A stretch of 54,267 nt of DNA, filler included, from Sluysia triapertura (Eukaryota): NCBI GenBank assembly GCA_046118255.1. It is 4 parts of 4 records of this genome, joined end to end, with 100 filler letters (N's around TTAATTAATTAA, not from the genome) between each part and the next. Parts side by side here need not be neighbours in the genome. Positions count along the whole stretch, not along the records: positions 11,703 to 25,447 come from JBJNIA010022622.1; 3 more parts are not named here. One strand, written 5' to 3'. The number at the start of each line of letters is the position of its first letter. Positions within the stretch are counted from its first letter, which is position 1. The position numbers were made by a program, and so were the translations under genes. The notes under the pieces are model-generated. The model was not told the DNA's origin and did not search any database. It worked only from the letters and a program-made list of their open reading frames with translations. Positions 1-54,267 of this stretch are shown here, piece after piece.

Positions 1-240
1 TATTTAATAAATAAAACACGAATAAACTATTACTTATTTATAGTTTCCAATTTTAGTACACTTATAATTACTATATTGCATTTAGTTAAATAAATTTCGT
101 TTCAAAAGTATAGGACACAAATTATACAAACTTTTTATTTGAGACTACACAACGTATTGTACAAAATTAGTATTTTTTATTGATGTTACTGAGTTTTTCA
201 AAAAGTCATCGAATTAATCAATGTATTTACACTTTCAATC
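1..240. mobile_element. Tc1/mariner element end fragment, same family as 44074-45028
   Basis: Near-identical to about 44160-44405 (ataaataaaacacgaataaacta...cgtttcaaaagtataggacac...aatcaatgtatttacac). Confidence 0.8.
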
Positions 241-1289
241 TTTTGTCAAACATTTTTAAATCAAAAAAGAAGAAAGACATGTGATATCTAATTATTTGGA
301 TAATAGTTAAAAAGCAATGGAAACAAATGGGCCGTCCTAATCGGCAGAAAAGGAGTTTAATAAGGTATACAAAAAAATACAACATTGTCTACAACTCGCA
401 CAATGTCAGATTTAGAATATTTAAAAGAATATTTAAATAATGCCTTTATTGGATAATAAATCAAAGTTAGTTGAATTTATACATATTTCGGAAAGCCCTC
501 TTATCGACTACACTCCTATTCACTTTGTTACTAGTTTCTCAGTAATTTCACTGTGATTCTTCCTTAACACTTTCATCGTATACTTTGATCTAATATCCCA
601 CGCAATATTTATAATATTGTCAAAAAACTTCCTATTACGAACATACTCTATAATAATAAACGTAGAATACATTTTAAAAGTTTGAAACTATGTAATAATT
701 GCTGGGTGTTTTCTTAATAAAAGAACTTAACTCGCAGCAAAATAAATTCTTATTTCGAGTACGTTTACAGTATACGACTTACTAATGGCGCACCTGTAAA
801 AATTACGTGAAAACAAATTTACAGATTAACTATATAAAAATACTCTTTGCCTTAGCTTAAACAAAAATCGTCGATTATGTCAGCAGATAACTGAATAACT
901 TATAAAATATAAAGATAGCAACGACCAACGCGGGTAACAATATTCGTATAAAAACATGTTACTCTTTTACCTTTAAAACTTCGATTATTTATTAAGTCTT
1001 ACTATAATAATCGTGAATTTTACGAGTTTGCGCGTGATATTTTATAGAAACCATCAATAAAAGTTAGTCTTTTGATTCTCTAAAGAATTAATCAAAGTAT
1101 TTCCAATAAAAAAGTTATCTAGTTTTAAATATCCTGCAATATAAAGAAGGTAAGTTTGACTTATGTTAACGTACAAAATTACAATAAGTTAAAACTCAAA
1201 AATGTCTGAATTTTTTTACTACAAATTTAATAAACTTAAAATAAAACTATAAATTTATAAAAATGAGAACACAAATAACTTAATTTAAA

Positions 1290-1785
1290 TAATAAGTATA
1301 ATAAAAGGTCTAGCCCGAAGACTCTACCTATTGTGGTGGCCAACCTATGACTTAACAAATTTTATTTTTTTGATGGACACAACAAAATCAATCTCTACAA
1401 CATTTTACAACGCTTAATACCATCAAACATGTCAAACATAAAATCACGTATCATTTTAAATACTCTTACATCTAAGTTTTTCATATTTCATCTCATTTAC
1501 TCCCAATAGAACCTTGTTACAGATTTTTCAAACATTCATATTTCATTCTATATAGCATTAAAATCACATTTTATGTTCAGATCATTAACGTACATTAAAT
1601 TGTACTTTAAACACTTCAACCCATGATTCATAATATCAGAATTACAATTCCGGTTAAAAACCATCAATCTACAATTTTAAGTTTATTCAGAACATTTTAA
1701 CCCACGATTTCAACATTCAATCACACTTTCACTCAAAACATTTTAAAGCCATATTTTATCACATTTCACAACAACATCCATACTA
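1290..1785 (-). mobile_element. 3' end of a degenerate non-LTR retrotransposon: decayed ORF, 3' UTR stem-loop and AT-rich tail
   Basis: The minus strand is GT-skewed coding-like sequence with stops, followed by the hairpin AGGT-AG-AGTC-TTCG-GGCT-AG-ACCT and an AT tail. The LINE assignment is inferred from architecture. Confidence 0.4.
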
Positions 1786-3958
1786 GTAGGCTAAAGAAAT
1801 AATATGTTAAGAAAATAGTTAAATTAATAAAGCTCGTGTATTAAGGTTAAAGCAAAATGAATTTGTTTTATTTAGTTTTGATTATATTTATTATCATCTT
1901 TATTTATTATAATTATTATTAATCGGAATTATCACCATTTTTATTATCATTATTAGTTTTTTAATTACTTTATTGTCATTATAATCATTTTATCACTCAA
2001 CAACTAATTTTAATATATTTCCCGCCATCGATAGACAGATCGACTAAACCTAAATCAACATTTCATGTTTGCTGTCTACCGATGACAGATGCTAATCCAA
2101 ATCATTTCCAGACTGTGGCCTGATTGGATGCCCAGTTAATCATAATCATGTGCAAACCATCTCAGATCGTATTGGACGTCCCAATCACAGAGCAAAAATA
2201 AAGTGTAAAAGTTAGTACGCAAATAATAATTATAATTACAAGAAATTGAAGTTACAATACGTAAAAAGTTGATTACAATTTAGACGTTGAGAAACATTAT
2301 TGGATTTTAATAACTATTTTGACTAAAACAAAAAATTTTCTCAGTGAGACAAATAAAAACAGAAAAGAAACATTTTCGATTTAAAAATTTTTAAGCAGTG
2401 ACAAATAAAGAATTAAATCTTATTGAATTTTATTAGTATAAAGTCTTTAACAGCATCGTATACAAACAAAAAAGACAATAATATTGGTCCTAATAAACGA
2501 AAATTTGATAACGTTACAATGATAACAATGGCAGTCAAAATATCGGAAATCTTGGATCGTATTTCCAAATTGAAATGGTCGAAAACGGCTCATATCCGAC
2601 TATTGTAATTCCGTTATTAATAAATCATAAGGATCTGAAATTGGTGTTAAAATAATTGTTCCATGTGGTATGCCCTTTGTACAGCAATGTTTTATAAATT
2701 TATGTAACAATTTTAGTTCCCACTATTCAATTAGCGATTCAAAATTATGCTAAACTAATAAAAATAAACAAAGGATCAAAATTAAAAGTAATGTATTCAA
2801 CTAGAGATATAGATATGACCTATGAATTAACAGAACTTACTATTTTAGATGTACACATCTTAGTAGCGTCCACTACTCGAATTTCAATGGTCCTTTATCA
2901 TACAAATCAAATTAACGAAATATTTTATTATATAAAACAATTGGTAATTGAGGAAACAGATAAGATGATGTGTTATAAATTAGAGGAACAGATCCAAAAA
3001 TTTATAAAAGGTTTACTGAAACTAAGTAATAAATTATGTAAAAGAAATGAAAAGGTACTTAAACAATTTCAATTTTATTCAACGTGTCGTGACAATGTTA
3101 AAATGTATTATCAGATTTTGTTTAGTCACTTGCAACTTTTTTATATCTCGTCAAAGAATAGTTTCTCAACACAGTTAAAACTTAATGTCCGGATTACATC
3201 GCATAACACTGAAGGTACAGTCACTATTAAAGCAATATTTGGAATATTAGTGCATGATATCATGTACTTAAAGTTTTAACCTCTATAGAGTTTAAGTAAA
3301 ATTGGTATTGAAACGACTCCAACTTCACAATCGGATCCGAGTATGTACGAACAAAAACGAAGATCAAATCGAATTCCTATAAAATCTAGTAAAACACAAG
3401 TTGATTCTACCGTTCAGTTGTACGTATAAACTTTTCAATTACAAAATTCAGACATTGTGAAAGTAAATTTTATTTATTATTTAACCAACATAAATTTAAT
3501 AATCTTTTTATTTATCTAATACAATGGCAGATACGAAAAATAGATAATAATCTTTTTATGGCACATGCGAAAAATAGCAGACTCGACAATAAATAAATTT
3601 AGACTGCTTTATTTTCTTCTAGTTTCATTGTATCATGAAAATTTAAAATTAACCATCACTAAAAGAATGATAGTGAAAGATGATTTTTCTTTAAAATTTT
3701 ATATACTAGTTAAGAATTTACAATAATAGACATAACTTTTTAAATAAAAGTCCATAACATAATCTATTTAATCTTTTGTAATACTATTAATAATAAACCA
3801 TTACACCTATTGATAAATATTTTATAATTGACCTTAAGGGCCAACTGAAAGACGATGATTTTATATTTTAAAATGATTTTATGATTGATCTTAATGACCA
3901 ACCGAAAATTACGTGAATATTTTAACTCTGAGTTTTCCATCTATATGAAACAAACTTA

Positions 3959-5371
3959 CTGATTCAATTAATAAATTAATTTTCGAGATCAGGAAGTGCT
4001 TTTCGATGTAATTTGATTGATCAGTTTGCGGAGAATTGGAAGTTGCAATCTCTCTTGTCGTATTCGCGGGATATAACGCTGCTGGAGTACAGAGAATAAC
4101 AAAAAAACGGTGGATGGAATTGATAATTTTTGAATTAATGGTGTCTATTACAACAATTATGGCTTCTTCAATTTGAAAATTTCATACAAATGGCGTCTGT
4201 ACTCCTTTGTTTTTCTTTATATACGCATGTTAAAATTACTTCGTTAAAACACTTCCTTGTTCTGGAACATTCTTTTTAATTTATAATTTTTTAAATAATA
4301 ATAATAATTTTATTTTTTTAATTTTTAATATTTTTTTACAATTTTTTAAAATATTAAATACCATTAAAACATAAAATAAAAAATTTTTACACCTTTACAT
4401 GATATATTAAAAATATATCTTACTTCTGTTAATTCTTTCTTTGCAGTTGTCACAATATTGCTAGTGGTGATGGTAGTAGTAGCACTACTTGTTGATGTAG
4501 CTTGAGGTTTATTAATTGGATGTTCCGAATAGTAGCTCTTAAAAGATGAAATTTGAGGGACCAATAAACTATCAGAAGTACTTATTACAAAATTAGCACA
4601 GGGATTGGCAGTGTTGTTGCTACTGCCCGAAGACGATAGCAGCATGCTGTTACGCATACCGTAATTGATTGATTCCAATGTGCTTGTATTCGTCGATTTA
4701 TCCTGATCAAAATACAGTTTAAATAAACATAACACACCAACATTATTTAATATTCGAAAGGAAGTTATTAAAACATCGCTTGAAAAATATAAATATATTC
4801 ATTAAGATTAATAAATTTTAATAAAATTTTAGTATTTTCTCGTGATTTATCTCGAGAAATAGTAATAATTTGTCATTCTAGCATAGCAACAAGCGATAAG
4901 TAACCCCATTGTTTTATTTTTATTAACAGCAATTACTTCATGTTTCACTTTCAAGAGCTATTTCAAACGTTTTTCCACGAAACATCAATTTAATTACAAT
5001 TATTCTCCAACAGACAGTACCGTAACTAGACCTCTGCAAGATATTAAATTCGGGCCCCTCTATAGCACCAAACAAAATAATCATATTTGTAACGAACTAT
5101 ATATATGTTCAAGCTCCGAACCGCAATTAAATACGTATTAAAAAATTTTTTTCGATGCGTCATATCATTCTTAACTTGAACAGAAATGAAATTTGTTACA
5201 ACGTGTTACACGTTATTGTTAGACTTCATAAAATTGAATGGCCAGGAATCGAACCCGGGCCTTTTGCTGCGCAGTTCGGTGCTCTATCCACAGAGCTATC
5301 AGCCACGCCTAAGAATTTTATACCAAATTCATTAATACCAAATGGCACTTTAGGCCTGTATCCCATTATTA

Positions 5372-5421
<50 letters not shown>

Positions 5422-6697
5422 GCTGTTGTTATAAAGCCACAATTACTTGACTATATTCACCGAACAATAACTTCAAATTAATGATTCTACATCTTCATTA
5501 AAGCTATTAAGCTTTATTCTTCTGTTTGTTATTGAAACAATCTCCTATTTATACAACGTTTACAGGATATTTATTACGATCACCTGATAACTTCGTACTA
5601 GAAAATCTTTAGTATACAGCTCAATTAAATTAATTAAAACTGACACTGAAGAAACTAACATTCAAATAGCACCGAAAAATATTGATAAACCAATTTCAAC
5701 CATGACATAATTACAAAAAAATGTATCATTAAATATATTTAACCCTTGCAATTCAAAAGAGTGTTAGTAGTGTCTTTGTGTACATGGCGGTGTCCCAAAA
5801 GTAACCGAACTGCAAACTTAAACAAAAATTAGATATCAACGAACATTTTATGTCATTATATGTGTTATCTTCGCGAATAGTAGTCTTTGGAATGACTTTT
5901 GTTGCGTGATCTTATTGATTTAGTTCTGATTTTTGTTCAACATGTGCTTCTTATTCTTAAAAATGCAGCAAATAACGAACCTATCTTCAATATTAATAAT
6001 TACTATTCTAAAAAGCCTAGGACAATTGATCATCACGAATGGAACGAAATTTCAGAAACTTGCCAGAAAGTTCAAGGTGGACATTTTGAACATTTGTAAA
6101 TACTAAATATACCTATTAAATTTGTCGTTTTTGTTATCTAATTTTAAGTTTGCGATTTGGTTACTTTTGGGACACCACCCTGTATACAGGTGTATTAGTA
6201 AGTACGACGACGTCAAGAAAGATTTAAAGTTAAAGATCAGAGAAATATGATCTTCTAAATCAGGAATTTCTTCACTTGATACGACTAACAGTAATTATTT
6301 CATGGCTGCAATTAATTTTGCAACAAAAAACGTAAAATTAAACTAAGCAAGCTCTAAACAAATATCTAAAATCCATACCACATTTGTATAATTACTAAGG
6401 CAGGCAAAAAAGTAGTTTATTGTTTGATAAATTATCGATTCTAAGTTAGTATTGGTAATACCGGGGTAAGAATTATCGGCAACAGTTTTGACAAGATTGT
6501 AGCACAATTGGTCAATAGCATCTTGATTCAAATTAAACACTATTTGTGATACGCCATAATAAGATAATGATCTGTTGTCCGATGGCGGGCTAGAATTCGA
6601 TCTGTCATGTGACAATATTTGAGAAAAATCATATTTAGAAGTGCTGGCCAACTCAGAATTCGATTTTACGGCTTGAAACTGCGATTTATACTCAACT
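3959..6697 (-). CDS. Putative exons of an unidentified protein-coding gene (about 6345-6697, 4424-4780, 3959-4225)
   Basis: Three open frames with non-repetitive protein-like composition on the same strand, with plausible AG/GT borders (e.g. ...INLLIES|gtaag at about 3958). No family recognised. Confidence 0.35.
5212..5421 (-). mobile_element. tRNA-derived repeat (SINE-like), copy 1, degenerate, adjoining (ATT)n
   Basis: Minus strand reads TAGCTCTGTGGATAGAGC (A box) ... GGGTTCGATTCC (B box) at about 5235-5305. Both flanks are homologous to 10487-10660. Confidence 0.75.
5783..6182 (+). mobile_element. Internally deleted Tc1/mariner element (MITE-like)
   Basis: TIRs CATGGCGGTGTCCCAAAAGTAACC / revcomp CAGGGTGGTGTCCCAAAAGTAACC, with TA on both sides. 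It retains the transposase C-terminus 'CQKVQGGHFEHL'. Confidence 0.9.
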
Positions 6698-7811
6698 CTG
6701 CAACACATCAACACATCAATTGTTATGTCATTTAAAAATACATGTATCACCAAAATTAGTTTATCGTATGTAGATCTAATAATCCACAAAATAACATTAT
6801 TAATAACCCATAAGTCTCAGTAAATCATAAACTTCATTTATACATTTACGACATTAGTTTTAGAAAATAAACGATAGTTGTTAAATTGCAAATATTGTTT
6901 AAATATTATTTCTATTTAATGTTAGCAGAGCCGGCTCTAGACAAAACAAAATTTGACGCCCTTTCATACAAGAATATGCAAATTTAGTTACTTAAAAAAT
7001 AATACAATAATTATTTACTTACAACATAATAACGTATAAAATAAACAGGCATCATAAAATGCGCACAGGCATTATTTTGATTGAAATATAACTTTATGTA
7101 TTATTCATTCACACAATAACCTATTACGAACACCAGCTCGAGTTAATCAGTATTCTGTGTGTGGATTATCTGTATAAAAACGAAGTCTAGGATTTTGAAA
7201 TATTTAAAATGTTAATAACATACTAAAACATGAAATAATAATAAACTTTTCAGAGCAGTACTATTAAATGAAGTCCGCCAAACCAATGAAATGCGAATTC
7301 ATATTTCATTGGAGCAAAAAAACAGTAGACAAAAAATAAAAATGTCTAACAATAAAAAATTACTTAACAGAAACTAAAAATTTTGGTAGGAAACATAGAA
7401 TGAAATAATTCAGCTTAAAGATATAATTAGAATAAATGATTCAGTTAGACATTGTAATAAAGAATGTATTCAAAAGTATTCAAACTCAATGTCAAAACTT
7501 GCTGTAGTATTACCAAGGATCTAAAACTTACTGATAATTTTACTAAGTTTTTCATCTACGATTATATTTGTAGTGTTGATATCTTTTACTATACAGTTAA
7601 GCATTTTTTTCACAAAGTTAAGCTTCATGAGATGTATTCGGAATGGGAGTTGAAATAAACTCTCCCCAATTGATAATACTAGGCTTTGAGATTGAAATAA
7701 ATCTTAATCAAAACTTGAAATTAACTGAAATTATAATTAAATTATTAAGTGATAATTTATCTAAATAAAGATTAATTTCTTTTCAAATTTAAGATTAAAT
7801 AAGATAAACGC

Positions 7812-8630
7812 TTATGGCCCAATCAACGCTTCACAACAGATAGCGGCCCAGACGGTTACTCCTGGAGCATTAACATCACGTTTAATTTCATTATGTGGAT
7901 TTCCTGTAGCCCAATAAGCGGTGTTATGTCTGTTGACACGACCTTTTAGTTTGAAATGTGCTTCATCAGACCAATAAACTTTCGTGAAAAACGAAGTATC
8001 TTCTAGACATTTGTTAAGGAAGATTTTGCATAATTCAATTCGACAGCCTGGGTCATCTTCTGACACGACATGCACGAGATATGGACAATAAGGCTTCAAA
8101 TCTAAGTGATTAAGCAATCGACGAATAAAGATTCTGAAAATGTTTAATGCCATCAATGCATGTCTTGTCGACTTTTTTGGGCTTAAAGAAAAAGCACCTC
8201 TAATAATCTCAAGACTTTCTGGGCTACAAACGGTGACGGTTCGTCCAGATCTTGAGAAGCCATCTGTTGAACCTGTATCTTCGAACTGCTTAATAAGCTT
8301 GGAAACAGTATCACACTTAATATTTCTCTTAAATTCTCGTTAAATACACAGCACAATTTTATTTATTCTAAGTTTTATAAAAAGGTTTTAATGACGAAAA
8401 CTTTTTTATCTTTATTCAGTCGCTGAATTTTTTCTTCAATTTTTAAGGTAAGAGTTGAATTACAATGAAAATACTCAATTTATCATTTCAAACTGCGCGC
8501 GTGGATCTAAGCAAGCCAAATTTAATAAAAGCTGCACATATAAACAAGATATAAATATAATTAACCTCAGCGCCTGTTAGATGTAGTGAGTGATTGAATG
8601 TGTCATTGCCCCTACCTTCTTACCACCCTG
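7812..8630 (-). mobile_element. Truncated mariner-like (DD37D/DD41D-type) transposon with transposase pseudogene
   Basis: HTH region 'KLIKQFEDTGST...RSGRT' and catalytic 'VYWSDEAHFKLKGRVNRHNTAYWATGNPH...VTVWAAIC...LIGP'. Terminus TA|CAGGGTGG at 8630. Confidence 0.9.
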
Positions 8631-9559
8631 TATGTATAAACTATCACTAAATTTTATCAATCTGAATAAGCCGGATTGTCAATTGTTACTATTTCCAAAA
8701 GATATTACCGTCATGATTTTAAATTCTACTCTTGTTTTTATTCTTTCCTCATTGATTTAATAGAAATTGTACTTTCTGCACTTCTGATTGGAGTTGAATG
8801 TCACATTATTATTACATGATAAATGATACACTATAGATTTGAATCAATAAATGTGCTTAATTACATTAATTATATTACTCTGTACTTACAATATTTCAAT
8901 CATGAAAAAATGAAAATAATCACAATACAATATTCAACATTGACTAAATGTTTCAATAATTATACTGAAACCAAAAAATGCATGAAAAAATGTATATTTT
9001 CCTTAAATACGTTTATTAACATTCAACAAAAAGAAGCAACTATATCTCTCATTAGGCAAGTAATTAAAAAACGATATCACTTTTTTCGTAATCAATTTAT
9101 CAACAGTTAAAACATTTTTAGCGAGAAAATTGATTAGAAAAGCATTTCCTTAAGTCTTATAACGCAAATAAACAAATAAAAGTAAACTAAGTTTCAATTT
9201 TATGGTGTTAAGAGAAAAGTTTACGTCAAATAATATCCTTAAATTACTCTAATCGAATTTCTTTATTGTGTAACACTTAGATCAACTCAGAGTAGACTGA
9301 AGTTTTCACTTGACAGGCACTTAAAATAAACAATTTTCACATTCACATTCGCAACTGTTTTATGATAACACTAAATTAGAACGAACTTAAAATCAATGTT
9401 ACACAAAACAAAATCAGTAAATAAAATATCTTTTTCATATCTAAATTAGCAAAAACATTACCACAATACTTTAATTATTTAGAAAATCTAGTTTCATTTA
9501 TTTCTTTTTTTATAAATATTAAATCAAAGCATTAGTACAGCCTCACAAAAGTATCATAC

Positions 9560-9970
9560 CTTCGATTAGTTGCAGTTATTGAATCTCGATAAAAACCGTG
9601 ATCTGTAGTATTTTTACATTCATCACATTGGCATAAATTAGTGCATTTTATTTTTGCCTTAATAATATATTTTCACAAAAAATTTTACTTCAAAACATTC
9701 ACAATAATTTTTTAAACAATTTGATCGACGACATCTGCAACCTCTTGAATGTGCAACATAGCCATCATTAACATTAATTTTCTGTTTGAAAGTTTCTGGA
9801 TTACTTGTAATCATTTTTTTAATAACTTGATTCCGCCGCTCAATATTACGATAATTGTTTTTACAATTTCGACAATTACAACTTTTGCAAAGTAACTTTT
9901 TTGCAAAACACTCACAATATAACTTCAAGCAATGGGACTTGGAACACTTACACGGTCGCTGCTCTTGCAT
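9560..9970 (-). CDS. LIN54: Tesmin/TSO1-like tandem CXC (CRC) domain protein, LIN-54-like; exons about 9689-9970 and 9560-9657
   Basis: 'PCKCSKSHCLKLYCECFAKKLLCKSCNCRNCKNN', linker 'NPETFKQKI', 'HSRGCRCRRSNCLKNYCECFE|AKIKCTNLCQCDECKN', joined by a 31-nt GT-AG intron (9658-9688). Gene ends are uncertain. Confidence 0.9.
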
Positions 9971-10486
9971 ATCAGTAACAAAAAAATTAAAATATAATTC
10001 TGATGAATCATTATTGACTCGTAAAACGTCGTCTTTTATTAAAACAATTAAATATTAAATAATAAAAATATAAAATGTCCTGCTCTAAAACAGTAATAAT
10101 TTTTTAATTACATTTTGAATACATACTAAAAAGATTGACTTCTTTATTGGGAAATAAAAATATACATATTACTCTAAAACTTTTAGATTATCAATAAGAA
10201 TATATATTTATGTAGTATATTATTAATATTATGAAACAAAATATATGTAATTAGAAAAGCTTTGCTGTCAAATTAAATCTTACAGAATTTAGTTATTATT
10301 TACTAAGCGTACCAGGTACTAGTGTTTTTTATGATAATTTGGTGATAGTTTTGGTGATTTACTATAGTTATATTTTACAACTAGTACGCTTCTTTGTTAT
10401 TTTATTTTAATATTCTTTAGTAAATATAAGTGAAAATCAAATATAATATAATGTTATTTAAATCATCAAAAGTAAATTGTTTATAA

Positions 10487-10659
10487 TGTTAGACTTCGTA
10501 AAATGGACTGACCGGAGATCGAACCCGGGACCTTCGATGCGCAGTGCGAATGCTCTACCACTGAGCTATCAGCCCCGTCTAACAATTTCATTTTCAATAT
10601 ATTCAATTATACTACTTGGCACGTTTTAGGCCTTTTACCCCAACATATATATATATATA
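10487..10659 (-). mobile_element. tRNA-derived repeat (SINE-like), copy 2, adjoining (AT)n
   Basis: Homologous to 5212-5421 across the tRNA and both flanks. Confidence 0.75.
10504..10575 (-). tRNA. tRNA-like sequence (pseudo-tRNA; Cys/Ala-like body, anticodon undetermined)
   Basis: GGGCTGA/TCAGTCC acceptor stem, GCTC-AGTGGTA-GAGC D arm, CCGGG-TTCGATC-TCCGG T arm and TTTT directly after. The anticodon stem does not pair in register. Confidence 0.6.
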
Positions 10660-11519
10660 ATGACAATGAATGACGAGAAAGATAGCTATAACCGTCACTA
10701 TTTAACTATTTAAAATGTGGATTTAAAATGGTTAAATTCGTTATTCAAATAGATACAATCGAAAACTACAATGAGTATTTATGATTTAACAATTTAAATA
10801 TTACTACTTTTAAATTGTTTTTTTTAAATAGATTTTAAGACTGATTTTACAAGGCTGTTTAAAATGTCTTTGTGAAAAAAAATTGATATTTTTAGTACTA
10901 TTTTATTATGCTATTTAAAATGCACCAGATGTTGGGACACACAAAACAATTAATGATTAATTTTAATAAACTGTTTCTGACTAATTCGGAAGCAGTTTTA
11001 AAATTGTACATTTCATAGAAATTGTGATACGTTAGCTTTGTTAAAAAAATGTTAGAATTATTTGAGATTGTGTCATTAACTGTGATGTAACAAGTTTATG
11101 CTTACTTATATTACCTTTTCTTGCGTAGCATTACATAATAGAAATAACTTTAATTATATTAATATTTAAGATTTAAGTTGTACATGCTTTTTATAAAAAA
11201 AAGTTTTAAATTTATTATTATTTCATTTTATTATTGAGATATTAATTTTAATTTAATTATGACCTTGACATTATTCAGTCACCATCAAGAACGTTATGTT
11301 ACTATTATTATAATTCAATATTCTATTATAAACTTTGTATTATAACCAATCAGTTAAACAGGCTCAAATCTGATGCTGTTTATTATAAAATTATGCATCA
11401 CCACGATACGTGTTTTGTTTTTCACCCTTTTTATAGCTACTTAAGACTAGAATTAATAATTGAAAAATTAATTAATTATTATCATTAAATCTGTATTTCC
11501 TAACATTTATACTGTAGAG

Positions 11520-11569
11520 CAGTGGTGTCAAACCTTTTTGCTTTACGGGCCGCCACTTTGACACCACTG
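11520..11569. mobile_element. 50-bp hAT (Buster/Charlie-like) mini-element
   Basis: 13-bp TIRs CAGTGGTGTCAAA/TTTGACACCACTG. The same end recurs at 54200. Confidence 0.75.
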
Positions 11570-11702
11570 TATTAAGGTAATAAAATAAATTAATGTACTA
11601 AGNNNNNNNNNNNNNNNNNNNNNNNNNNNNNNNNNNNNNNNNNNNNTTAATTAATTAANNNNNNNNNNNNNNNNNNNNNNNNNNNNNNNNNNNNNNNNNN
11701 NN

Positions 11703-11770
<68 letters not shown>
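11703..11770 (+). repeat. (AAT)n microsatellite at a contig end
   Basis: Direct reading. Confidence 0.98.
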
Positions 11771-11773
<3 letters not shown>

Positions 11774-14700
11774 TTTTAGATAATAATACTAATAACATAT
11801 AATAATATTTTATAGCGTGAAATTATAAAGGTTTTAAGGAACCACCTAAACCAAGTTACTGATTTAATCCAAGTTAATGATTTAATGGATATCGTACTGA
11901 TAAACGTGCGCCGCTGCAAAATTATATCTCATCCTTAACTTGAAACGCAAATATAGCATTCAAGTCACCCTCATTGGTGATTAAATCTGATATCATTGTA
12001 AACGATGACATTACGTTTGGTCGATTTCATAAGGATAAAGCAGGAAATATCTGCATGGCCAATGTTAACTTCTGTATCCAGAACCTTCGCCTCAGAGTCC
12101 ACATTTCCAGTTTACCATCGCTTAAACGAGGGCTGCTTCCGTTATTCACACCATAAAACTGAAGAGTTTTTCAGTACGCAAACTTTAAAATTCCAATGGA
12201 ATTTTATCATTGTAACAATCCATCAACCGATACTGGGAACTTGTTTTTTCGAGCATCATGAATTCCTCGTAGACTCCAAAAAAGAACCTGTATTTTTCTT
12301 GCAGGACAGATATCCCACCTAAATGTAGTGCAGGAAAACATCGATGAAAATACCTTACAAACTCTGATAGGGCAATATGTTAATGATGATCTTTTTGATT
12401 CACCTTTTTAAAATAGTAGTTGTTATTTAGGATTAAAGTTTATTACTCCGAATTTTGTTTCGATACACTTGAAATTTTAAAAGAATTTAACATGCCATTA
12501 CCAAGATTAGATTGTACTAAATCACAACACCAATTCAGTGACTACATGTCAAGTATATCGAGTTCTCACATTTATTCGAGTACGCTATTGCATATAATTT
12601 TGATCCTCTATCTTAAAAATAAATTAAATTCATTTTTGGTTAATATATTGTTGTTTAAGTTTTTCATAGTTTTAAAAGCGATTAAATCGTTGATTAAATT
12701 TGTTAAGTTAAGAATTAAAATATTAATTGTTATTTTTTGGAAATTTATTCACATTTGTATTTTTAAAATTCTAAATTCTCTCATAACTGTTTTTATAATG
12801 ATATAATTAAGATAAAGCCCCCACAGTCATTTAGAAAATAAACTAAGAATTTTTTCGGCCTTCAGTCGATAAAATTAGAATTTCTCATTTAACCAAATGG
12901 TTTCTCTTACAATTTTTATATCTTTGATAATTAAAATAATAACAGCAAAATATTGCAACAGCACTGATAAGAAGAATAAAATAATATCATTTTTTTCATA
13001 AAAGCGAATGCATAAAGTGAAAATGTTAGAACGTGCATTGTTTGTGTTATGCGTATGCTTGATATATGTCTATGTTTTATTCAATTGAGATATTGTGGTT
13101 TTAAGCCTTGACTCACAACAATAATAATTTTAGTAAAATAAAAGTTCACTTTAATGAAATTATTTTGAAATAAATTTTATGAAAAATAATATTTGCACAT
13201 AGTAGTGAATAAATAAAATTGAATATTTTATTATAATTGATATTAATTTATGAGTATAATAAGTGTAAAAGCTGATTCTCTTTTAATCGCAATCACAATT
13301 CAAAGTTACAAATTCTGGCTTGTCATAAAGTAATTTTGTTAAATCAGTAACAATCACATTTTACGACCATATAGAATTTTGTGAAATTTACTAAATTAGT
13401 GATTTATTAATTTTAATAATTTATTTTATTTGTACGTGTGGTTATTTATTAAGAGCGATTTGTTCATGCAAATAGATCTTAAAATAGACTCAAAATTTCA
13501 TCTTTGTAAATTGCTTTGTCAGATTTAATTAAGAATAGAATGACCATAAAAATTTAAACAAATAAACAATTAAAGAGGCTTTAAACCTTTAATTATAGCC
13601 TATACATATTTCATTGTTCATTTGTTTTTAAATCATTTTTAGTTTTTTACACAAGTTCAATTGCTATATTTATCATTTACAAAAGTTATGTATGCGTATT
13701 TAAAATATTAATTCAGTGACGTAATCCTTTTTTTACTTAACTACAAGTAATTTTGTTCGAATAATTAGAAATAAGATGACCCACAAAAGGAACTTAATAA
13801 TATTGAAATTATTATAAGTAGAAACACTTAATTGTGCACCAAATGCATGCCTTTTGAAGTTCTTATTTAGGAAGATAGTGTCATAGTTGCAGGCACATCT
13901 ATTACACGCTTTAAGCCGTGTTCTATAACCGAACCCATTATATTTCTTCATTTTCCTTTGAGTAAATTAAGAAAACGCAGCACCTGAAACGAATAAACGA
14001 CGCAAGACTACTCCGAAATACAATAACACAAGAATTCATTTATTTTTCAATAATCATTAGTTATTTTTGTAGACCTTTTGCTTCTTTAAAGAAGCCTAAA
14101 GTCACACATAAATTTCATCTTTACACCCAACTTTAAACGTCGTGATAAATTATTTATAAGATCTTGATTCTGATGATACCTGTGTTTTAGTTTCACATTT
14201 TAAGCTTTACTATATAATTAAAACTTTTATAAAAAAGAAATAGACTTCTGTAGTAATGGTTTTTTTCTTGTGTTCTTGTTCAACACTGGTTACCTACCAA
14301 ATTGAAAAGTTTATATAAAACTGAAAACTTAAAGCAGAATACCTACAAGTTAAGTTGTCGCATTATTAGTGTTAACACTAATAGCACTAACTATTTAAAG
14401 TTACTATATTTATATTAATATTGATTTTGAGCGTTAAAAGTATTTAATCCCTCAGATTACTATCAATTTATAAAGTACAAAACCCATTAAAATTTTACTT
14501 TGTGAAAATGAGTATTTTAAATCAAACTCTGACAAAATGCCTGAACGGAAAAAAGGTATGCTATCTTGATAGAATAGAAAGAGAAAAACGAATACTAGTA
14601 AACACAAACAAATCAAAACGGCATAATTATAATATGGTCAAACCATTATAGATTAAGCATGATTTTTATTAAAACATTTGTCCTTACAGGAAAAAATTTA

Positions 14701-16639
14701 GCGCAGGAAGCCAAAAAATTATTAGTCATAGATTAATATTAGTTTAGTAGTTTAAGAATTGAGTTCATTGATGTTAATCCACGAGGACATTTTGAATTAT
14801 GTATAAACGTATGTCATAATTTTAAATTATTCAATGCATAGCGGTGCTTAGGCACTTAGAAATAGGCTTTACTGTCTCTCGGTTTCATAACAGTGCTTAA
14901 GGCACTTGAAAATAATTTTGAGATTCCTTGTCACATTTGTATTTAAATAAACAAAAACGAAATACATTCATATATTCAAAAAGTTTATGATTAATATAAA
15001 CTTGTTTAGTCAAGCCATGAGAATTCGTAAGATAGGTATTCGATTTCGATAGGTATATTCGATAAAATATACTAAGTAGTAATCATCAATTCTGGATTGT
15101 TATTAGGTTGAAATTGTATAGTATGACTGTATATGATATTTAGCAGTTTGGCTAAAATATTATATTTTATAATTTTTACATCACGAAGGTACATTATTTC
15201 ACAACCAATATTGACACCATTAACCAAATCTAACAACTCGTATTCATAGAGTTTGGAACATTTAATCGCCAAATAAATCATTATATTATAGATAAGTTTA
15301 CAAATAACTTGTATATTTCTTTTGACAATATATTCTGGAATAACTTTCATGTACTAGGATCGCACAACTTGTCATACGTTTTTTAAAATGTGTACGCAGT
15401 AAATTCAATTTTAATACGTTCGCAGGCAGTTTCACCATGTATTTCGAAATTTTTCGATATATTAAATGGTTCTGATAAATAGAAAATGAAAGCTATTGTT
15501 AATATATACATTGTTTAAATTTTGATCAAATGATTCAATATTAGGTGCTGAAGTAAAATACAAATTTGTAATATATAAATCTTATTAATGTATCTAATGG
15601 TTTTACTATTCTAAGCCAACCTACAATATCTACCATAAAAATTCTGGTGTATTTTGACGCACGCCGCAATAGCCTATTGTTTTCAAATTTGAACCATAAG
15701 TTTCGTAAACCAATCTTAATTTTTTTAATTTATCATAAATCTGCATTTCTTTACCTCATCAGGGAAGAGAGTAGTATCAATTGAATTTGGCACATCTAAA
15801 TGATCAATTAATTCGCAAAATAAAATACCATCTAATACAGGATCAAAAAAACTATCTCGATGAAATAATAGTTTCGTTTAAGAAACTAACAGATATTCGT
15901 TGGATAATGTCCAGATAACGTCCACCAAATAAAAGTGCACAGTTTTGCCATTTCGTAAGAGTGACTGTAACATTAAACTTGTACATCACTTTTCATTTTT
16001 TTGGTTTGCATTAACATCCCAAACAAAGCTGACTTCATTATAGTAAAGGATATATCTTTATATTTGAGGGACGACGAATTTTTGTAGCCTCTAAATATTA
16101 TTTGGTGACTGACCATATTTTTATGATTTCTTAGAAAAGATAAATTTATGAAATACATAAAAAATGAAATTTCTTTTAATATATATAATGAACAATTCAC
16201 ATGACGTAATTGAGATCTTAAGTTTATATCCAGATTTAATAATTTCTAAAACAAAGACTTTTAATATTTTTTCTTATTTAAACAAATAATACAATATTCT
16301 TCCATTGTGTAATCGGGACTCGGCAAGAGTAAAACCATTATATTTAACAAATAGAATTAATTTCGGTACTAATATTAACTTATGAATTGTTGTTCATCAA
16401 AGGTCAATAGTACCTTTGTGATTAATAAACCTGTAGTAAGACTAAAGTTGTTGCTTTTCAAGAGTAACCGAAAGTAAGACTTCAAGATAATAAATTATAA
16501 AAATTACAAAAATATAGAAGAATTAAATGAAAATTATTTGTTCAGAACCTCCAGGATAAATTTATACTAAATCATTAAAGAAATATAAGAGAAAAATTTT
16601 CAACTGATATAAAGAATCTATCAACAAATGAAATAAATA

Positions 16640-17050
16640 AGTAAATAAAAATAAAAACATATAAATTTACCAAATCAGAATTAGACAAAATCATAACAAA
16701 TAAAATATTTCTTAGTAATAAATGAAAATTACTAATGCAAATTGCAATTATTTGAAAAGCTAGAGTTAGAGTTTGGTTGTGAAGATGTGGAAAGTGAGGT
16801 CGTATAATTATGGACAAAGGATAGAACGACCACAAACAGTATATGGCGAGTTTTCAATGATAAAAGTATAAGTATTTAATTGAAGTTGATGTAATCAAAT
16901 AGACAACCAGTTGGAATTTAATTATGTACGTATGGTTGATAACACTGTAGATTTGGAATAAAGACTGGTACTGTTTCAATTAAATTCGGTATATCGAGTA
17001 GATTGTACTATAAATAGTGTTTGTTTCCTATTCACACTCTATACAGTAAA
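16640..17050 (+). mobile_element. Degenerate LINE ORF2 fragment (region C-terminal to the RT core)
   Basis: Frameshifted 'KIITNKIFLSNK*KLLMQIAII...LEFGCE' resembles the LINE motif LSxxxKLxxYxxxIxPxLEYGCEVW. Confidence 0.5.
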
Positions 17051-17909
17051 ATTAGTATGTGCCATATCCGTCAATGTTGACTGACAATTATAAATTATAT
17101 ATAGGATCTATTGTTTTATTTATATATTTGTAATTATTTACAAGTGTTTTGTTTTAATATATATACTTCATATATTGAGTTTAATTCATTTCTGAGACAA
17201 GAGAGTATTTTAACTATGGAATGTGTATTCCATCAGAAGCGGGTTTAGAACTATCTCATATAAACTTAAAATTAGACGTTTATAATAATTTGAATTATAA
17301 AGTGAAACATAAATCTAATCCGGATAAATTTTAAGAATAAAATAATGTTAAAATTATATTAACAATAAAATTCAAATATGGGCAATTTACCCAATGCCAG
17401 GCCCATGCAGGGTGTAGGTTGCTGCTTTCTTCGCCGTGGCTTGCTTGAAAGCTAGAGTATAAGAGCGTTATAACATCTCTGTTGAAAATTTAAATGAAGA
17501 AAAATAAATTATTGTATTTCAAAATTATGAACTAAAATAAAAATTATTTAAAACTTTTAATCACAAAAATTATTTGAACACATTATCAAATTTTTGGAAT
17601 TTGAAATAAACAAATTTCCAAAAAAACTTGTTTTTAATGAGCACCTCGGCGACTATTCGATATTATCTGAAAGAATAACATGGAATTATCTTTAATTTTA
17701 TTAATCCTTTTTGAACCGACAGTTTCAGAAAGATTGTTTCAAAATATTAAAACATATATTTTTGTTGTTTTTGTCATTTTTACTTCTCTGGAGTGGCTAA
17801 ATGAACAGTACAAATCAAAGAGTGAAGTGTTTTGTTTGAAAATTATTACTTATTTGATAACAATACTTGAAACATGAGAAAAATAAGAAATAAAATTTGC
17901 TTAGATGTG

Positions 17910-17910
<1 letters not shown>

Positions 17911-17965
<55 letters not shown>
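17911..17965 (+). repeat. (AAT)n microsatellite in an SLC4 intron
   Basis: Direct reading. Confidence 0.98.
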
Positions 17966-17968
<3 letters not shown>

Positions 17969-17973
17969 CTAAC

Positions 17974-20900
17974 ACTTCCCATAATAGTCTCCATCAAAAA
18001 CATGGGTCCTGTTATACCAATTACTACCATAGGATTTCCACCAAAAATAGCAAAAAACATAAGTAAACATCCATTGGCTGCCAACACTGATTGAACTGTA
18101 AATTGGCGAGAAACCAATTCGCCTGTAGTCATAAAAAATTTATTTGTATTGTTATATCAACTATTTTTTAATTAATTGTTATTTCTATTTTATAAAAGTG
18201 AGAGATAATTAATACGTTAATGCATTTCCTGTCATTATTTTGATAGTAATAAGCTGGTTGTTATTAATTATTGTGCTACATTTACATTTGGAATTAATAT
18301 TGCATTACATTACCGGTAGTATACTCAGGTGTTATATTTTAGTTTTTCATCATAATATAGCCTAATATTTTCATTTAACAATATTTTTTTCTTTTTGTGC
18401 AACCTATTTTCCCAGCGGATATTAGTCCTGCTAATGTTACTTTAAAGAAACCGGACTGGTTGTGAACACTGATTTCAAAATACCTTCATCCAGATGTATA
18501 ACATATAAATTAGTCATCGAGAGATGAATCCAGTTTATCCGTAAAAATCCAATCTTTGTAATATTTCACATCTCTAAATCGACCGCATATATTGAAGAAG
18601 TTAGTTATAAAATAACTATGAGATTATGAACGTTTAATAAATAACTTGGCTTTTAATTAAGTTGTAGTTAGATTTGTTGCCTTTAAACTTATTCTTTTAC
18701 TCTCTTTAAAACTTTAAACGAATAACTTTGTAAATTTTATAATACTTTTGCTTATAAATTGCCATCAGATTATTTTATATTCGAAACTGTTACAATGCTT
18801 TGTAACTAATATCAACTTATTTTAAAACACTAACATAAACATTCTCTATCTATGTGCTAACTGGTGTTCAAATAAAATTCAAATCTTATCTTTTAAAGTC
18901 TCAAAATAAAAAAAACTAATGTTTTAGATGAAAGCAATTTACTGTACAAAACTTGATTTTATATATTTTAACTTCATCAATTTGTAATACTTTCTTCACT
19001 AATTTTTAAGTCTTCTTTGTTAATAATCAACAGCCGAATTTTACAAAATCTCTAATATGCAAGACACTTCTAAGTTAAAATTGGTTGTGTGATAGCCAAA
19101 AATTTTCTTCAAAATCATTTTTTTCTTATAATTAATTTCATTTTAATCGCATTAATCACATTTTATAATATAGTTCTGGTTATACTTTCATCTGTTTTAT
19201 TTATTCGTTATTTTCATTATTATTATAGTTGTGTATGCTATAGCAGATTAAGATGCGCCTTAATTTTAATCCGTCTTAGTACTACCTCATGTTTCAACCT
19301 CTATGGTGTTACTGATAATTTTGTCTAATTCTTATTGTTCTTTTATTATTTTTGAGTGTATTTATGAACTGTTTCTTTTTCATTTCCACATTTCTAAGGT
19401 TTTCTTGTATTTATTAAGTTTGTTAAGTTCTAGAGTTCGTTCTTATTTATTACAATTAAATGTTTGATTTATTTAAAAATAATTTTATTGTTTACATACG
19501 CTTTAAAGGTACCATTTACACCATAACATATTAAATACCATAACATATTCTGGATTTCATTAAGTGATACAAAATTATTATTCCTGAAATGTTGATGTCT
19601 AAAGAATCGTATTAACTTGAAACTTTTTTCAAATAATAAAAATGTATAAAAATAACCTAACAAAGCTCCAAATGTTAAAGCAGGGGATATACAAACGAAA
19701 TACAGATATAATAAGCCACACGTAACCAATACAATATTATCACTATAAAATGCATCTCGTATGTCCGAAAAAAATCGGCATCGAAACATTTTCAGATCCA
19801 AGCGTAATAATCGAAATAGAAAATAACACAAACGATAACAAAAATTGAATCGAAAATAACCACAACTCAAAGGTTTGTCTTTATCGATACTTCTAAATAA
19901 AATAAAATAAAAACATTATTCATTTAAGTTGAATTATATTAAATTAAAAAAACGAAAATATTTAATGCGAAAATACTTTTATATTAGTACTTAAGCATGA
20001 TTTGTAAAATAATACTGAAGCACTCTGAAAACCAAAATAAAACATAGTAGTAGTTTTATTAGTATCGTTTAAATATGTTCATGTTAACTGCTACCGAAAT
20101 TGACCTTTTGTTAACGAATGCCTTTAGAGAAAATATGAATAGCTGTCGAAGCCAATTTTTACCAAAACTACAAAAGGTTCCTACTTCTAAATAAACTTTA
20201 ATTTAATCATATTGATAATTTTAATGCATGTGATTGTAGAGAAATTACACCAAAATTACGAACACAAATTACAAATTATAAAGATTCTGAAAGAAATTCA
20301 ATAAATGAATCTTCATGACTACATTGAATCACGAGCAATATCTAAAAACACCGAAATATCTGAAAATATCACTCATTTAAAAAATGCACGAATGTAAAGT
20401 AAAGTTGCTTGAAATAAAATAAAAATAGGATTGTTGTGAAATAATACAAAGCTTTTGTAAGACAAAGACCCTTTAGAAATAAAGTCTTTGTGAAACAAGG
20501 TACAGTATTGAAAATAAATCAAAGTTTTTGTTTGAAGCAAAGTAAAGTTTTACCAAATCCCCAGATAATTTGATACGATTTGTAAAAGGAAAATACAATA
20601 CCGACAGAAATTTGTAAGCATTAAACGATACGTTTATTTCAATCTCGAAGAGCTGAAACGAGTGTAAAACTCGCGAAATTGAAGATAAATATTGCGAATG
20701 GAGTAAAACATTTAAGTAAACTAAGCGAATTAATATTAAATAATTACTGCATAATTATCGACACTCTCAAGAGCGTACACAACTAAAAGAATTCAACGTA
20801 GAGAACAATTCGACATAGCATTATAAACAAAACATATACTTAAACAATTATTTTTACATACACATTAAGCATTGGTTTTAATAATTTATCGCAAATAATT

Positions 20901-21924
20901 TGTAAGATTACGACAAAAAGTATAAAACAATCCTTCTGTGTATTTGTGAAATATGTAGCAGTTCATGTTGCTTATTCTAATCATACAGAAATCTAAATTA
21001 CGATTAGTACAAGTGGGATATAGGTTATAGGAATACTGCAACGCAGAAAGTAGAGCAAAAAACATTACGTCTGCTCCAATTGGTGTCATGTTTAATGCAA
21101 ACTTAACATATTCCCTTAACTAAAAAGAGGTCAAACAATGACCAACTTTTTTTGCTTAAGTCTTTATTAAAGACATTGAATTTACAAAAAATATAATGTA
21201 ATCTCTTGGAATTGGTAATGATTTTTCTAAAGATCTTGATTCGAAGAGCTGATAAAAGAAAGGTGACAGATGTCTCTATTGGCTTCTTTGAGAATAAAGC
21301 ATTAACAATTATCATATTTATTGAATATGTTACATTTTGAATTTATTTATTCTCGCACAATAAATGCTTCAGTTGGGATTTGAAAACTAGAAAAAGTGGC
21401 TTATTTGTTATTAGTTAATTGGAGATGATTGTGGTGAATTGCAATCTTAAAATGAGCAAAATATTTAATCATGCTCTATTACGGTAGAAAGCTCTATTTT
21501 TAAGTACAGATCCAGTGTTACTATAAGTAGTCATAAAGTTTTAAAAATCGAATTATTCAAAATAACCAGAGGTGATAGTCGAAAATAAAATTGCATAAGA
21601 AACAACCACAACTGAAGCCAGTGAAAAATTTCAGTCGTATTAAATAATCATTTACATTAAAAAAACACAAAACCAACTGTTTCACTGTCTCATCCAAACG
21701 ATATTCTCGATTATCAGTGGCAAATGTTACTACTTGACTTTGTGTAAGAAGGTCTTCAGTTTCTGTTTTTCTATCAACAATATTAAGTAACGGTAATTTA
21801 GGATGAATATCATCTACCATACCTCGACTAGTTCGCTGGCTTGTAACCGATGGCATAGATAATTTTTGGAGATGCTGATGATAAGAAGCATCAGCCCAAT
21901 TAACTGCAACGGAATGTTTGATAC
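17974..21924 (-). CDS. SLC4 family bicarbonate/anion transporter, partial; exons 21678-21924, 19657-19892, 17974-18122
   Basis: The spliced product '...FFSDIRDAF...LLYLYFVCISPALTFGALLG|ELVSRQFTVQSVLAANGCLLMFFAIFGGNPMVVIGITGPMFLMET' matches SLC4 TM1-TM3 motifs (SPAITFGGLLG; GQPLxILGxTGP). Splice phases are compatible across both introns. Confidence 0.85.
18400..19450 (-). mobile_element. Possible decayed LINE (ORF1-like region plus start of APE endonuclease) in an SLC4 intron
   Basis: A-rich coding-like minus strand; 'NFFNICGRFRD...WIFTDKLD' resembles the APE N-terminal motif. Confidence 0.3.
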
Positions 21925-22530
21925 CTGAATTAGTTTAAAACTGTAAACTGCAAGTTTAAGACATTTAGATGAAGTTAGGAAAGTAGGTCGACATCATTTA
22001 TATAAAGATAGTGTTGATGTTATGTACTGACAACGTTCATATATTGTTAATGATGTTAAATTTCTACTCCGAAATCTTCTATGATGAAGTAATGTTCATG
22101 AATGAATTCTATACTGATGTTCGCAATCGACATATGTACGATTGTGTTTTGTCTTATGTGATATAAACTCGTGATCGTAAGAGAATCTCTTAATATCACA
22201 TTAAATTTTACTATTATATTTTTAGTTTATTGTAGTATATCTAAATAATTTGATGGGTTTTGATCGATTTAGTTGCACATTTGTATTGACCGGTTTTAAT
22301 TGATTTAATAAATTTTAGTGAATAATTATTTTAGTTTAGCCACACCTGTTTTAACTAAATATCACCTACTGAGCAAGTAAATTAAAAGTTTTAATTGATA
22401 ATTAATCAAATATAAAATCATTAAATTGTTATTAGGATATTAATAGCTAAATAGACCCGTTACTTTTTGATCATATAAAATAGCATTCAAACGTAACTGT
22501 CAAGGAATTTTGTTTATTCTAGGATTCTAG

Positions 22531-22620
22531 AAATCCTAATAACACGTCCTTTAAAAATAAACGTAAATAGTGTTTAATAGGCAGACTGACTCTTAGATAT
22601 TTTGCAAATATAAGTTTAGG
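22531..22620 (+). ncRNA. Unclassified structured repeat family, copy A (terminal module only)
   Basis: aaatcctaataacacgtc...gtgtttaataggcagactgactcttagatattttg aligns with the terminal modules of copies B, C and D. Confidence 0.6.
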
Positions 22621-22933
22621 TTAAAGAAAGAAATGTGAATTATAATTGGATGAAGTTTCTTTTTAAAAATATTGTTAAGATATGTTTTATTGCTTAATTT
22701 ATGTCATTTAAATTTTATTTTAATATTATTAATTTTATTATATCAAATTTTTTAAAAAATTAATAAAATATTTAGGAATAATAATTAAAATAAAATAAAA
22801 ATATTTAGTAATTAAAAATCAAGTTAAATAAAATTATTAAAAAATTAAGAAAATATTAATTAAATATTCAGAAATAATAAATTTAGAATAAAGAATTTGT
22901 TTAAAATAATAAAATTTAATTAAAAGATTTTAA

Positions 22934-23555
22934 ATGGACGCCGATGGAAGAAAATTGTTATAATAGAGGTAAGGAAAATATCAAATTCATAACAAATTTT
23001 TAGAGTAATTTGGAAAAATAATTTTAACAAGGTTCCAGCACTCGATTATAAAAAATGAATCAAAATTCCATGATAATAAAGTAATTTTTTATTTATAAGT
23101 TTTTAACGTATTCATCCTAAGTGAAAATACAAAAATCCGACTTAAACTATCATTTATTTTTGTACCAACACCTTAAAGAGGGTTGGGTAATTTGTATCTA
23201 AAATCTTAATAATCAATTACGATTTGAATTATTTTAAATTCGTTATTGTTATTATACCTATTTTTGCACGTTGTACTATAATTTTTTTAACATTAAATAA
23301 TACATTAGTATCGAGTTTAATTTAGTTATTTCACTTCTAAATATTAGACTGTTTTCTAGCAACACCTTAATAAAGAGGTTGTGTAATTTAGTAAAATCCT
23401 AAAATTAAAATCTACTTGAGCTTATTAAGTTGTATTTTCCTTAGGCTCAAAATATTATAAATTTAGGTTATAAAATCCTAATGATACGTCTCCAACAGTG
23501 GTATAAAACGTATATATTAGGTGGACCGATCCCTCAGGTAAGATATTAAAAACAC
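22934..23555 (+). ncRNA. Unclassified structured repeat family, copy B
   Basis: CAACACCTTAA..GGTTG hairpins at 23166 and 23360; terminal module 23472-23545. Confidence 0.65.
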
Positions 23556-24559
23556 TAGCAATATAAATTTTAAATAAAATAGACGTTTTAGCAACGATTT
23601 TATTTTTCGTTAAAGTTTATGTGGTGGTTTCATTTATAGTTTATAATATTATTATTTTATACTTAGTTTGTGATATCGGTATTAAATTTCAAATTATAAA
23701 TGCAACATTTTACATTGTAAATGTCAGGCCAAATCAAAGTACTGATAAATACTTTGCTGATAAATAATTTTCTGCGCTAGTGCATCTCATTGAAATGATA
23801 ATAATGATAATGATAATAATAATAATAAATGATATATTAATTTATAGAACACTAATATATGCTATGAAAAAGTAATCAATAGTGCTATAATACATCATTC
23901 ATTATAATATTTCTGAAATAGAATTATTTCACAATCTTCAAGTGTTTTGATACTCTACGATAGCTAGGTGTACAATTATTATTGTTTATTCTCTACAAAT
24001 GTTATACATTAAATAAATGTATTCAAGATATATATTATAAAACATATTCGAGAATTATATTGATTTTGAGTAATATTCTCGCTTTTATTTGTTTGATTCA
24101 TTAAGATAAGATATGATCTGCGACCTTATTTTTATGCGGAAAATTATCCTTGTTGATTGGTATAGTAGTAATTAGAATTTTCGAATTTTCTGTATAAAAT
24201 TGAGTACAATATATCATTATTAAAATCTACATAAAGGAAGAGTTATTCTGGTAGTAACCTTATTAATAAATCTGGGAAACACTTTAATATTATCTATATA
24301 ATTATTAACTATAAGCAACCCAAAAAACGTAAACAAATTGTGCTTTGTAAGTAGTCTTTAAATTATGAAACGCATCAATAATTTCAAAATTTATTATTTG
24401 TACTATAATATGATAAATACTTTTGTAATTGTACAATTAGATTAATGTGACAAAGCACAGAATATTCAAACCGCCTTCATTTTTTGTGTAAAATTTTTAT
24501 ATTGTATTATTATATTTTAATATGACGGCATACAAATCAAAACCGATTGAATTGCAATA

Positions 24560-25158
24560 CTGGGAAAATATTTGGATAAATATTTAATATTTAATAAAAG
24601 CTTACGTGACTGATGAAATTATCATTACAAAAGCAAAGGAATTTGGATAAAGACTAAATGTTGATAACGTGCTATTCAGCAAAGGATGGTTCTGTAGATT
24701 CAAAAATCGATTTAATCTGAAATTGAAAGTTCTCCATGGAGTAGCAAATTCAATGAATGATGTTGGTGTTTCAACCCATAGAAAAAAATGGTTGAAAAAT
24801 TGGCAGGAATGGACCAGAATTTATACTCAATATGGATGAAATTGGACCTTTTTTCAAGCATTTCCTACAAGAACGATTTCATCAAGTGAAAGAAAAGGCA
24901 TAAAACAATCTAAAGTTATGTTCAAATGCTAGTGGATCAATTAAAGTTACACCTTTTGTTATTGGACATAGCATGAAACCAAGATGTTTTAAATTTTATA
25001 TACTTCTTGATAAAGCTCCAAGCCATAGCTTGAAGAAATGTTTTCAGAACGTTGAAATTATAATGCTTCCGAACTCAACTGCTCATTTTCTACTCATGAA
25101 GGCAGGTATAATAAAAAATTTTAAGCATTATTACAGAAAAAAGTTAGCAGTCGCTTGA
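24560..25158 (+). mobile_element. pogo/Tigger (CENP-B-like) transposase pseudogene, internally deleted
   Basis: 'FSKGWFCRFKNRFNLKLKVLHG', 'NMDEIG', 'NASGSIKVTPFVIGHSMKPRCFK', 'ILLDKAPSH', 'AGIIKNFKHYYRKKL', with frameshifts and stops. Confidence 0.9.
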
Positions 25159-25378
25159 TCAAACAAAAGCCTTTGTTGTTAATCTTAAGAATCTTAATTT
25201 GGCCACCATTGTATATAATTTATGATTTTATTGTTTCAACCTCATAGAATCAACCAAAAACATTCTACACAAATCATTGACATTCTTCGTATCTTTCGAT
25301 ATATTCAGAACATCAGTTTATCATATGTGCACGAAAAATTTCAGTATGTGTTCCAGTCTTATTATTCTCTTTTATTAA

Positions 25379-25447
25379 CCCCTTAACGCGCAAGCCCGAG
25401 TGTCACTCGGGCACATGTTACTGGCAAAATTGTGCATGCCCGAGTGT
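25379..25447 (+). mobile_element. piggyBac-like element end running into an assembly gap
   Basis: TTAA|CCCCTT terminus with subterminal repeats GCCCGAGTG...ACTCGGGC. Confidence 0.55.
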
Positions 25448-27189
25448 NNNNNNNNNNNNNNNNNNNNNNNNNNNNNNNNNNNNNNNNNNNNTTAATTAAT
25501 TAANNNNNNNNNNNNNNNNNNNNNNNNNNNNNNNNNNNNNNNNNNNNGTATTTAGTGAATAAATGTTGTGAATTGTTTGAGCTGGATGTAGAAGTTTATT
25601 AAGTTGGAAATGGTTGAGATATAAATTGATTTGTTGGTGTATATAAGTTAGTGAGGTGTTATGATCGTCAAATATTATTTTATGAGGTTTGTGATGTTGT
25701 GATTCTGAATTGTATTTTAATGAATTGTATTGTATTTTAATGAGATTAGATTTATAATTATTAGGTTTACATTTAAGTTATAGATGTTGACCACTACATT
25801 TTGAATAAGTTATAAATATTTCCAACTTGACAATTTCGATTTTGTTACACAAGTTTCATATTTGATTTTGAATTAATTTGATTGATATAAGTTGACATTT
25901 TGCATAAACCTTCGACCTGCGTAAAATGTTTTATTCGAAATTCTTGTTTTTGGAATATCATACAATATCGTAAAATAAATTAGAATTACAAGTAAATAAA
26001 TATGTCCAGAACCTTTTAAGAATGTTTTAATTAAATATCTACAAAAAATATGCGGAATTGAATATATGCATATCGCCCTCAAATATTATTTAACATTTAA
26101 ATATGAGTTATGCGTTTCAATTTCCTGTTATGTATTATTAAATGGAACCTGAGAAAAAGGATCTGTAGCAGGAATATCATATTAAATGCTTTCAAGAGCC
26201 ACAAATAAATTTTTTATTAAATATTAAATAATGTATTATTAAATTTATTAAATAATACATATTGTGATAACCACATTACTAAATAATAAGAAATTTAATG
26301 ATAGAAAATAGTAATAAAAACATCACTAATAATTCTATTTATATTTTTAGTACACTATTAATAATTTTAACTATATTTTATTTTAATTTCATATAAAAAT
26401 TTTAACTAATTGAAATAATTTATGAATTTTTTTGAATTTATAACGATGACAATTTTTATTTTTCAATTTATTTCTGTTAATATAAAATTTATAATTCCAT
26501 GACAATTTTATTTTTATCGATATTTATGGTTATACAACGGACACCTATATTAATTTAAGAAGTAAAGTAATTTATCAAAAAAAGATAACATCGATTTCAA
26601 GAGTAACAGATTAAATACAAATCTTTTCGAAGAACACTTTTACATACCGAAGTTATATTCGAAATATCGATGGAAGCTCTTCATATCTTGGTATTGTATC
26701 TTTATGAACGATTTAATCAAATTACTTATTTCATTTCTCTGCAATGTAGTAAGTTTTTATTAAATAGGAATTTTCACCTTCTTAAACTGTTTACTTAAAC
26801 TATAGATAATTTTTAAAAACTAGTACCAAACTGTGATTAAAATATAATTCAATATTAGGTAATCATCCTAATATTTTAAATTTATAGCCATAAGATATTG
26901 ATTGTAGCTTTTAATCTAGTTGATTAATTGTTCTTTGGATTTATCTTAAAATCATTTACCATTTGCAACTAAGATTATATATATATATATATGATTCTAT
27001 AAATATTTTATATTTTGTAAATTTTTTATTCTTATTACAATTAAACTTTAAAAAATAAAAAATATTAAATAAATTAAAAAAAATTTGTAAAATAAAAAAT
27101 ATTAAAAAAATATTAAATATTAAATAAATTTAATAGAGTTTAATAAAATTGATTTTTTAAATTTTGTTTTAACTAATTATTCTAACAAA

Positions 27190-27805
27190 ATGAAGAATCA
27201 GTAGAAATATGTAAGCTTAATTTAATTTTGAACGCAATGATTTTTCAGAAATTAATAAGGGATTTCTTGGAAAATTTTTTAGAATTGAAATTTTTGGAAC
27301 ATTCATCTTATTCATTTTTGGTTCTCCATGCACAAATAATTCACCGTAAGGGAATAATAAAATACAGGCAATATAATTTTTTCTTTTTATGCAACACCTT
27401 AAGAATGGTTGCGAAACTTATTACTAAACTTAAATAACAGCCAACCGTGGTTGTGCTTGTTAATAAAATTGTTATCATTATAATTTTTTATAACCCATTA
27501 AACTCTTTAAGCATTCTTAGTTGTAAATAATATACCTTACGTGAATTAATTTGTCTTTATTTACTAGAAGGGTTTAACAAATTTATTAAATTGATTTTTA
27601 AAGCAACACCTTAAGAATGGTTGTGAATTTTAACCTAATTAAATAATTTCCAGTAAGCAACTAATTCAGATATACGCATTATAAAGTGTAAGTTGACCTT
27701 AAAGTTTAAAAGTAATTAAAATCCTAATAGCACGTCTTCAACAGTAGTATAAACCATGTATATTAGGCGGACTGACTCTTTAAATATTTTGTAAGATTAA
27801 GTTCT
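27190..27805 (+). ncRNA. Unclassified structured repeat family, copy C
   Basis: GCAACACCTTAAGAATGGTTG occurs twice (27391, 27603), plus CCAACCGTGGTTG (27441) and the terminal module 27718-27803. Confidence 0.65.
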
Positions 27806-28459
27806 TTAATAATACACTTACAATATATAAAAACTTTGCAATTAACCAAAAAGTTTGTTATAAAGTAATTTATAAATCTTATTGCCCTAAAGTCTTATTA
27901 TTAGACCATACAGCGAGAAAATATCCTTATTAAATAAAACCATTTTTTAGATAATCGTACAGGATCATCATGTAATACGTAAAACGTGTCTTGTAGCCGA
28001 ACCCAGAGATTGAAAATTTATTATTCATTCCATTTCTGCATGTTTTAAATTAAGTCATATTTTATCCGAAAAATTTACTACTTTAAACTTTGAATTATAA
28101 TTTAAAGCCGCCTTATGGCCTGGCGAAACTTTTATTAATAAACTGAATACCGTGATCTCCCCCTGGCATTATAATTATTAATTATAATTATTCTTTAATC
28201 ATTTAATTAAAACTACACGTTAACTTCTACCTACGAGATAACTCGCAGTTGGCAGCGAACGTGTTAATTAAGGTCATAAATTTGAAAAAAATAAAGCATC
28301 AATGTATTTGTTAAACCTCATCATTTATCAATAAGAAACTATACTGGTTAATACGCTGATTAAAAATCGCATGACAATCACAAATTGTAGCAAATCTTTG
28401 ACAAATTACTATTATGATAGTGACGTGATTGATCTTGGACTTTTATTATAATCTAAAAA

Positions 28460-29204
28460 GGTATTTATGAATTTAATCTCACCTGCATTGGTATTGCTGT
28501 GGATTGGTAGAATACATTCATAGAATTGCTTAATTTGATTACAAAGATCTAAAATAGTTTTCATTCCTTTTTTACTACACGCTCATAGAACTGTTTCAAT
28601 AATTTAAGATGAATATCTTCGCCTTTATTAACACACCTCTAAGATTATTAATAAATTGTCCCTGAGTAACTTTATCAAGGAATTGTGATAATCAGTTTGA
28701 AGCATAATCAATACATATTCAAGTAAAATCAACAGTAATTCATTATAATAATTTGAATTACTTTTTTGGAAACTTTTTCTACAATTTTTTTGTCTGAAAA
28801 ATTAATTTCCCATGTTTAAATTTAATTTATTCGTTTCAATGTCACATATATCTTTACATTCATCAACTAAATTAGATTTTATACGATGTTTACTTGCTTC
28901 GACTTCTTTTATACATTGATCGTTGATATTAACGTTGATGTAACTTAGAACATGTAGCACAAGAAAAAATAATGGATAATTTTCTGTCTTAAATATTTCG
29001 TACAAGAGTATTAATGATACTAATAAATGCTCCGTAATACCATGTAACCGAACATGTACTTGCAATCGAAAAACTGCATAAACAAAGCAGAAAAATTGTT
29101 GATAAACAAGCTAAAAAAATATGAACGTTGATAAACTTTGAGTAGAAGACCACAGGTGATGTTTTAGGTAAAGCATTTAAATCAGAATTATCAGTTGAAT
29201 TCAT
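28460..29204 (-). pseudogene. Possible disrupted membrane-protein coding region
   Basis: ATG-initiated hydrophobic ORF (MNSTDNSD...HIFLACLSTIFLLCLC) with an overlapping frame-shifted ORF and stops. Family not recognised. Confidence 0.2.
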
Positions 29205-31899
29205 TGTAATAACATCTATTTAAGATTTCAAATTTTAAATACAAATTTATTATAATGAAAAAAATCTCTTTAGCTTCTTAAAAACGTCACTTATCTTTTT
29301 TAAACACAGTATTTAAACAAAGTATTTAAAGACAAAGGTAGATGCCAATTGCCACATAGCAAGTTAAGATCATTCAGATCACAACGAATATTGAATGTTA
29401 AGGAGGATGTAAAATGTTTAAGACTTATGTGATTTAAATTGAGGATTTTATTATTATGTTATGAGAGAAAGTTTTGTTATAAGCTGATTTTGTAATACAA
29501 TCATATGTAATGAGTTGGACAATCATATAAGTCACCAGCGGACAAATCATTCCATTACTTGGTGGCTAAAATCATAAGGTAATTATGATAAAGCTCGTGA
29601 TATCTGTTCGCAGATTTAATTCAACTAATATTATAATTTAGTTAATTTACGCATCTTTTATTACCTTATATTATAACTAGAATGTCATTGTATGTTATGT
29701 CGTCGTATTACAAAGAAATATTGTGCAACAGTGTTTCCTATAGTCTTCGTCTTCGTTTCCGTTATTTGTATTTCTTATTTGATTCTTCATCTTCACCATT
29801 GCCTTCTTGCTCACATGCAGAACTCCGAAAAAAATCATTCTTTATCATGTAGCGATAATTCCAATAAAGAAAGCACCGGCATTGATATTTATGGGTTAGT
29901 AAGACCTGTACTGAATTTACCGTCAGGTTTTACTAAGATGCACAAACAAAGTGACTTAAGTATCACAAATAGAAGTATTAAAATTTACAACCCTTTTCTT
30001 AAGAAGGTCTTTCCTAAAAACAAGTGTTAATAAATTTAATCAACATATAGACTTAATTTGTACATTATTTTCGTCGTTATTTTAGAAGCATGCATCATCC
30101 ACAAATTCGAACAAATGTCAAAACTTAAATCTTTTTTATGTTTCTCTGGATAAATTCCTTTCTGAAGGAACTATCGTCCTTTTTGAAAATTCTTTGCTTA
30201 AGCTCAATAAGTTGAAGAGTGAGCTTGAGACTAATCTCATCTTTTCTTTGTTAACAGATCCCGCATTACCTTAAATGGCTTCGACACTTTCTATGTAACT
30301 GTTGTTCTGGAGTGGTAAATGTAACACTTATTATTAAGGGGACATCCCATTTTCTGCTGGTGCAAGATTCCATCTTTCCTCATTGTCAGAATAAATTACC
30401 AAAGCAGAATAACCAGAATGATACAATAATAATTATTATTAATACTAATTAAACTTAATAAAATTAAAACACTTAATTGAAATTAATAAAATTGAATATT
30501 TTCTTTTAGATCAAAAGTATTTGACATGTTTGCTGCCAGCTACGAGTTACTTCATAAGTATAAGTTTGTTTTTGTGTCGCTCGGCAGATAATTAATAAAA
30601 TATTTAACTAATTGAAAAAATTGATAAAAAAGCAATATTTACGTTTATTTTGCTAGATTTGTCGATCATAAATATTGATTTTGTTAACATGTAACTTAGT
30701 AATATTTATTAATCAATTATAATTTTACTTGTTTAATCTGTATAAAAGCTAAAATAAAAGCACTCAAATCACAAGTGAAAATTCTTACGGAAATATAAAA
30801 AATTTCTTCGATCCATTTCTTCTAAGAGCACAGTCCAATACGACTTACGTTCTATTTTGCTTCTAGTAATAACTGTGAAAGTATAGTGAAAAATATACGT
30901 AAATGAAAGTGGAGATTTGAGTTTAAGAAACAGTAAAAGTGTGAAAGGGAAAAGTAATAAATAATAAAGATAATATAATAATAATAATTCATAAGTATAA
31001 GAATAAATTAATGCGAAGACTAACGTTGTAATACGTTAATCAATTATATAAGATAGTTTAAATAATATCAATTAAAAATACAAATAAATAGTTTAATAAA
31101 TTTTAAAGTTCAAGTCGGATTTAAATTAATATTTTGATTTCAATGTAAGTTAAGTCTGCAATATAAAAGCACATTTAGTAGAAAAGACGGATTTTATGTA
31201 ACTTCAACTCAAGCAATTATACTAAACAATTATACAAGTAACGGTAACAATATAACGCACATCTTCAACATTTTCTGATAGACTCAAATTTCCACAACCG
31301 ATATAAATTTAGTTTAATAATCCAATTTTATTATGGTGGATTCCAAATGCCCAAAATCATTCATACTTTGTATGTTTATCATGTATTTCTAATATATACT
31401 GAATTCAATTAACCATAAACAAATCAATTAAAAGGATATTATATGGCAACACGAAGTTATCGATACAATCAACTAAACTAGAAATATATGTTATTACTGA
31501 GATTTGGTCGATCTATTATTACCAAATTACTTGATCGTAAGCTGTAAAGGATTGTTTGAATTCAAATTGCATCAAGTTAAAATAACCTAGGAATTAACGA
31601 ATAGATTTTCATATACAGTATTATTGGATTAAAAGTAAGCCTTTTATATTCTTCGATTATTCTAATAACCTAGAAATAAATTCTCATTAGTGATGTTATA
31701 GAAGAAATCCTATAGAAAATAATTCACTTATTATATGAAAAATTTTAAAGTTAAATTAATATTACAAAATACAAGTGTGATTTTAAATTATACAATAATA
31801 ATCCACGAAATATTCGTGTTTAATTCTTACCTTTAGAAAATTCTCAAAATCCGAAATGCAAAATCAATAAAACATTCGCCAGTCACATCATTTACTTTG

Positions 31900-32950
31900 A
31901 CGAACTTCACACATCATTGATCATAAGTGACTTAAAGGCTTATCCCAAAGGTCAGGATTCTATAATCATCGCAACAGCTAGAAGAACATTGAAAATCTCT
32001 ATTTTTGTGAGGCACGTATCCAGATTTAGAGACAATCTACCAGATAATTACATAGTTAGAATTGTAGATGAATTTCCCACATCTTTCTTTTTTTCAATTA
32101 CCAAAAAGTAAATTAAATATAAAGTACTAAATAGTCGAATCCAGGACAAATTAAATAAATGGCAAAACGAATTACTTTCACTCATTTGCCTTATACAGCG
32201 ATGTTGAACAAAGATAATCTCGTATTGTCCATTCGCCTTATTATAAAATGTTCCATTCACTATAAACATTGAAACCATGCATCCGAATAAATAATTTCTT
32301 TACAATCATTCACGGAATGAAGGAATATGTTTTGAAAGAGGCCAAGGATATCTGACATTCACCAATATTGGTTTACGTCTTTGTATAAAACGTTTGTTTC
32401 TTTACTTCCAGACCTGATTATTAATACGTTCCACATTCTATAAGGTTGGTACTAACCTTGTTTCGTTTGACTCCTTTGATCCAGTCACACGGCGAGAAAA
32501 GCGATGAAACTGCTATATCCTTTTCTACCACTAGCTTCATGTTTACAAACATACGATCTTATTGCACTTTTTGATCTAATCCTTGCCAGAGATCCATCAT
32601 TTTTACCAAAGATAGTGGAATGCTCATATGTTCATAATAATGATTCAATCTGTCATTCAACTTCTTGCTGAACAGACAATTCATGCAATAAATTTAATTT
32701 TATAACACCTATACATTTTAAGCATAAACTTTCATCATCACAAACAATACGTGCTTCATCAAAAAATCAAATACGTACGCAAAAATCACAGAAACGTAAT
32801 GAAGTATAAACAAAATATAAACACACAGTTGCACACCATCCCAAAAATCATGAGCCTACTCCTCCACTAGATGACGAAGGTGCCACAGCAAGATAGATTT
32901 GGATGATGTTTGCGATACTGAAGAACAGATAATCTAAAACAATTGGTCAG
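31900..32950 (+). mobile_element. Decayed retroelement, possibly an L1/Tx1-clade ORF2 fragment
   Basis: 'KVLNSRIQDKLNKWQNELLSLICLIQ' resembles the post-RT KIxxKLxxWxxxxLSxxGR motif; many stops. Confidence 0.35.
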
Positions 32951-33344
32951 ACTTTGGGAGATGAATTGTTTGGATGTGTCGATAACATAATCATGCTAGA
33001 CTTTAACTCTGATTATATGTGATGTCATCATCTTTTAATTATAATTAGTTGTATAATTCTCTATTTTATCTCGTTCAGTTTATGTTCGTTTTAAAATTGG
33101 TGACTAATTTTTCCAAAGGAGAAAGTTACATGCCAGTAAGGCTAACGTGATTAAATAAATCATGATATAACCGCGATAATAATATTTAAACATAACGTGA
33201 TAATAATAAGTTAAATTAAATAATAATAATTTATATTGAAATTAGATAATGAAAAATAATAATATTAAATAATTAATAATAAATTAATTTAAAAAAATAA
33301 TAATAATTCATAGAATATTGAAGTTAAAATTATTGTTTATTTCT

Positions 33345-34115
33345 AAACGGAAATTCAAACAATAACAGATGGTAAAAAGCTAATATAAATAATGATCGTA
33401 TGATTAATAACTACCACAACTGGTTTATCAAATATTTAGCTCAATTTTTGAATAATTGGGAAAACGTCCATAATCTTGAAAACATACCAACAGTACTTAT
33501 GTTCTGGAAATAATAATACTTGAAAATTAAATCACGCCAACTTTTTGATTTAAGTTTTGTATCTCTAAGAGGTACTTAAAATCAACGTAATATCTTTTTA
33601 TAAACTTCATCTGACCATTTTAAAGAGGTCAATAAAATATAACTAAAATTTGATTTATCAATTAAAGTTTTAACTTTAATCGAGCAAAATTATTAAACGC
33701 TTTATTATTATCTTGTACACCTTAGTTTGTTAAAAATTATTTTTTATTATTCTAATACGTATTGCCATGAGCGTTATTTAATATTTTGAGATAAAATCAA
33801 AATCCCATAGTTTTAAAATCATAAAATAATTACATTATCTGTTTTAAAGGGTTGTTTTAAATAAACCCATAAATTATACTTTGTCAGTCCTGTTTCATAT
33901 AAGGACTTAAATTACTTTATAAATAAACTAAAACACAAAAATAAAATTTTTAATAGAATTCGAGAACTATTGAAGGAATTAGCAAAATAATAATTAAATA
34001 GTGCAATTAGTTTTAAGTGACCTTCTTAACTTTTACATTTTCTTTATGAACCCTGTGAACAAGCCCTTAAGTAATTCTTGGATCACAAGCGGACTTACCG
34101 AACTTTTAAGTTTAA
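33345..34115 (+). ncRNA. Divergent member (copy F) of the structured repeat family
   Basis: A-rich leader, serial short hairpins (tgacc..ggtca, gggtt..aaccc, agtcc..ggact) and terminal TGTGA-CAAG/CTTG-TCACA-AGCGGACTTA with the same topology as copies B-D. Confidence 0.4.
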
Positions 34116-35078
34116 TTCAAAGAAACTACAATAATATTGATCAAATGAATTTAACAGCAAACTCACAAGATAATCGATACCCAAATTTGATTAATCAAAT
34201 AATTCGGCAATCAATTCATTATTTAAATTAAATAATTTAATTTAAACAATTTCTGCAAGATACAATTTACTTCCTTTTAAAGTTAGGTGAATTTTAATGT
34301 ATATTTATTTTTAGAACCTACTAAGAACCCACTGAGAATACCAGAGCTCTAAGTTGTTTCATTTAGTTTTTCAAGTTTTGATTAATTTATATTTTTAATT
34401 TTTTTATATATTAATCATGATTCTTAGAGTACAAAAAATCGAGAAGCGTTTTACAGAATTACTGAAAATGCAATTAGAGAATATCCTGAAGTTTCGTTTA
34501 TAAATTGCATTCACACGACTTTTTTTAAATCTAACAAACATTTTAATAAAATAATATAAATTAATTTACACTTAGATAGATCACGTTTCAGAAATTTAAT
34601 TACTATTTAAACAAGAATTCACCCCTTTTTGATATTTTTGATTAATTGATGTACTAAAGAGAAATTTCGCAGTTTTATTTTTAGCTTATCATGTTAATAC
34701 TTCCTGAACCATATTATTGAAATGATTGATATTAAGAATATAATTAGCACTAGGACACATCTTCAAACTCATCACTTTAAAACTATTTTAAATATTACTG
34801 AATTTCTCACTTAACTTATTATCTCTTAAATTTGTAAATAGTGTAACAATTATTACATAAAGGTAACTTTATTATAAATGTAACCGTTATTTTTATTTTA
34901 AAATTTCTATTTTTCTCTGCATTAAAAAAAGAGAGCATTTGTTTAGTTTTCTGATGTATTGAGTGCATCAATTTTATTAATTTGGAAATAAAATTGAAAA
35001 GGTTAATCAGCGGCGCACTATTAAATTAAATTATGTTAATTTAAAATTGAATTCGTCTAATTAAATATTCAAAAATAC

Positions 35079-36482
35079 TTGTTCGACAAGGTCTCCTGAT
35101 TTACTAGGTTCGATTAATGAACTTGTATCTTCATTATTTGCTACACGCATCATAAGTTCTCCATCTCGATCCATTTCCAAACTTCCATTTTTTAAGTACT
35201 GTTTTCTCATATAATCCAATTTATCAAAATCTTCTTCACCGTCATATACAACATTATCAATACCGGCTTCATCTCCCATTTCTTCTATATTTAATAAAAC
35301 CGGACTATATGAATTATGATCATAAATTTCCCGTCCGGTTTCTTTATCTTCCTTCATAACAATTGATTCTTCAATAATATTAGGTTCTTCTTTAACAAAT
35401 TCAGCACCACTTGGGAATAAAGCATCTACTGTTAAACCTTGTTCCATTTTTAATTTATTTAAATTAGCTTGTAAATTAGAAAGATGGCGTTGATGTAAGC
35501 GACGACGTGCTATGATTACTCGGGCTTTCCTAACAAAAAATTCATAAAAATCTAAATTTGTGTGTTTCGTGTCACCAGTTTCAATTACAGATTTAGCTTT
35601 AGAAACCAAACTCTCAGCTTCTTCTATGCTGCTTTCTTCTACTTCCTAAAAAAACATTTTTAGTATATATTAATAGCAAACTTTAAATAATTCATCTATA
35701 GTGTCATCAGATAAATCCGGATTTATTGATACGTTTGGTTCCAATCTTTCTATTTCATTTTCCGTTATTGCTAAAACATCTTCCCAATATTGTGTATTTT
35801 TTCCGGGTTCCATATTACGATAATATTCATTAATGTCTACTCTCAAATCTTCCAGATCAGTTCGATTAAGACCCAATATAAATTCAGTAGGCTCATGATT
35901 TATAGCATCAACTTGTGCAGAATTTAAGTTTTCTTCTTCACATACATATTCAATCAATAAATCTATCGGCTTTGCACGACCATTAGATATACGAATTTTT
36001 GATCTGGAACGAGCTTGTTCAATGTCAAAATGAGAATCAGATTTTCTTGCAAGATATGTCTCAGCCTCTTTTGCTCTTTGTATTAAATCTTGTTCAAGCA
36101 TTCTTTCTTCTTTAATCCTTTCATGCTCACGAATTCTTTTTTGAATATTTTCTAATTCTTCCTTACGTTCTTCTATTGATTTATTTATTTGCTGTTTATT
36201 CTTTTTCCAAACAAATTTATCTGTTAAATTTGGATCCAAGAATGGGTTATTGTCATTACTGTACCCAAATATTTCTGTATTATTGTCTATACCGAGTCTA
36301 TTGCGAAATCCTCTGGAATCATAATTGTCATTTCTAGGAATTTTCTTTTCATAATTTATAAAGTCTTCATTTATTTCGTCATTATCTGAATATTTATGTT
36401 TGGAATTTTTATCGTTACTGTGCTCACATTCTTTGGATCGATCTCTATGACGTTTTTTGGTTTTTTTATGCTCACTCTTCAT
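35079..36482 (-). CDS. CACTIN: Cactin (spliceosome-associated), N-terminal and mid domain; exons 35682-36482 and 35079-35645
   Basis: 'FGYSNDNNPFLDPNLTDKFVWKK', 'FDIEQARSRSKIRISNGRAKPIDLL', 'HEP', 'DLEDLRVDI', 'YWED', 'ARRRLHQRH'. 36-nt GT-AG intron at 35646-35681. Confidence 0.93.
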
Positions 36483-36785
36483 ACCCAATTATTAAAACAA
36501 ACAAAAATACAAATTGAATTGAATACAAAATAGAATTAGAATATGCATTTAAAAAATTAAATTAATAATATATAATTTAATACACGCTAATATCTGCAAT
36601 ACATTAAGTATTCAAAATCATATACATTTTAAACATTAAAGTTATAATAATTTAATAAATTAAGAATTAATTTTAAAAATTATTTAAATACAAAATTAAG
36701 GCTGTCATAATTACCTATATCATTATAAATTTTTTTTTAAATATTTTTAATATTTGTTTTAATAATAACTTCAGTATAATTTCAA
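36483..36785. promoter_or_regulatory. Short, extremely AT-rich divergent intergenic region (likely bidirectional promoter)
   Basis: About 300 bp between the cactin ATG (36482, -) and the RPB11 ATG (36786, +). Confidence 0.65.
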
Positions 36786-37185
36786 ATGTCGAATATACCT
36801 GATAAATTTGAGTCCTTCTTATTAGCGGAAGGAGAAAAAAAGTAGTTTCAATATTGAATTTTTTAATTATATAGAGTAATAATTGAAAGTGAATTGAAAG
36901 TAACTAATGCAGCAATATTTACTATTAATAAAGAAGATCACACAATAGGTCATATGTTAACAAGGTAGATTTATTACTGTAATAAACTTTAATAGTCAAT
37001 TATTGCGTCATCCGAAAGTTCGGTTTGCTGGATATAAAGCACCTCATCCACTTGAACACAGCATAATAATAAGAGTTCAAACGACATCAGATACAAGTCC
37101 TCTTGAAGTATTCAATGATTCCATTACAGATTTGATTAGTGAGTTGTCAAGTATGGAAGAACAGTTAAAAGAATATCTAAAATGA
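36786..37185 (+). CDS. POLR2J: RNA polymerase II subunit RPB11; exons 36786-36841, 36875-36964, 36996-37185
   Basis: Spliced '[19 protein letters not shown]|[30 protein letters not shown]|[29 protein letters not shown]...'. Introns are 33 and 31 nt; AATAAA at about 37206. Confidence 0.97.
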
Positions 37186-37985
37186 ATTATTTGTATATGA
37201 GTATCAATAAATTATTTAAATTGAATTATATTTGTTCAAGTATTTTTAATAAGACTATTGAATTATGAATAACTTTTCTTATGTAAAATAATTGTAATTC
37301 TTTGCTAAAACAATAAATGAATAGTCGTATTTAATTTCAAGCGCTTTCTTTGATATTAAGTAATTTTTTCAAACTTGCACTATCTACTTAATTTAGTGTT
37401 TTAAAAATTGGCTAAACTTCTTGTAAATTGTAATATTAAAAATAAGTATTCTTATTTAAGCTGTAATTATGTGCTGTTTAAAAAGATTCAGAGTAGTTGA
37501 GGTAGTGATTATAAATTAACAGAAGTTAATAATGGCATGATGTAAGATAGAGATATTGCCTCTACGTGCGTGATTACTGTAAATAGTAGATCCTGTCGAA
37601 TGTCTGACGTACAAAAAATTTTTAATTACTCAGTAAATGAGGGTACAACTTATACAATAATTAAAACCAAAAATTCACAACTTTTATTAACTATTAAATA
37701 TTACAATTTGGCTTACAAAATCTAAAGAGTAATAAAAATAGAATGAAATTTAATTGTAAAGTTTGTTAAAATTAAAAGTAATGACTAGTACTTAACTTAT
37801 GATTAAATAGGATTTTTCATGTATTTTACTCCTCAATATATCGGGAAACCTTACACTTAAATGAAAAATATTGGGATTTTTAGTAAATTTTAGGATATTA
37901 AACTTAAGCAAAATTATTATCGACTTAATAGAAATAAATTACTTTTAACATAGAACTGATATAGGATTCATTAAAATAATAATCA

Positions 37986-38117
37986 AATCAAAATGGCCAT
38001 TTTGATTACACTGATGCTAGTTTATATACTAGTCATGAGCCAATGAAAATCGATGGAATGTTCTAGAATATTCTAGAAGCTTCTATTCTATTTTTAGAAG
38101 CTAATTTTCTTTTTTGG
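37986..38117 (-). promoter_or_regulatory. Heat-shock promoter cassette, copy 1 (6x nGAAn HSE, CCAAT box, TATA, YY1-like motif)
   Basis: gGAAt gTTCt aGAAt aTTCt aGAAg cTTCt at 38055-38084; CCAAT at 38040-38044; TATATAAA on the minus strand at 38021-38028; GCCATTTT palindrome at 37986-38007. Confidence 0.75.
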
Positions 38118-38183
38118 AAGGTAATTATTTTATAAGTGATTTTAATTGATTTTAAATAATAAAGGTGTTTTTAACTAAAACTC

Positions 38184-38830
38184 AACTTACCTACAAAATA
38201 TCTAAGGAGTTGGTCTACCCAATATATACGATTTATACCACTATTGAAGACGTACTATTAGGATTTTTATAACTTAACTTAATTAACTTTAGATAAACAC
38301 TTTGCTTATGACTATGTCTAATTACTTAGGACTCCTTAATTAATTTATGATACAACTCTTTACGAGGTGTTGTTTAATTTAAATTATATATTTTATAATT
38401 ACACAACCCGTATTAAGTTGTTGCTTTGAAATATATTAATCTTTTAAAAGATTACGCAAACCGTGTATTAAGGTGTTGCTTAACAAAACGAATTTTAAAA
38501 GTTTATTAAATTAAAAGACTCTAATACTCTTAAAGTGTATTAACGACAAAGAAAAAACTAATCAAAAAAATCTATAATAACGATAAAAGTTTAGTTAACT
38601 ACTCAACCTCGGTTGGCAGTTTCAGAAGATTTTAAAATAAGTTTCGCAGCCCGTATTAAGGACTTTCATCAAAATAAAAATTATTTTAAGTCAATTTTAC
38701 TATTCCCTTATTAAGGTGAATAGATAAACCCTAACAATAAAAAACTTTATAAAAATTTGATCTAAAAACTTGTGATTTTATGTTAAAAAGCTTACCTATT
38801 TTATAAAATTGATTAACTCCATGTGTCTTC
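38184..38830 (-). ncRNA. Unclassified structured repeat family, copy D
   Basis: The reverse complement carries five CAAC..GTTG-type hairpins (38353-38665) and the terminal module 38184-38268. Confidence 0.65.
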
Positions 38831-38880
38831 TATTTATTAAATTGATTCATTTAAAGAAAAATAAAGAAATAATTTAATTT

Positions 38881-39308
38881 TTGATTTTATATGTAGGTTT
38901 TCAAAGTTGTAAATCTTATCACTCCCAAGCTTCTGGTCTCACTGCCCATAATTGTAGACATAAATTAAATGATCCAACACGTTTTTACTGTTCTAAAAAC
39001 CATAGAGGAAAAACTTGTCCGAATAAAGAAAACGAACAGTTATACAGGTGTGTAAAATGTCATAATGACTTTAATCATCCAGCTAATTCATATAAATCTC
39101 CAAAATATATGGAAATTTTAAAAGATAGGAAAAATTATGAATTTCAATCAAAAAACTAAGATTGTATAAAAAGTCTGAAAAAAATACAAAAAAGGATTCT
39201 ATTAAATTTGGTATTCAAAATGTTTGGTCTATTCAAAATAAAGCTATGGAAATTACTGAGATCATTTATGAAAATAACATTGATATATTTTGTTTAATAG
39301 AAACTTGG
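38881..39308 (+). mobile_element. LINE fragment: ORF1 zinc-knuckle end plus ORF2 APE endonuclease start, running into a gap
   Basis: 'CSKNHRGKTC...RCVKC...HPANSYKSPKY' followed by 'IKFGIQNVWSIQNK...IIYENNIDIFCLIETW'. Confidence 0.85.
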
Positions 39309-40972
39309 NNNNNNNNNNNNNNNNNNNNNNNNNNNNNNNNNNNNNNNNNNNNTTAATTAATTAANNNNNNNNNNNNNNNNNNNNNNNNNNNNNNNNNNNN
39401 NNNNNNNNGTTTATTTTACTTCTGAGTACAAGGATTTGACTACAGTCTCTTGGCATTGATGGCACATTATTGTATTATCATCTATTAGTGCTGTATTTAG
39501 TCTCGAATCAATACCTCTGTAATTGTGGGTCACAATTTCATTTAATATTGAATTTCATTCTAATTTTGCACTGGATTTACTTCTACGGTCCCCCTGTGAT
39601 ATATGAAATATACATATGGCGACGTATTCTTAGGATTTTTTGTGCAAATTTATATCTGAAGAAGATCGTATGTAATTTTTTGCTAATTGTGTTTTCTTTC
39701 TTTCACTTATTTAGCTTAAATTAATGACAAACAAAAACCTTATTTTACAAACTTATTATAACTTCTACTCGTTAACTTTTAGGTTATTCAACGAAAACTG
39801 CCAAAGTATATTCTTATTGCACGGTCAAACATAAACTTTTTACTATAAACGTTTTAATATAACTTTTTATATTTTAAAAAGAGTTTATCTCTAGCTTAAA
39901 TTAGAGTTGAAACATGGAACAATCTAACAATTTTAAATTTCTTAGTCACATGTTTAATAAGATCAACTTATGTCATTACACTGTGCTTGTGTTAAATTCT
40001 ATTAAAATATGTATCATCTAAAAAAATTACCCCAGTAAATGAATTGCATTTTTATAAATTTAATAAAGACATGTAAATGATATTTCATGAAAATTAGAAA
40101 ATTTATTTTTTACACTTATTACAAATAATATAGTGTATATTGTACATCGTACAGTAATGACCTTTAGTCTTGGTATTTTTAATCGCTTCAATAAGAAAAT
40201 ATCTTAATCTTGTCTGGTCATGTTTTCAATATCATTTGCAGTATTGCAAAATGTTAAAAATAGATGTTCGACTTTATACCCGCTGCGTCCAGCAGTTTAA
40301 GTCCTTCGACGAACTGAGTAGTTTTGCATAGTTGATCAAAATATAGTATTGCATAGCGTCTGCTTTTTTAGTTTCTGGACAGACGATTGGGTATAAAACT
40401 AATTTTTATCAAGGAAGATAGATGGGTTAATGGGACGATTAATATTTTTTCTCGAAGTACCAACCATAGTCATATTACATTTCGAGAGCGTTTTTGATGT
40501 AGTTGTGCTGATGTTCCATGGATTGGTTTCGATAAATTCCCAAAAATCAGATAATCTGAATTTGAAGTATTAATTTAATTTCATATTTTTCCAGTTAGTT
40601 GGGAATAGCCATTGTAAACTTACATTTGTCCCGGAATTTTAATTCACAAAACTGTGTTGAATTTATTTATCGATTTTATTTTGATATATTAATTTTTTTG
40701 TTCACCAATCCAAATTGTGCTTTAATAAATAGTAATCAAACTAAAAATAGATATTTTGATCGAAAGACAAACTCGGTAATATTGTCAAATATAAGTAAAT
40801 AATGGTGAATTTCACATTTTCTACCTTGTCATATCCATTGTGTTTGTAATGCTTTTGTAATACGTTTTTATTTTTGTCAGAATTTTTGAAGTAATATATA
40901 ATGGATAAACATACGAAAGACAGACTTACGTTTTACTGTAATTGATATTCGAACATTATTTTCTGAATTTAG

Positions 40973-43217
40973 CATTTTCTGCTCATTTTGCAAGGTAGGG
41001 TCGAATAATGATTAATAACCATTAATTTAGAAAACAATAAATGTGTCAAATGTCCACCAAATTGTGATCGGTGTATAAATTCTCAGTACTGTGTTCAGTG
41101 TTCGTCTAATTATTTGTTAACTTTGGATTATCAGTGTCGCTCCCAGTGTAGTATCGGTACATATCGTGGTAGAAGAAATCGATGTTACTTATGCCCCAAA
41201 GAATGTTTGGCTTGCAATTCACCAAATGAATGCACTTCGTGTTTCCAAGGCTACTACTTATTGTTGCTGAAACCGTTCTTTGAAAATGAGAAAAGTAGAA
41301 ACACTGTCAGTGTTTCGAATAATCAAGAATCGAATATTAAAGGAATATGTATTAAAAATTGTCCTTTCAGTTACTTCAAAAACACTTCATTGGCGTACTG
41401 TTATCAGTAAGTTTCCAATTTGAATAAGTAGTATAATTAATATAAAAAGAACATATGAAAATAAAAATTGATCTAAATAACAACGATGTTATTTGAATAG
41501 TAAATTAAAATTAATTTTGATTGATATTTTCTTTTTAAGTAATCATTTTTGAATTATTCAGTAAATAATGCAGAAGCGTTATAAATTTAAATAATGCTTT
41601 ATAAAGCTTTAAATAAAAAACTCAAACCAAGAAAGAACTGACTTCCAACAAAACAATATAAATACGCGAATGTAAAGGAATTAGAAAGATCCTTCTGGAA
41701 GATTAAAATAAAAAATTTGTAAAGATAGAAAATCCGTAACTAAAGTTATGACGAATTAAATATTTCAAAGACTGAATAAGTATGGTAATTTTAAAAACAT
41801 GTTTTGTGCAGTCCTGACTGTATTCCATTGGACTGTCCTCTTTAGATGATTTTAAAATGACTTGTGTGGTCAATATGTGCAACTGAAAGGCATCGTACCA
41901 TATATTCTTGGGAGTTAACTTAAAATCTTTCTTTAAACCGGAATTTTTGTGTCTAGAACGCCGCTGGAGAAAATGTGTCGAGTATGATGGTAATTACGTT
42001 AGATTTAGTAAGAAAAGAATTGCTGACAAATGTGAACTCCTTGAATTATAATGTTTATGAAGTTGATATCAAAAGTAAATACATAAATAGTTTATATTAT
42101 TCATCTTTTCAGGTAAGCCTTACAATGACAATGAAAGGTTACATTTTGATATGGTTTGGAGTTTTTATTTGTGATATATTTTCCATTTTTTTGTCTCTCC
42201 CAATTTTGAACAAATGTAACAACTCTTTTTTAAGATTACGCAATTTGATCAATTAAAACAAAAGAGGTCACTATTCACAAAAATCAAGCGAGAAATCTGC
42301 ATTCGAACTGTTGCAGTATTTCCCTTATTTCCTATTGCGTAAACCATGTTTCTATGGAAACAACATATTTCAATTTGTTCACTTTTAAATGGTGATATAC
42401 AGAGCTGTAACTAGGCGGGAGCAACATGTGCACCGACGCAGGGCCGACAAATGAATACATGTGCTCTCGCCAAAAATTTCTCCCATGAAGAACAGTGCAT
42501 TTTATGACGTCATGTATCTTTTGTACTTTGATTACTTTACATTTTGTTGTACGTTGTTTGTTTTTTAATTTATATATACTTTTGAACATGCATGAATTTA
42601 ATATCTTGCACAGAGCCCGTCAGAGGCTAGTTACGGTGATGTATGTAGTGAAACAGTCGAGCAAACATAACCCAACATTACAATAATTACACACTTATCT
42701 AGTCTTCTTTTTGTACTTTTTACTTCCACTCCATACAATACAAACTTTTTGAGGGTTTTCAGTAAGGCCAGATACAAAAATGAATGATTGAAAATGATCT
42801 CCAGAAGGTGGTCTTTTATTGAGGATATAAATACCTCTGAAGAATTCCTATCAGCTTTAAAAAATACTAGATAGGTATCCTGTCCTCAAATGGATTATAT
42901 ATAATATAATATAACCAATTCATAATAAAATACGAACTACTCTCGCGCGAATAAACCAGGTATCCACTCCTTTCGAGGTGTAGGTCGAGGTGGTTCGGCG
43001 TGCACATTTATATCTACTAAATAATTATTACTAACAAAAATAATAGTCTTACTAATAATAATAATAATAAACATATTTATTCAGATGTCATCCCAGTTGC
43101 AAAAAATGTTCAGGCTATTTATCAGACAACTGCTTGGAATGCAGAGAGCCTTATGTGAAATCTAAAATTAGTAATACATGCGTTGATCCTGTTACATTTA
43201 CTTGTGAACCAGGTTGA
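40973..43217 (+). CDS. Furin-like cysteine-rich repeat protein (PCSK5/furin2-like Cys-rich region), partial; exons 40973-40994, 41031-41406, 43085-43212/43217
   Basis: Repeated CxxCxxxCxxC units: 'KCVKCPPNCDRC...CYLCPKECLAC...CTSCFQGYYL...CIKNCPFSYF...CYQ|CHPSCKKCSG...NCLEC'. Introns are phase-compatible GT-AG. Confidence 0.85.
41750..42398 (-). mobile_element. Decayed LINE APE endonuclease fragment in an intron
   Basis: 'LKYVVSIETWF' motif followed by stop-riddled coding-like sequence. Confidence 0.4.
42399..42641. mobile_element. hAT-like MITE
   Basis: Imperfect TIRs CAGAGCTGTAACTAG / revcomp CATCACCGTAACTAG with GC-rich subterminal regions. A similar end occurs at about 5015. Confidence 0.55.
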
Positions 43218-43261
43218 GTTTTTAAATTCTTTTTCGACATAATTATTTTTATCGCTTAAGA

Positions 43262-43810
43262 CAAAGGTGCGCAAGCTAGGAAGCGAGCCCGGATATGGGC
43301 GCTAAAATTTTTAAAATTGTTGGATTCTACAAACAAAGTTTTGTTTTTTCTTTGAATATTTTTTGTTGTTTTTTTTACCAATTCAAGTAATTCCATCATC
43401 TAATTCTATAATTTACGTTCTTGATGTAGAAGAATCATCAAGAATAAAATTTCAAAATTCTGCTATTTTTTAGCTGTTAATTAAAAATAACATTAACAGA
43501 CTGCTATCACAATCGTGAAATAGCAGCTATTAAATAACAACGACGTGTTGAAAAAAATATTAATATTGCCTTTTTGATATAAAGAATTAAAATTTAATTT
43601 TGTTAATTTTTCTTTATTTTTGCTAAAGAATTATAGCACTGTTGTTGTTCATAATATTTAATTTATTTAATTTATGAGAAACAGAAAAATATACTTTGTT
43701 ATTAAAAAGGTGTTTATTTTATTTAATAAGTTTATTTTATTTTTAAGTTGGGGGCGCCAAAAATAAGTAAGCCGAAATGGGACGCAATTTAACAAGTTTG
43801 CGCACACCTG
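43262..43810. mobile_element. hAT-like non-autonomous element
   Basis: Imperfect TIRs CAAAGGTGCGCAAGCT / revcomp CAGGTGTGCGCAAACT, with GGGCGC subterminal motifs at both ends. Confidence 0.6.
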
Positions 43811-43914
43811 TGATGTTGTTTGATATAAATAACGAGTTTAATTTTTATTTTTTTGAAAACATAATTATAGAAATAATACTTAAACATTGGTAAATAATTA
43901 TTGATTATTCAAAC

Positions 43915-46261
43915 CTCAGTTTTAATCCCAGTCAGTAAAGCGTCCGTTATACTTCCAATAACGGTAATAAAGTCGAATATATTCCAATAATCCATAAAAT
44001 AATTCTAATAAATAAATGAATAAAATTAATTATTTTCACAGATTAAACTAATAAATTTAATGAAATTATTTATCCCCTGTTTCAAAACTATAGGACAGCC
44101 CCAATTTTTGTTGTATATACAAACACAATTTATATTATAACAAATCAACAATACTTTTTGATAAATAAAACACGAATAAACTAATACTTATTTATAGTTT
44201 CCAATTTTAGTACACTTTTTATTACTATATTGCATTTAGTTAAATAAATTTCGTTTCAAAAGTATAGGACACATTATACAAACTTTTTATTTAAAAGATT
44301 CTAAAACGTATTGTACAAAATTAGTATTTTATTGATGTTCCTGAGTTTTCCAATACCTCTAAACACATTTTGCTAATCAGATTAATCAATGTATTTACAC
44401 TTTTTATTTCAATATTTTCCCAATTATCCAATATTGCATTTTTAACTCAGATATATTGTTATACTGTTTTCCTTGATTGATAATTGAGACCATAAATTTT
44501 CTATTGTTTTCATCTTTCTGATCACTCTAACACTTTTAATCCATATTGATTTAACTAATTAAGTCTTGCTTAGATCGGTGACAAGTAGCGTTATCCTTCT
44601 GAAAGATGACAGAAAGTTTGACATGCGGAACTACTACTTCTTTTATCAAATCATAATACTTATCTCCATTAAGAGTTGATGGAACCACACGTAAAGCTAG
44701 CTTTTTATCACAAATTATGATTACCCATACCATAACAAATTCTCTTAGAAAATATTTCTTTTGAATCCTTTTATAATTTCCAATAGTATTTTAAACCATC
44801 AGGATCATCCAAATATTCTCATCTGAGAACATTATCGTGGTCCAGTCAGTATGATTATTAATATAATATTCTGATTCTTTCGAACTCACAAAAATATTTT
44901 AAAATAGGACTTGAAAAGATTATTTTATGAGTTTCTTTGAAAAGAATGACAACCATTTTAAATTCTATTTCAATCTAATTCACTTATATTTTTTGGCCTA
45001 TTTAAAATAGCTTTTGAAACGGGCACTGACGATTAATAAACAAATTATATAATAAATGTATATAGATTATCAACTCAATATTAGAGTTCTAAGAAACTTT
45101 AATTAAAATTAATTTTAATGAATTTTAACGACCTGTTGAAAAATAGTCGGTGAAAGTGAAAAGTAAAATAATTTAAGTGATATTTTATATATCGTGTGTA
45201 AGGTTACAAAAACTTATAAATAAAAATATATCTGGCAATAAATAAATGATCAGATTCGTTTATAACAATAAACGAATAACTGGGTTAATTTATGATAGAA
45301 AATGATCTCAATATTGCTCCAAAATTATCAAAATAAATAGTTCGATTGAATAAATTTATAATATTCAAATAATACTTTTGCCAAAATTGTTAATTTTTGA
45401 TCGGGATTTTCGTAATAATAATTTTATTATTAATTATTACTATTACCATATCATTGTTATTTTGTGCATTATTATTGCAAGATTTTTATGATAAATTAAA
45501 CTTAAACTTACAAATTATCTAGAGGCTTTAGTCCACTTAATAAGCACGGTTTATGTCCATTAAGATGAGGTCATATTAGTGTTTTTTGTAGAATGTCAGA
45601 AAACAATCAAAGAAAACTCAACCTTGTAAATTATCGAGCAATCAATACGTACTTAATAAAATTTGTAATTTAAACTAGCCGTTATAGTTTAATTGATTTT
45701 AAAGAGTTACAAATTGAGCTAGGCTTCTTAGGGTCAGAAGTTTATATGAATGATTAAATAAGAATTAAATAAATGCAAATTCCTAAAACCTATTAGTAAA
45801 AGTCAAAATGACAATTAAATCTAATATACATAACTAAATTAATTAATTATGCTTAAGAGATATAATCCCTTAGTGTTTAAGATTTTAAAATTGATTTTGA
45901 CCTAGCCTTTATGGTCTAGAGTACATAAAAATAAATCTAAGTCGTATTTTAGAATTCAACTTTTTAAGTTAGAATTAAAATAATCTTACTTTGATCATAA
46001 ATCGCCAAAAATCCACTGATGATTAATTTTTATTTGTGTAATGGCGTCCGAATTTCATTATGTATTTATTATTGGTTATTTTTCTTTTTTGTATTAATTG
46101 GTTGATTTAAACAAAAATTATTTTATTTTAAAATTTTACATTTATTTGTTAGTTTTACTTTTAATTAATTATTTATTTTTATTATTAAATTTTAATATAA
46201 TACAAATATAATTTTATCAATACACAATTATAATTAAAATTGTAACACAATTAATACTTAA

Positions 46262-46306
<45 letters not shown>

Positions 46307-49300
46307 CATTAGATATTTATTTTAAAAATATTTATAGGCAATACTATATCAAACCTTAGGATTTAAACCTATCATTTTCAAAATACATTCCAATGTAAAC
46401 AATGTAATAAATCCATAATTCAAATATTGAAGAGCTTCGTGATAATTGCTGTACGATAACGATTTCTCAAGCTGTAATTTAATATATTCTTCATTGTCTA
46501 ATTTTGATGGATCTAATTCTTTTGAATAATACTAAAACAATATTAGGAAAATTAAATTTAATAACAATTTAACTATTTATGTTAGTAAGTAAAATATTTA
46601 AAACTGAAAATTGGATTATAAATTATAAAAATCGCACTTACTCGAAGCATCAAAACAATTGTGTTTAATGAAATCATTATTAAAATAAATATTTCAAATG
46701 GTGTAGATACAACCAAACACCATATACGATATTGAAGTGAAGGTTTATTTGATGGTACGAAGCGTATTCTTGGTTGTGCTTGAACAGCAAAATCTATACA
46801 TAGTTTTTGATTTTTATCTATACCTTGATCACGAAATGATTTTTGACCTTCTTCTTGAAATGTGATAATAATCAAAGCTACGAATATATTGACAAAAAAG
46901 AATGGGAATATAATGAAAAATATTATATAAAACACTGCCATTTCACTTCGGTAATTATATATTGGTCCTTTGTTGATCATGGTAGCATCCATAGAGTGGC
47001 GAAGAACACTTTAATAATAATAATAATTATAATAATAATGATAATAATGTCAAGTTGTCATCACAAACATATAAAATCTTATTTTTCAAAAAAGAAAATT
47101 GGCTTCTAAAAATACAGTAGAAGCTTCTAGAATATTCTAGAACATTCAATCGAATCTCATTGGCTGATGACTAGTACATAAACTAGCATCAATTAAATGA
47201 GAATCGCCATTTTGAAGCTAGTCGCCATTTGCAATTTTTGTTTGGTAAAATTTTGCGGCGATATTTTTGGAGCAATTGTTAAACTCAAATTTTGGGAAAT
47301 ATCCGCACAGTCACAACTATTTAATTTAATTTCATTTGTTGGAAATTGATGTAATTTTAGAATTTGAGATTATGAAATCAATGTAATTTTTTAAGTGCCG
47401 ATACATTTAGGAGTTAATACACACTCAAATTGTTAATACACGCTCTCGGAGCTTTAATCCTTTTTACTGTCTTCTGTTTTTTATTATTACTCCAAGATCT
47501 TTTGGTATTTCGTGAATAAAGTTGATATTGTATAGGATATAGAATGATGTTATTAAAATTTCATCATTTGAGCATTTGTTAAAGACCCTAAACAACAGAA
47601 CATTTATTTTCAGATAAAATATTAGCTTATTTAGTTACAGGAACGCCCTCTCTGCTCAAAAATATTTTGTACTAGGTGAAGTATTAGCAAAAAACCACCA
47701 TAATAATGATGATAATAATAGTAACATATATTAATTTATACATTACCAATATCTACTACAAAATAAATACTTAAAAGAAATGTATTAAAACATTCATAAT
47801 TTTCCAGTATTTTGACACATTCTGGGAAATGTTTGTATATTTTGAAACATAACCAATTATTTATCATATCCCTAACTTCTTCTACAGATCTCGGATTTTT
47901 CTCTTACATTTATTGATAATAAACTTCAATTTCCACCCTTTTTTATATAAGTGAAGAATATTATGTCTCATTTTATTATATCTACTTTTCTTATTATAAT
48001 ATCACCACCACCATCATCATTATTATTATTATTATTTTGGAATATGAATCATATTTATACATTTATCATCTTTAATAAATGTCAAGGTTATTCGTCATTT
48101 GAATTAAGCAATTACAGTTATTGTACTTTAACATTATTTGTAGGATATATTTGAGCTAAGTATGAAATATAATATGATCATTTTAATACAGCAAGTTCTG
48201 TGAAATTGAACATGAGTAATCAACCAAAGTTATTATATCGTTCTGGTATGGTTAGTATATACTTGTCATTATTATCGATTACTGTATAAAACCAAAACTA
48301 AAACTTAAATTATTTATCTTAACGAATTATTATTTTTTGAATAATTTTTTATTATTAAAAAATCGATAATTTTGAATTATTATTTTATTCATTTACAGTT
48401 TGTAGTTTATAACATATTATTACTAACGACTGATTTAATACTAACTTCAGTTTTGCATTTTCAAGTGTAATTAGTATAAAGTAATTTTTAATTATAATAA
48501 TCATAATGAATATTAAAATAATAATTAATTTCGAATCAGTGTTTAATTCAGTATTGTGTTTGAAGTTTAAAATTTGTACGAAATTTATAATTAGCTGTTG
48601 GAAATCAGAAAATTATAAAATATTTAAATTATTACATTGTTAAAATAGTATTAATTATAATTGAAGTTTCTTTTGAAATAATTACAATTTCAGAACCATA
48701 AAATAAATAAGACCAAAATAAACATCACTTAGTGAAGCAATTCTCAAATAAGATTGGAATATCACAAGGATCCAATTACAATGAAGTTAATATTAATCAA
48801 TTATTAACATCGTTAGTACTTATTACTTTTATTATGATATCAAAAAATTAAATACCCAATGCAACAAATGCATCTTTTGTAATAAATTTTCTAATGTTTG
48901 ATATTTTCTTTAGTATTCAAAATACTAATATCAATAATTCTTAATAAAGTTTTGAAACAAAAATCGAACAAAGTACATTTAATAATTAATTTAGTTATTT
49001 TGACACATTGAACCATTCTTGAGCACTACCGTAACTGAAACTGATAGTGTAATCAGGAATAATATTGGCGATTTTTCGCTTTAGTTGTTAATCAGTTCAG
49101 GAAGTTGTACATAGGAGAATACTAATGATGTAAATTATTAATTATACATTAAAATGTAAATTTTATCTACTTATTATATTAATCAAATAAAATTTATCAA
49201 AATTAACAAACTCAAGCCATCCTTCAGTAGTAGTGACTGTGAACAAAGTGACAAAACTGTATAAAATATTATCAAAATGAAAACAAAAACGCATCCAATT

Positions 49301-49355
49301 TCTTTTGATAACTTTCGGTGAATCGATACCATCAGAATAATCGATAAATTCACCT
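43915..49355 (-). CDS. Voltage-gated calcium channel alpha-1 subunit (Cav2-like), domain III pore to IVS3; exons 49212-49355, 46642-47008, 46355-46531, about 43915-44004
   Basis: '[24 protein letters not shown]|VLRHSMDAT...[41 protein letters not shown]...[11 protein letters not shown]...[10 protein letters not shown]...LNTIVLMLR|YY...[10 protein letters not shown]|[21 protein letters not shown]'. [19 protein letters not shown] is Cav2-type. Confidence 0.93.
44074..45028 (-). mobile_element. Degenerate Tc1-like transposon in a Cav intron
   Basis: '[10 protein letters not shown]', 'DDPDG', 'MVW...[10 protein letters not shown]...[13 protein letters not shown]'. Ends share the C(C/T)GTTTCAAAA..TAT motif. 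Confidence 0.85.
45499..46030 (-). ncRNA. Divergent member (copy E) of the structured repeat family, in a Cav intron
   Basis: The reverse complement begins GGACGCC...GTAAG like copy B. It ends ataaaccgtgcttattaagtggactaaagcctctagataatttgtaagtttaagtt, which aligns with the end of copy C. Confidence 0.55.
47087..47232 (+). promoter_or_regulatory. Heat-shock promoter cassette, copy 2, antisense within a Cav intron
   Basis: aGAAg cTTCt aGAAt aTTCt aGAAc aTTCa at 47119-47148; ATTGG; TACATAAA; two CGCCATTT motifs. About 105 bp are homologous to 38011-38117 reverse-complemented. Confidence 0.75.
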
Positions 49356-49445
49356 CTGGAAATTTAGTGGAAATTATATTTTGATAAACTAGTAAATATA
49401 ATGTTCAAAAAAAGTATAAATATAAGCGATAATTGTATATAATTA

Positions 49446-49913
49446 CAGTAGTGGCCAAATTATTACCCTAAATATTAGTAATTGTGGGTAAACACAGAGA
49501 AAATTGTGATATTTGTTGTGATATTTAAGTAAAGTCTGACACCTTTAATATAATTAATTATAAATTTTTGACAATAATTTGTCAGTGATACCACAGTAAG
49601 ATAAATCAATTATTGTAATCAATCTATTTCGTATTTAGTTCAAATCTTAATCATCCAATAATTTCCTGATCCTTAGTGGCATGCCACGGATGAGCTTTGG
49701 GCACAAGTCTTTGATCTCGTCATCCTGATGCCATATTTTTATCATGGTTTCAATAAGTTCCGTACTGGTGGTTGGTTTATGAGTAAGAACTTTCCTTTTG
49801 ACAATCTCACACAGATTTTTTATGGGATTCATATGACTGGAGGGTAGCAGCTTAACACCATGATCATCGAGAAACATTTTTCCTGTTTTAGTATAATAAT
49901 TTGACCACCACTG
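49446..49913 (-). mobile_element. Internally deleted Tc1-like element
   Basis: TIRs CAGTAGTGGCCAAATTATTA / revcomp CAGTGGTGGTCAAATTATTA with TA flanks. Retains the transposase C-terminus 'MNPIKNLCEIVKRKV...LIRGMPLRI'. Confidence 0.88.
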
Positions 49914-51074
49914 TATAATCATTGTAATTACAAAACCTAAACATTTCATACTCGTACAACATCAAAGTTAATGGTTTCATTTTAAACAGATGCATTTGAA
50001 AAGTCAGGAAATCCAAACAATTTTCACGTAACATATTACTAGAAAATAACTAGTGAAATTTACACTGACAAGTAGGCGGAAAGTTTACAAAAATTTAATG
50101 AACCATATAAGTCTCTTCATGATAATATAAATAAACGTTTCAGAAAAGTACAAGATCGAGTATCTTGTTTGTGTTGAATTTGATATGAATATATAGGATA
50201 TGCATGGAGACTACTTGGAATATTCGGAACTTTTGTTGGTGAAAATAAAAATGAAGCAGTGTTATTCTACCTTACCAGACAATATGCTAAATATTTCTAT
50301 GTTAGTTTTGTAATCGGTGATGAATATTTTTCATACAAAATACAACGTGAAGTTGATTTTTCTACGTTCAAATGACTCATCAAATTCTAACAGATGCTAT
50401 TGAAATTTGAGATGAAAAATGAATGTAGATACCTGTCTGAAATGTATAACTGTAAAATTGATTTTTATCAAGTATTCTTTGATGAACAATATCGAATTGC
50501 ACTTAAAAGGTAAACTAAATTTTGTCAGATATTGTTATTTAGCTGACACTTGTTTAGCTGATACCTGTTTAGATATTTTTGTAATGCTAGCAAATTCATC
50601 TCACACTTATGAGGATCTAAATTATTCGATATTAAAATCATACGCACCTGATGTTAATACGACATCACTAGTATTTTGTAGCGGTGATATAATCACAGTT
50701 TTACAATTTGAAAAATCTTTTTCGTCAAAATTTTGTACAAGATGTAAACCTGGAGATGATGTATGTAATACCGAACCGAATATTATTAGCATTAAAAGAC
50801 CGATGTTGTAGTATTATAAAGTTATAAGTTTATCTAGTAGTTTTGTTTGGAGAATGCACGATATTGTATTTTAAAATCTTACGATGTATCGTGTGTTCAC
50901 GAAGTTATGGATAGGTCAATTAGATTGTTTTCAAAATTTGACTACTAATTTACCTTATGTAGAACTGAAACGTTCGTCATACAGATATTCAGTGATTTGT
51001 TTGTTAAAACAAGGCCATTTTTGTGATAAAATTCAACATTTTTCAAGGATAGTATGAAACTATTAATCAGGATG

Positions 51075-51497
51075 AAACTCTTCATTAGGTTTCCTTCTTG
51101 AAAGTCGACTCGTCATTAAAACACACTTGACTCCAGTCATCCTCAGTTGAATGTTAGTGTTGCTTAGCCCATGCCAACCTTTTACTGATCATCTCTGGTG
51201 TCAACTTAGGCTTTCTCTGGGTCGTCTTACTCGCAAACCATTGTCTACAAGTCTCCTTCTGACTGTTGTGGCACTAACTTGAATTTCGCTTCTGCAAGTC
51301 ATACTAGTAGCTTGTAGAAAGTTTCTCGCGATTTAGAACTTAGCTATATTATATATCGCATTTTGTATATTATACATAACATTTCATATATTATACACAA
51401 TATTTCGTATCCTACACATTCAATAATGAGCAAATGTTAAGAAAACCGAAGAAAATCATATTTTTCCTGTTTTAGTCTAATAACATGGCCACCATTG
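51075..51497 (-). mobile_element. Tc1-like transposon 5' fragment
   Basis: TA|CAATGGTGGCCA terminus and 'KRLAWAKQH*HSTEDDWSQVCFNDESTF'. Confidence 0.75.
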
Positions 51498-51937
51498 TAT
51501 ATATCAAAACAGTCCAATATTATCTAATAATTTCACCGTGGTTTAACATTTTGAACGAATCATTATTATGGTAGCGACCCTATTAATACATCAATTTGTC
51601 TTGTCAAATAACTTTTGATCATTCCTTTTAATAATGTCATTAATGTTTCATTGTTTTATTTTATTCAATAAGTAAATTATTAATAGTTTGCACAGCCTAA
51701 GCTGGTAGTAAAAATATAAGAATGAAATTTTTGTTAAACCAAATAAAAAATGTGATAAAATCGTTTAATTCAACGAGTATTACGATTTTTGTTAGCAAGA
51801 GAACAAGATTACAGATAAGTACAAAGACAACAATGTAAGAGTAGGAACGTTAGGTAAGATATATAATTTGAAAGACTCAAAAGGCATAGAAATTTACGTT
51901 TCAGCTATAATTAAGTCTAAACTTCGTCCTCAAACTC

Positions 51938-52017
<80 letters not shown>

Positions 52018-52133
52018 CATAATGATAATAATAATAATCATTATGATAATAATAATCATAATAATAATCATAGTGATAATAATAATCATTATGATAATAA
52101 TAATCATTATCATAATAATAATCATAATAATAA
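51938..52133 (+). repeat. (AAT)n microsatellite grading into a compound AAT/CAT/GAT repeat
   Basis: Direct reading. Confidence 0.97.
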
Positions 52134-52547
52134 AATTTAAGATCTTACTGGCAAGTTTCAAAATTGAGTTTCGACGAATCGTTGCAGTAGAAAAACTTTC
52201 CTTTGAATAATTGAACAGCAATTACAGCAAAAATAAATTGGAACAAAACGTAAACAATTAATATATTAATGACATTTTTTATTGATTGAATCACTGTTTC
52301 AAATACTTCCTGAAAATAAATCAATTATTAACAATGTCACAAACTCAAAATGCAGACTTAGATACGAAAGTTAGTGATTGTGACTTCGAGATTTCAATGT
52401 AAGATATATCAACAGAATACGGATTTAGTAAGATTTACATAATACAGCTTCTTTATGTAAAATCGTTTCTGTTTCAGAAATATTATAATGAATGATTTAT
52501 TTTAAATGATTTTAACTACGTATTTTGCCGTAGGTATCAGCGCAATA

Positions 52548-52548
<1 letters not shown>

Positions 52549-52595
<47 letters not shown>
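52549..52595 (+). repeat. (ATT)n microsatellite
   Basis: Direct reading. Confidence 0.97.
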
Positions 52596-53317
52596 CAATA
52601 TTGTTATACATAAAAATAATGATGGTAACTTTAGTTTTTAGAATACAATTGTTTTTTAGTTGTTTTTCCCCAATTTTCTAATGAAAAATCCATTTCCAGA
52701 TTCTCATTTTTCATTTCAATCATCTCATTCTGAACTCATTATCTAAATATTAAAAATTCAGCATTCCGTAATTAAAAATTAAAATTTGACTTTGCTCAAT
52801 ATTAAGGCTTTCTCGATCAAACTTTATCTTCATCAAAAGATCTTTACAACACATACATAGTTACAACTTTGACAGTATTCCACAATCAAACATTACTTAT
52901 AAAATTGTACTTTTTTTCTTAATTAAGTTAATTAAGATTTTAATTAATTAATTTACTTTTAAACTTACAGTTGTTTTAGATGCTCCACCTTCACCACTCT
53001 GATTCTTTTTTCTACTTCTCTATGTTAATTATTAATGTATGAAATTTTAACAATGACTTTATCTCACAAATCTCGAATGCTTATCATGGTTCAAAGATTC
53101 TTAAAAGTTGATGAGGTCTTAAATGATCGTAATATTCACAAAATCAAGATTACTATAGAATTTTAATTGCGTCAATTTAAAAATATAAAGACAATAGAAT
53201 TAAATTGCAGATAAAGATGAAGAGAGTTTAAAGTTAAGAATATTATAAATCCTTAAACCTTACATAAAGGGGAGTAATAAACAAAGCAAAATAATCATTG
53301 GTCATTTGACCGGTATC

Positions 53318-53466
53318 CAGTGGCAGAACAAAAGAGGGCAGGGAGGGTCATGTCATGTGGCGCAAAATTGCTTCTAGAAAAATAGAAAAAGAAGTAAATA
53401 ATAGTGCTTTTTGACCATTGGTGATGGTGTTTGGGTTCGCCAGAACACGACCTCGGCACGCCACTA
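53318..53466. mobile_element. Short hAT-like MITE
   Basis: CAGTGGC.. / ..GCCACTA ends around a GC-rich island in AT-rich DNA. Confidence 0.45.
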
Positions 53467-54199
53467 TCTATAAAATTAAAAGTCATGAAATAGTAAAAAA
53501 AACAATACAAAAAAACTAAATATTACTTTAAATAGTAGTAATGAATTCTGGAGTAATGCGATTGGAGGAGAGTAAATATATCCATGGAAAATGTATAGTC
53601 ATTACGAGTTATAGACAAATAATTCACATTAGATTTATGATCATAAATAGCAATAAAAATAAAAAATAACTGGTGTTATGAAGAACTTGTTTTAACACCT
53701 TTTTCTCAGTTGGTTTAACACTACTCAAAGTAAAAATAGATATCCATTTAATTAAGTTTACTGTATTGGGCCAATGAAATGAGTAATGTTTTCGAAATGT
53801 AAAAGTAAGTACTGATTTAGTATCAAGTTTAAATAAATTTTTGAAAATTAAAACGTCTTTTTACATCGATAATTTCNNNNNNNNNNNNNNNNNNNNNNNN
53901 NNNNNNNNNNNNNNNNNNNNNNNNNNNNNNNNNNNNNNNNNNNNNNNNNNNNNNNNNNNNNNNNNNNNNNNNNNNNNNNNNNNNNNNNNNNNNNNNNNNN
54001 NNNNNNNTTAGTTCCCTAATGAAACAAGGAGATAACTAATTTGAGATTATATAATAAGTAATTTCAAAAAATCAGAACACTATCCGCTGATAACAAGGTT
54101 TAAAGAGATAAAAAGAATTCACCCTATAGCAAAAGTTTTTCTCTAAGTAAAAATCCTGTAGATCACTCAACAACTAGTCTTAAATTTCTTCCTCTAGAC

Positions 54200-54226
54200 C
54201 AGTGGTGTCAAAGTGGCGGCCCGTGT
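54200..54226. mobile_element. hAT (Buster/Charlie-like) element end
   Basis: CAGTGGTGTCAAAGTGGCGGCCCGT is the reverse complement of the right end at 11545-11569. It is preceded by CTCTAGAC, which fits the NNNTANNN target preference. Confidence 0.7.
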
Positions 54227-54267
54227 ATTTACAAACAATACCAGGATAGGTACACGAATATTCATCC

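Follow-up and report, generated by a model that had tools for sequence, protein, structure and literature searches.

A dispersed, lineage-restricted family of units with putative splice sites and a predicted 3′ RNA module in Sluysia triapertura

Host genes and copies of the family

The stretch of Sluysia triapertura DNA analysed here (the window, 54,267 nt, about 26% GC) is broken up by N-runs and encodes exons of a Cav2 channel, an SLC4 transporter, cactin, RPB11, a CXC-domain gene and a furin-like gene. The Cav2 exon was 51-66% identical to the 120 best matches listed, none of which was close. The sole match of SLC4 was Schmidtea slc4a-3, and the two best matches of cactin reached 57-59% identity. 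The host would accordingly be a divergent invertebrate with possible flatworm affinity. Host introns that could be read from the sequence (n = 4) were 31-36 nt long.

A dispersed family of units is present among these genes. A 3′ module of ~100 nt was located by HMM and covariance model at 22.5k(+), 23.5k(+), 27.7k(+), 38.2k(-) and 45.5k(-), and with a further copy at 39.6k(-) the module occurs six times in 54 kb, or about once per 9 kb, as part of four full units and as two module-only copies (Table 1). We name copies by position (23k, 27k, 38k(-) and 45k(-) for the full units) and give all coordinates along the joined window; 23k is the copy that the first-pass annotation of this DNA had described at 22700..23560. 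A profile built from the 23k, 27k and 38k modules only recovered those of 22.5k (E 4.4e-7), 45k (E 6.1e-5) and 39.6k(-) (E 3.7e-4) and had no match in the reversed window. A degenerate pattern derived from five copies matched the window five times, with 0.00 matches expected. Pattern scans had 0 matches in metagenome, viral and prokaryote contig collections, which contain little animal DNA and hence say little about range, and no description of the element was found in the partial literature library that was searched.

All copies are diverged. Identity between modules was 0.58-0.77 (z 5.5-18.9), with no pair above 77% over the whole module segment, and identity between hairpin units was 0.59-0.73. 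The 3′ end is the best conserved portion, and similarity between copies was absent 100 nt downstream of the units. The 5′ extent varies from full units through a short leader to the module only. The hairpins of 45k were missed by a model of 23k, 27k and 38k, and this copy was identified by its module and a GGACGCC motif. It lies in sense orientation inside a 2.35-kb Cav2 intron (46352-44004), its leader beginning 16 nt past a Cav2 donor, while 22.5k and 23k have antisense orientation with respect to SLC4 and lie upstream of one of its internal exons, at 21925. Both module-only copies sit head-to-tail just upstream of a full unit (22.5k before 23k, 39.6k before 38k; an N-run makes the latter distance uncertain), an arrangement that the first-pass annotation had overlooked. 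Neither is nearest to its own downstream neighbour: local scores of the 22.5k module were 82 to 23k, 95 to 27k and 113 to 38k, and those of the 39.6k module 55 to 38k and 71 to 23k. The module-only copies are therefore not part of young pLTR pairs.

Weaker candidates are included in Table 1. A further candidate unit at 10828-11262(-), upstream of the CXC exons, is moderately AT-rich, has a possible 35-nt GT..AG micro-intron and gave a weak hairpin-unit match (E 0.0034; 0.0025-1.7 across leave-one-out profiles). Another weak hairpin match was seen at 29976-30026(-).

Table 1. Positions of units, their predicted parts, weaker candidates and predicted host micro-introns in the window
Feature	Position	Strand	Remarks
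Module-only copy 22.5k	22520..22616	+	Head-to-tail, ~320 nt upstream of 23k; GCAAA replaces second GTAAG; loop-tail helix absent
23k A/T leader	22660..22935	+	8% GC; putative Pol II promoter region
23k predicted exon 1	22936..22968	+	Begins GGACGCC; ATG opens 9-codon dead-end frame once spliced
23k predicted micro-intron	22969..23003	+	35 nt, GTAAG...TTTTTAG
23k predicted exon 2	23004..23537	+	534 nt, non-coding; carries hairpin units and 3′ module
23k hairpin unit 1	23105..23207	+	Terminates in CAACACC-TTAA..GGTTG hairpin
23k hairpin unit 2	23300..23400	+	Internal duplicate of unit 1; spacing 194 (212 in 27k)
23k 3′ module	23477..23530	+	11-bp stem with 3′-side bulge, 23477-23521
23k loop hexamer GTGGTA	23498-23503	+	Can pair with tail ACCGAT 23525-23530, bulging A23529
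23k end	23535..23562	+	Acceptor-like CAG, second donor GTAAG 23538, short conserved tail; inter-copy similarity stops about here
Full unit 27k	26967..27830	+	Leader, exon 1, micro-intron 27211-27248, exon 2 27249-27790, module 27710-27803, donor 27791 (exons and intron predicted)
Full unit 38k	38160..38890	-	Short leader, micro-intron 38795-38762, exon 2 38761-38191, module 38277-38180, donor 38190 (exon and intron predicted)
Module-only copy 39.6k	39543..39667	-	Co-oriented with 38k, ~730 nt upstream across N-run; GCAAA replaces second GTAAG
Full unit 45k	45460..46336	-	Leader 46336-46092, GGACGCC 46049, donor 45989, divergent hairpins, module 45598-45499, donor 45511
Candidate divergent unit (33k)	33176..34136	+	Leader, hairpins (33.6k), weak module 34025-34136 (CM E 0.04; 0.6-1.3 leave-one-out); hairpins lost in leave-one-out
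Candidate unit (4k)	3800..4400	-	Leader, AGACGCC, one hairpin (3.85k); hairpin lost in leave-one-out
Candidate weak module 0.8k	705..830	-	CM E 0.072; lost in leave-one-out
Predicted host micro-introns	35646-35681, 36842-36874, 36965-36995, 9658-9688	-, +, +, -	Cactin, RPB11, CXC-domain gene; 31-36 nt, weak donors

Leader, splice signals and predicted transcripts

An A/T leader had been reported ahead of the copies. It was found before 23k, 27k and 45k; 38k has only ~100 nt of AT-rich sequence, and the 200 nt preceding it hold 30-40% GC. The A-skew of the leader on the element strand was borne out (+0.09 to +0.18). Segments with at most 8 G+C per 100 nt number seven in the window. Five of them (145-277 nt) precede 23k, 27k, 45k and the 33k and 4k candidates, and the remaining two are (AAT)n microsatellites. 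None comes after the module of a full unit. The leaders could be aligned by composition only (z <= -0.2). They seem to resemble a host promoter in size and composition, since the divergent promoter gap between cactin and RPB11 measures 298 bp at 13% GC, with a minimum of 9 G+C per 100 nt. GGACGCC is common to 23k (22936) and 45k (46049(-)), as noted earlier, and three of the four GACGCC matches in the window stand directly downstream of a leader; this motif may resemble a YY1-type downstream element. In three units an ATG lies 21-27 nt ahead of the first donor.

The two donor-like sites of the unit were confirmed in all four full units. The first GTAAG (22969, 27211, 38795(-) and 45989(-)) lies at -509, -513, -534 and -410 from the module anchor, and the second (23538, 27791, 38190(-) and 45511(-)) at +60, +67, +71 and +68. 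As GTAAG occurs 85 times on both strands of the window (0.78 per kb-strand), the fixed position of the donor is not due to chance. A pyrimidine-rich AG follows within 28-40 nt in only 8 of these 85 cases, three of which are the first donors of 23k (35 nt), 27k (38 nt) and 38k (34 nt). The first GTAAG thus appears to open a micro-intron of host type, predicted at 34-38 nt in three of the four full units, a feature new relative to the first-pass annotation. The first donor of 45k has no close pyrimidine-rich acceptor, and this copy is ~100 nt shorter in that region. The micro-introns are similar between copies (z 4-5) while the ~100 nt after them show no similarity (z <= 1.2), a contrast that suggests selection on splicing, either in the copies themselves or in their masters.

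These data bear on the arrangement proposed before, a mini-exon followed by a structured intron. Its donors stand, but the anatomy looks different, given the close acceptor 34-38 nt from the first donor in three of four units. For the same reason, hairpins and module are most simply placed in a second exon of 534-571 nt, where they are more likely to reside than in an intron; a long intron would survive only as an alternative splice to the YAG of the module. The second exon ends at a donor without a conserved partner: similarity stops 30-45 nt past the second donor, and no conserved acceptor was found downstream of it. Alignment of the 3′ ends matched CAG|GTAAG of 23k with TAG-7 nt-GTAAG in 45k, where 27k reads TAA in place of TAG, and with TAG-11 nt-GTAAG in 38k; by this correspondence the putative second donor is homologous across the four full units. 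A U-rich ATWTTT(G) immediately precedes it in 27k, 38k and 45k and is missing from 23k, which has a 7-nt deletion relative to 27k and 45k. In addition, four of the five strong modules carry a YAG 7-9 nt after a branch-point-like A (27k has TAA), which had been overlooked before. This spacing resembles that of group II introns.

The predicted spliced RNAs are 567-606 nt long. In agreement with the first-pass annotation, they lack a long ORF: first-ATG peptides have 9, 4 and 8 aa and the longest ATG ORFs 12-19 aa, and coding potential was rejected.

RNA structure of the hairpins and the 3′ module

Hairpin units of ~100 nt recur at a spacing of 194-212 nt in 23k and 27k and as three to four repeats in 38k. 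Their consensus stem has 5 bp, with a two-sided change in one pair. Folding of the unit bodies gave z-scores on the element strand of -3.5 for 23k, -2.0 for 38k, -2.1 for 45k and +0.9 for 27k, and of -2.5, -0.2, -0.6 and +1.1, respectively, on the opposite strand; five other tested regions ranged from -1.0 to -0.1. G-U-type changes together with lower energies favour the element strand in three of the four full units. None of the five strong modules folds better than its own shuffles (z -0.9 to +0.6). Their modelled 11-bp stem was paired in 89% of cells, with two-sided change in one pair and one-sided change in three, and is moderately supported.

A pseudoknot had been described earlier. The helix between loop and tail of the module that would form it was paired in 70% of cells, and one of its four pairs showed two-sided change; one column reads A-U, G-C or G-U in all five modules. 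The covariation score of 0.227 was matched by 18 of 500 shuffles, the shuffle control being lenient. In 23k, 27k and 38k the helix comprises 5 bp with a bulged A, and shuffled loops equalled it in 12-19% of trials (per-copy P 0.12-0.19), while it is not formed in 45k, 22.5k and 39.6k (shuffle P 0.69-0.87). On these values the pseudoknot is weakly supported and, as a model, plausible. Since no more than 3-4 nt separate the stem from the tail, a classical stacked H-type geometry is unlikely; the loop, 22 nt long, would need to fold back along the stem. An alternative GUC/GAC pairing of loop and tail was near-invariant over its 3 bp and uninformative, and was set aside.

The loop hexamer (GURGUA) reads GUAGUA in 27k and GUGGUA in 23k and 38k. 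According to PMC13019295, GUAGUA is the branch-point recognition sequence of U2 snRNA and bulges the branch A; similarly, the stem-loop of the unit offers GUAGUA or GUGGUA, which can pair with a branch-point-like sequence and bulge an A. The chance of finding GTRGTA in such a loop is ~0.7%, a value that applies to a motif noticed after the fact in three copies that share ancestry. Unlike in the U2 helix, both strands lie in cis in one RNA, only 5 bp can form, and pairing is degenerate in 45k, 22.5k and 39.6k. Moreover, the tails of 23k and 38k have a C where U2 pairing wants U and their loops carry the matching G, so that any loop-tail pairing would be in cis. Rfam gave no U2 match for the units, and U6-like catalytic parts were not identified. 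We regard it as a long shot that the 3′ module is a self-contained U2 mimic whose GURGUA loop pairs in cis with the branch point of its own RNA and bulges the branch A 7-9 nt before YAG, so that the unit brings along its branch helix. Such a module might switch splicing, or it might serve within a lariat-forming ribozyme or a spliceosome-assisted mobile intron from which a hairpin-rich lariat or circle of ~560-600 nt would be released and propagate. If true, this would be an animal mobile RNA halfway between group II and spliceosomal introns, and a cis branch helix that proved genuine and functional would make the unit a testable model of an intron bearing its own U2 function.

Relation to known families and possible origins

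A gathering scan of the whole window with Rfam 15 returned one tRNA and no family matching the units. Scans at E<=10 gave one match in 22300-28000 and six in 33000-46500, all far below gathering. The family is lineage-restricted, its architecture is sharper than first described and its RNA motif is absent from Rfam; its functional steps we infer from sequence. The hammerhead core is absent from all copies, the two core-like matches in the window both lying outside the elements. A hammerhead-core-like string at 15762(-) coincides with an apparent exon/intron junction, likely by chance. Twister, pistol, hatchet, hairpin, HDV-like and lariat-capping ribozymes, as well as H/ACA boxes, SECIS and spliced-leader RNA, were dismissed, with no fit to their consensus features and no Rfam match. 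The 5′ twisters of Perere-3 described in PMC8501958 do not fit the 3′ module.

The suggested link to an RT/GIY-YIG, integrase or recombinase ORF was not found among 306 of the 432 window frames of at least 38 aa, and these frames showed no other retro-enzyme family either. Target-site duplications, also envisaged before, were not evident at the four units: the best direct repeats of 7-9 nt were equalled by 7-70% of random pairs, and age could have erased them. The best inverted matches at these units had 7-10 nt, and the single one below 5% of background was an (AAT)n stretch. Visual inspection had suggested TGC...GCA ends and AT target repeats, which a boundary test did not support.

The first-pass annotation had left the choice between spliced ncRNA genes and an intron-retaining retroelement. 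Both readings stay in play, and we tentatively prefer, at a probability of about 0.4, that the units are a non-autonomous, intron-retaining, Penelope-like mobile element, transcribed by Pol II and copied, intron included, by a Penelope-type reverse transcriptase provided in trans. This reading is favoured by the density of the copies, their occurrence in both orientations in introns, the 3′-anchored conservation, the variable 5′ extent, the partial tandems and the retention of the predicted 5′ intron. The leader would drive a capped transcript from about GGACGCC. Expression would yield an RNA of about 570-610 nt that has lost the micro-intron, while copying would use a template that is unspliced or antisense. 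The repeated hairpins may serve as protein-binding or packaging sites, and the 3′ module with the partnerless second donor could set the 3′ end and the site recognised for copying. The loop-tail helix might mask the branch-point-like A, leaving the adjacent YAG normally unused. If copying began at the 3′ end and often stopped short of the 5′ end, module-only and short-leader copies would result, and the upstream leader might be carried along if the template started further upstream by read-through, by analogy with Penelope tandems.

Penelope-like elements (PLEs) are described in PMC8557442 and PMC3846280 as showing 5′ truncation, partial tandems, a TSS and 5′-UTR intron in the pLTR and intron retention, and as including non-autonomous families and clades without hammerheads. 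The units share with non-autonomous PLEs of the pLTR type in these sources (e.g. Chlamys/MRC1) a short predicted 5′ exon, a predicted intron kept in dispersed copies, 3′-anchored similarity, 5′-truncated copies and a 3′-only copy ahead of a fuller one. They differ in having, within the window, no linked RT/GIY-YIG, hammerhead, TSD or inverted partner, in tandem modules that are not sisters, in a promoter-like leader that lies wholly upstream, and in a new 3′ motif. Like the non-LTR (animal) retrozymes of bioRxiv 10.64898/2026.07.22.740005, the units are protein-less, dispersed, putatively PLE-linked and possibly form circular RNA; retrozymes are, however, defined there by type I hammerheads in tandem units, which are absent here, whereas the present units carry splice signals and do not form homogeneous tandems. 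The unit appears to behave like a putative PLE derivative and falls outside the definition of retrozymes.

Several observations count against the Penelope-like reading. The window holds no young copies, TSDs or sister tandems, whereas near-identical copies are usual in active TE families. The upstream leader would be left behind by an RNA that begins at GGACGCC, and the lack of a segment of at most 8% GC after the module argues against a unit-length tandem template. Intact splice ends at this divergence may fit selection in place equally well. A mobile family would amount to a non-autonomous element that keeps its intron, lacks hammerheads and bears a new 3′ RNA motif, and it would be well suited to studying which features Penelope-type enzymes recognise and for what reason introns are kept.

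The main rival is a host-maintained, multi-copy family of Pol II ncRNA genes, a reading that is possible yet rather unlikely. Each gene would have its own promoter and micro-intron and produce a structured RNA of ~550-600 nt. The 3′ end of this RNA at the second donor would arise either by spliceosomal cleavage limited to the first step, the route taken in fungal telomerase RNA, or by back-splicing to a circle of 534-571 nt, and copies would spread by duplication at the DNA level. Leaders that match the host promoter lie upstream, where DNA duplication would carry them, and all copies are distinct yet keep donors, acceptor and stem, with no young copies, TSDs or sister tandems. The U-rich stretch right before the second donor in 27k, 38k and 45k and the missing conserved acceptor beyond it also speak for such RNAs. 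PMC4299874 places the 5′ splice site of fission-yeast TER directly downstream of an Sm/LSm site, and three of the four full units likewise present a pseudoknot-like element, a U-rich stretch and then a 5′ splice site. Unlike this RNA, the units are multi-copy, no template was identified in them and no conserved strong branch site lies downstream. Their U-stretch is not a clean Sm consensus and is missing from 23k. The density of one module per 9 kb and the presence within host introns in either orientation are TE-like, the module-only and short-leader copies look truncated, and Rfam has no match. If host-maintained, the units would be long ncRNA genes with a promoter each, in a family of unusual density.

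Modest folding support (27k at z +0.9; modules no better than shuffles) would be explained if the hairpins and the module were not RNA structures at all but palindromic DNA sites for a transposase. The units would then be an internally deleted DNA transposon, MITE-like or Helentron-like, that has retained at its left end the promoter of the transposase together with the start codon and first intron; this would account for promoter and intron without special retro-mechanics and for the ATG 21-27 nt before the donor in three units, and Tc1/pogo remnants are present in the window. We nevertheless consider it distinctly unlikely: no TIR or TSD was found at the four units tested, substitutions in the stem preserve pairs of G-U type on one strand, the intact splice sites are unneeded yet persist beside unalignable neighbours, and the units showed no similarity to the Tc1/pogo remnants. 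A TRIM or solo LTR is very improbable. Here the module would be the core of an LTR, with TATAAA in the loop, a start ~30 nt later and a donor for read-through splicing, and 22.5k with 23k and 39.6k with 38k would be old two-LTR elements. TATAAA is present in the loop of three of six modules, and module-body-module arrangements occur twice. The ta-TRIMs of taeniid tapeworms undergo splicing, and the solo LTRs that they leave behind splice into their neighbours (PMC4558846); the units resemble them as small, non-coding elements of a worm genome with putative cis-splicing. However, the paired modules are not sisters, a polypurine tract is missing ahead of the downstream module, where purine runs containing a G reach 3-6 nt at most, and no TSD of 4-5 bp (4 bp in ta-TRIMs) is evident; 27k and 45k consist of body and module without an upstream module, and the 45k leader stands 16 nt after the Cav2 donor. 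Should neither transcription nor structure hold, the family would be an old lineage-specific repeat of modest interest.

Other repeats were seen in the window. Broken pogo/Tc1-type transposase remnants were identified by Pfam matches at 24651-25155(+) and 51157-51332(-) and by the look of the translation at 7815-8339(-) and 49650-49961(-). A tRNA-like sequence with unassignable anticodon at 10484-10575(-) has a second copy at 5214-5278 that is 80% identical and shares the 3′ flank, possibly the head of a tRNA-derived SINE. Two dispersed repeats of 88% identity each were found at 3-176 and 44157-44330 and at 37988-38124 and 47079-47215, the first copy of the latter adjoining the 3′ end of 38k. 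Finally, an intron-less, degenerate DEAD-box helicase fragment at 2698-3276(+) may be a retrocopy.

Follow-up and report, generated by a model that had tools for sequence, protein, structure and literature searches.

The minus strand of this stretch carries, between positions 38345 and 38720, a row of bulged hairpins separated by AT-rich spacers, and the question is what such an array belongs to and why its stems are kept. The original prediction took the hairpins to be multivalent protein-binding or packaging stem-loops lying upstream of a pseudoknot. The whole stretch of 54,267 nt (the window) was analysed; it comes from a compact, AT-rich animal genome of about 26% GC and holds genes for cactin, an SLC4 transporter, a furin-like repeat protein, a CaV channel, a DEAD helicase, RPB11 and a CXC-domain protein, together with Tc5/DDE transposase relics. 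Neither CaV nor cactin has a close named relative: named or distant hits reached at most 68% for CaV and at most 47% for cactin, and two unnamed cactins stood at 57-59%. Because the three identical 100-nt linkers (11603-11702, 25448-25547 and 39309-39408, each N44, a 12-base all-frame stop and N44) may be artificial contig joins, distances across them were not relied on. The hairpins proved to belong to a non-coding element some 600 nt long, which consists of a leading hairpin, the array, a 70-nt core and a short tail. This structured repeat family is larger than the original prediction saw, and it is most likely an unusually built mobile element. Since the element is dispersed through the genome at high copy number, the most likely role of the hairpins lies in the copying of the repeat itself, and we tentatively favor, at a probability of about 45%, a headless, non-autonomous, LINE-dependent retroposon in which they would act as protein docking sites.

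Four full copies (B, C, D and F) and two core-only copies (A and E) were present in the window, giving six cores in 54 kb, and the full copies were collinear over about 500-600 nt. Copy B (23108..23560, plus strand) has hairpins at 23108, 23165 and 23359 and its core at 23473-23540, and copy C (27339..27812, plus strand) has hairpins at 27339, 27391, 27435 and 27603 and its core at 27719-27787. Copy F, a full but diverged copy missed earlier, lies at about 45430-45980 on the minus strand (45488..45975 in the list of parts), in sense orientation within an intron of the CaV channel gene, between one exon that ends at 46354 and another that begins near 44004. Its core is 61-68% identical to those of B, C and D, and its hairpin F1 (45901-45920, minus strand) has a different stem, UCUAG/CUAGG. 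The core-only copies are A (22531..22628, plus strand) and E (39545..39638, minus strand); a profile of B, C and D recovered A, E and F at E values of 4e-6, 2e-4 and 2e-3, and a covariance model built from A-E recovered F at 4e-5. Pairwise core identity ranged from 50 to 81%. B, C and D appear intergenic, with no Pfam-supported exons flanking them as one gene, and D is convergent with RPB11. A candidate seventh core at 37812-37880 was detected by neither the profile nor the covariance model, and a covariance-model match at 34032 (E 0.015) was, by eye, coding on the other strand; both were left out of the counts.

Copy D, on the minus strand, was dissected feature by feature. The leading hairpin D0 (38700..38723) has a 6-bp lower stem, a bulged A and a CCUU/AAGG upper stem. 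D1 (38648..38664) is degenerate, having lost CAAC and pairing in a shifted register without the bulge, and three of its letters are unlike the majority of the sequencing run. D2 (38597..38621) is a short CAAC/GUUG-type hairpin homologous in slot to C2, and the outer stems of the two, read from their folds, differ by one A-U/U-A swap. A further weak hairpin, missed earlier, lies at 38522..38542. D3 (38456..38479) has one C.U mismatch in the consensus register, and it is followed by D4 (38401..38424) and by D5 (38353..38372), both with upper stems altered relative to the strict pattern. The core and its short tail occupy 38172..38266, where a long hairpin (P1+P2) with possible alternative folds is followed by GTAAG at 38186-38190. 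Thus all five positions at which hairpins had been predicted in D do carry hairpins, but none of the five matches the strict pattern. Where slots are filled, the hairpins recur every 47-56 nt; Tandem Repeats Finder detected no array in D. Private letters that break stems in D, compared with the run majority, stand at 38418, 38649 and 38666.

The frequency of the hairpin design was then compared with chance. The consensus CAACACCTTAA, with at most one mismatch, matched six times in the window against 1.42 expected, and 0 of 100 shuffles reached six. The matches lie at 23166, 23360, 27392 and 27604 on the plus strand and at 38413 and 38468 on the minus strand, so that the B and C hairpins predicted at these places are present and above chance. 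Each of the six is followed, 110-330 nt downstream and on its own strand, by a core, as the proposed co-occurrence with the downstream module would have it. The pattern CAAC-N(0-1)-CC-N(1-12)-GGTTG matched five times against 0.05 expected, four times within B and C and once (24772) outside any element. A descriptor blind to stem sequence (four Watson-Crick pairs, A, CC, loop, GG) gave five matches against 0.9 +/- 0.8 in 40 shuffles, four of them inside elements and with three different stem types. The leading ATTC...GAAT-type hairpin, reported earlier for B, C and D, is there in all three, and F has one too.

The lower stems of 12 hand-anchored hairpins paired at 55 of 60 positions, compared with 35.2 +/- 3.1 after shuffling (0 of 5,000 shuffles reached the observed value), and when 11 hairpins were aligned by MAFFT without adjustment, 76.6% of positions paired versus 64.6% in shuffles (0 of 500); these stem-pair shuffles ignore the relatedness of the copies, and the swaps represent only a few independent events. 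Relatedness is a caveat on covariation statistics in the part of PMC11234323 drawn on here. A further hairpin of the same design, with U-A instead of C-G as the top pair of its lower stem, was found at the loose end of one contig of sequencing run X2. Non-Watson-Crick pairs in the lower stems comprised six G.U and one A.C, and this excess of G.U over A.C fixes the folding strand as the one originally proposed. CpG decay is unlikely as the source of the G.U pairs because CpG is undepleted in the window (observed/expected 1.01). Taken with the stem-blind descriptor, the pairing tests support a repeated, strand-biased hairpin design in which pairing is held through different stem sequences.

The claim that stems are kept while loops vary held for the stems, but on the 5′ side of the loop the segment bulge-CC-UUAA is conserved in 7-8 of 8 hairpins at each of seven positions, on par with the stems, and variation is confined to the 3′ part. 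This constant face is reasonably read as a plausible, putative protein-recognition site. The spacers, described as unrelated, are so within one copy (z <=1.4 for the slot pairs compared in D and in C), whereas same-slot spacers are homologous between copies, with z of 3.4-4.5 in 5 of 13 pairs and 0-2.5 in the other eight. For whole elements, folding z was -2.5 for B, +0.35 for C, -2.3 for D and -2.9 for F. Control windows folded as well in 3 of 138 cases for F, 4 of 138 for D, 27 of 138 for B and 61 of 138 for C, indicating that B and C are not unusual by fold density. In F, a dense row of hairpins is kept with other sequences.

For the core, comparison of the copies supports a predicted long hairpin better than the pseudoknot that had been placed downstream of the array. 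The long hairpin is 83% paired, has two pairs changed on both sides, and its covariation score was met by 7 of 500 shuffles. The pseudoknot requires another inner hairpin; it is 87% paired, and its overall score was met by 117 of 500 shuffles. No compensatory changes were seen in its crossing helix, where none of four pairs is changed on both sides and the fourth pair fails in three of the six copies; at 38215, moreover, half the sequencing depth has a letter that breaks one pseudoknot pair unless compensated. The alternative folds of the core are mutually exclusive and each is 83-90% paired. Isolated cores are no more stable than shuffles, and on the opposite strand most of them fold at least as well. 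On the 3′ side of the core, a small hairpin with 72% pairing was not above shuffles and was set aside.

The abundance of the element was estimated from contigs of sequencing runs, of which four (X1-X4) out of six listed were compared with the window. One contig of run X1 (1,122 nt) is identical to window positions 36550-37671, over RPB11, indicating that X1 comes from the same organism, and the median single-copy depth in X1 was 22 (nine single-copy bins). Summed contig depth does not equal copy number and may be inflated several-fold where contigs overlap; with that limit, it peaked at 69,023 in the core, about 3,100 times single-copy depth, and at 125,403 in hairpin D4 (position 38403), about 5,600 times. 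The 122 contigs with the majority letter at the core peak and the 101 contigs at D4 are firmer lower bounds. We estimate a dispersed repeat of roughly hundreds to thousands of copies. The D spacer bins had summed depths of 1,600-3,100, or 70-140 times single-copy; that these lie far below the core and D4 suggests subfamilies. Among the 14 positions listed (40 of 160 rows), D differs from the X1 majority letter at 13 and one is split half and half, and the majority letters mostly lead back towards the B/C form. Contig joints at which hairpin slots are left out or duplicated (38247-38382, 38402-38465 and 38422-38398, among 15 of 91 joints listed) occur at single-copy depth, indicating that the number of hairpins varies among other copies. 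Forty X1 contigs leave the alignment at 38266, the 5′ end of the core. Upstream of the core, A and E show no detectable similarity (z <=1.3), and the linkers are poorly conserved among full copies as well; because the full-copy linkers have also diverged, these loose ends need not be truncations. Runs X2-X4 show the X1 profile again at a depth 300 to 8,000 times lower and are not independent support. Around the candidate seventh core, the stretch 37746-37929 has a summed depth of about 5,400 in X1 and a core-like start at 37880 (minus strand), and is possibly a distant core relative or a separate repeat.

In the favored retroposon model, the element would spread via an RNA intermediate with a reverse transcriptase borrowed from a resident LINE-type element. 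The RNA would fold into a row of bulged hairpins about 50-56 nt apart, whose constant face (bulged A, CC and UUAA) may offer several docking sites to a partner ORF1/ORF2 protein or to a host RNA-binding protein, and the 3′ core would be the recognition and start point of reverse transcription. Early stops of reverse transcription are proposed to give rise to the core-only copies A and E, and selection on source copies would preserve the fold in the different subfamilies despite the decay of single copies. Without a Pol III head, transcription would probably be by Pol II from the AT-rich upstream tracts. The model is supported by the high copy number, the dispersal on both strands (intergenic and in an intron), the varying number of hairpins, the core-only copies and the pairing of the stems, upheld by differing sequences on a single strand. 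The core-only copies make up two of six, though the linkers of full copies diverge too. On the other hand, three of the four full copies lie directly behind non-homologous, promoter-like low-GC tracts, which retroposition would not copy; the dense hairpin row of F and the re-pairing of D1 look more like selection on single copies; and the stem covariation rests on few independent events. A search for target-site duplications gave only low-complexity 9-12-nt matches in the four copies, which are old and have uncertain ends, and no poly(A) or common simple-repeat tail was found beyond about 50 nt, F continuing into AAT-rich DNA. LINE sequence in the window is limited to an ORF1-like fragment with no demonstrated matching 3′ end. 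It is a CCHC zinc-knuckle fragment (Atlas match score 0.91, zf-CCHC on 10% of members, no Pfam match), probably a LINE ORF1 relic and thus a candidate source of the reverse transcriptase. The fragment adjoins D at 38878-39300 (plus strand), and its summed depth of 137,000-263,000 in X1 marks a very abundant family.

Several known mobile elements resemble this one in part. SINEs are defined in SINEBase (PMC3531059), and going by the portion of that source used here, the element is like SINEs and other LINE-dependent retroposons in being shorter than 1 kb, non-coding, interspersed and high-copy, with subfamilies and internal duplications and deletions. Unlike them, it has no head of tRNA, 7SL or 5S origin and no A and B boxes in the proper places, shows no simple-repeat tail or target-site duplication in the copies analysed, and has a promoter-like tract upstream (same portion of PMC3531059). 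Membership among SINEs fails because the Pol III head is absent: ARAGORN and Rfam gave nothing within the elements, no A box followed by a B box was found at either end, and the sole B-box-like stretch in a core (copy B, two mismatches) is at the 3′ end. Runs of T4 or longer number 11-18 per full copy on the folding strand. Bulged 3′ stem-loops are known recognition signals of LINEs and SINEs, as in the 3′ tails of the stringent-type LINEs UnaL2 and ZfL2 (PMC1636434 and PMC4176376), and the hairpins here may work in a similar way. There the protein reads both stem and loop of a bulged stem-loop, a mode of recognition that would account for the conservation of one face in an RNA that moves; but UnaL2 and ZfL2, in these excerpts, have a single 3′-terminal hairpin, whereas here 3-7 hairpins stand upstream of a separate core with no LINE sequence link. 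If the element is a retroposon, it would be an unusual one that lacks a Pol III head but has both a conserved core and several hairpins in a multivalent array, and its natural variants would map what the partner reverse transcriptase or ORF1 protein reads, extending the single-hairpin model of fish LINEs.

The strongest competitor, possible but rather unlikely, is a host multigene family of structured non-coding RNAs, in which each full copy would be a Pol II unit and the core-only or decayed copies would be pseudogenes. Each unit would have an AT-rich promoter and a start near ACGC, and would give a 600-nt hairpin-array RNA, acting as a scaffold or sponge and perhaps processed at GTAAG. The upstream context speaks for it. 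Tracts of about 300 nt precede B (22621..22942, plus strand, 10% GC), C (26931..27236, plus strand, 11% GC) and F (46043..46350, minus strand, 10% GC), each ending at G(G/A)ACGC(C/A) some 70-170 nt before the first hairpin. When upstream GC was ranked over the 85 ACGC sites of the window, the three lowest values preceded B, F and C. The three tracts have no detectable mutual homology (z <=1.2), as would suit separate promoters of a gene family, and they resemble the tract between cactin and RPB11. Two of eight low-GC tracts sit between divergent protein genes, at 33151-33370 (by ORF reading) and at 36541-36790 (cactin/RPB11), which also favors a promoter role. An AT-rich insertion preference, however, could yield an identical upstream context, and the region upstream of D is interrupted by the CCHC fragment. 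The persistence of structure at 60-68% core identity fits a gene family as well, and so does a donor-like GTAAG within about 25 nt after the core in four of four full copies, against a background of 3% per 35-nt window; but GTAAG occurs elsewhere in the elements too, and common descent may explain it in three of the four post-core cases. A copy number in the hundreds to thousands would be unusually large for a family of RNA genes, stem-breaking changes are present in single copies, and no Rfam match was obtained. The retroposon and gene-family readings can be combined, with few source genes and many retrocopies.

Dictyostelid Class I RNAs are multicopy, lineage-specific non-coding RNAs with an upstream element, and their expression has been shown. 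They provide a model for the gene-family account as lineage-restricted structured RNAs, but they are far shorter and fewer than the element here. A more ambitious form of that account, which we consider unlikely, would be a new animal RNA class, with hundreds to thousands of 600-nt RNAs made independently from their own promoters, a modular array of operator-like hairpins bound by a single RNA-binding protein, and a 3′ core that belongs to no known family and either switches between two states or processes itself. If the copies are transcribed host genes, they would be an undescribed and very large structured RNA family in an animal; under either reading, retroposon or gene family, the copies provide a deep natural alignment for covariation.

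The operator comparison of the original prediction was also examined. The MS2 operator hairpin has a single bulged A on the 5′ side, a short upper stem and the loop consensus ANYA. The likeness stood as to geometry, the hairpins sharing the 5′ bulged A and the short upper stem, but an upper stem of 2 bp capped by a tetraloop occurs in C0 alone, and the C0 loop lacks ANYA. In most units the loop is longer, or a triloop closes an upper stem of 4 bp, and no viral relative was found. The suggested packaging role found no backing either, since exact-pattern scans of viral and metagenome collections gave no locus with a core. Exact core patterns had no match in viral, metagenome and prokaryote collections, which are poor in animal DNA, and the exact hairpin pattern matched 34 metagenome loci and one viral locus in collections likewise poor in animal DNA. 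As 0 of these 35 have a core, they were treated as chance or unrelated hairpins. Eight GC-rich, related metagenome loci (L001, L005, L012, L015, L022, L027, L031 and L034) show a terminator-like hairpin with a T run, a chance match to the pattern. At gathering level, Rfam reported only a tRNA at 10504 in the window; sub-threshold matches (four in 21500-40500 and five in copy D) were all far below the cut-offs. Judged by their general features, a telomerase template, an SL RNA, an intron-like element, an snRNA and a Fanzor guide scaffold gave no consistent fit. A literature search that left most subscription journals outside its range found no description of the element.

It is improbable that the element is a rolling-circle (Helitron or Helentron) or other single-stranded-DNA element, with hairpins formed in single-stranded DNA or serving as protein sites on DNA. 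Such a DNA route could bring the upstream tracts along, the AT-rich context and the lack of target-site duplications in the four copies would suit it, and G.T wobbles are tolerated in single-stranded DNA also. According to the sections of PMC4067079 used, DINE-1/HINE Helentrons are similarly abundant and non-coding, with variable central (internal) repeats and a T-rich context. Unlike what these sections describe, the elements show no 11-15-bp subterminal inverted repeats, no terminal 3′ palindrome and no CTRR end, a weak test given their ill-defined ends, and the described HINE structure has no internal array of covarying bulged stems. The terminal inverted repeats of a MITE or cut-and-paste DNA transposon were looked for as well, and no shared or high-identity inverted ends were found in the four regions among the five longest pairs listed for each.

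Least probable is a solo LTR, Penelope-type pseudo-LTR or retrozyme-like unit with the core as an undescribed self-cleaving or switching RNA cut at its 5′ end: the promoter-like tract followed by a structured region, the mutually exclusive core folds, the core-only copies beginning at about one position, and the place of A, which stands where a terminal repeat would, immediately before B's tract, would agree with it, but A is nearer to C (75%) than to B (63%), so that A and B are not one insertion. Direct repeats at the flanks and an internal coding region are also absent, the folding strand of the six copies has no exact CUGANGA hammerhead core, and Rfam gave no ribozyme at E values up to 5-10. 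Animal retrozymes and Penelope pseudo-LTRs are non-autonomous, structured, dispersed elements in the part of bioRxiv 10.64898/2026.07.22.740005 consulted, and the present element differs from the retrozymes described there in having no hammerhead core and no tandem monomers. The exact CUGANGA motif gave an isolated match on the opposite strand of F only, with no Rfam hit for a hammerhead, and HDV-like, twister, pistol, hatchet and twister-sister ribozymes had no Rfam match in the elements. Twister-sister-like ribozymes have a 5x6 internal loop in the portion of PMC11620745 used, so the core, whose internal loop is 1x2, does not fit them. A comparison by hand with the HDV topology found P2/P3 not contiguous, and P4 and J4/2 absent.

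Other repeats and relics were observed in the window. Two tRNA-like sequences (5214-5378 and 10484-10656, minus strand), 75% alike and with flanks shared on both sides, are a probable tRNA-derived SINE, apparently separate from the hairpin element. A Tc5/DDE transposase relic was identified by Pfam at 24651-25155 (plus strand), and Tc1/mariner-like relics without a Pfam match were recognised by eye at 7812-8339 and 49650-49961 (both minus strand). RPB11 (36787-37186, plus strand) was read with introns of only 31-33 nt, and it has a 250-nt low-GC divergent promoter region in common with cactin. Another dispersed repeat occurs at 3-235 and 44157-44403 (plus strand), 85% identical, with the second copy in the CaV intron. 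A 150-nt dispersed repeat, at 37988-38137 (plus strand) and 47067-47215 (minus strand), is 87% identical between its copies and has an internal palindrome and motifs that we take to resemble YY1 and CCAAT sites. It abuts the 3′ end of D, and its summed depth in X1, 617,672, was the highest in the stretch compared.

What the first reader, a model, noticed from the sequence alone, without database searches (positions are those of the whole stretch)
47087..47232. Duplicated complete heat-shock promoter cassette with no heat-shock gene attached
Seen: two homologous cassettes of about 105 bp (38011-38117 minus; 47087-47191 plus). Each has six perfectly alternating nGAAn pentamers, then ATTGG, then a TATA-like box flanked by ACTAG/CTAG, then GCCATTTT motifs. 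Established: three or more alternating nGAAn units bind HSF1 trimers, and TEs carrying HSEs are known (ONSEN, DIRS-1, Caenorhabditis Helitrons). Inference: a mobile stress-inducible promoter. This copy would fire antisense-oriented from a Cav intron, and the other points toward the RPB11 3' end.
Basis: partly seen in the sequence, partly recalled or inferred. Interest (0 to 1): 0.7.

Follow-up and report, generated by a model that had tools for sequence, protein, structure and literature searches.

The report
High-copy mobile heat-shock promoter repeat
A 130-base stretch inside an intron of a calcium-channel gene looks like a complete heat-shock gene promoter with no gene attached. It is one copy of a short repeat present thousands of times in this animal's genome, so it could spread heat-responsive switches around the genome, though no expression data exist to show that it does.

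Summary
The motifs are real. Six perfect alternating nGAAn/nTTCn units lie at 47119-47148 (0.12 matches expected by chance). ATTGG boxes flank them at 47098 and 47159. A TATA-like box follows at 47175-47182, then GCCATTTT at 47206-47213.

The stretch lies on the + strand, about 78 bp from the 3' splice site of a Cav2-type calcium-channel exon on the minus strand (47008-46642). No coding gene follows it.

"Duplicated" understates the case. In the only public run that holds this DNA, summed contig depth is about 70,000-265,000 over 47087-47213, against about 10-18 for the single-copy flanks. At least 114-128 contigs cover each variant site, and about 190 contigs diverge into unlike flanks at 47213/47216.

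The family's majority letters keep the HSE and give a perfect TATATAAA. This copy has TACATAAA and at least 8 differences. The repeat ends 5-8 bp after the predicted start site.

Best reading: a short MITE-like dispersed repeat that carries an outward-facing heat-shock-type promoter. Transposon class, HSF binding and heat induction are untested, because no RNA run exists. It is a new variant of a known kind; the closest parallel is the HSE-carrying Helitrons of Caenorhabditis.

The parts
47085..47216 (+). This locus's copy of the high-copy repeat unit, about 130 bp. The right end is firm and the left end is estimated.
Evidence: summed contig depth is 101,352 in bin 47003-47169 and 44,060 in bin 47170-47336, against 12-60 in neighbouring bins. 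Depth is 265,446 at 47115 and 83 at 47241. Loose ends of 101 and 88 contigs start after 47213 and 47216.
47085..47091 (+). Left terminal 7-mer TTCAAAA, the inverse of TTTTGAA at 47210-47216
   Evidence: closing stem of the DNA fold. It is short and AT-rich, so it could arise by chance.
47098..47102 (-). Distal CCAAT box (AGCCAAT on the minus strand), at about -111
47119..47148 (.). Heat-shock element: six perfect alternating nGAAn/nTTCn units, nearly palindromic
   Evidence: In one search the only listed family difference inside it (47134 A>G) falls on a free 'n' position.
47159..47163 (-). Proximal CCAAT box (AGCCAATGA on the minus strand), at about -50
47151..47206 (.). Imperfect palindrome (arms of about 24 nt) with the TATA box in its loop
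   Evidence: The DNA fold of 47080-47225 gives z = -5.0. With the family's majority letters the outer arms are complementary at 11 of 11 positions. This copy has C47156/G47201 where the majority has T/A.
47175..47182 (+). TATA box: TACATAAA in this copy, TATATAAA in the family majority
   Evidence: In one search, T at 47177 accounts for 222,073 of 243,805 depth.
47206..47213 (+). GCCATTTT: an initiator-like CCATTTT (predicted A+1 at 47209). It also resembles the YY1-type GCCAT motif.
   Evidence: The spacing to the TATA box is read from the sequence. The match to the Inr consensus YYANWYY and to the YY1 core comes from my own knowledge, not from a test.
47224..47230 (+). Second GCCATTT, outside the family boundary. 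It belongs to an 18-bp stretch (47214-47231) built of element-like words.
   Evidence: boundary at 47213/47216
46642..47008 (-). Host exon of a Cav2-type calcium-channel gene (domain III S6 to domain IV S1). Acceptor AG at 47010-47009, donor GTAAGT from 46641.
   Evidence: human Cav2.1, 8x90, E 2e-42; Ion_trans
52145..52324 (-). ORF containing the next upstream Cav exon (Ion_trans; exon limits not determined). Together with the exon at 47008 it bounds the intron of about 5.1 kb that holds the cassette.
   Evidence: PF00520, E 4.5e-10

Best explanation
The stretch 47085-47216 is one somewhat decayed copy of a short (about 130 bp), non-coding, strongly self-complementary dispersed repeat. The repeat is present in the order of thousands of copies in this AT-rich animal genome. 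The family's majority sequence is a complete heat-shock-type RNA polymerase II promoter: CCAAT box, six-unit HSE, CCAAT box, TATATAAA, then an initiator-like CCATTTT. The repeat ends only 5-8 bp after the predicted start site, so each copy would read out into whatever DNA lies beside it.

Inferred mechanism, not shown: on heat stress, HSF trimers bind the HSE, NF-Y-type factors bind the CCAAT boxes, and transcription starts near 47205-47210. At this locus it would run into the Cav2 intron, antisense to the channel pre-mRNA, with the first AATAAA at 47515.

The element spread at the DNA level in the manner of a MITE, because a promoter that lies upstream of its own start site cannot be copied through its own RNA. 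This copy keeps the HSE and both CCAAT boxes but has a weakened TATA box. It is therefore more likely to be an HSF-binding site than a strong promoter.
For: The motifs and their spacing are read directly. The HSE is far beyond chance.

One search supports a high-copy dispersed family. Depth is about 70,000-265,000 over the cassette against 10-18 for the perfectly matching single-copy contigs. At least 114-128 contigs cover each variant site. 189 contigs diverge into unlike flanks (agreement 0.48) at 47213/47216. Coverage of intron and exon is even, so the run is genomic DNA.

The majority letters keep all GAA/TTC triplets and give a canonical TATATAAA.

No tRNA or Rfam family was found. No coding potential or Pfam hit was found in or downstream of the cassette. 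The unit is strongly structured, with a 7-bp terminal inverted repeat. There is precedent for transposons that disperse functional HSEs (PMC6927752).
Against: There is no expression or HSF-binding evidence of any kind, because no RNA run is on record. No target-site duplication is visible at this copy, and the terminal inverted repeat is only 7 AT-rich bases, so the MITE label is weak and the transposon class is open. The left boundary is estimated, not observed. Summed contig depth is not a true copy number (the tool's own caveat) and may be inflated about two-fold by overlapping contig ends. The palindromes could serve a purpose other than transcription. The TATA box sits in the loop of a hairpin, which is not a usual promoter feature. 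Other copies could not be read, so TSDs, empty sites and the link to any heat-shock gene promoter remain untested.
Confidence: 0.6

Rival explanations
1. It is a structured, palindromic MITE-like repeat whose promoter look is incidental. On this reading, the TTCTAGAA palindromes at 10-bp spacing and the hairpin around the TATA box are recognition or structural features for its mobilising enzyme, or for small-RNA production. The element does not act as a heat-shock promoter, though it may still soak up HSF.
For: There are three internal palindromes plus a terminal one, and the DNA fold gives z = -5.0. There is a possible compensatory pair: C47156/G47201 here against T/A in the majority, with the minor letters at 29% and 32% of depth. 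This suggests the hairpin itself is maintained. A 10-bp tandem duplication could produce a six-unit HSE without selection for HSF binding.
Against: Five separate promoter motifs lie in canonical order and spacing, with TATAAA at -32 from an initiator match. The family majority has a perfect TATATAAA. A perfect six-unit HSE would be expected to bind HSF whatever its origin (established knowledge).
Confidence: 0.22
2. It is the terminal part of a Helitron-type rolling-circle transposon, like the HSE-bearing Helitrons of Caenorhabditis. The 47151-47206 hairpin and the CTAG at 47218-47221 would then be the 3' end.
For: In this copy the hairpin ends at 47206, and 11 nt later comes CTAG followed by T. 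That spacing recalls Helitron 3' ends (own knowledge). No target-site duplication is seen, as expected for Helitrons. Helitrons carry most HSEs in C. elegans.
Against: Family homology stops at 47213/47216, before that CTAG. The hairpin is AT-rich and much longer than the usual 16-20 bp. The candidate 5' TC at 47086-87 is preceded by T, not A. No Rep/helicase remnant was seen among the ORFs scanned in the piece.
Confidence: 0.08
3. It is a short retroposon on the minus strand with an internal promoter. Transcription would start at the sharp 47216/47213 end, positioned by the AAAATGGCG (YY1-type) motif as in the L1 5' end. The HSE and CCAAT boxes would then lie inside the transcript.
For: The sharp boundary is at the GCCAT end. 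On the minus strand the YY1-like motif lies 4-13 nt from that end and both CCAAT boxes are in forward orientation. An (ATT)n run lies 35 bp beyond the other end (47010-47054) and could be a tail.
Against: There is no poly(A) at the unit's other end. The canonical TATA-to-initiator spacing on the + strand would then be a coincidence. No such polymerase II SINE with an HSE is known to me.
Confidence: 0.07
4. It is only a relic of a duplicated heat-shock gene promoter, arising from segmental duplication or a pseudogene, and is not mobile.
For: The architecture is that of an hsp70-type promoter.
Against: The depth, the number of contigs and about 190 different flanks show a dispersed high-copy family. 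No heat-shock coding remnant lies downstream.
Confidence: 0.03

Closest known systems
HSE-carrying Helitrons of Caenorhabditis (Garrigues et al. 2019, PMC6927752)
   Same: Both are DNA-level repeat families that scatter large numbers of HSF-binding sites through an animal genome, including near and inside unrelated genes. In C. elegans, 953 Helitrons carry HSEs, with more than 10,000 HSEs in total, and some confer heat induction on neighbouring genes.
   Different: Here the unit is only about 130 bp. It carries a whole promoter (two CCAAT boxes, HSE, TATA box, initiator) rather than HSE arrays, and it ends at the predicted start site. Helitron end features are not met for the family.
ONSEN/ATCOPIA78 LTR of Arabidopsis and the DIRS-1 terminal repeats of Dictyostelium
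   Same: These are mobile elements whose own promoter contains HSEs and which are switched on by heat.
   Different: They are long retrotransposons that use the HSE to drive their own RNA. The unit here has no body, no R-U5 region and no coding capacity, and the host is an animal.
Alpha-gamma / alpha-beta heat-shock repeats at Drosophila 87C1 (own knowledge, not checked here)
   Same: A copy of an hsp70 promoter is joined to non-hsp sequence, giving heat-induced transcripts that encode no heat-shock protein.
   Different: That is a local, low-copy tandem cluster made by duplication, not a genome-wide family of thousands of copies.
Stress-responsive MITEs such as rice mPing (own knowledge; reviewed in PMC7329337 and PMC5056178, listed and not read)
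   Same: These are short, non-coding, high-copy DNA elements that bring stress-responsive cis-elements to neighbouring genes.
   Different: mPing has clear TIRs and a TTA/TAA TSD, and it supplies enhancer-type motifs, not a full TATA-plus-initiator promoter. No TSD and only a 7-bp terminal inverted repeat are seen here.

Membership tests
Heat-shock (HSF-dependent) polymerase II promoter | At least three contiguous inverted nGAAn units | tested here: met
   Six perfect units at 47119-47148
Heat-shock (HSF-dependent) polymerase II promoter | Core promoter (TATA box and/or initiator) at the proper distance downstream of the HSE | tested here: met
   TATAAA lies 32 bp before the A of CCATTTT and the HSE lies at -89 to -62. 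The TATA box is perfect in the family majority and carries one change in this copy.
Heat-shock (HSF-dependent) polymerase II promoter | HSF binding and heat-induced transcription | not testable with these tools
   No RNA run holds the stretch, and the only run is genomic contigs.
Heat-shock (HSF-dependent) polymerase II promoter | Drives a chaperone gene | tested here: not met
   ORFs on the + strand downstream to 51057 have no significant Pfam family: the only match at E up to 0.1 among those scanned is DUF3206 at E 0.068, below its cut-off. The flank 47217-47503 is covered by a perfectly matching single-copy contig (47178-47506) and shows only background-level depth.
MITE (miniature inverted-repeat transposable element) | Short, non-coding, high copy number, dispersed | tested here: met
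   The unit is about 130 bp with stops in all frames. The depth, the contig counts and the roughly 190 different flanks are.
MITE (miniature inverted-repeat transposable element) | Terminal inverted repeats | tested here: inconclusive
   Only TTCAAAA/TTTTGAA, 7 bp and AT-rich. The left end was not observed directly.
MITE (miniature inverted-repeat transposable element) | Target-site duplication | tested here: not met
   The flanks ...cttattt and gctagtc... share no duplication under either boundary choice. Only one copy could be examined.
Helitron | 5' TC and 3' CTRR ends, a hairpin 10-12 bp before the 3' end, and insertion between A and T | tested here: inconclusive
   A hairpin followed 11 nt later by CTAG and then T exists in this copy, but family homology ends before it at 47213/47216. 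The 5' TC is preceded by T.
Solo LTR | TG...CA ends, TSD, and an R-U5 segment downstream of the start site | tested here: not met
   The family ends 5-8 bp after the predicted start, and no TSD is seen.
Polymerase III SINE | tRNA-, 7SL- or 5S-derived head with A/B boxes, and an A-rich or simple-repeat tail | tested here: not met
   No tRNA was found and no Rfam match, even at E up to 1. There is no tail at the unit's ends.
Tandem satellite | Head-to-tail arrays | tested here: not met
   There is a single copy in the 14.9-kb piece. The loose-end consensus after 47213/47216 is heterogeneous and does not restart the unit.

The most novel reading that the evidence does not exclude
A 'promoter-only' mobile element: a 130-bp unit that consists of nothing but a complete heat-shock promoter ending at its own start site, amplified to thousands of copies. 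If so, a large share of this animal's HSF-binding sites and heat-induced transcription starts (antisense RNAs, intronic RNAs, new first exons) would come from one repeat family. The hairpin around the TATA box would be maintained by compensatory change, perhaps as the feature recognised for mobilisation.
Probability: 0.3. Interest if true: 0.8.

Novelty: new variant of a known kind. Interest (0 to 1): 0.55.

Why it matters
Transposons that spread transcription-factor sites are a main route by which stress responses are rewired, and the Caenorhabditis Helitrons are the best animal case for heat shock. This looks like a second, independent animal case in a much more compact form: a whole promoter rather than bare HSEs, in a unit short enough to synthesise and test directly. 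If active, thousands of copies would create heat-induced antisense and intronic transcripts across the genome and would compete for HSF. At this locus the element sits about 78 bp from a splice acceptor of a neuronal calcium-channel gene. If inactive, it is still a clean example of how a perfect six-unit HSE can be present thousands of times in a genome without marking a heat-shock gene. That matters for motif-based annotation.

Tried and rejected
- **Second copy in the piece.** blastn-short and the repeat finder found none.
- **Public collections.** I scanned for the HSE core and for the TATA arm in metagenome contigs (twice), viral contigs and prokaryotic genome contigs. All gave 0 hits.
- **Exact-product look-ups.** The Cav exon ORF and the Tc1-like ORF were looked up to fetch more contigs of this organism. 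Neither is on record.
- **Literature.** No paper holds six k-mers taken from this copy and from the family-majority letters. Searches combining heat-shock element with MITE, repeat family, flatworm or captured promoter gave nothing specific.
- **RNA evidence.** Only one run holds the DNA and it is genomic.
- **Organism.** The name is coded. The Cav exon is at most 62% identical to any fragment in the protein collection, and it groups only weakly with trematodes on a long branch. I do not name a phylum with confidence.
- **Rejected readings.** I rejected a polymerase III SINE, a solo LTR (no room for R-U5), a tandem satellite, and a nested heat-shock gene in the intron.

Full report
**Observation.**
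- Six alternating pentamers, aGAAg cTTCt aGAAt aTTCt aGAAc aTTCa, occupy 47119-47148.
- ATTGG follows at 47159-47163.
- A TATA-like tacataaa lies at 47175-47182 between ACTAG and CTAG.
- GCCATTTT lies at 47206-47213 and GCCATTT at 47224-47230.

The four-unit HSE pattern matches nowhere else, with 0.12 matches expected from shuffles. All three-unit matches in the piece also fall here, with 0.26 expected. With the piece's composition (26.5% G+C), a perfect six-unit array is expected about 0.07 times per Gb. The motif array is therefore real and not chance.

**Setting.** The cassette is on the + strand, inside an intron of about 5.1 kb of a gene on the minus strand.
- The exon just to its left is 47008-46642 on the minus strand, with acceptor AG at 47010-47009 and donor GTAAGT from 46641.
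- That exon encodes domain III S6 to domain IV S1 of a Cav2-type calcium channel. Its best PDB match is human Cav2.1 (8x90) at E 2e-42.
- The next upstream exon lies within the ORF at 52145-52324 (Ion_trans).
- The cassette's left end is about 78 bp from the splice acceptor. A (TAA)n run at 47010-47054 lies between them and forms the pyrimidine tract on the gene's strand.
- The intron also holds a Tc1-like transposon remnant. The ORF 49647-49949 on the minus strand matches Sleeping Beauty transposase at E 2e-4.
- Downstream of the cassette on the + strand, no scanned ORF has a Pfam family above its cut-off; the only match at E up to 0.1 is DUF3206 at E 0.068 on 50884-51057. There is no tRNA and no Rfam family.

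"No heat-shock gene attached" therefore holds, as far as ORF-plus-Pfam scans can show.

**It is a high-copy dispersed repeat, not a duplication.** Only one public run holds this DNA. Its organism is coded and it is kept as contigs. I laid it on 45500-50500.
- Perfectly matching single-copy contigs tile intron and exon alike at depth 10-18, so the run is genomic DNA.
- Over the cassette the summed depth jumps to 101,352 in bin 47003-47169 and 44,060 in bin 47170-47336.
- At single positions it is 265,446 (47115), 255,054 (47134), 243,805 (47177) and 68,723 (47201). It falls to 83 at 47241.
- 101 and 88 contigs leave the alignment after 47213 and 47216 respectively. Their flanks agree poorly with one another (0.48) and do not restart the unit.

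The family is therefore dispersed, with a sharp right end at 47213/47216. The tool warns that summed depth is not a copy number, and overlapping contig ends may inflate it about two-fold. I claim only "in the order of thousands". The left end was not shown directly.

**The family majority against this copy.** One search lists eight places in the cassette where most of the family has another letter: 47115 C>G, 47134 A>G, 47148 A>C, 47154 A>T, 47156 C>T, 47177 C>T, 47195 A>T and 47201 G>A.
- None touches a GAA/TTC triplet or a CCAAT box. The change at 47134 falls on a free "n" position of the HSE.
- The change at 47177 makes the family's TATA box a canonical TATATAAA (91% of depth). This copy has TACATAAA.
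- This copy is thus an older, about 6% diverged member with an intact HSE but a weakened TATA box. Eight changes are too few to show selection on the motifs: I would expect about 2.7 hits in motifs and see one, P about 0.18 (my arithmetic).

**Architecture.** I take the A of CCATTTT (47209) as +1. CCATTTT fits the initiator consensus YYANWYY, and the wider GCCATTTT resembles the YY1 core; both resemblances rest on my own knowledge.
- TATAAA starts at -32.
- The proximal CCAAT box lies at -50.
- The HSE spans -89 to -62.
- The distal CCAAT box lies at -111.
- The family ends at +5 to +8.

This is the order and spacing of a classical hsp70-type promoter, and nothing of a transcribed body is part of the repeat. 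A promoter that lies upstream of its own start cannot be carried along in its own transcript. The family must therefore have spread as DNA.

**Structure.** The unit is unusually self-complementary: the DNA fold of 47080-47225 gives z = -5.0, and none of 200 shuffles folds as well.
- Terminal 7-mers TTCAAAA (47085-91) and TTTTGAA (47210-16) pair with each other.
- GCTTCTA and TAGAAGC pair around 47102-47126.
- The HSE itself is nearly palindromic.
- A palindrome with arms of about 24 nt spans 47151-47206, with the TATA box in its loop.

With the majority letters, the outer arms of that palindrome are complementary at 11 of 11 positions. This copy has C47156 paired with G47201 where the majority has T paired with A. 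The minor letters make up 29% and 32% of depth. This looks like a compensatory pair carried by a subfamily, but I could not test whether the two letters occur on the same copies. I see no target-site duplication at this copy.

**Class.**
- Short, non-coding, AT-rich, structured, very abundant and dispersed fits a MITE-like element. However, the terminal inverted repeat is only 7 bp and no TSD is seen, so the label is weak.
- A Helitron end is tempting, because in this copy the hairpin is followed 11 nt later by CTAG and then T. But family homology stops before that CTAG, and the 5' TC is preceded by T.
- A solo LTR is excluded, because there is no room for R-U5.
- A polymerase III SINE is excluded by the lack of any tRNA or Rfam head or any tail.
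- A tandem satellite is excluded by the heterogeneous flanks.
- A minus-strand retroposon with an L1-like, YY1-positioned internal promoter remains a minor rival.

**How it most likely works.** The motif content, the repeat status and the boundaries are shown. The following is inferred.
- HSF trimers bind the six-unit HSE on heat stress, and CCAAT-binding factors flank them.
- Polymerase II starts near 47205-47210 and reads out into the flank.
- At this locus that gives an RNA antisense to the Cav2 intron, with the first AATAAA at 47515.

Because of the TATA change, this copy may bind HSF without firing strongly. No run on record as RNA holds the stretch, so none of this could be tested.

**Comparison with what is known.** The closest documented case is the Caenorhabditis Helitrons: 953 HSE-containing Helitrons with more than 10,000 HSEs, some of which confer heat induction on neighbouring genes (PMC6927752). 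The differences here are:
- a 130-bp unit;
- a complete promoter rather than HSE arrays;
- termination at the start site;
- an unresolved, non-Helitron-looking end structure.

ONSEN, DIRS-1, the Drosophila 87C alpha-gamma repeats and mPing are further parallels, cited from my own knowledge. No paper in the library holds k-mers of this cassette, and no public non-host collection holds it.

The host could not be named. The Cav exon is at most 62% identical to any fragment in the protein collection, and it groups only weakly with trematodes on a long branch.

**Verdict.** It is a new variant of a known kind, namely transposon-borne heat-shock elements. It is of moderate to good interest and is directly testable by heat-shock 5'-end RNA mapping and a genome-wide alignment of the copies.

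Noticed in passing
window 49446-50175 (ORF 49647-49949 on the minus strand): A Tc1-like transposon remnant. The ORF matches the Sleeping Beauty transposase catalytic domain (E 2e-4). A Tc1-style end, CAGTAGTGGCCAAA, starts at 49446. Summed depth reaches 59,233, so this is also a very high-copy family. A related fragment lies at 51460-51501 (D10).
   Followed up: partly
window 47504-47837: A second, moderately repeated stretch with summed depth about 1,700-8,900. Other copies carry 30-36 extra letters at a junction at 47651/47652. One single-copy contig joins 47214 directly to 47549. The cassette and this repeat may therefore be parts of one longer element, interrupted or extended here by 334 bp.
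   Followed up: no
window 47156 and 47201: A possible compensatory change in the TATA hairpin. This copy has C-G where the family majority has T-A, and the minor letters are at similar frequency (29% and 32% of depth). Whether the two occur on the same copies was not tested.
   Followed up: partly
window 51938-52143 and 52548-52607: Long (ATA)n and (TAT)n microsatellites in inverted orientation (60 nt at 95% complementarity, about 550 nt apart) bracket the Cav exon at 52145-52324 (I17). Intronic inverted repeats around an exon could pair in the pre-mRNA.
   Followed up: no
window 44551-44733 (minus strand): A 60-aa ORF with a mariner/Tc1-like '...FQKDNATCH...' motif, recognised from my own knowledge. 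It has no PDB match, and its only Pfam match is a weak DUF1408 hit (E 0.014, below the cut-off), so this remains unconfirmed.
   Followed up: partly
window 41114-41410 (+ strand): A cysteine-rich ORF with a weak Furin-like_2 match (E 0.003, below Pfam's cut-off). It may be an exon of a different gene on the + strand, downstream of the Cav gene's 3' part.
   Followed up: no
window 47214-47231: The 18 bp just outside the family's right end are built of the element's own words: GAAGCTAG resembles the start of the HSE, and TCGCCATTT repeats 47204-47212. This may be a small local duplication or a variant tail of the element. It is unexplained.
   Followed up: no
window 53877-54007: A run of 131 N inside the piece.
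   Followed up: no
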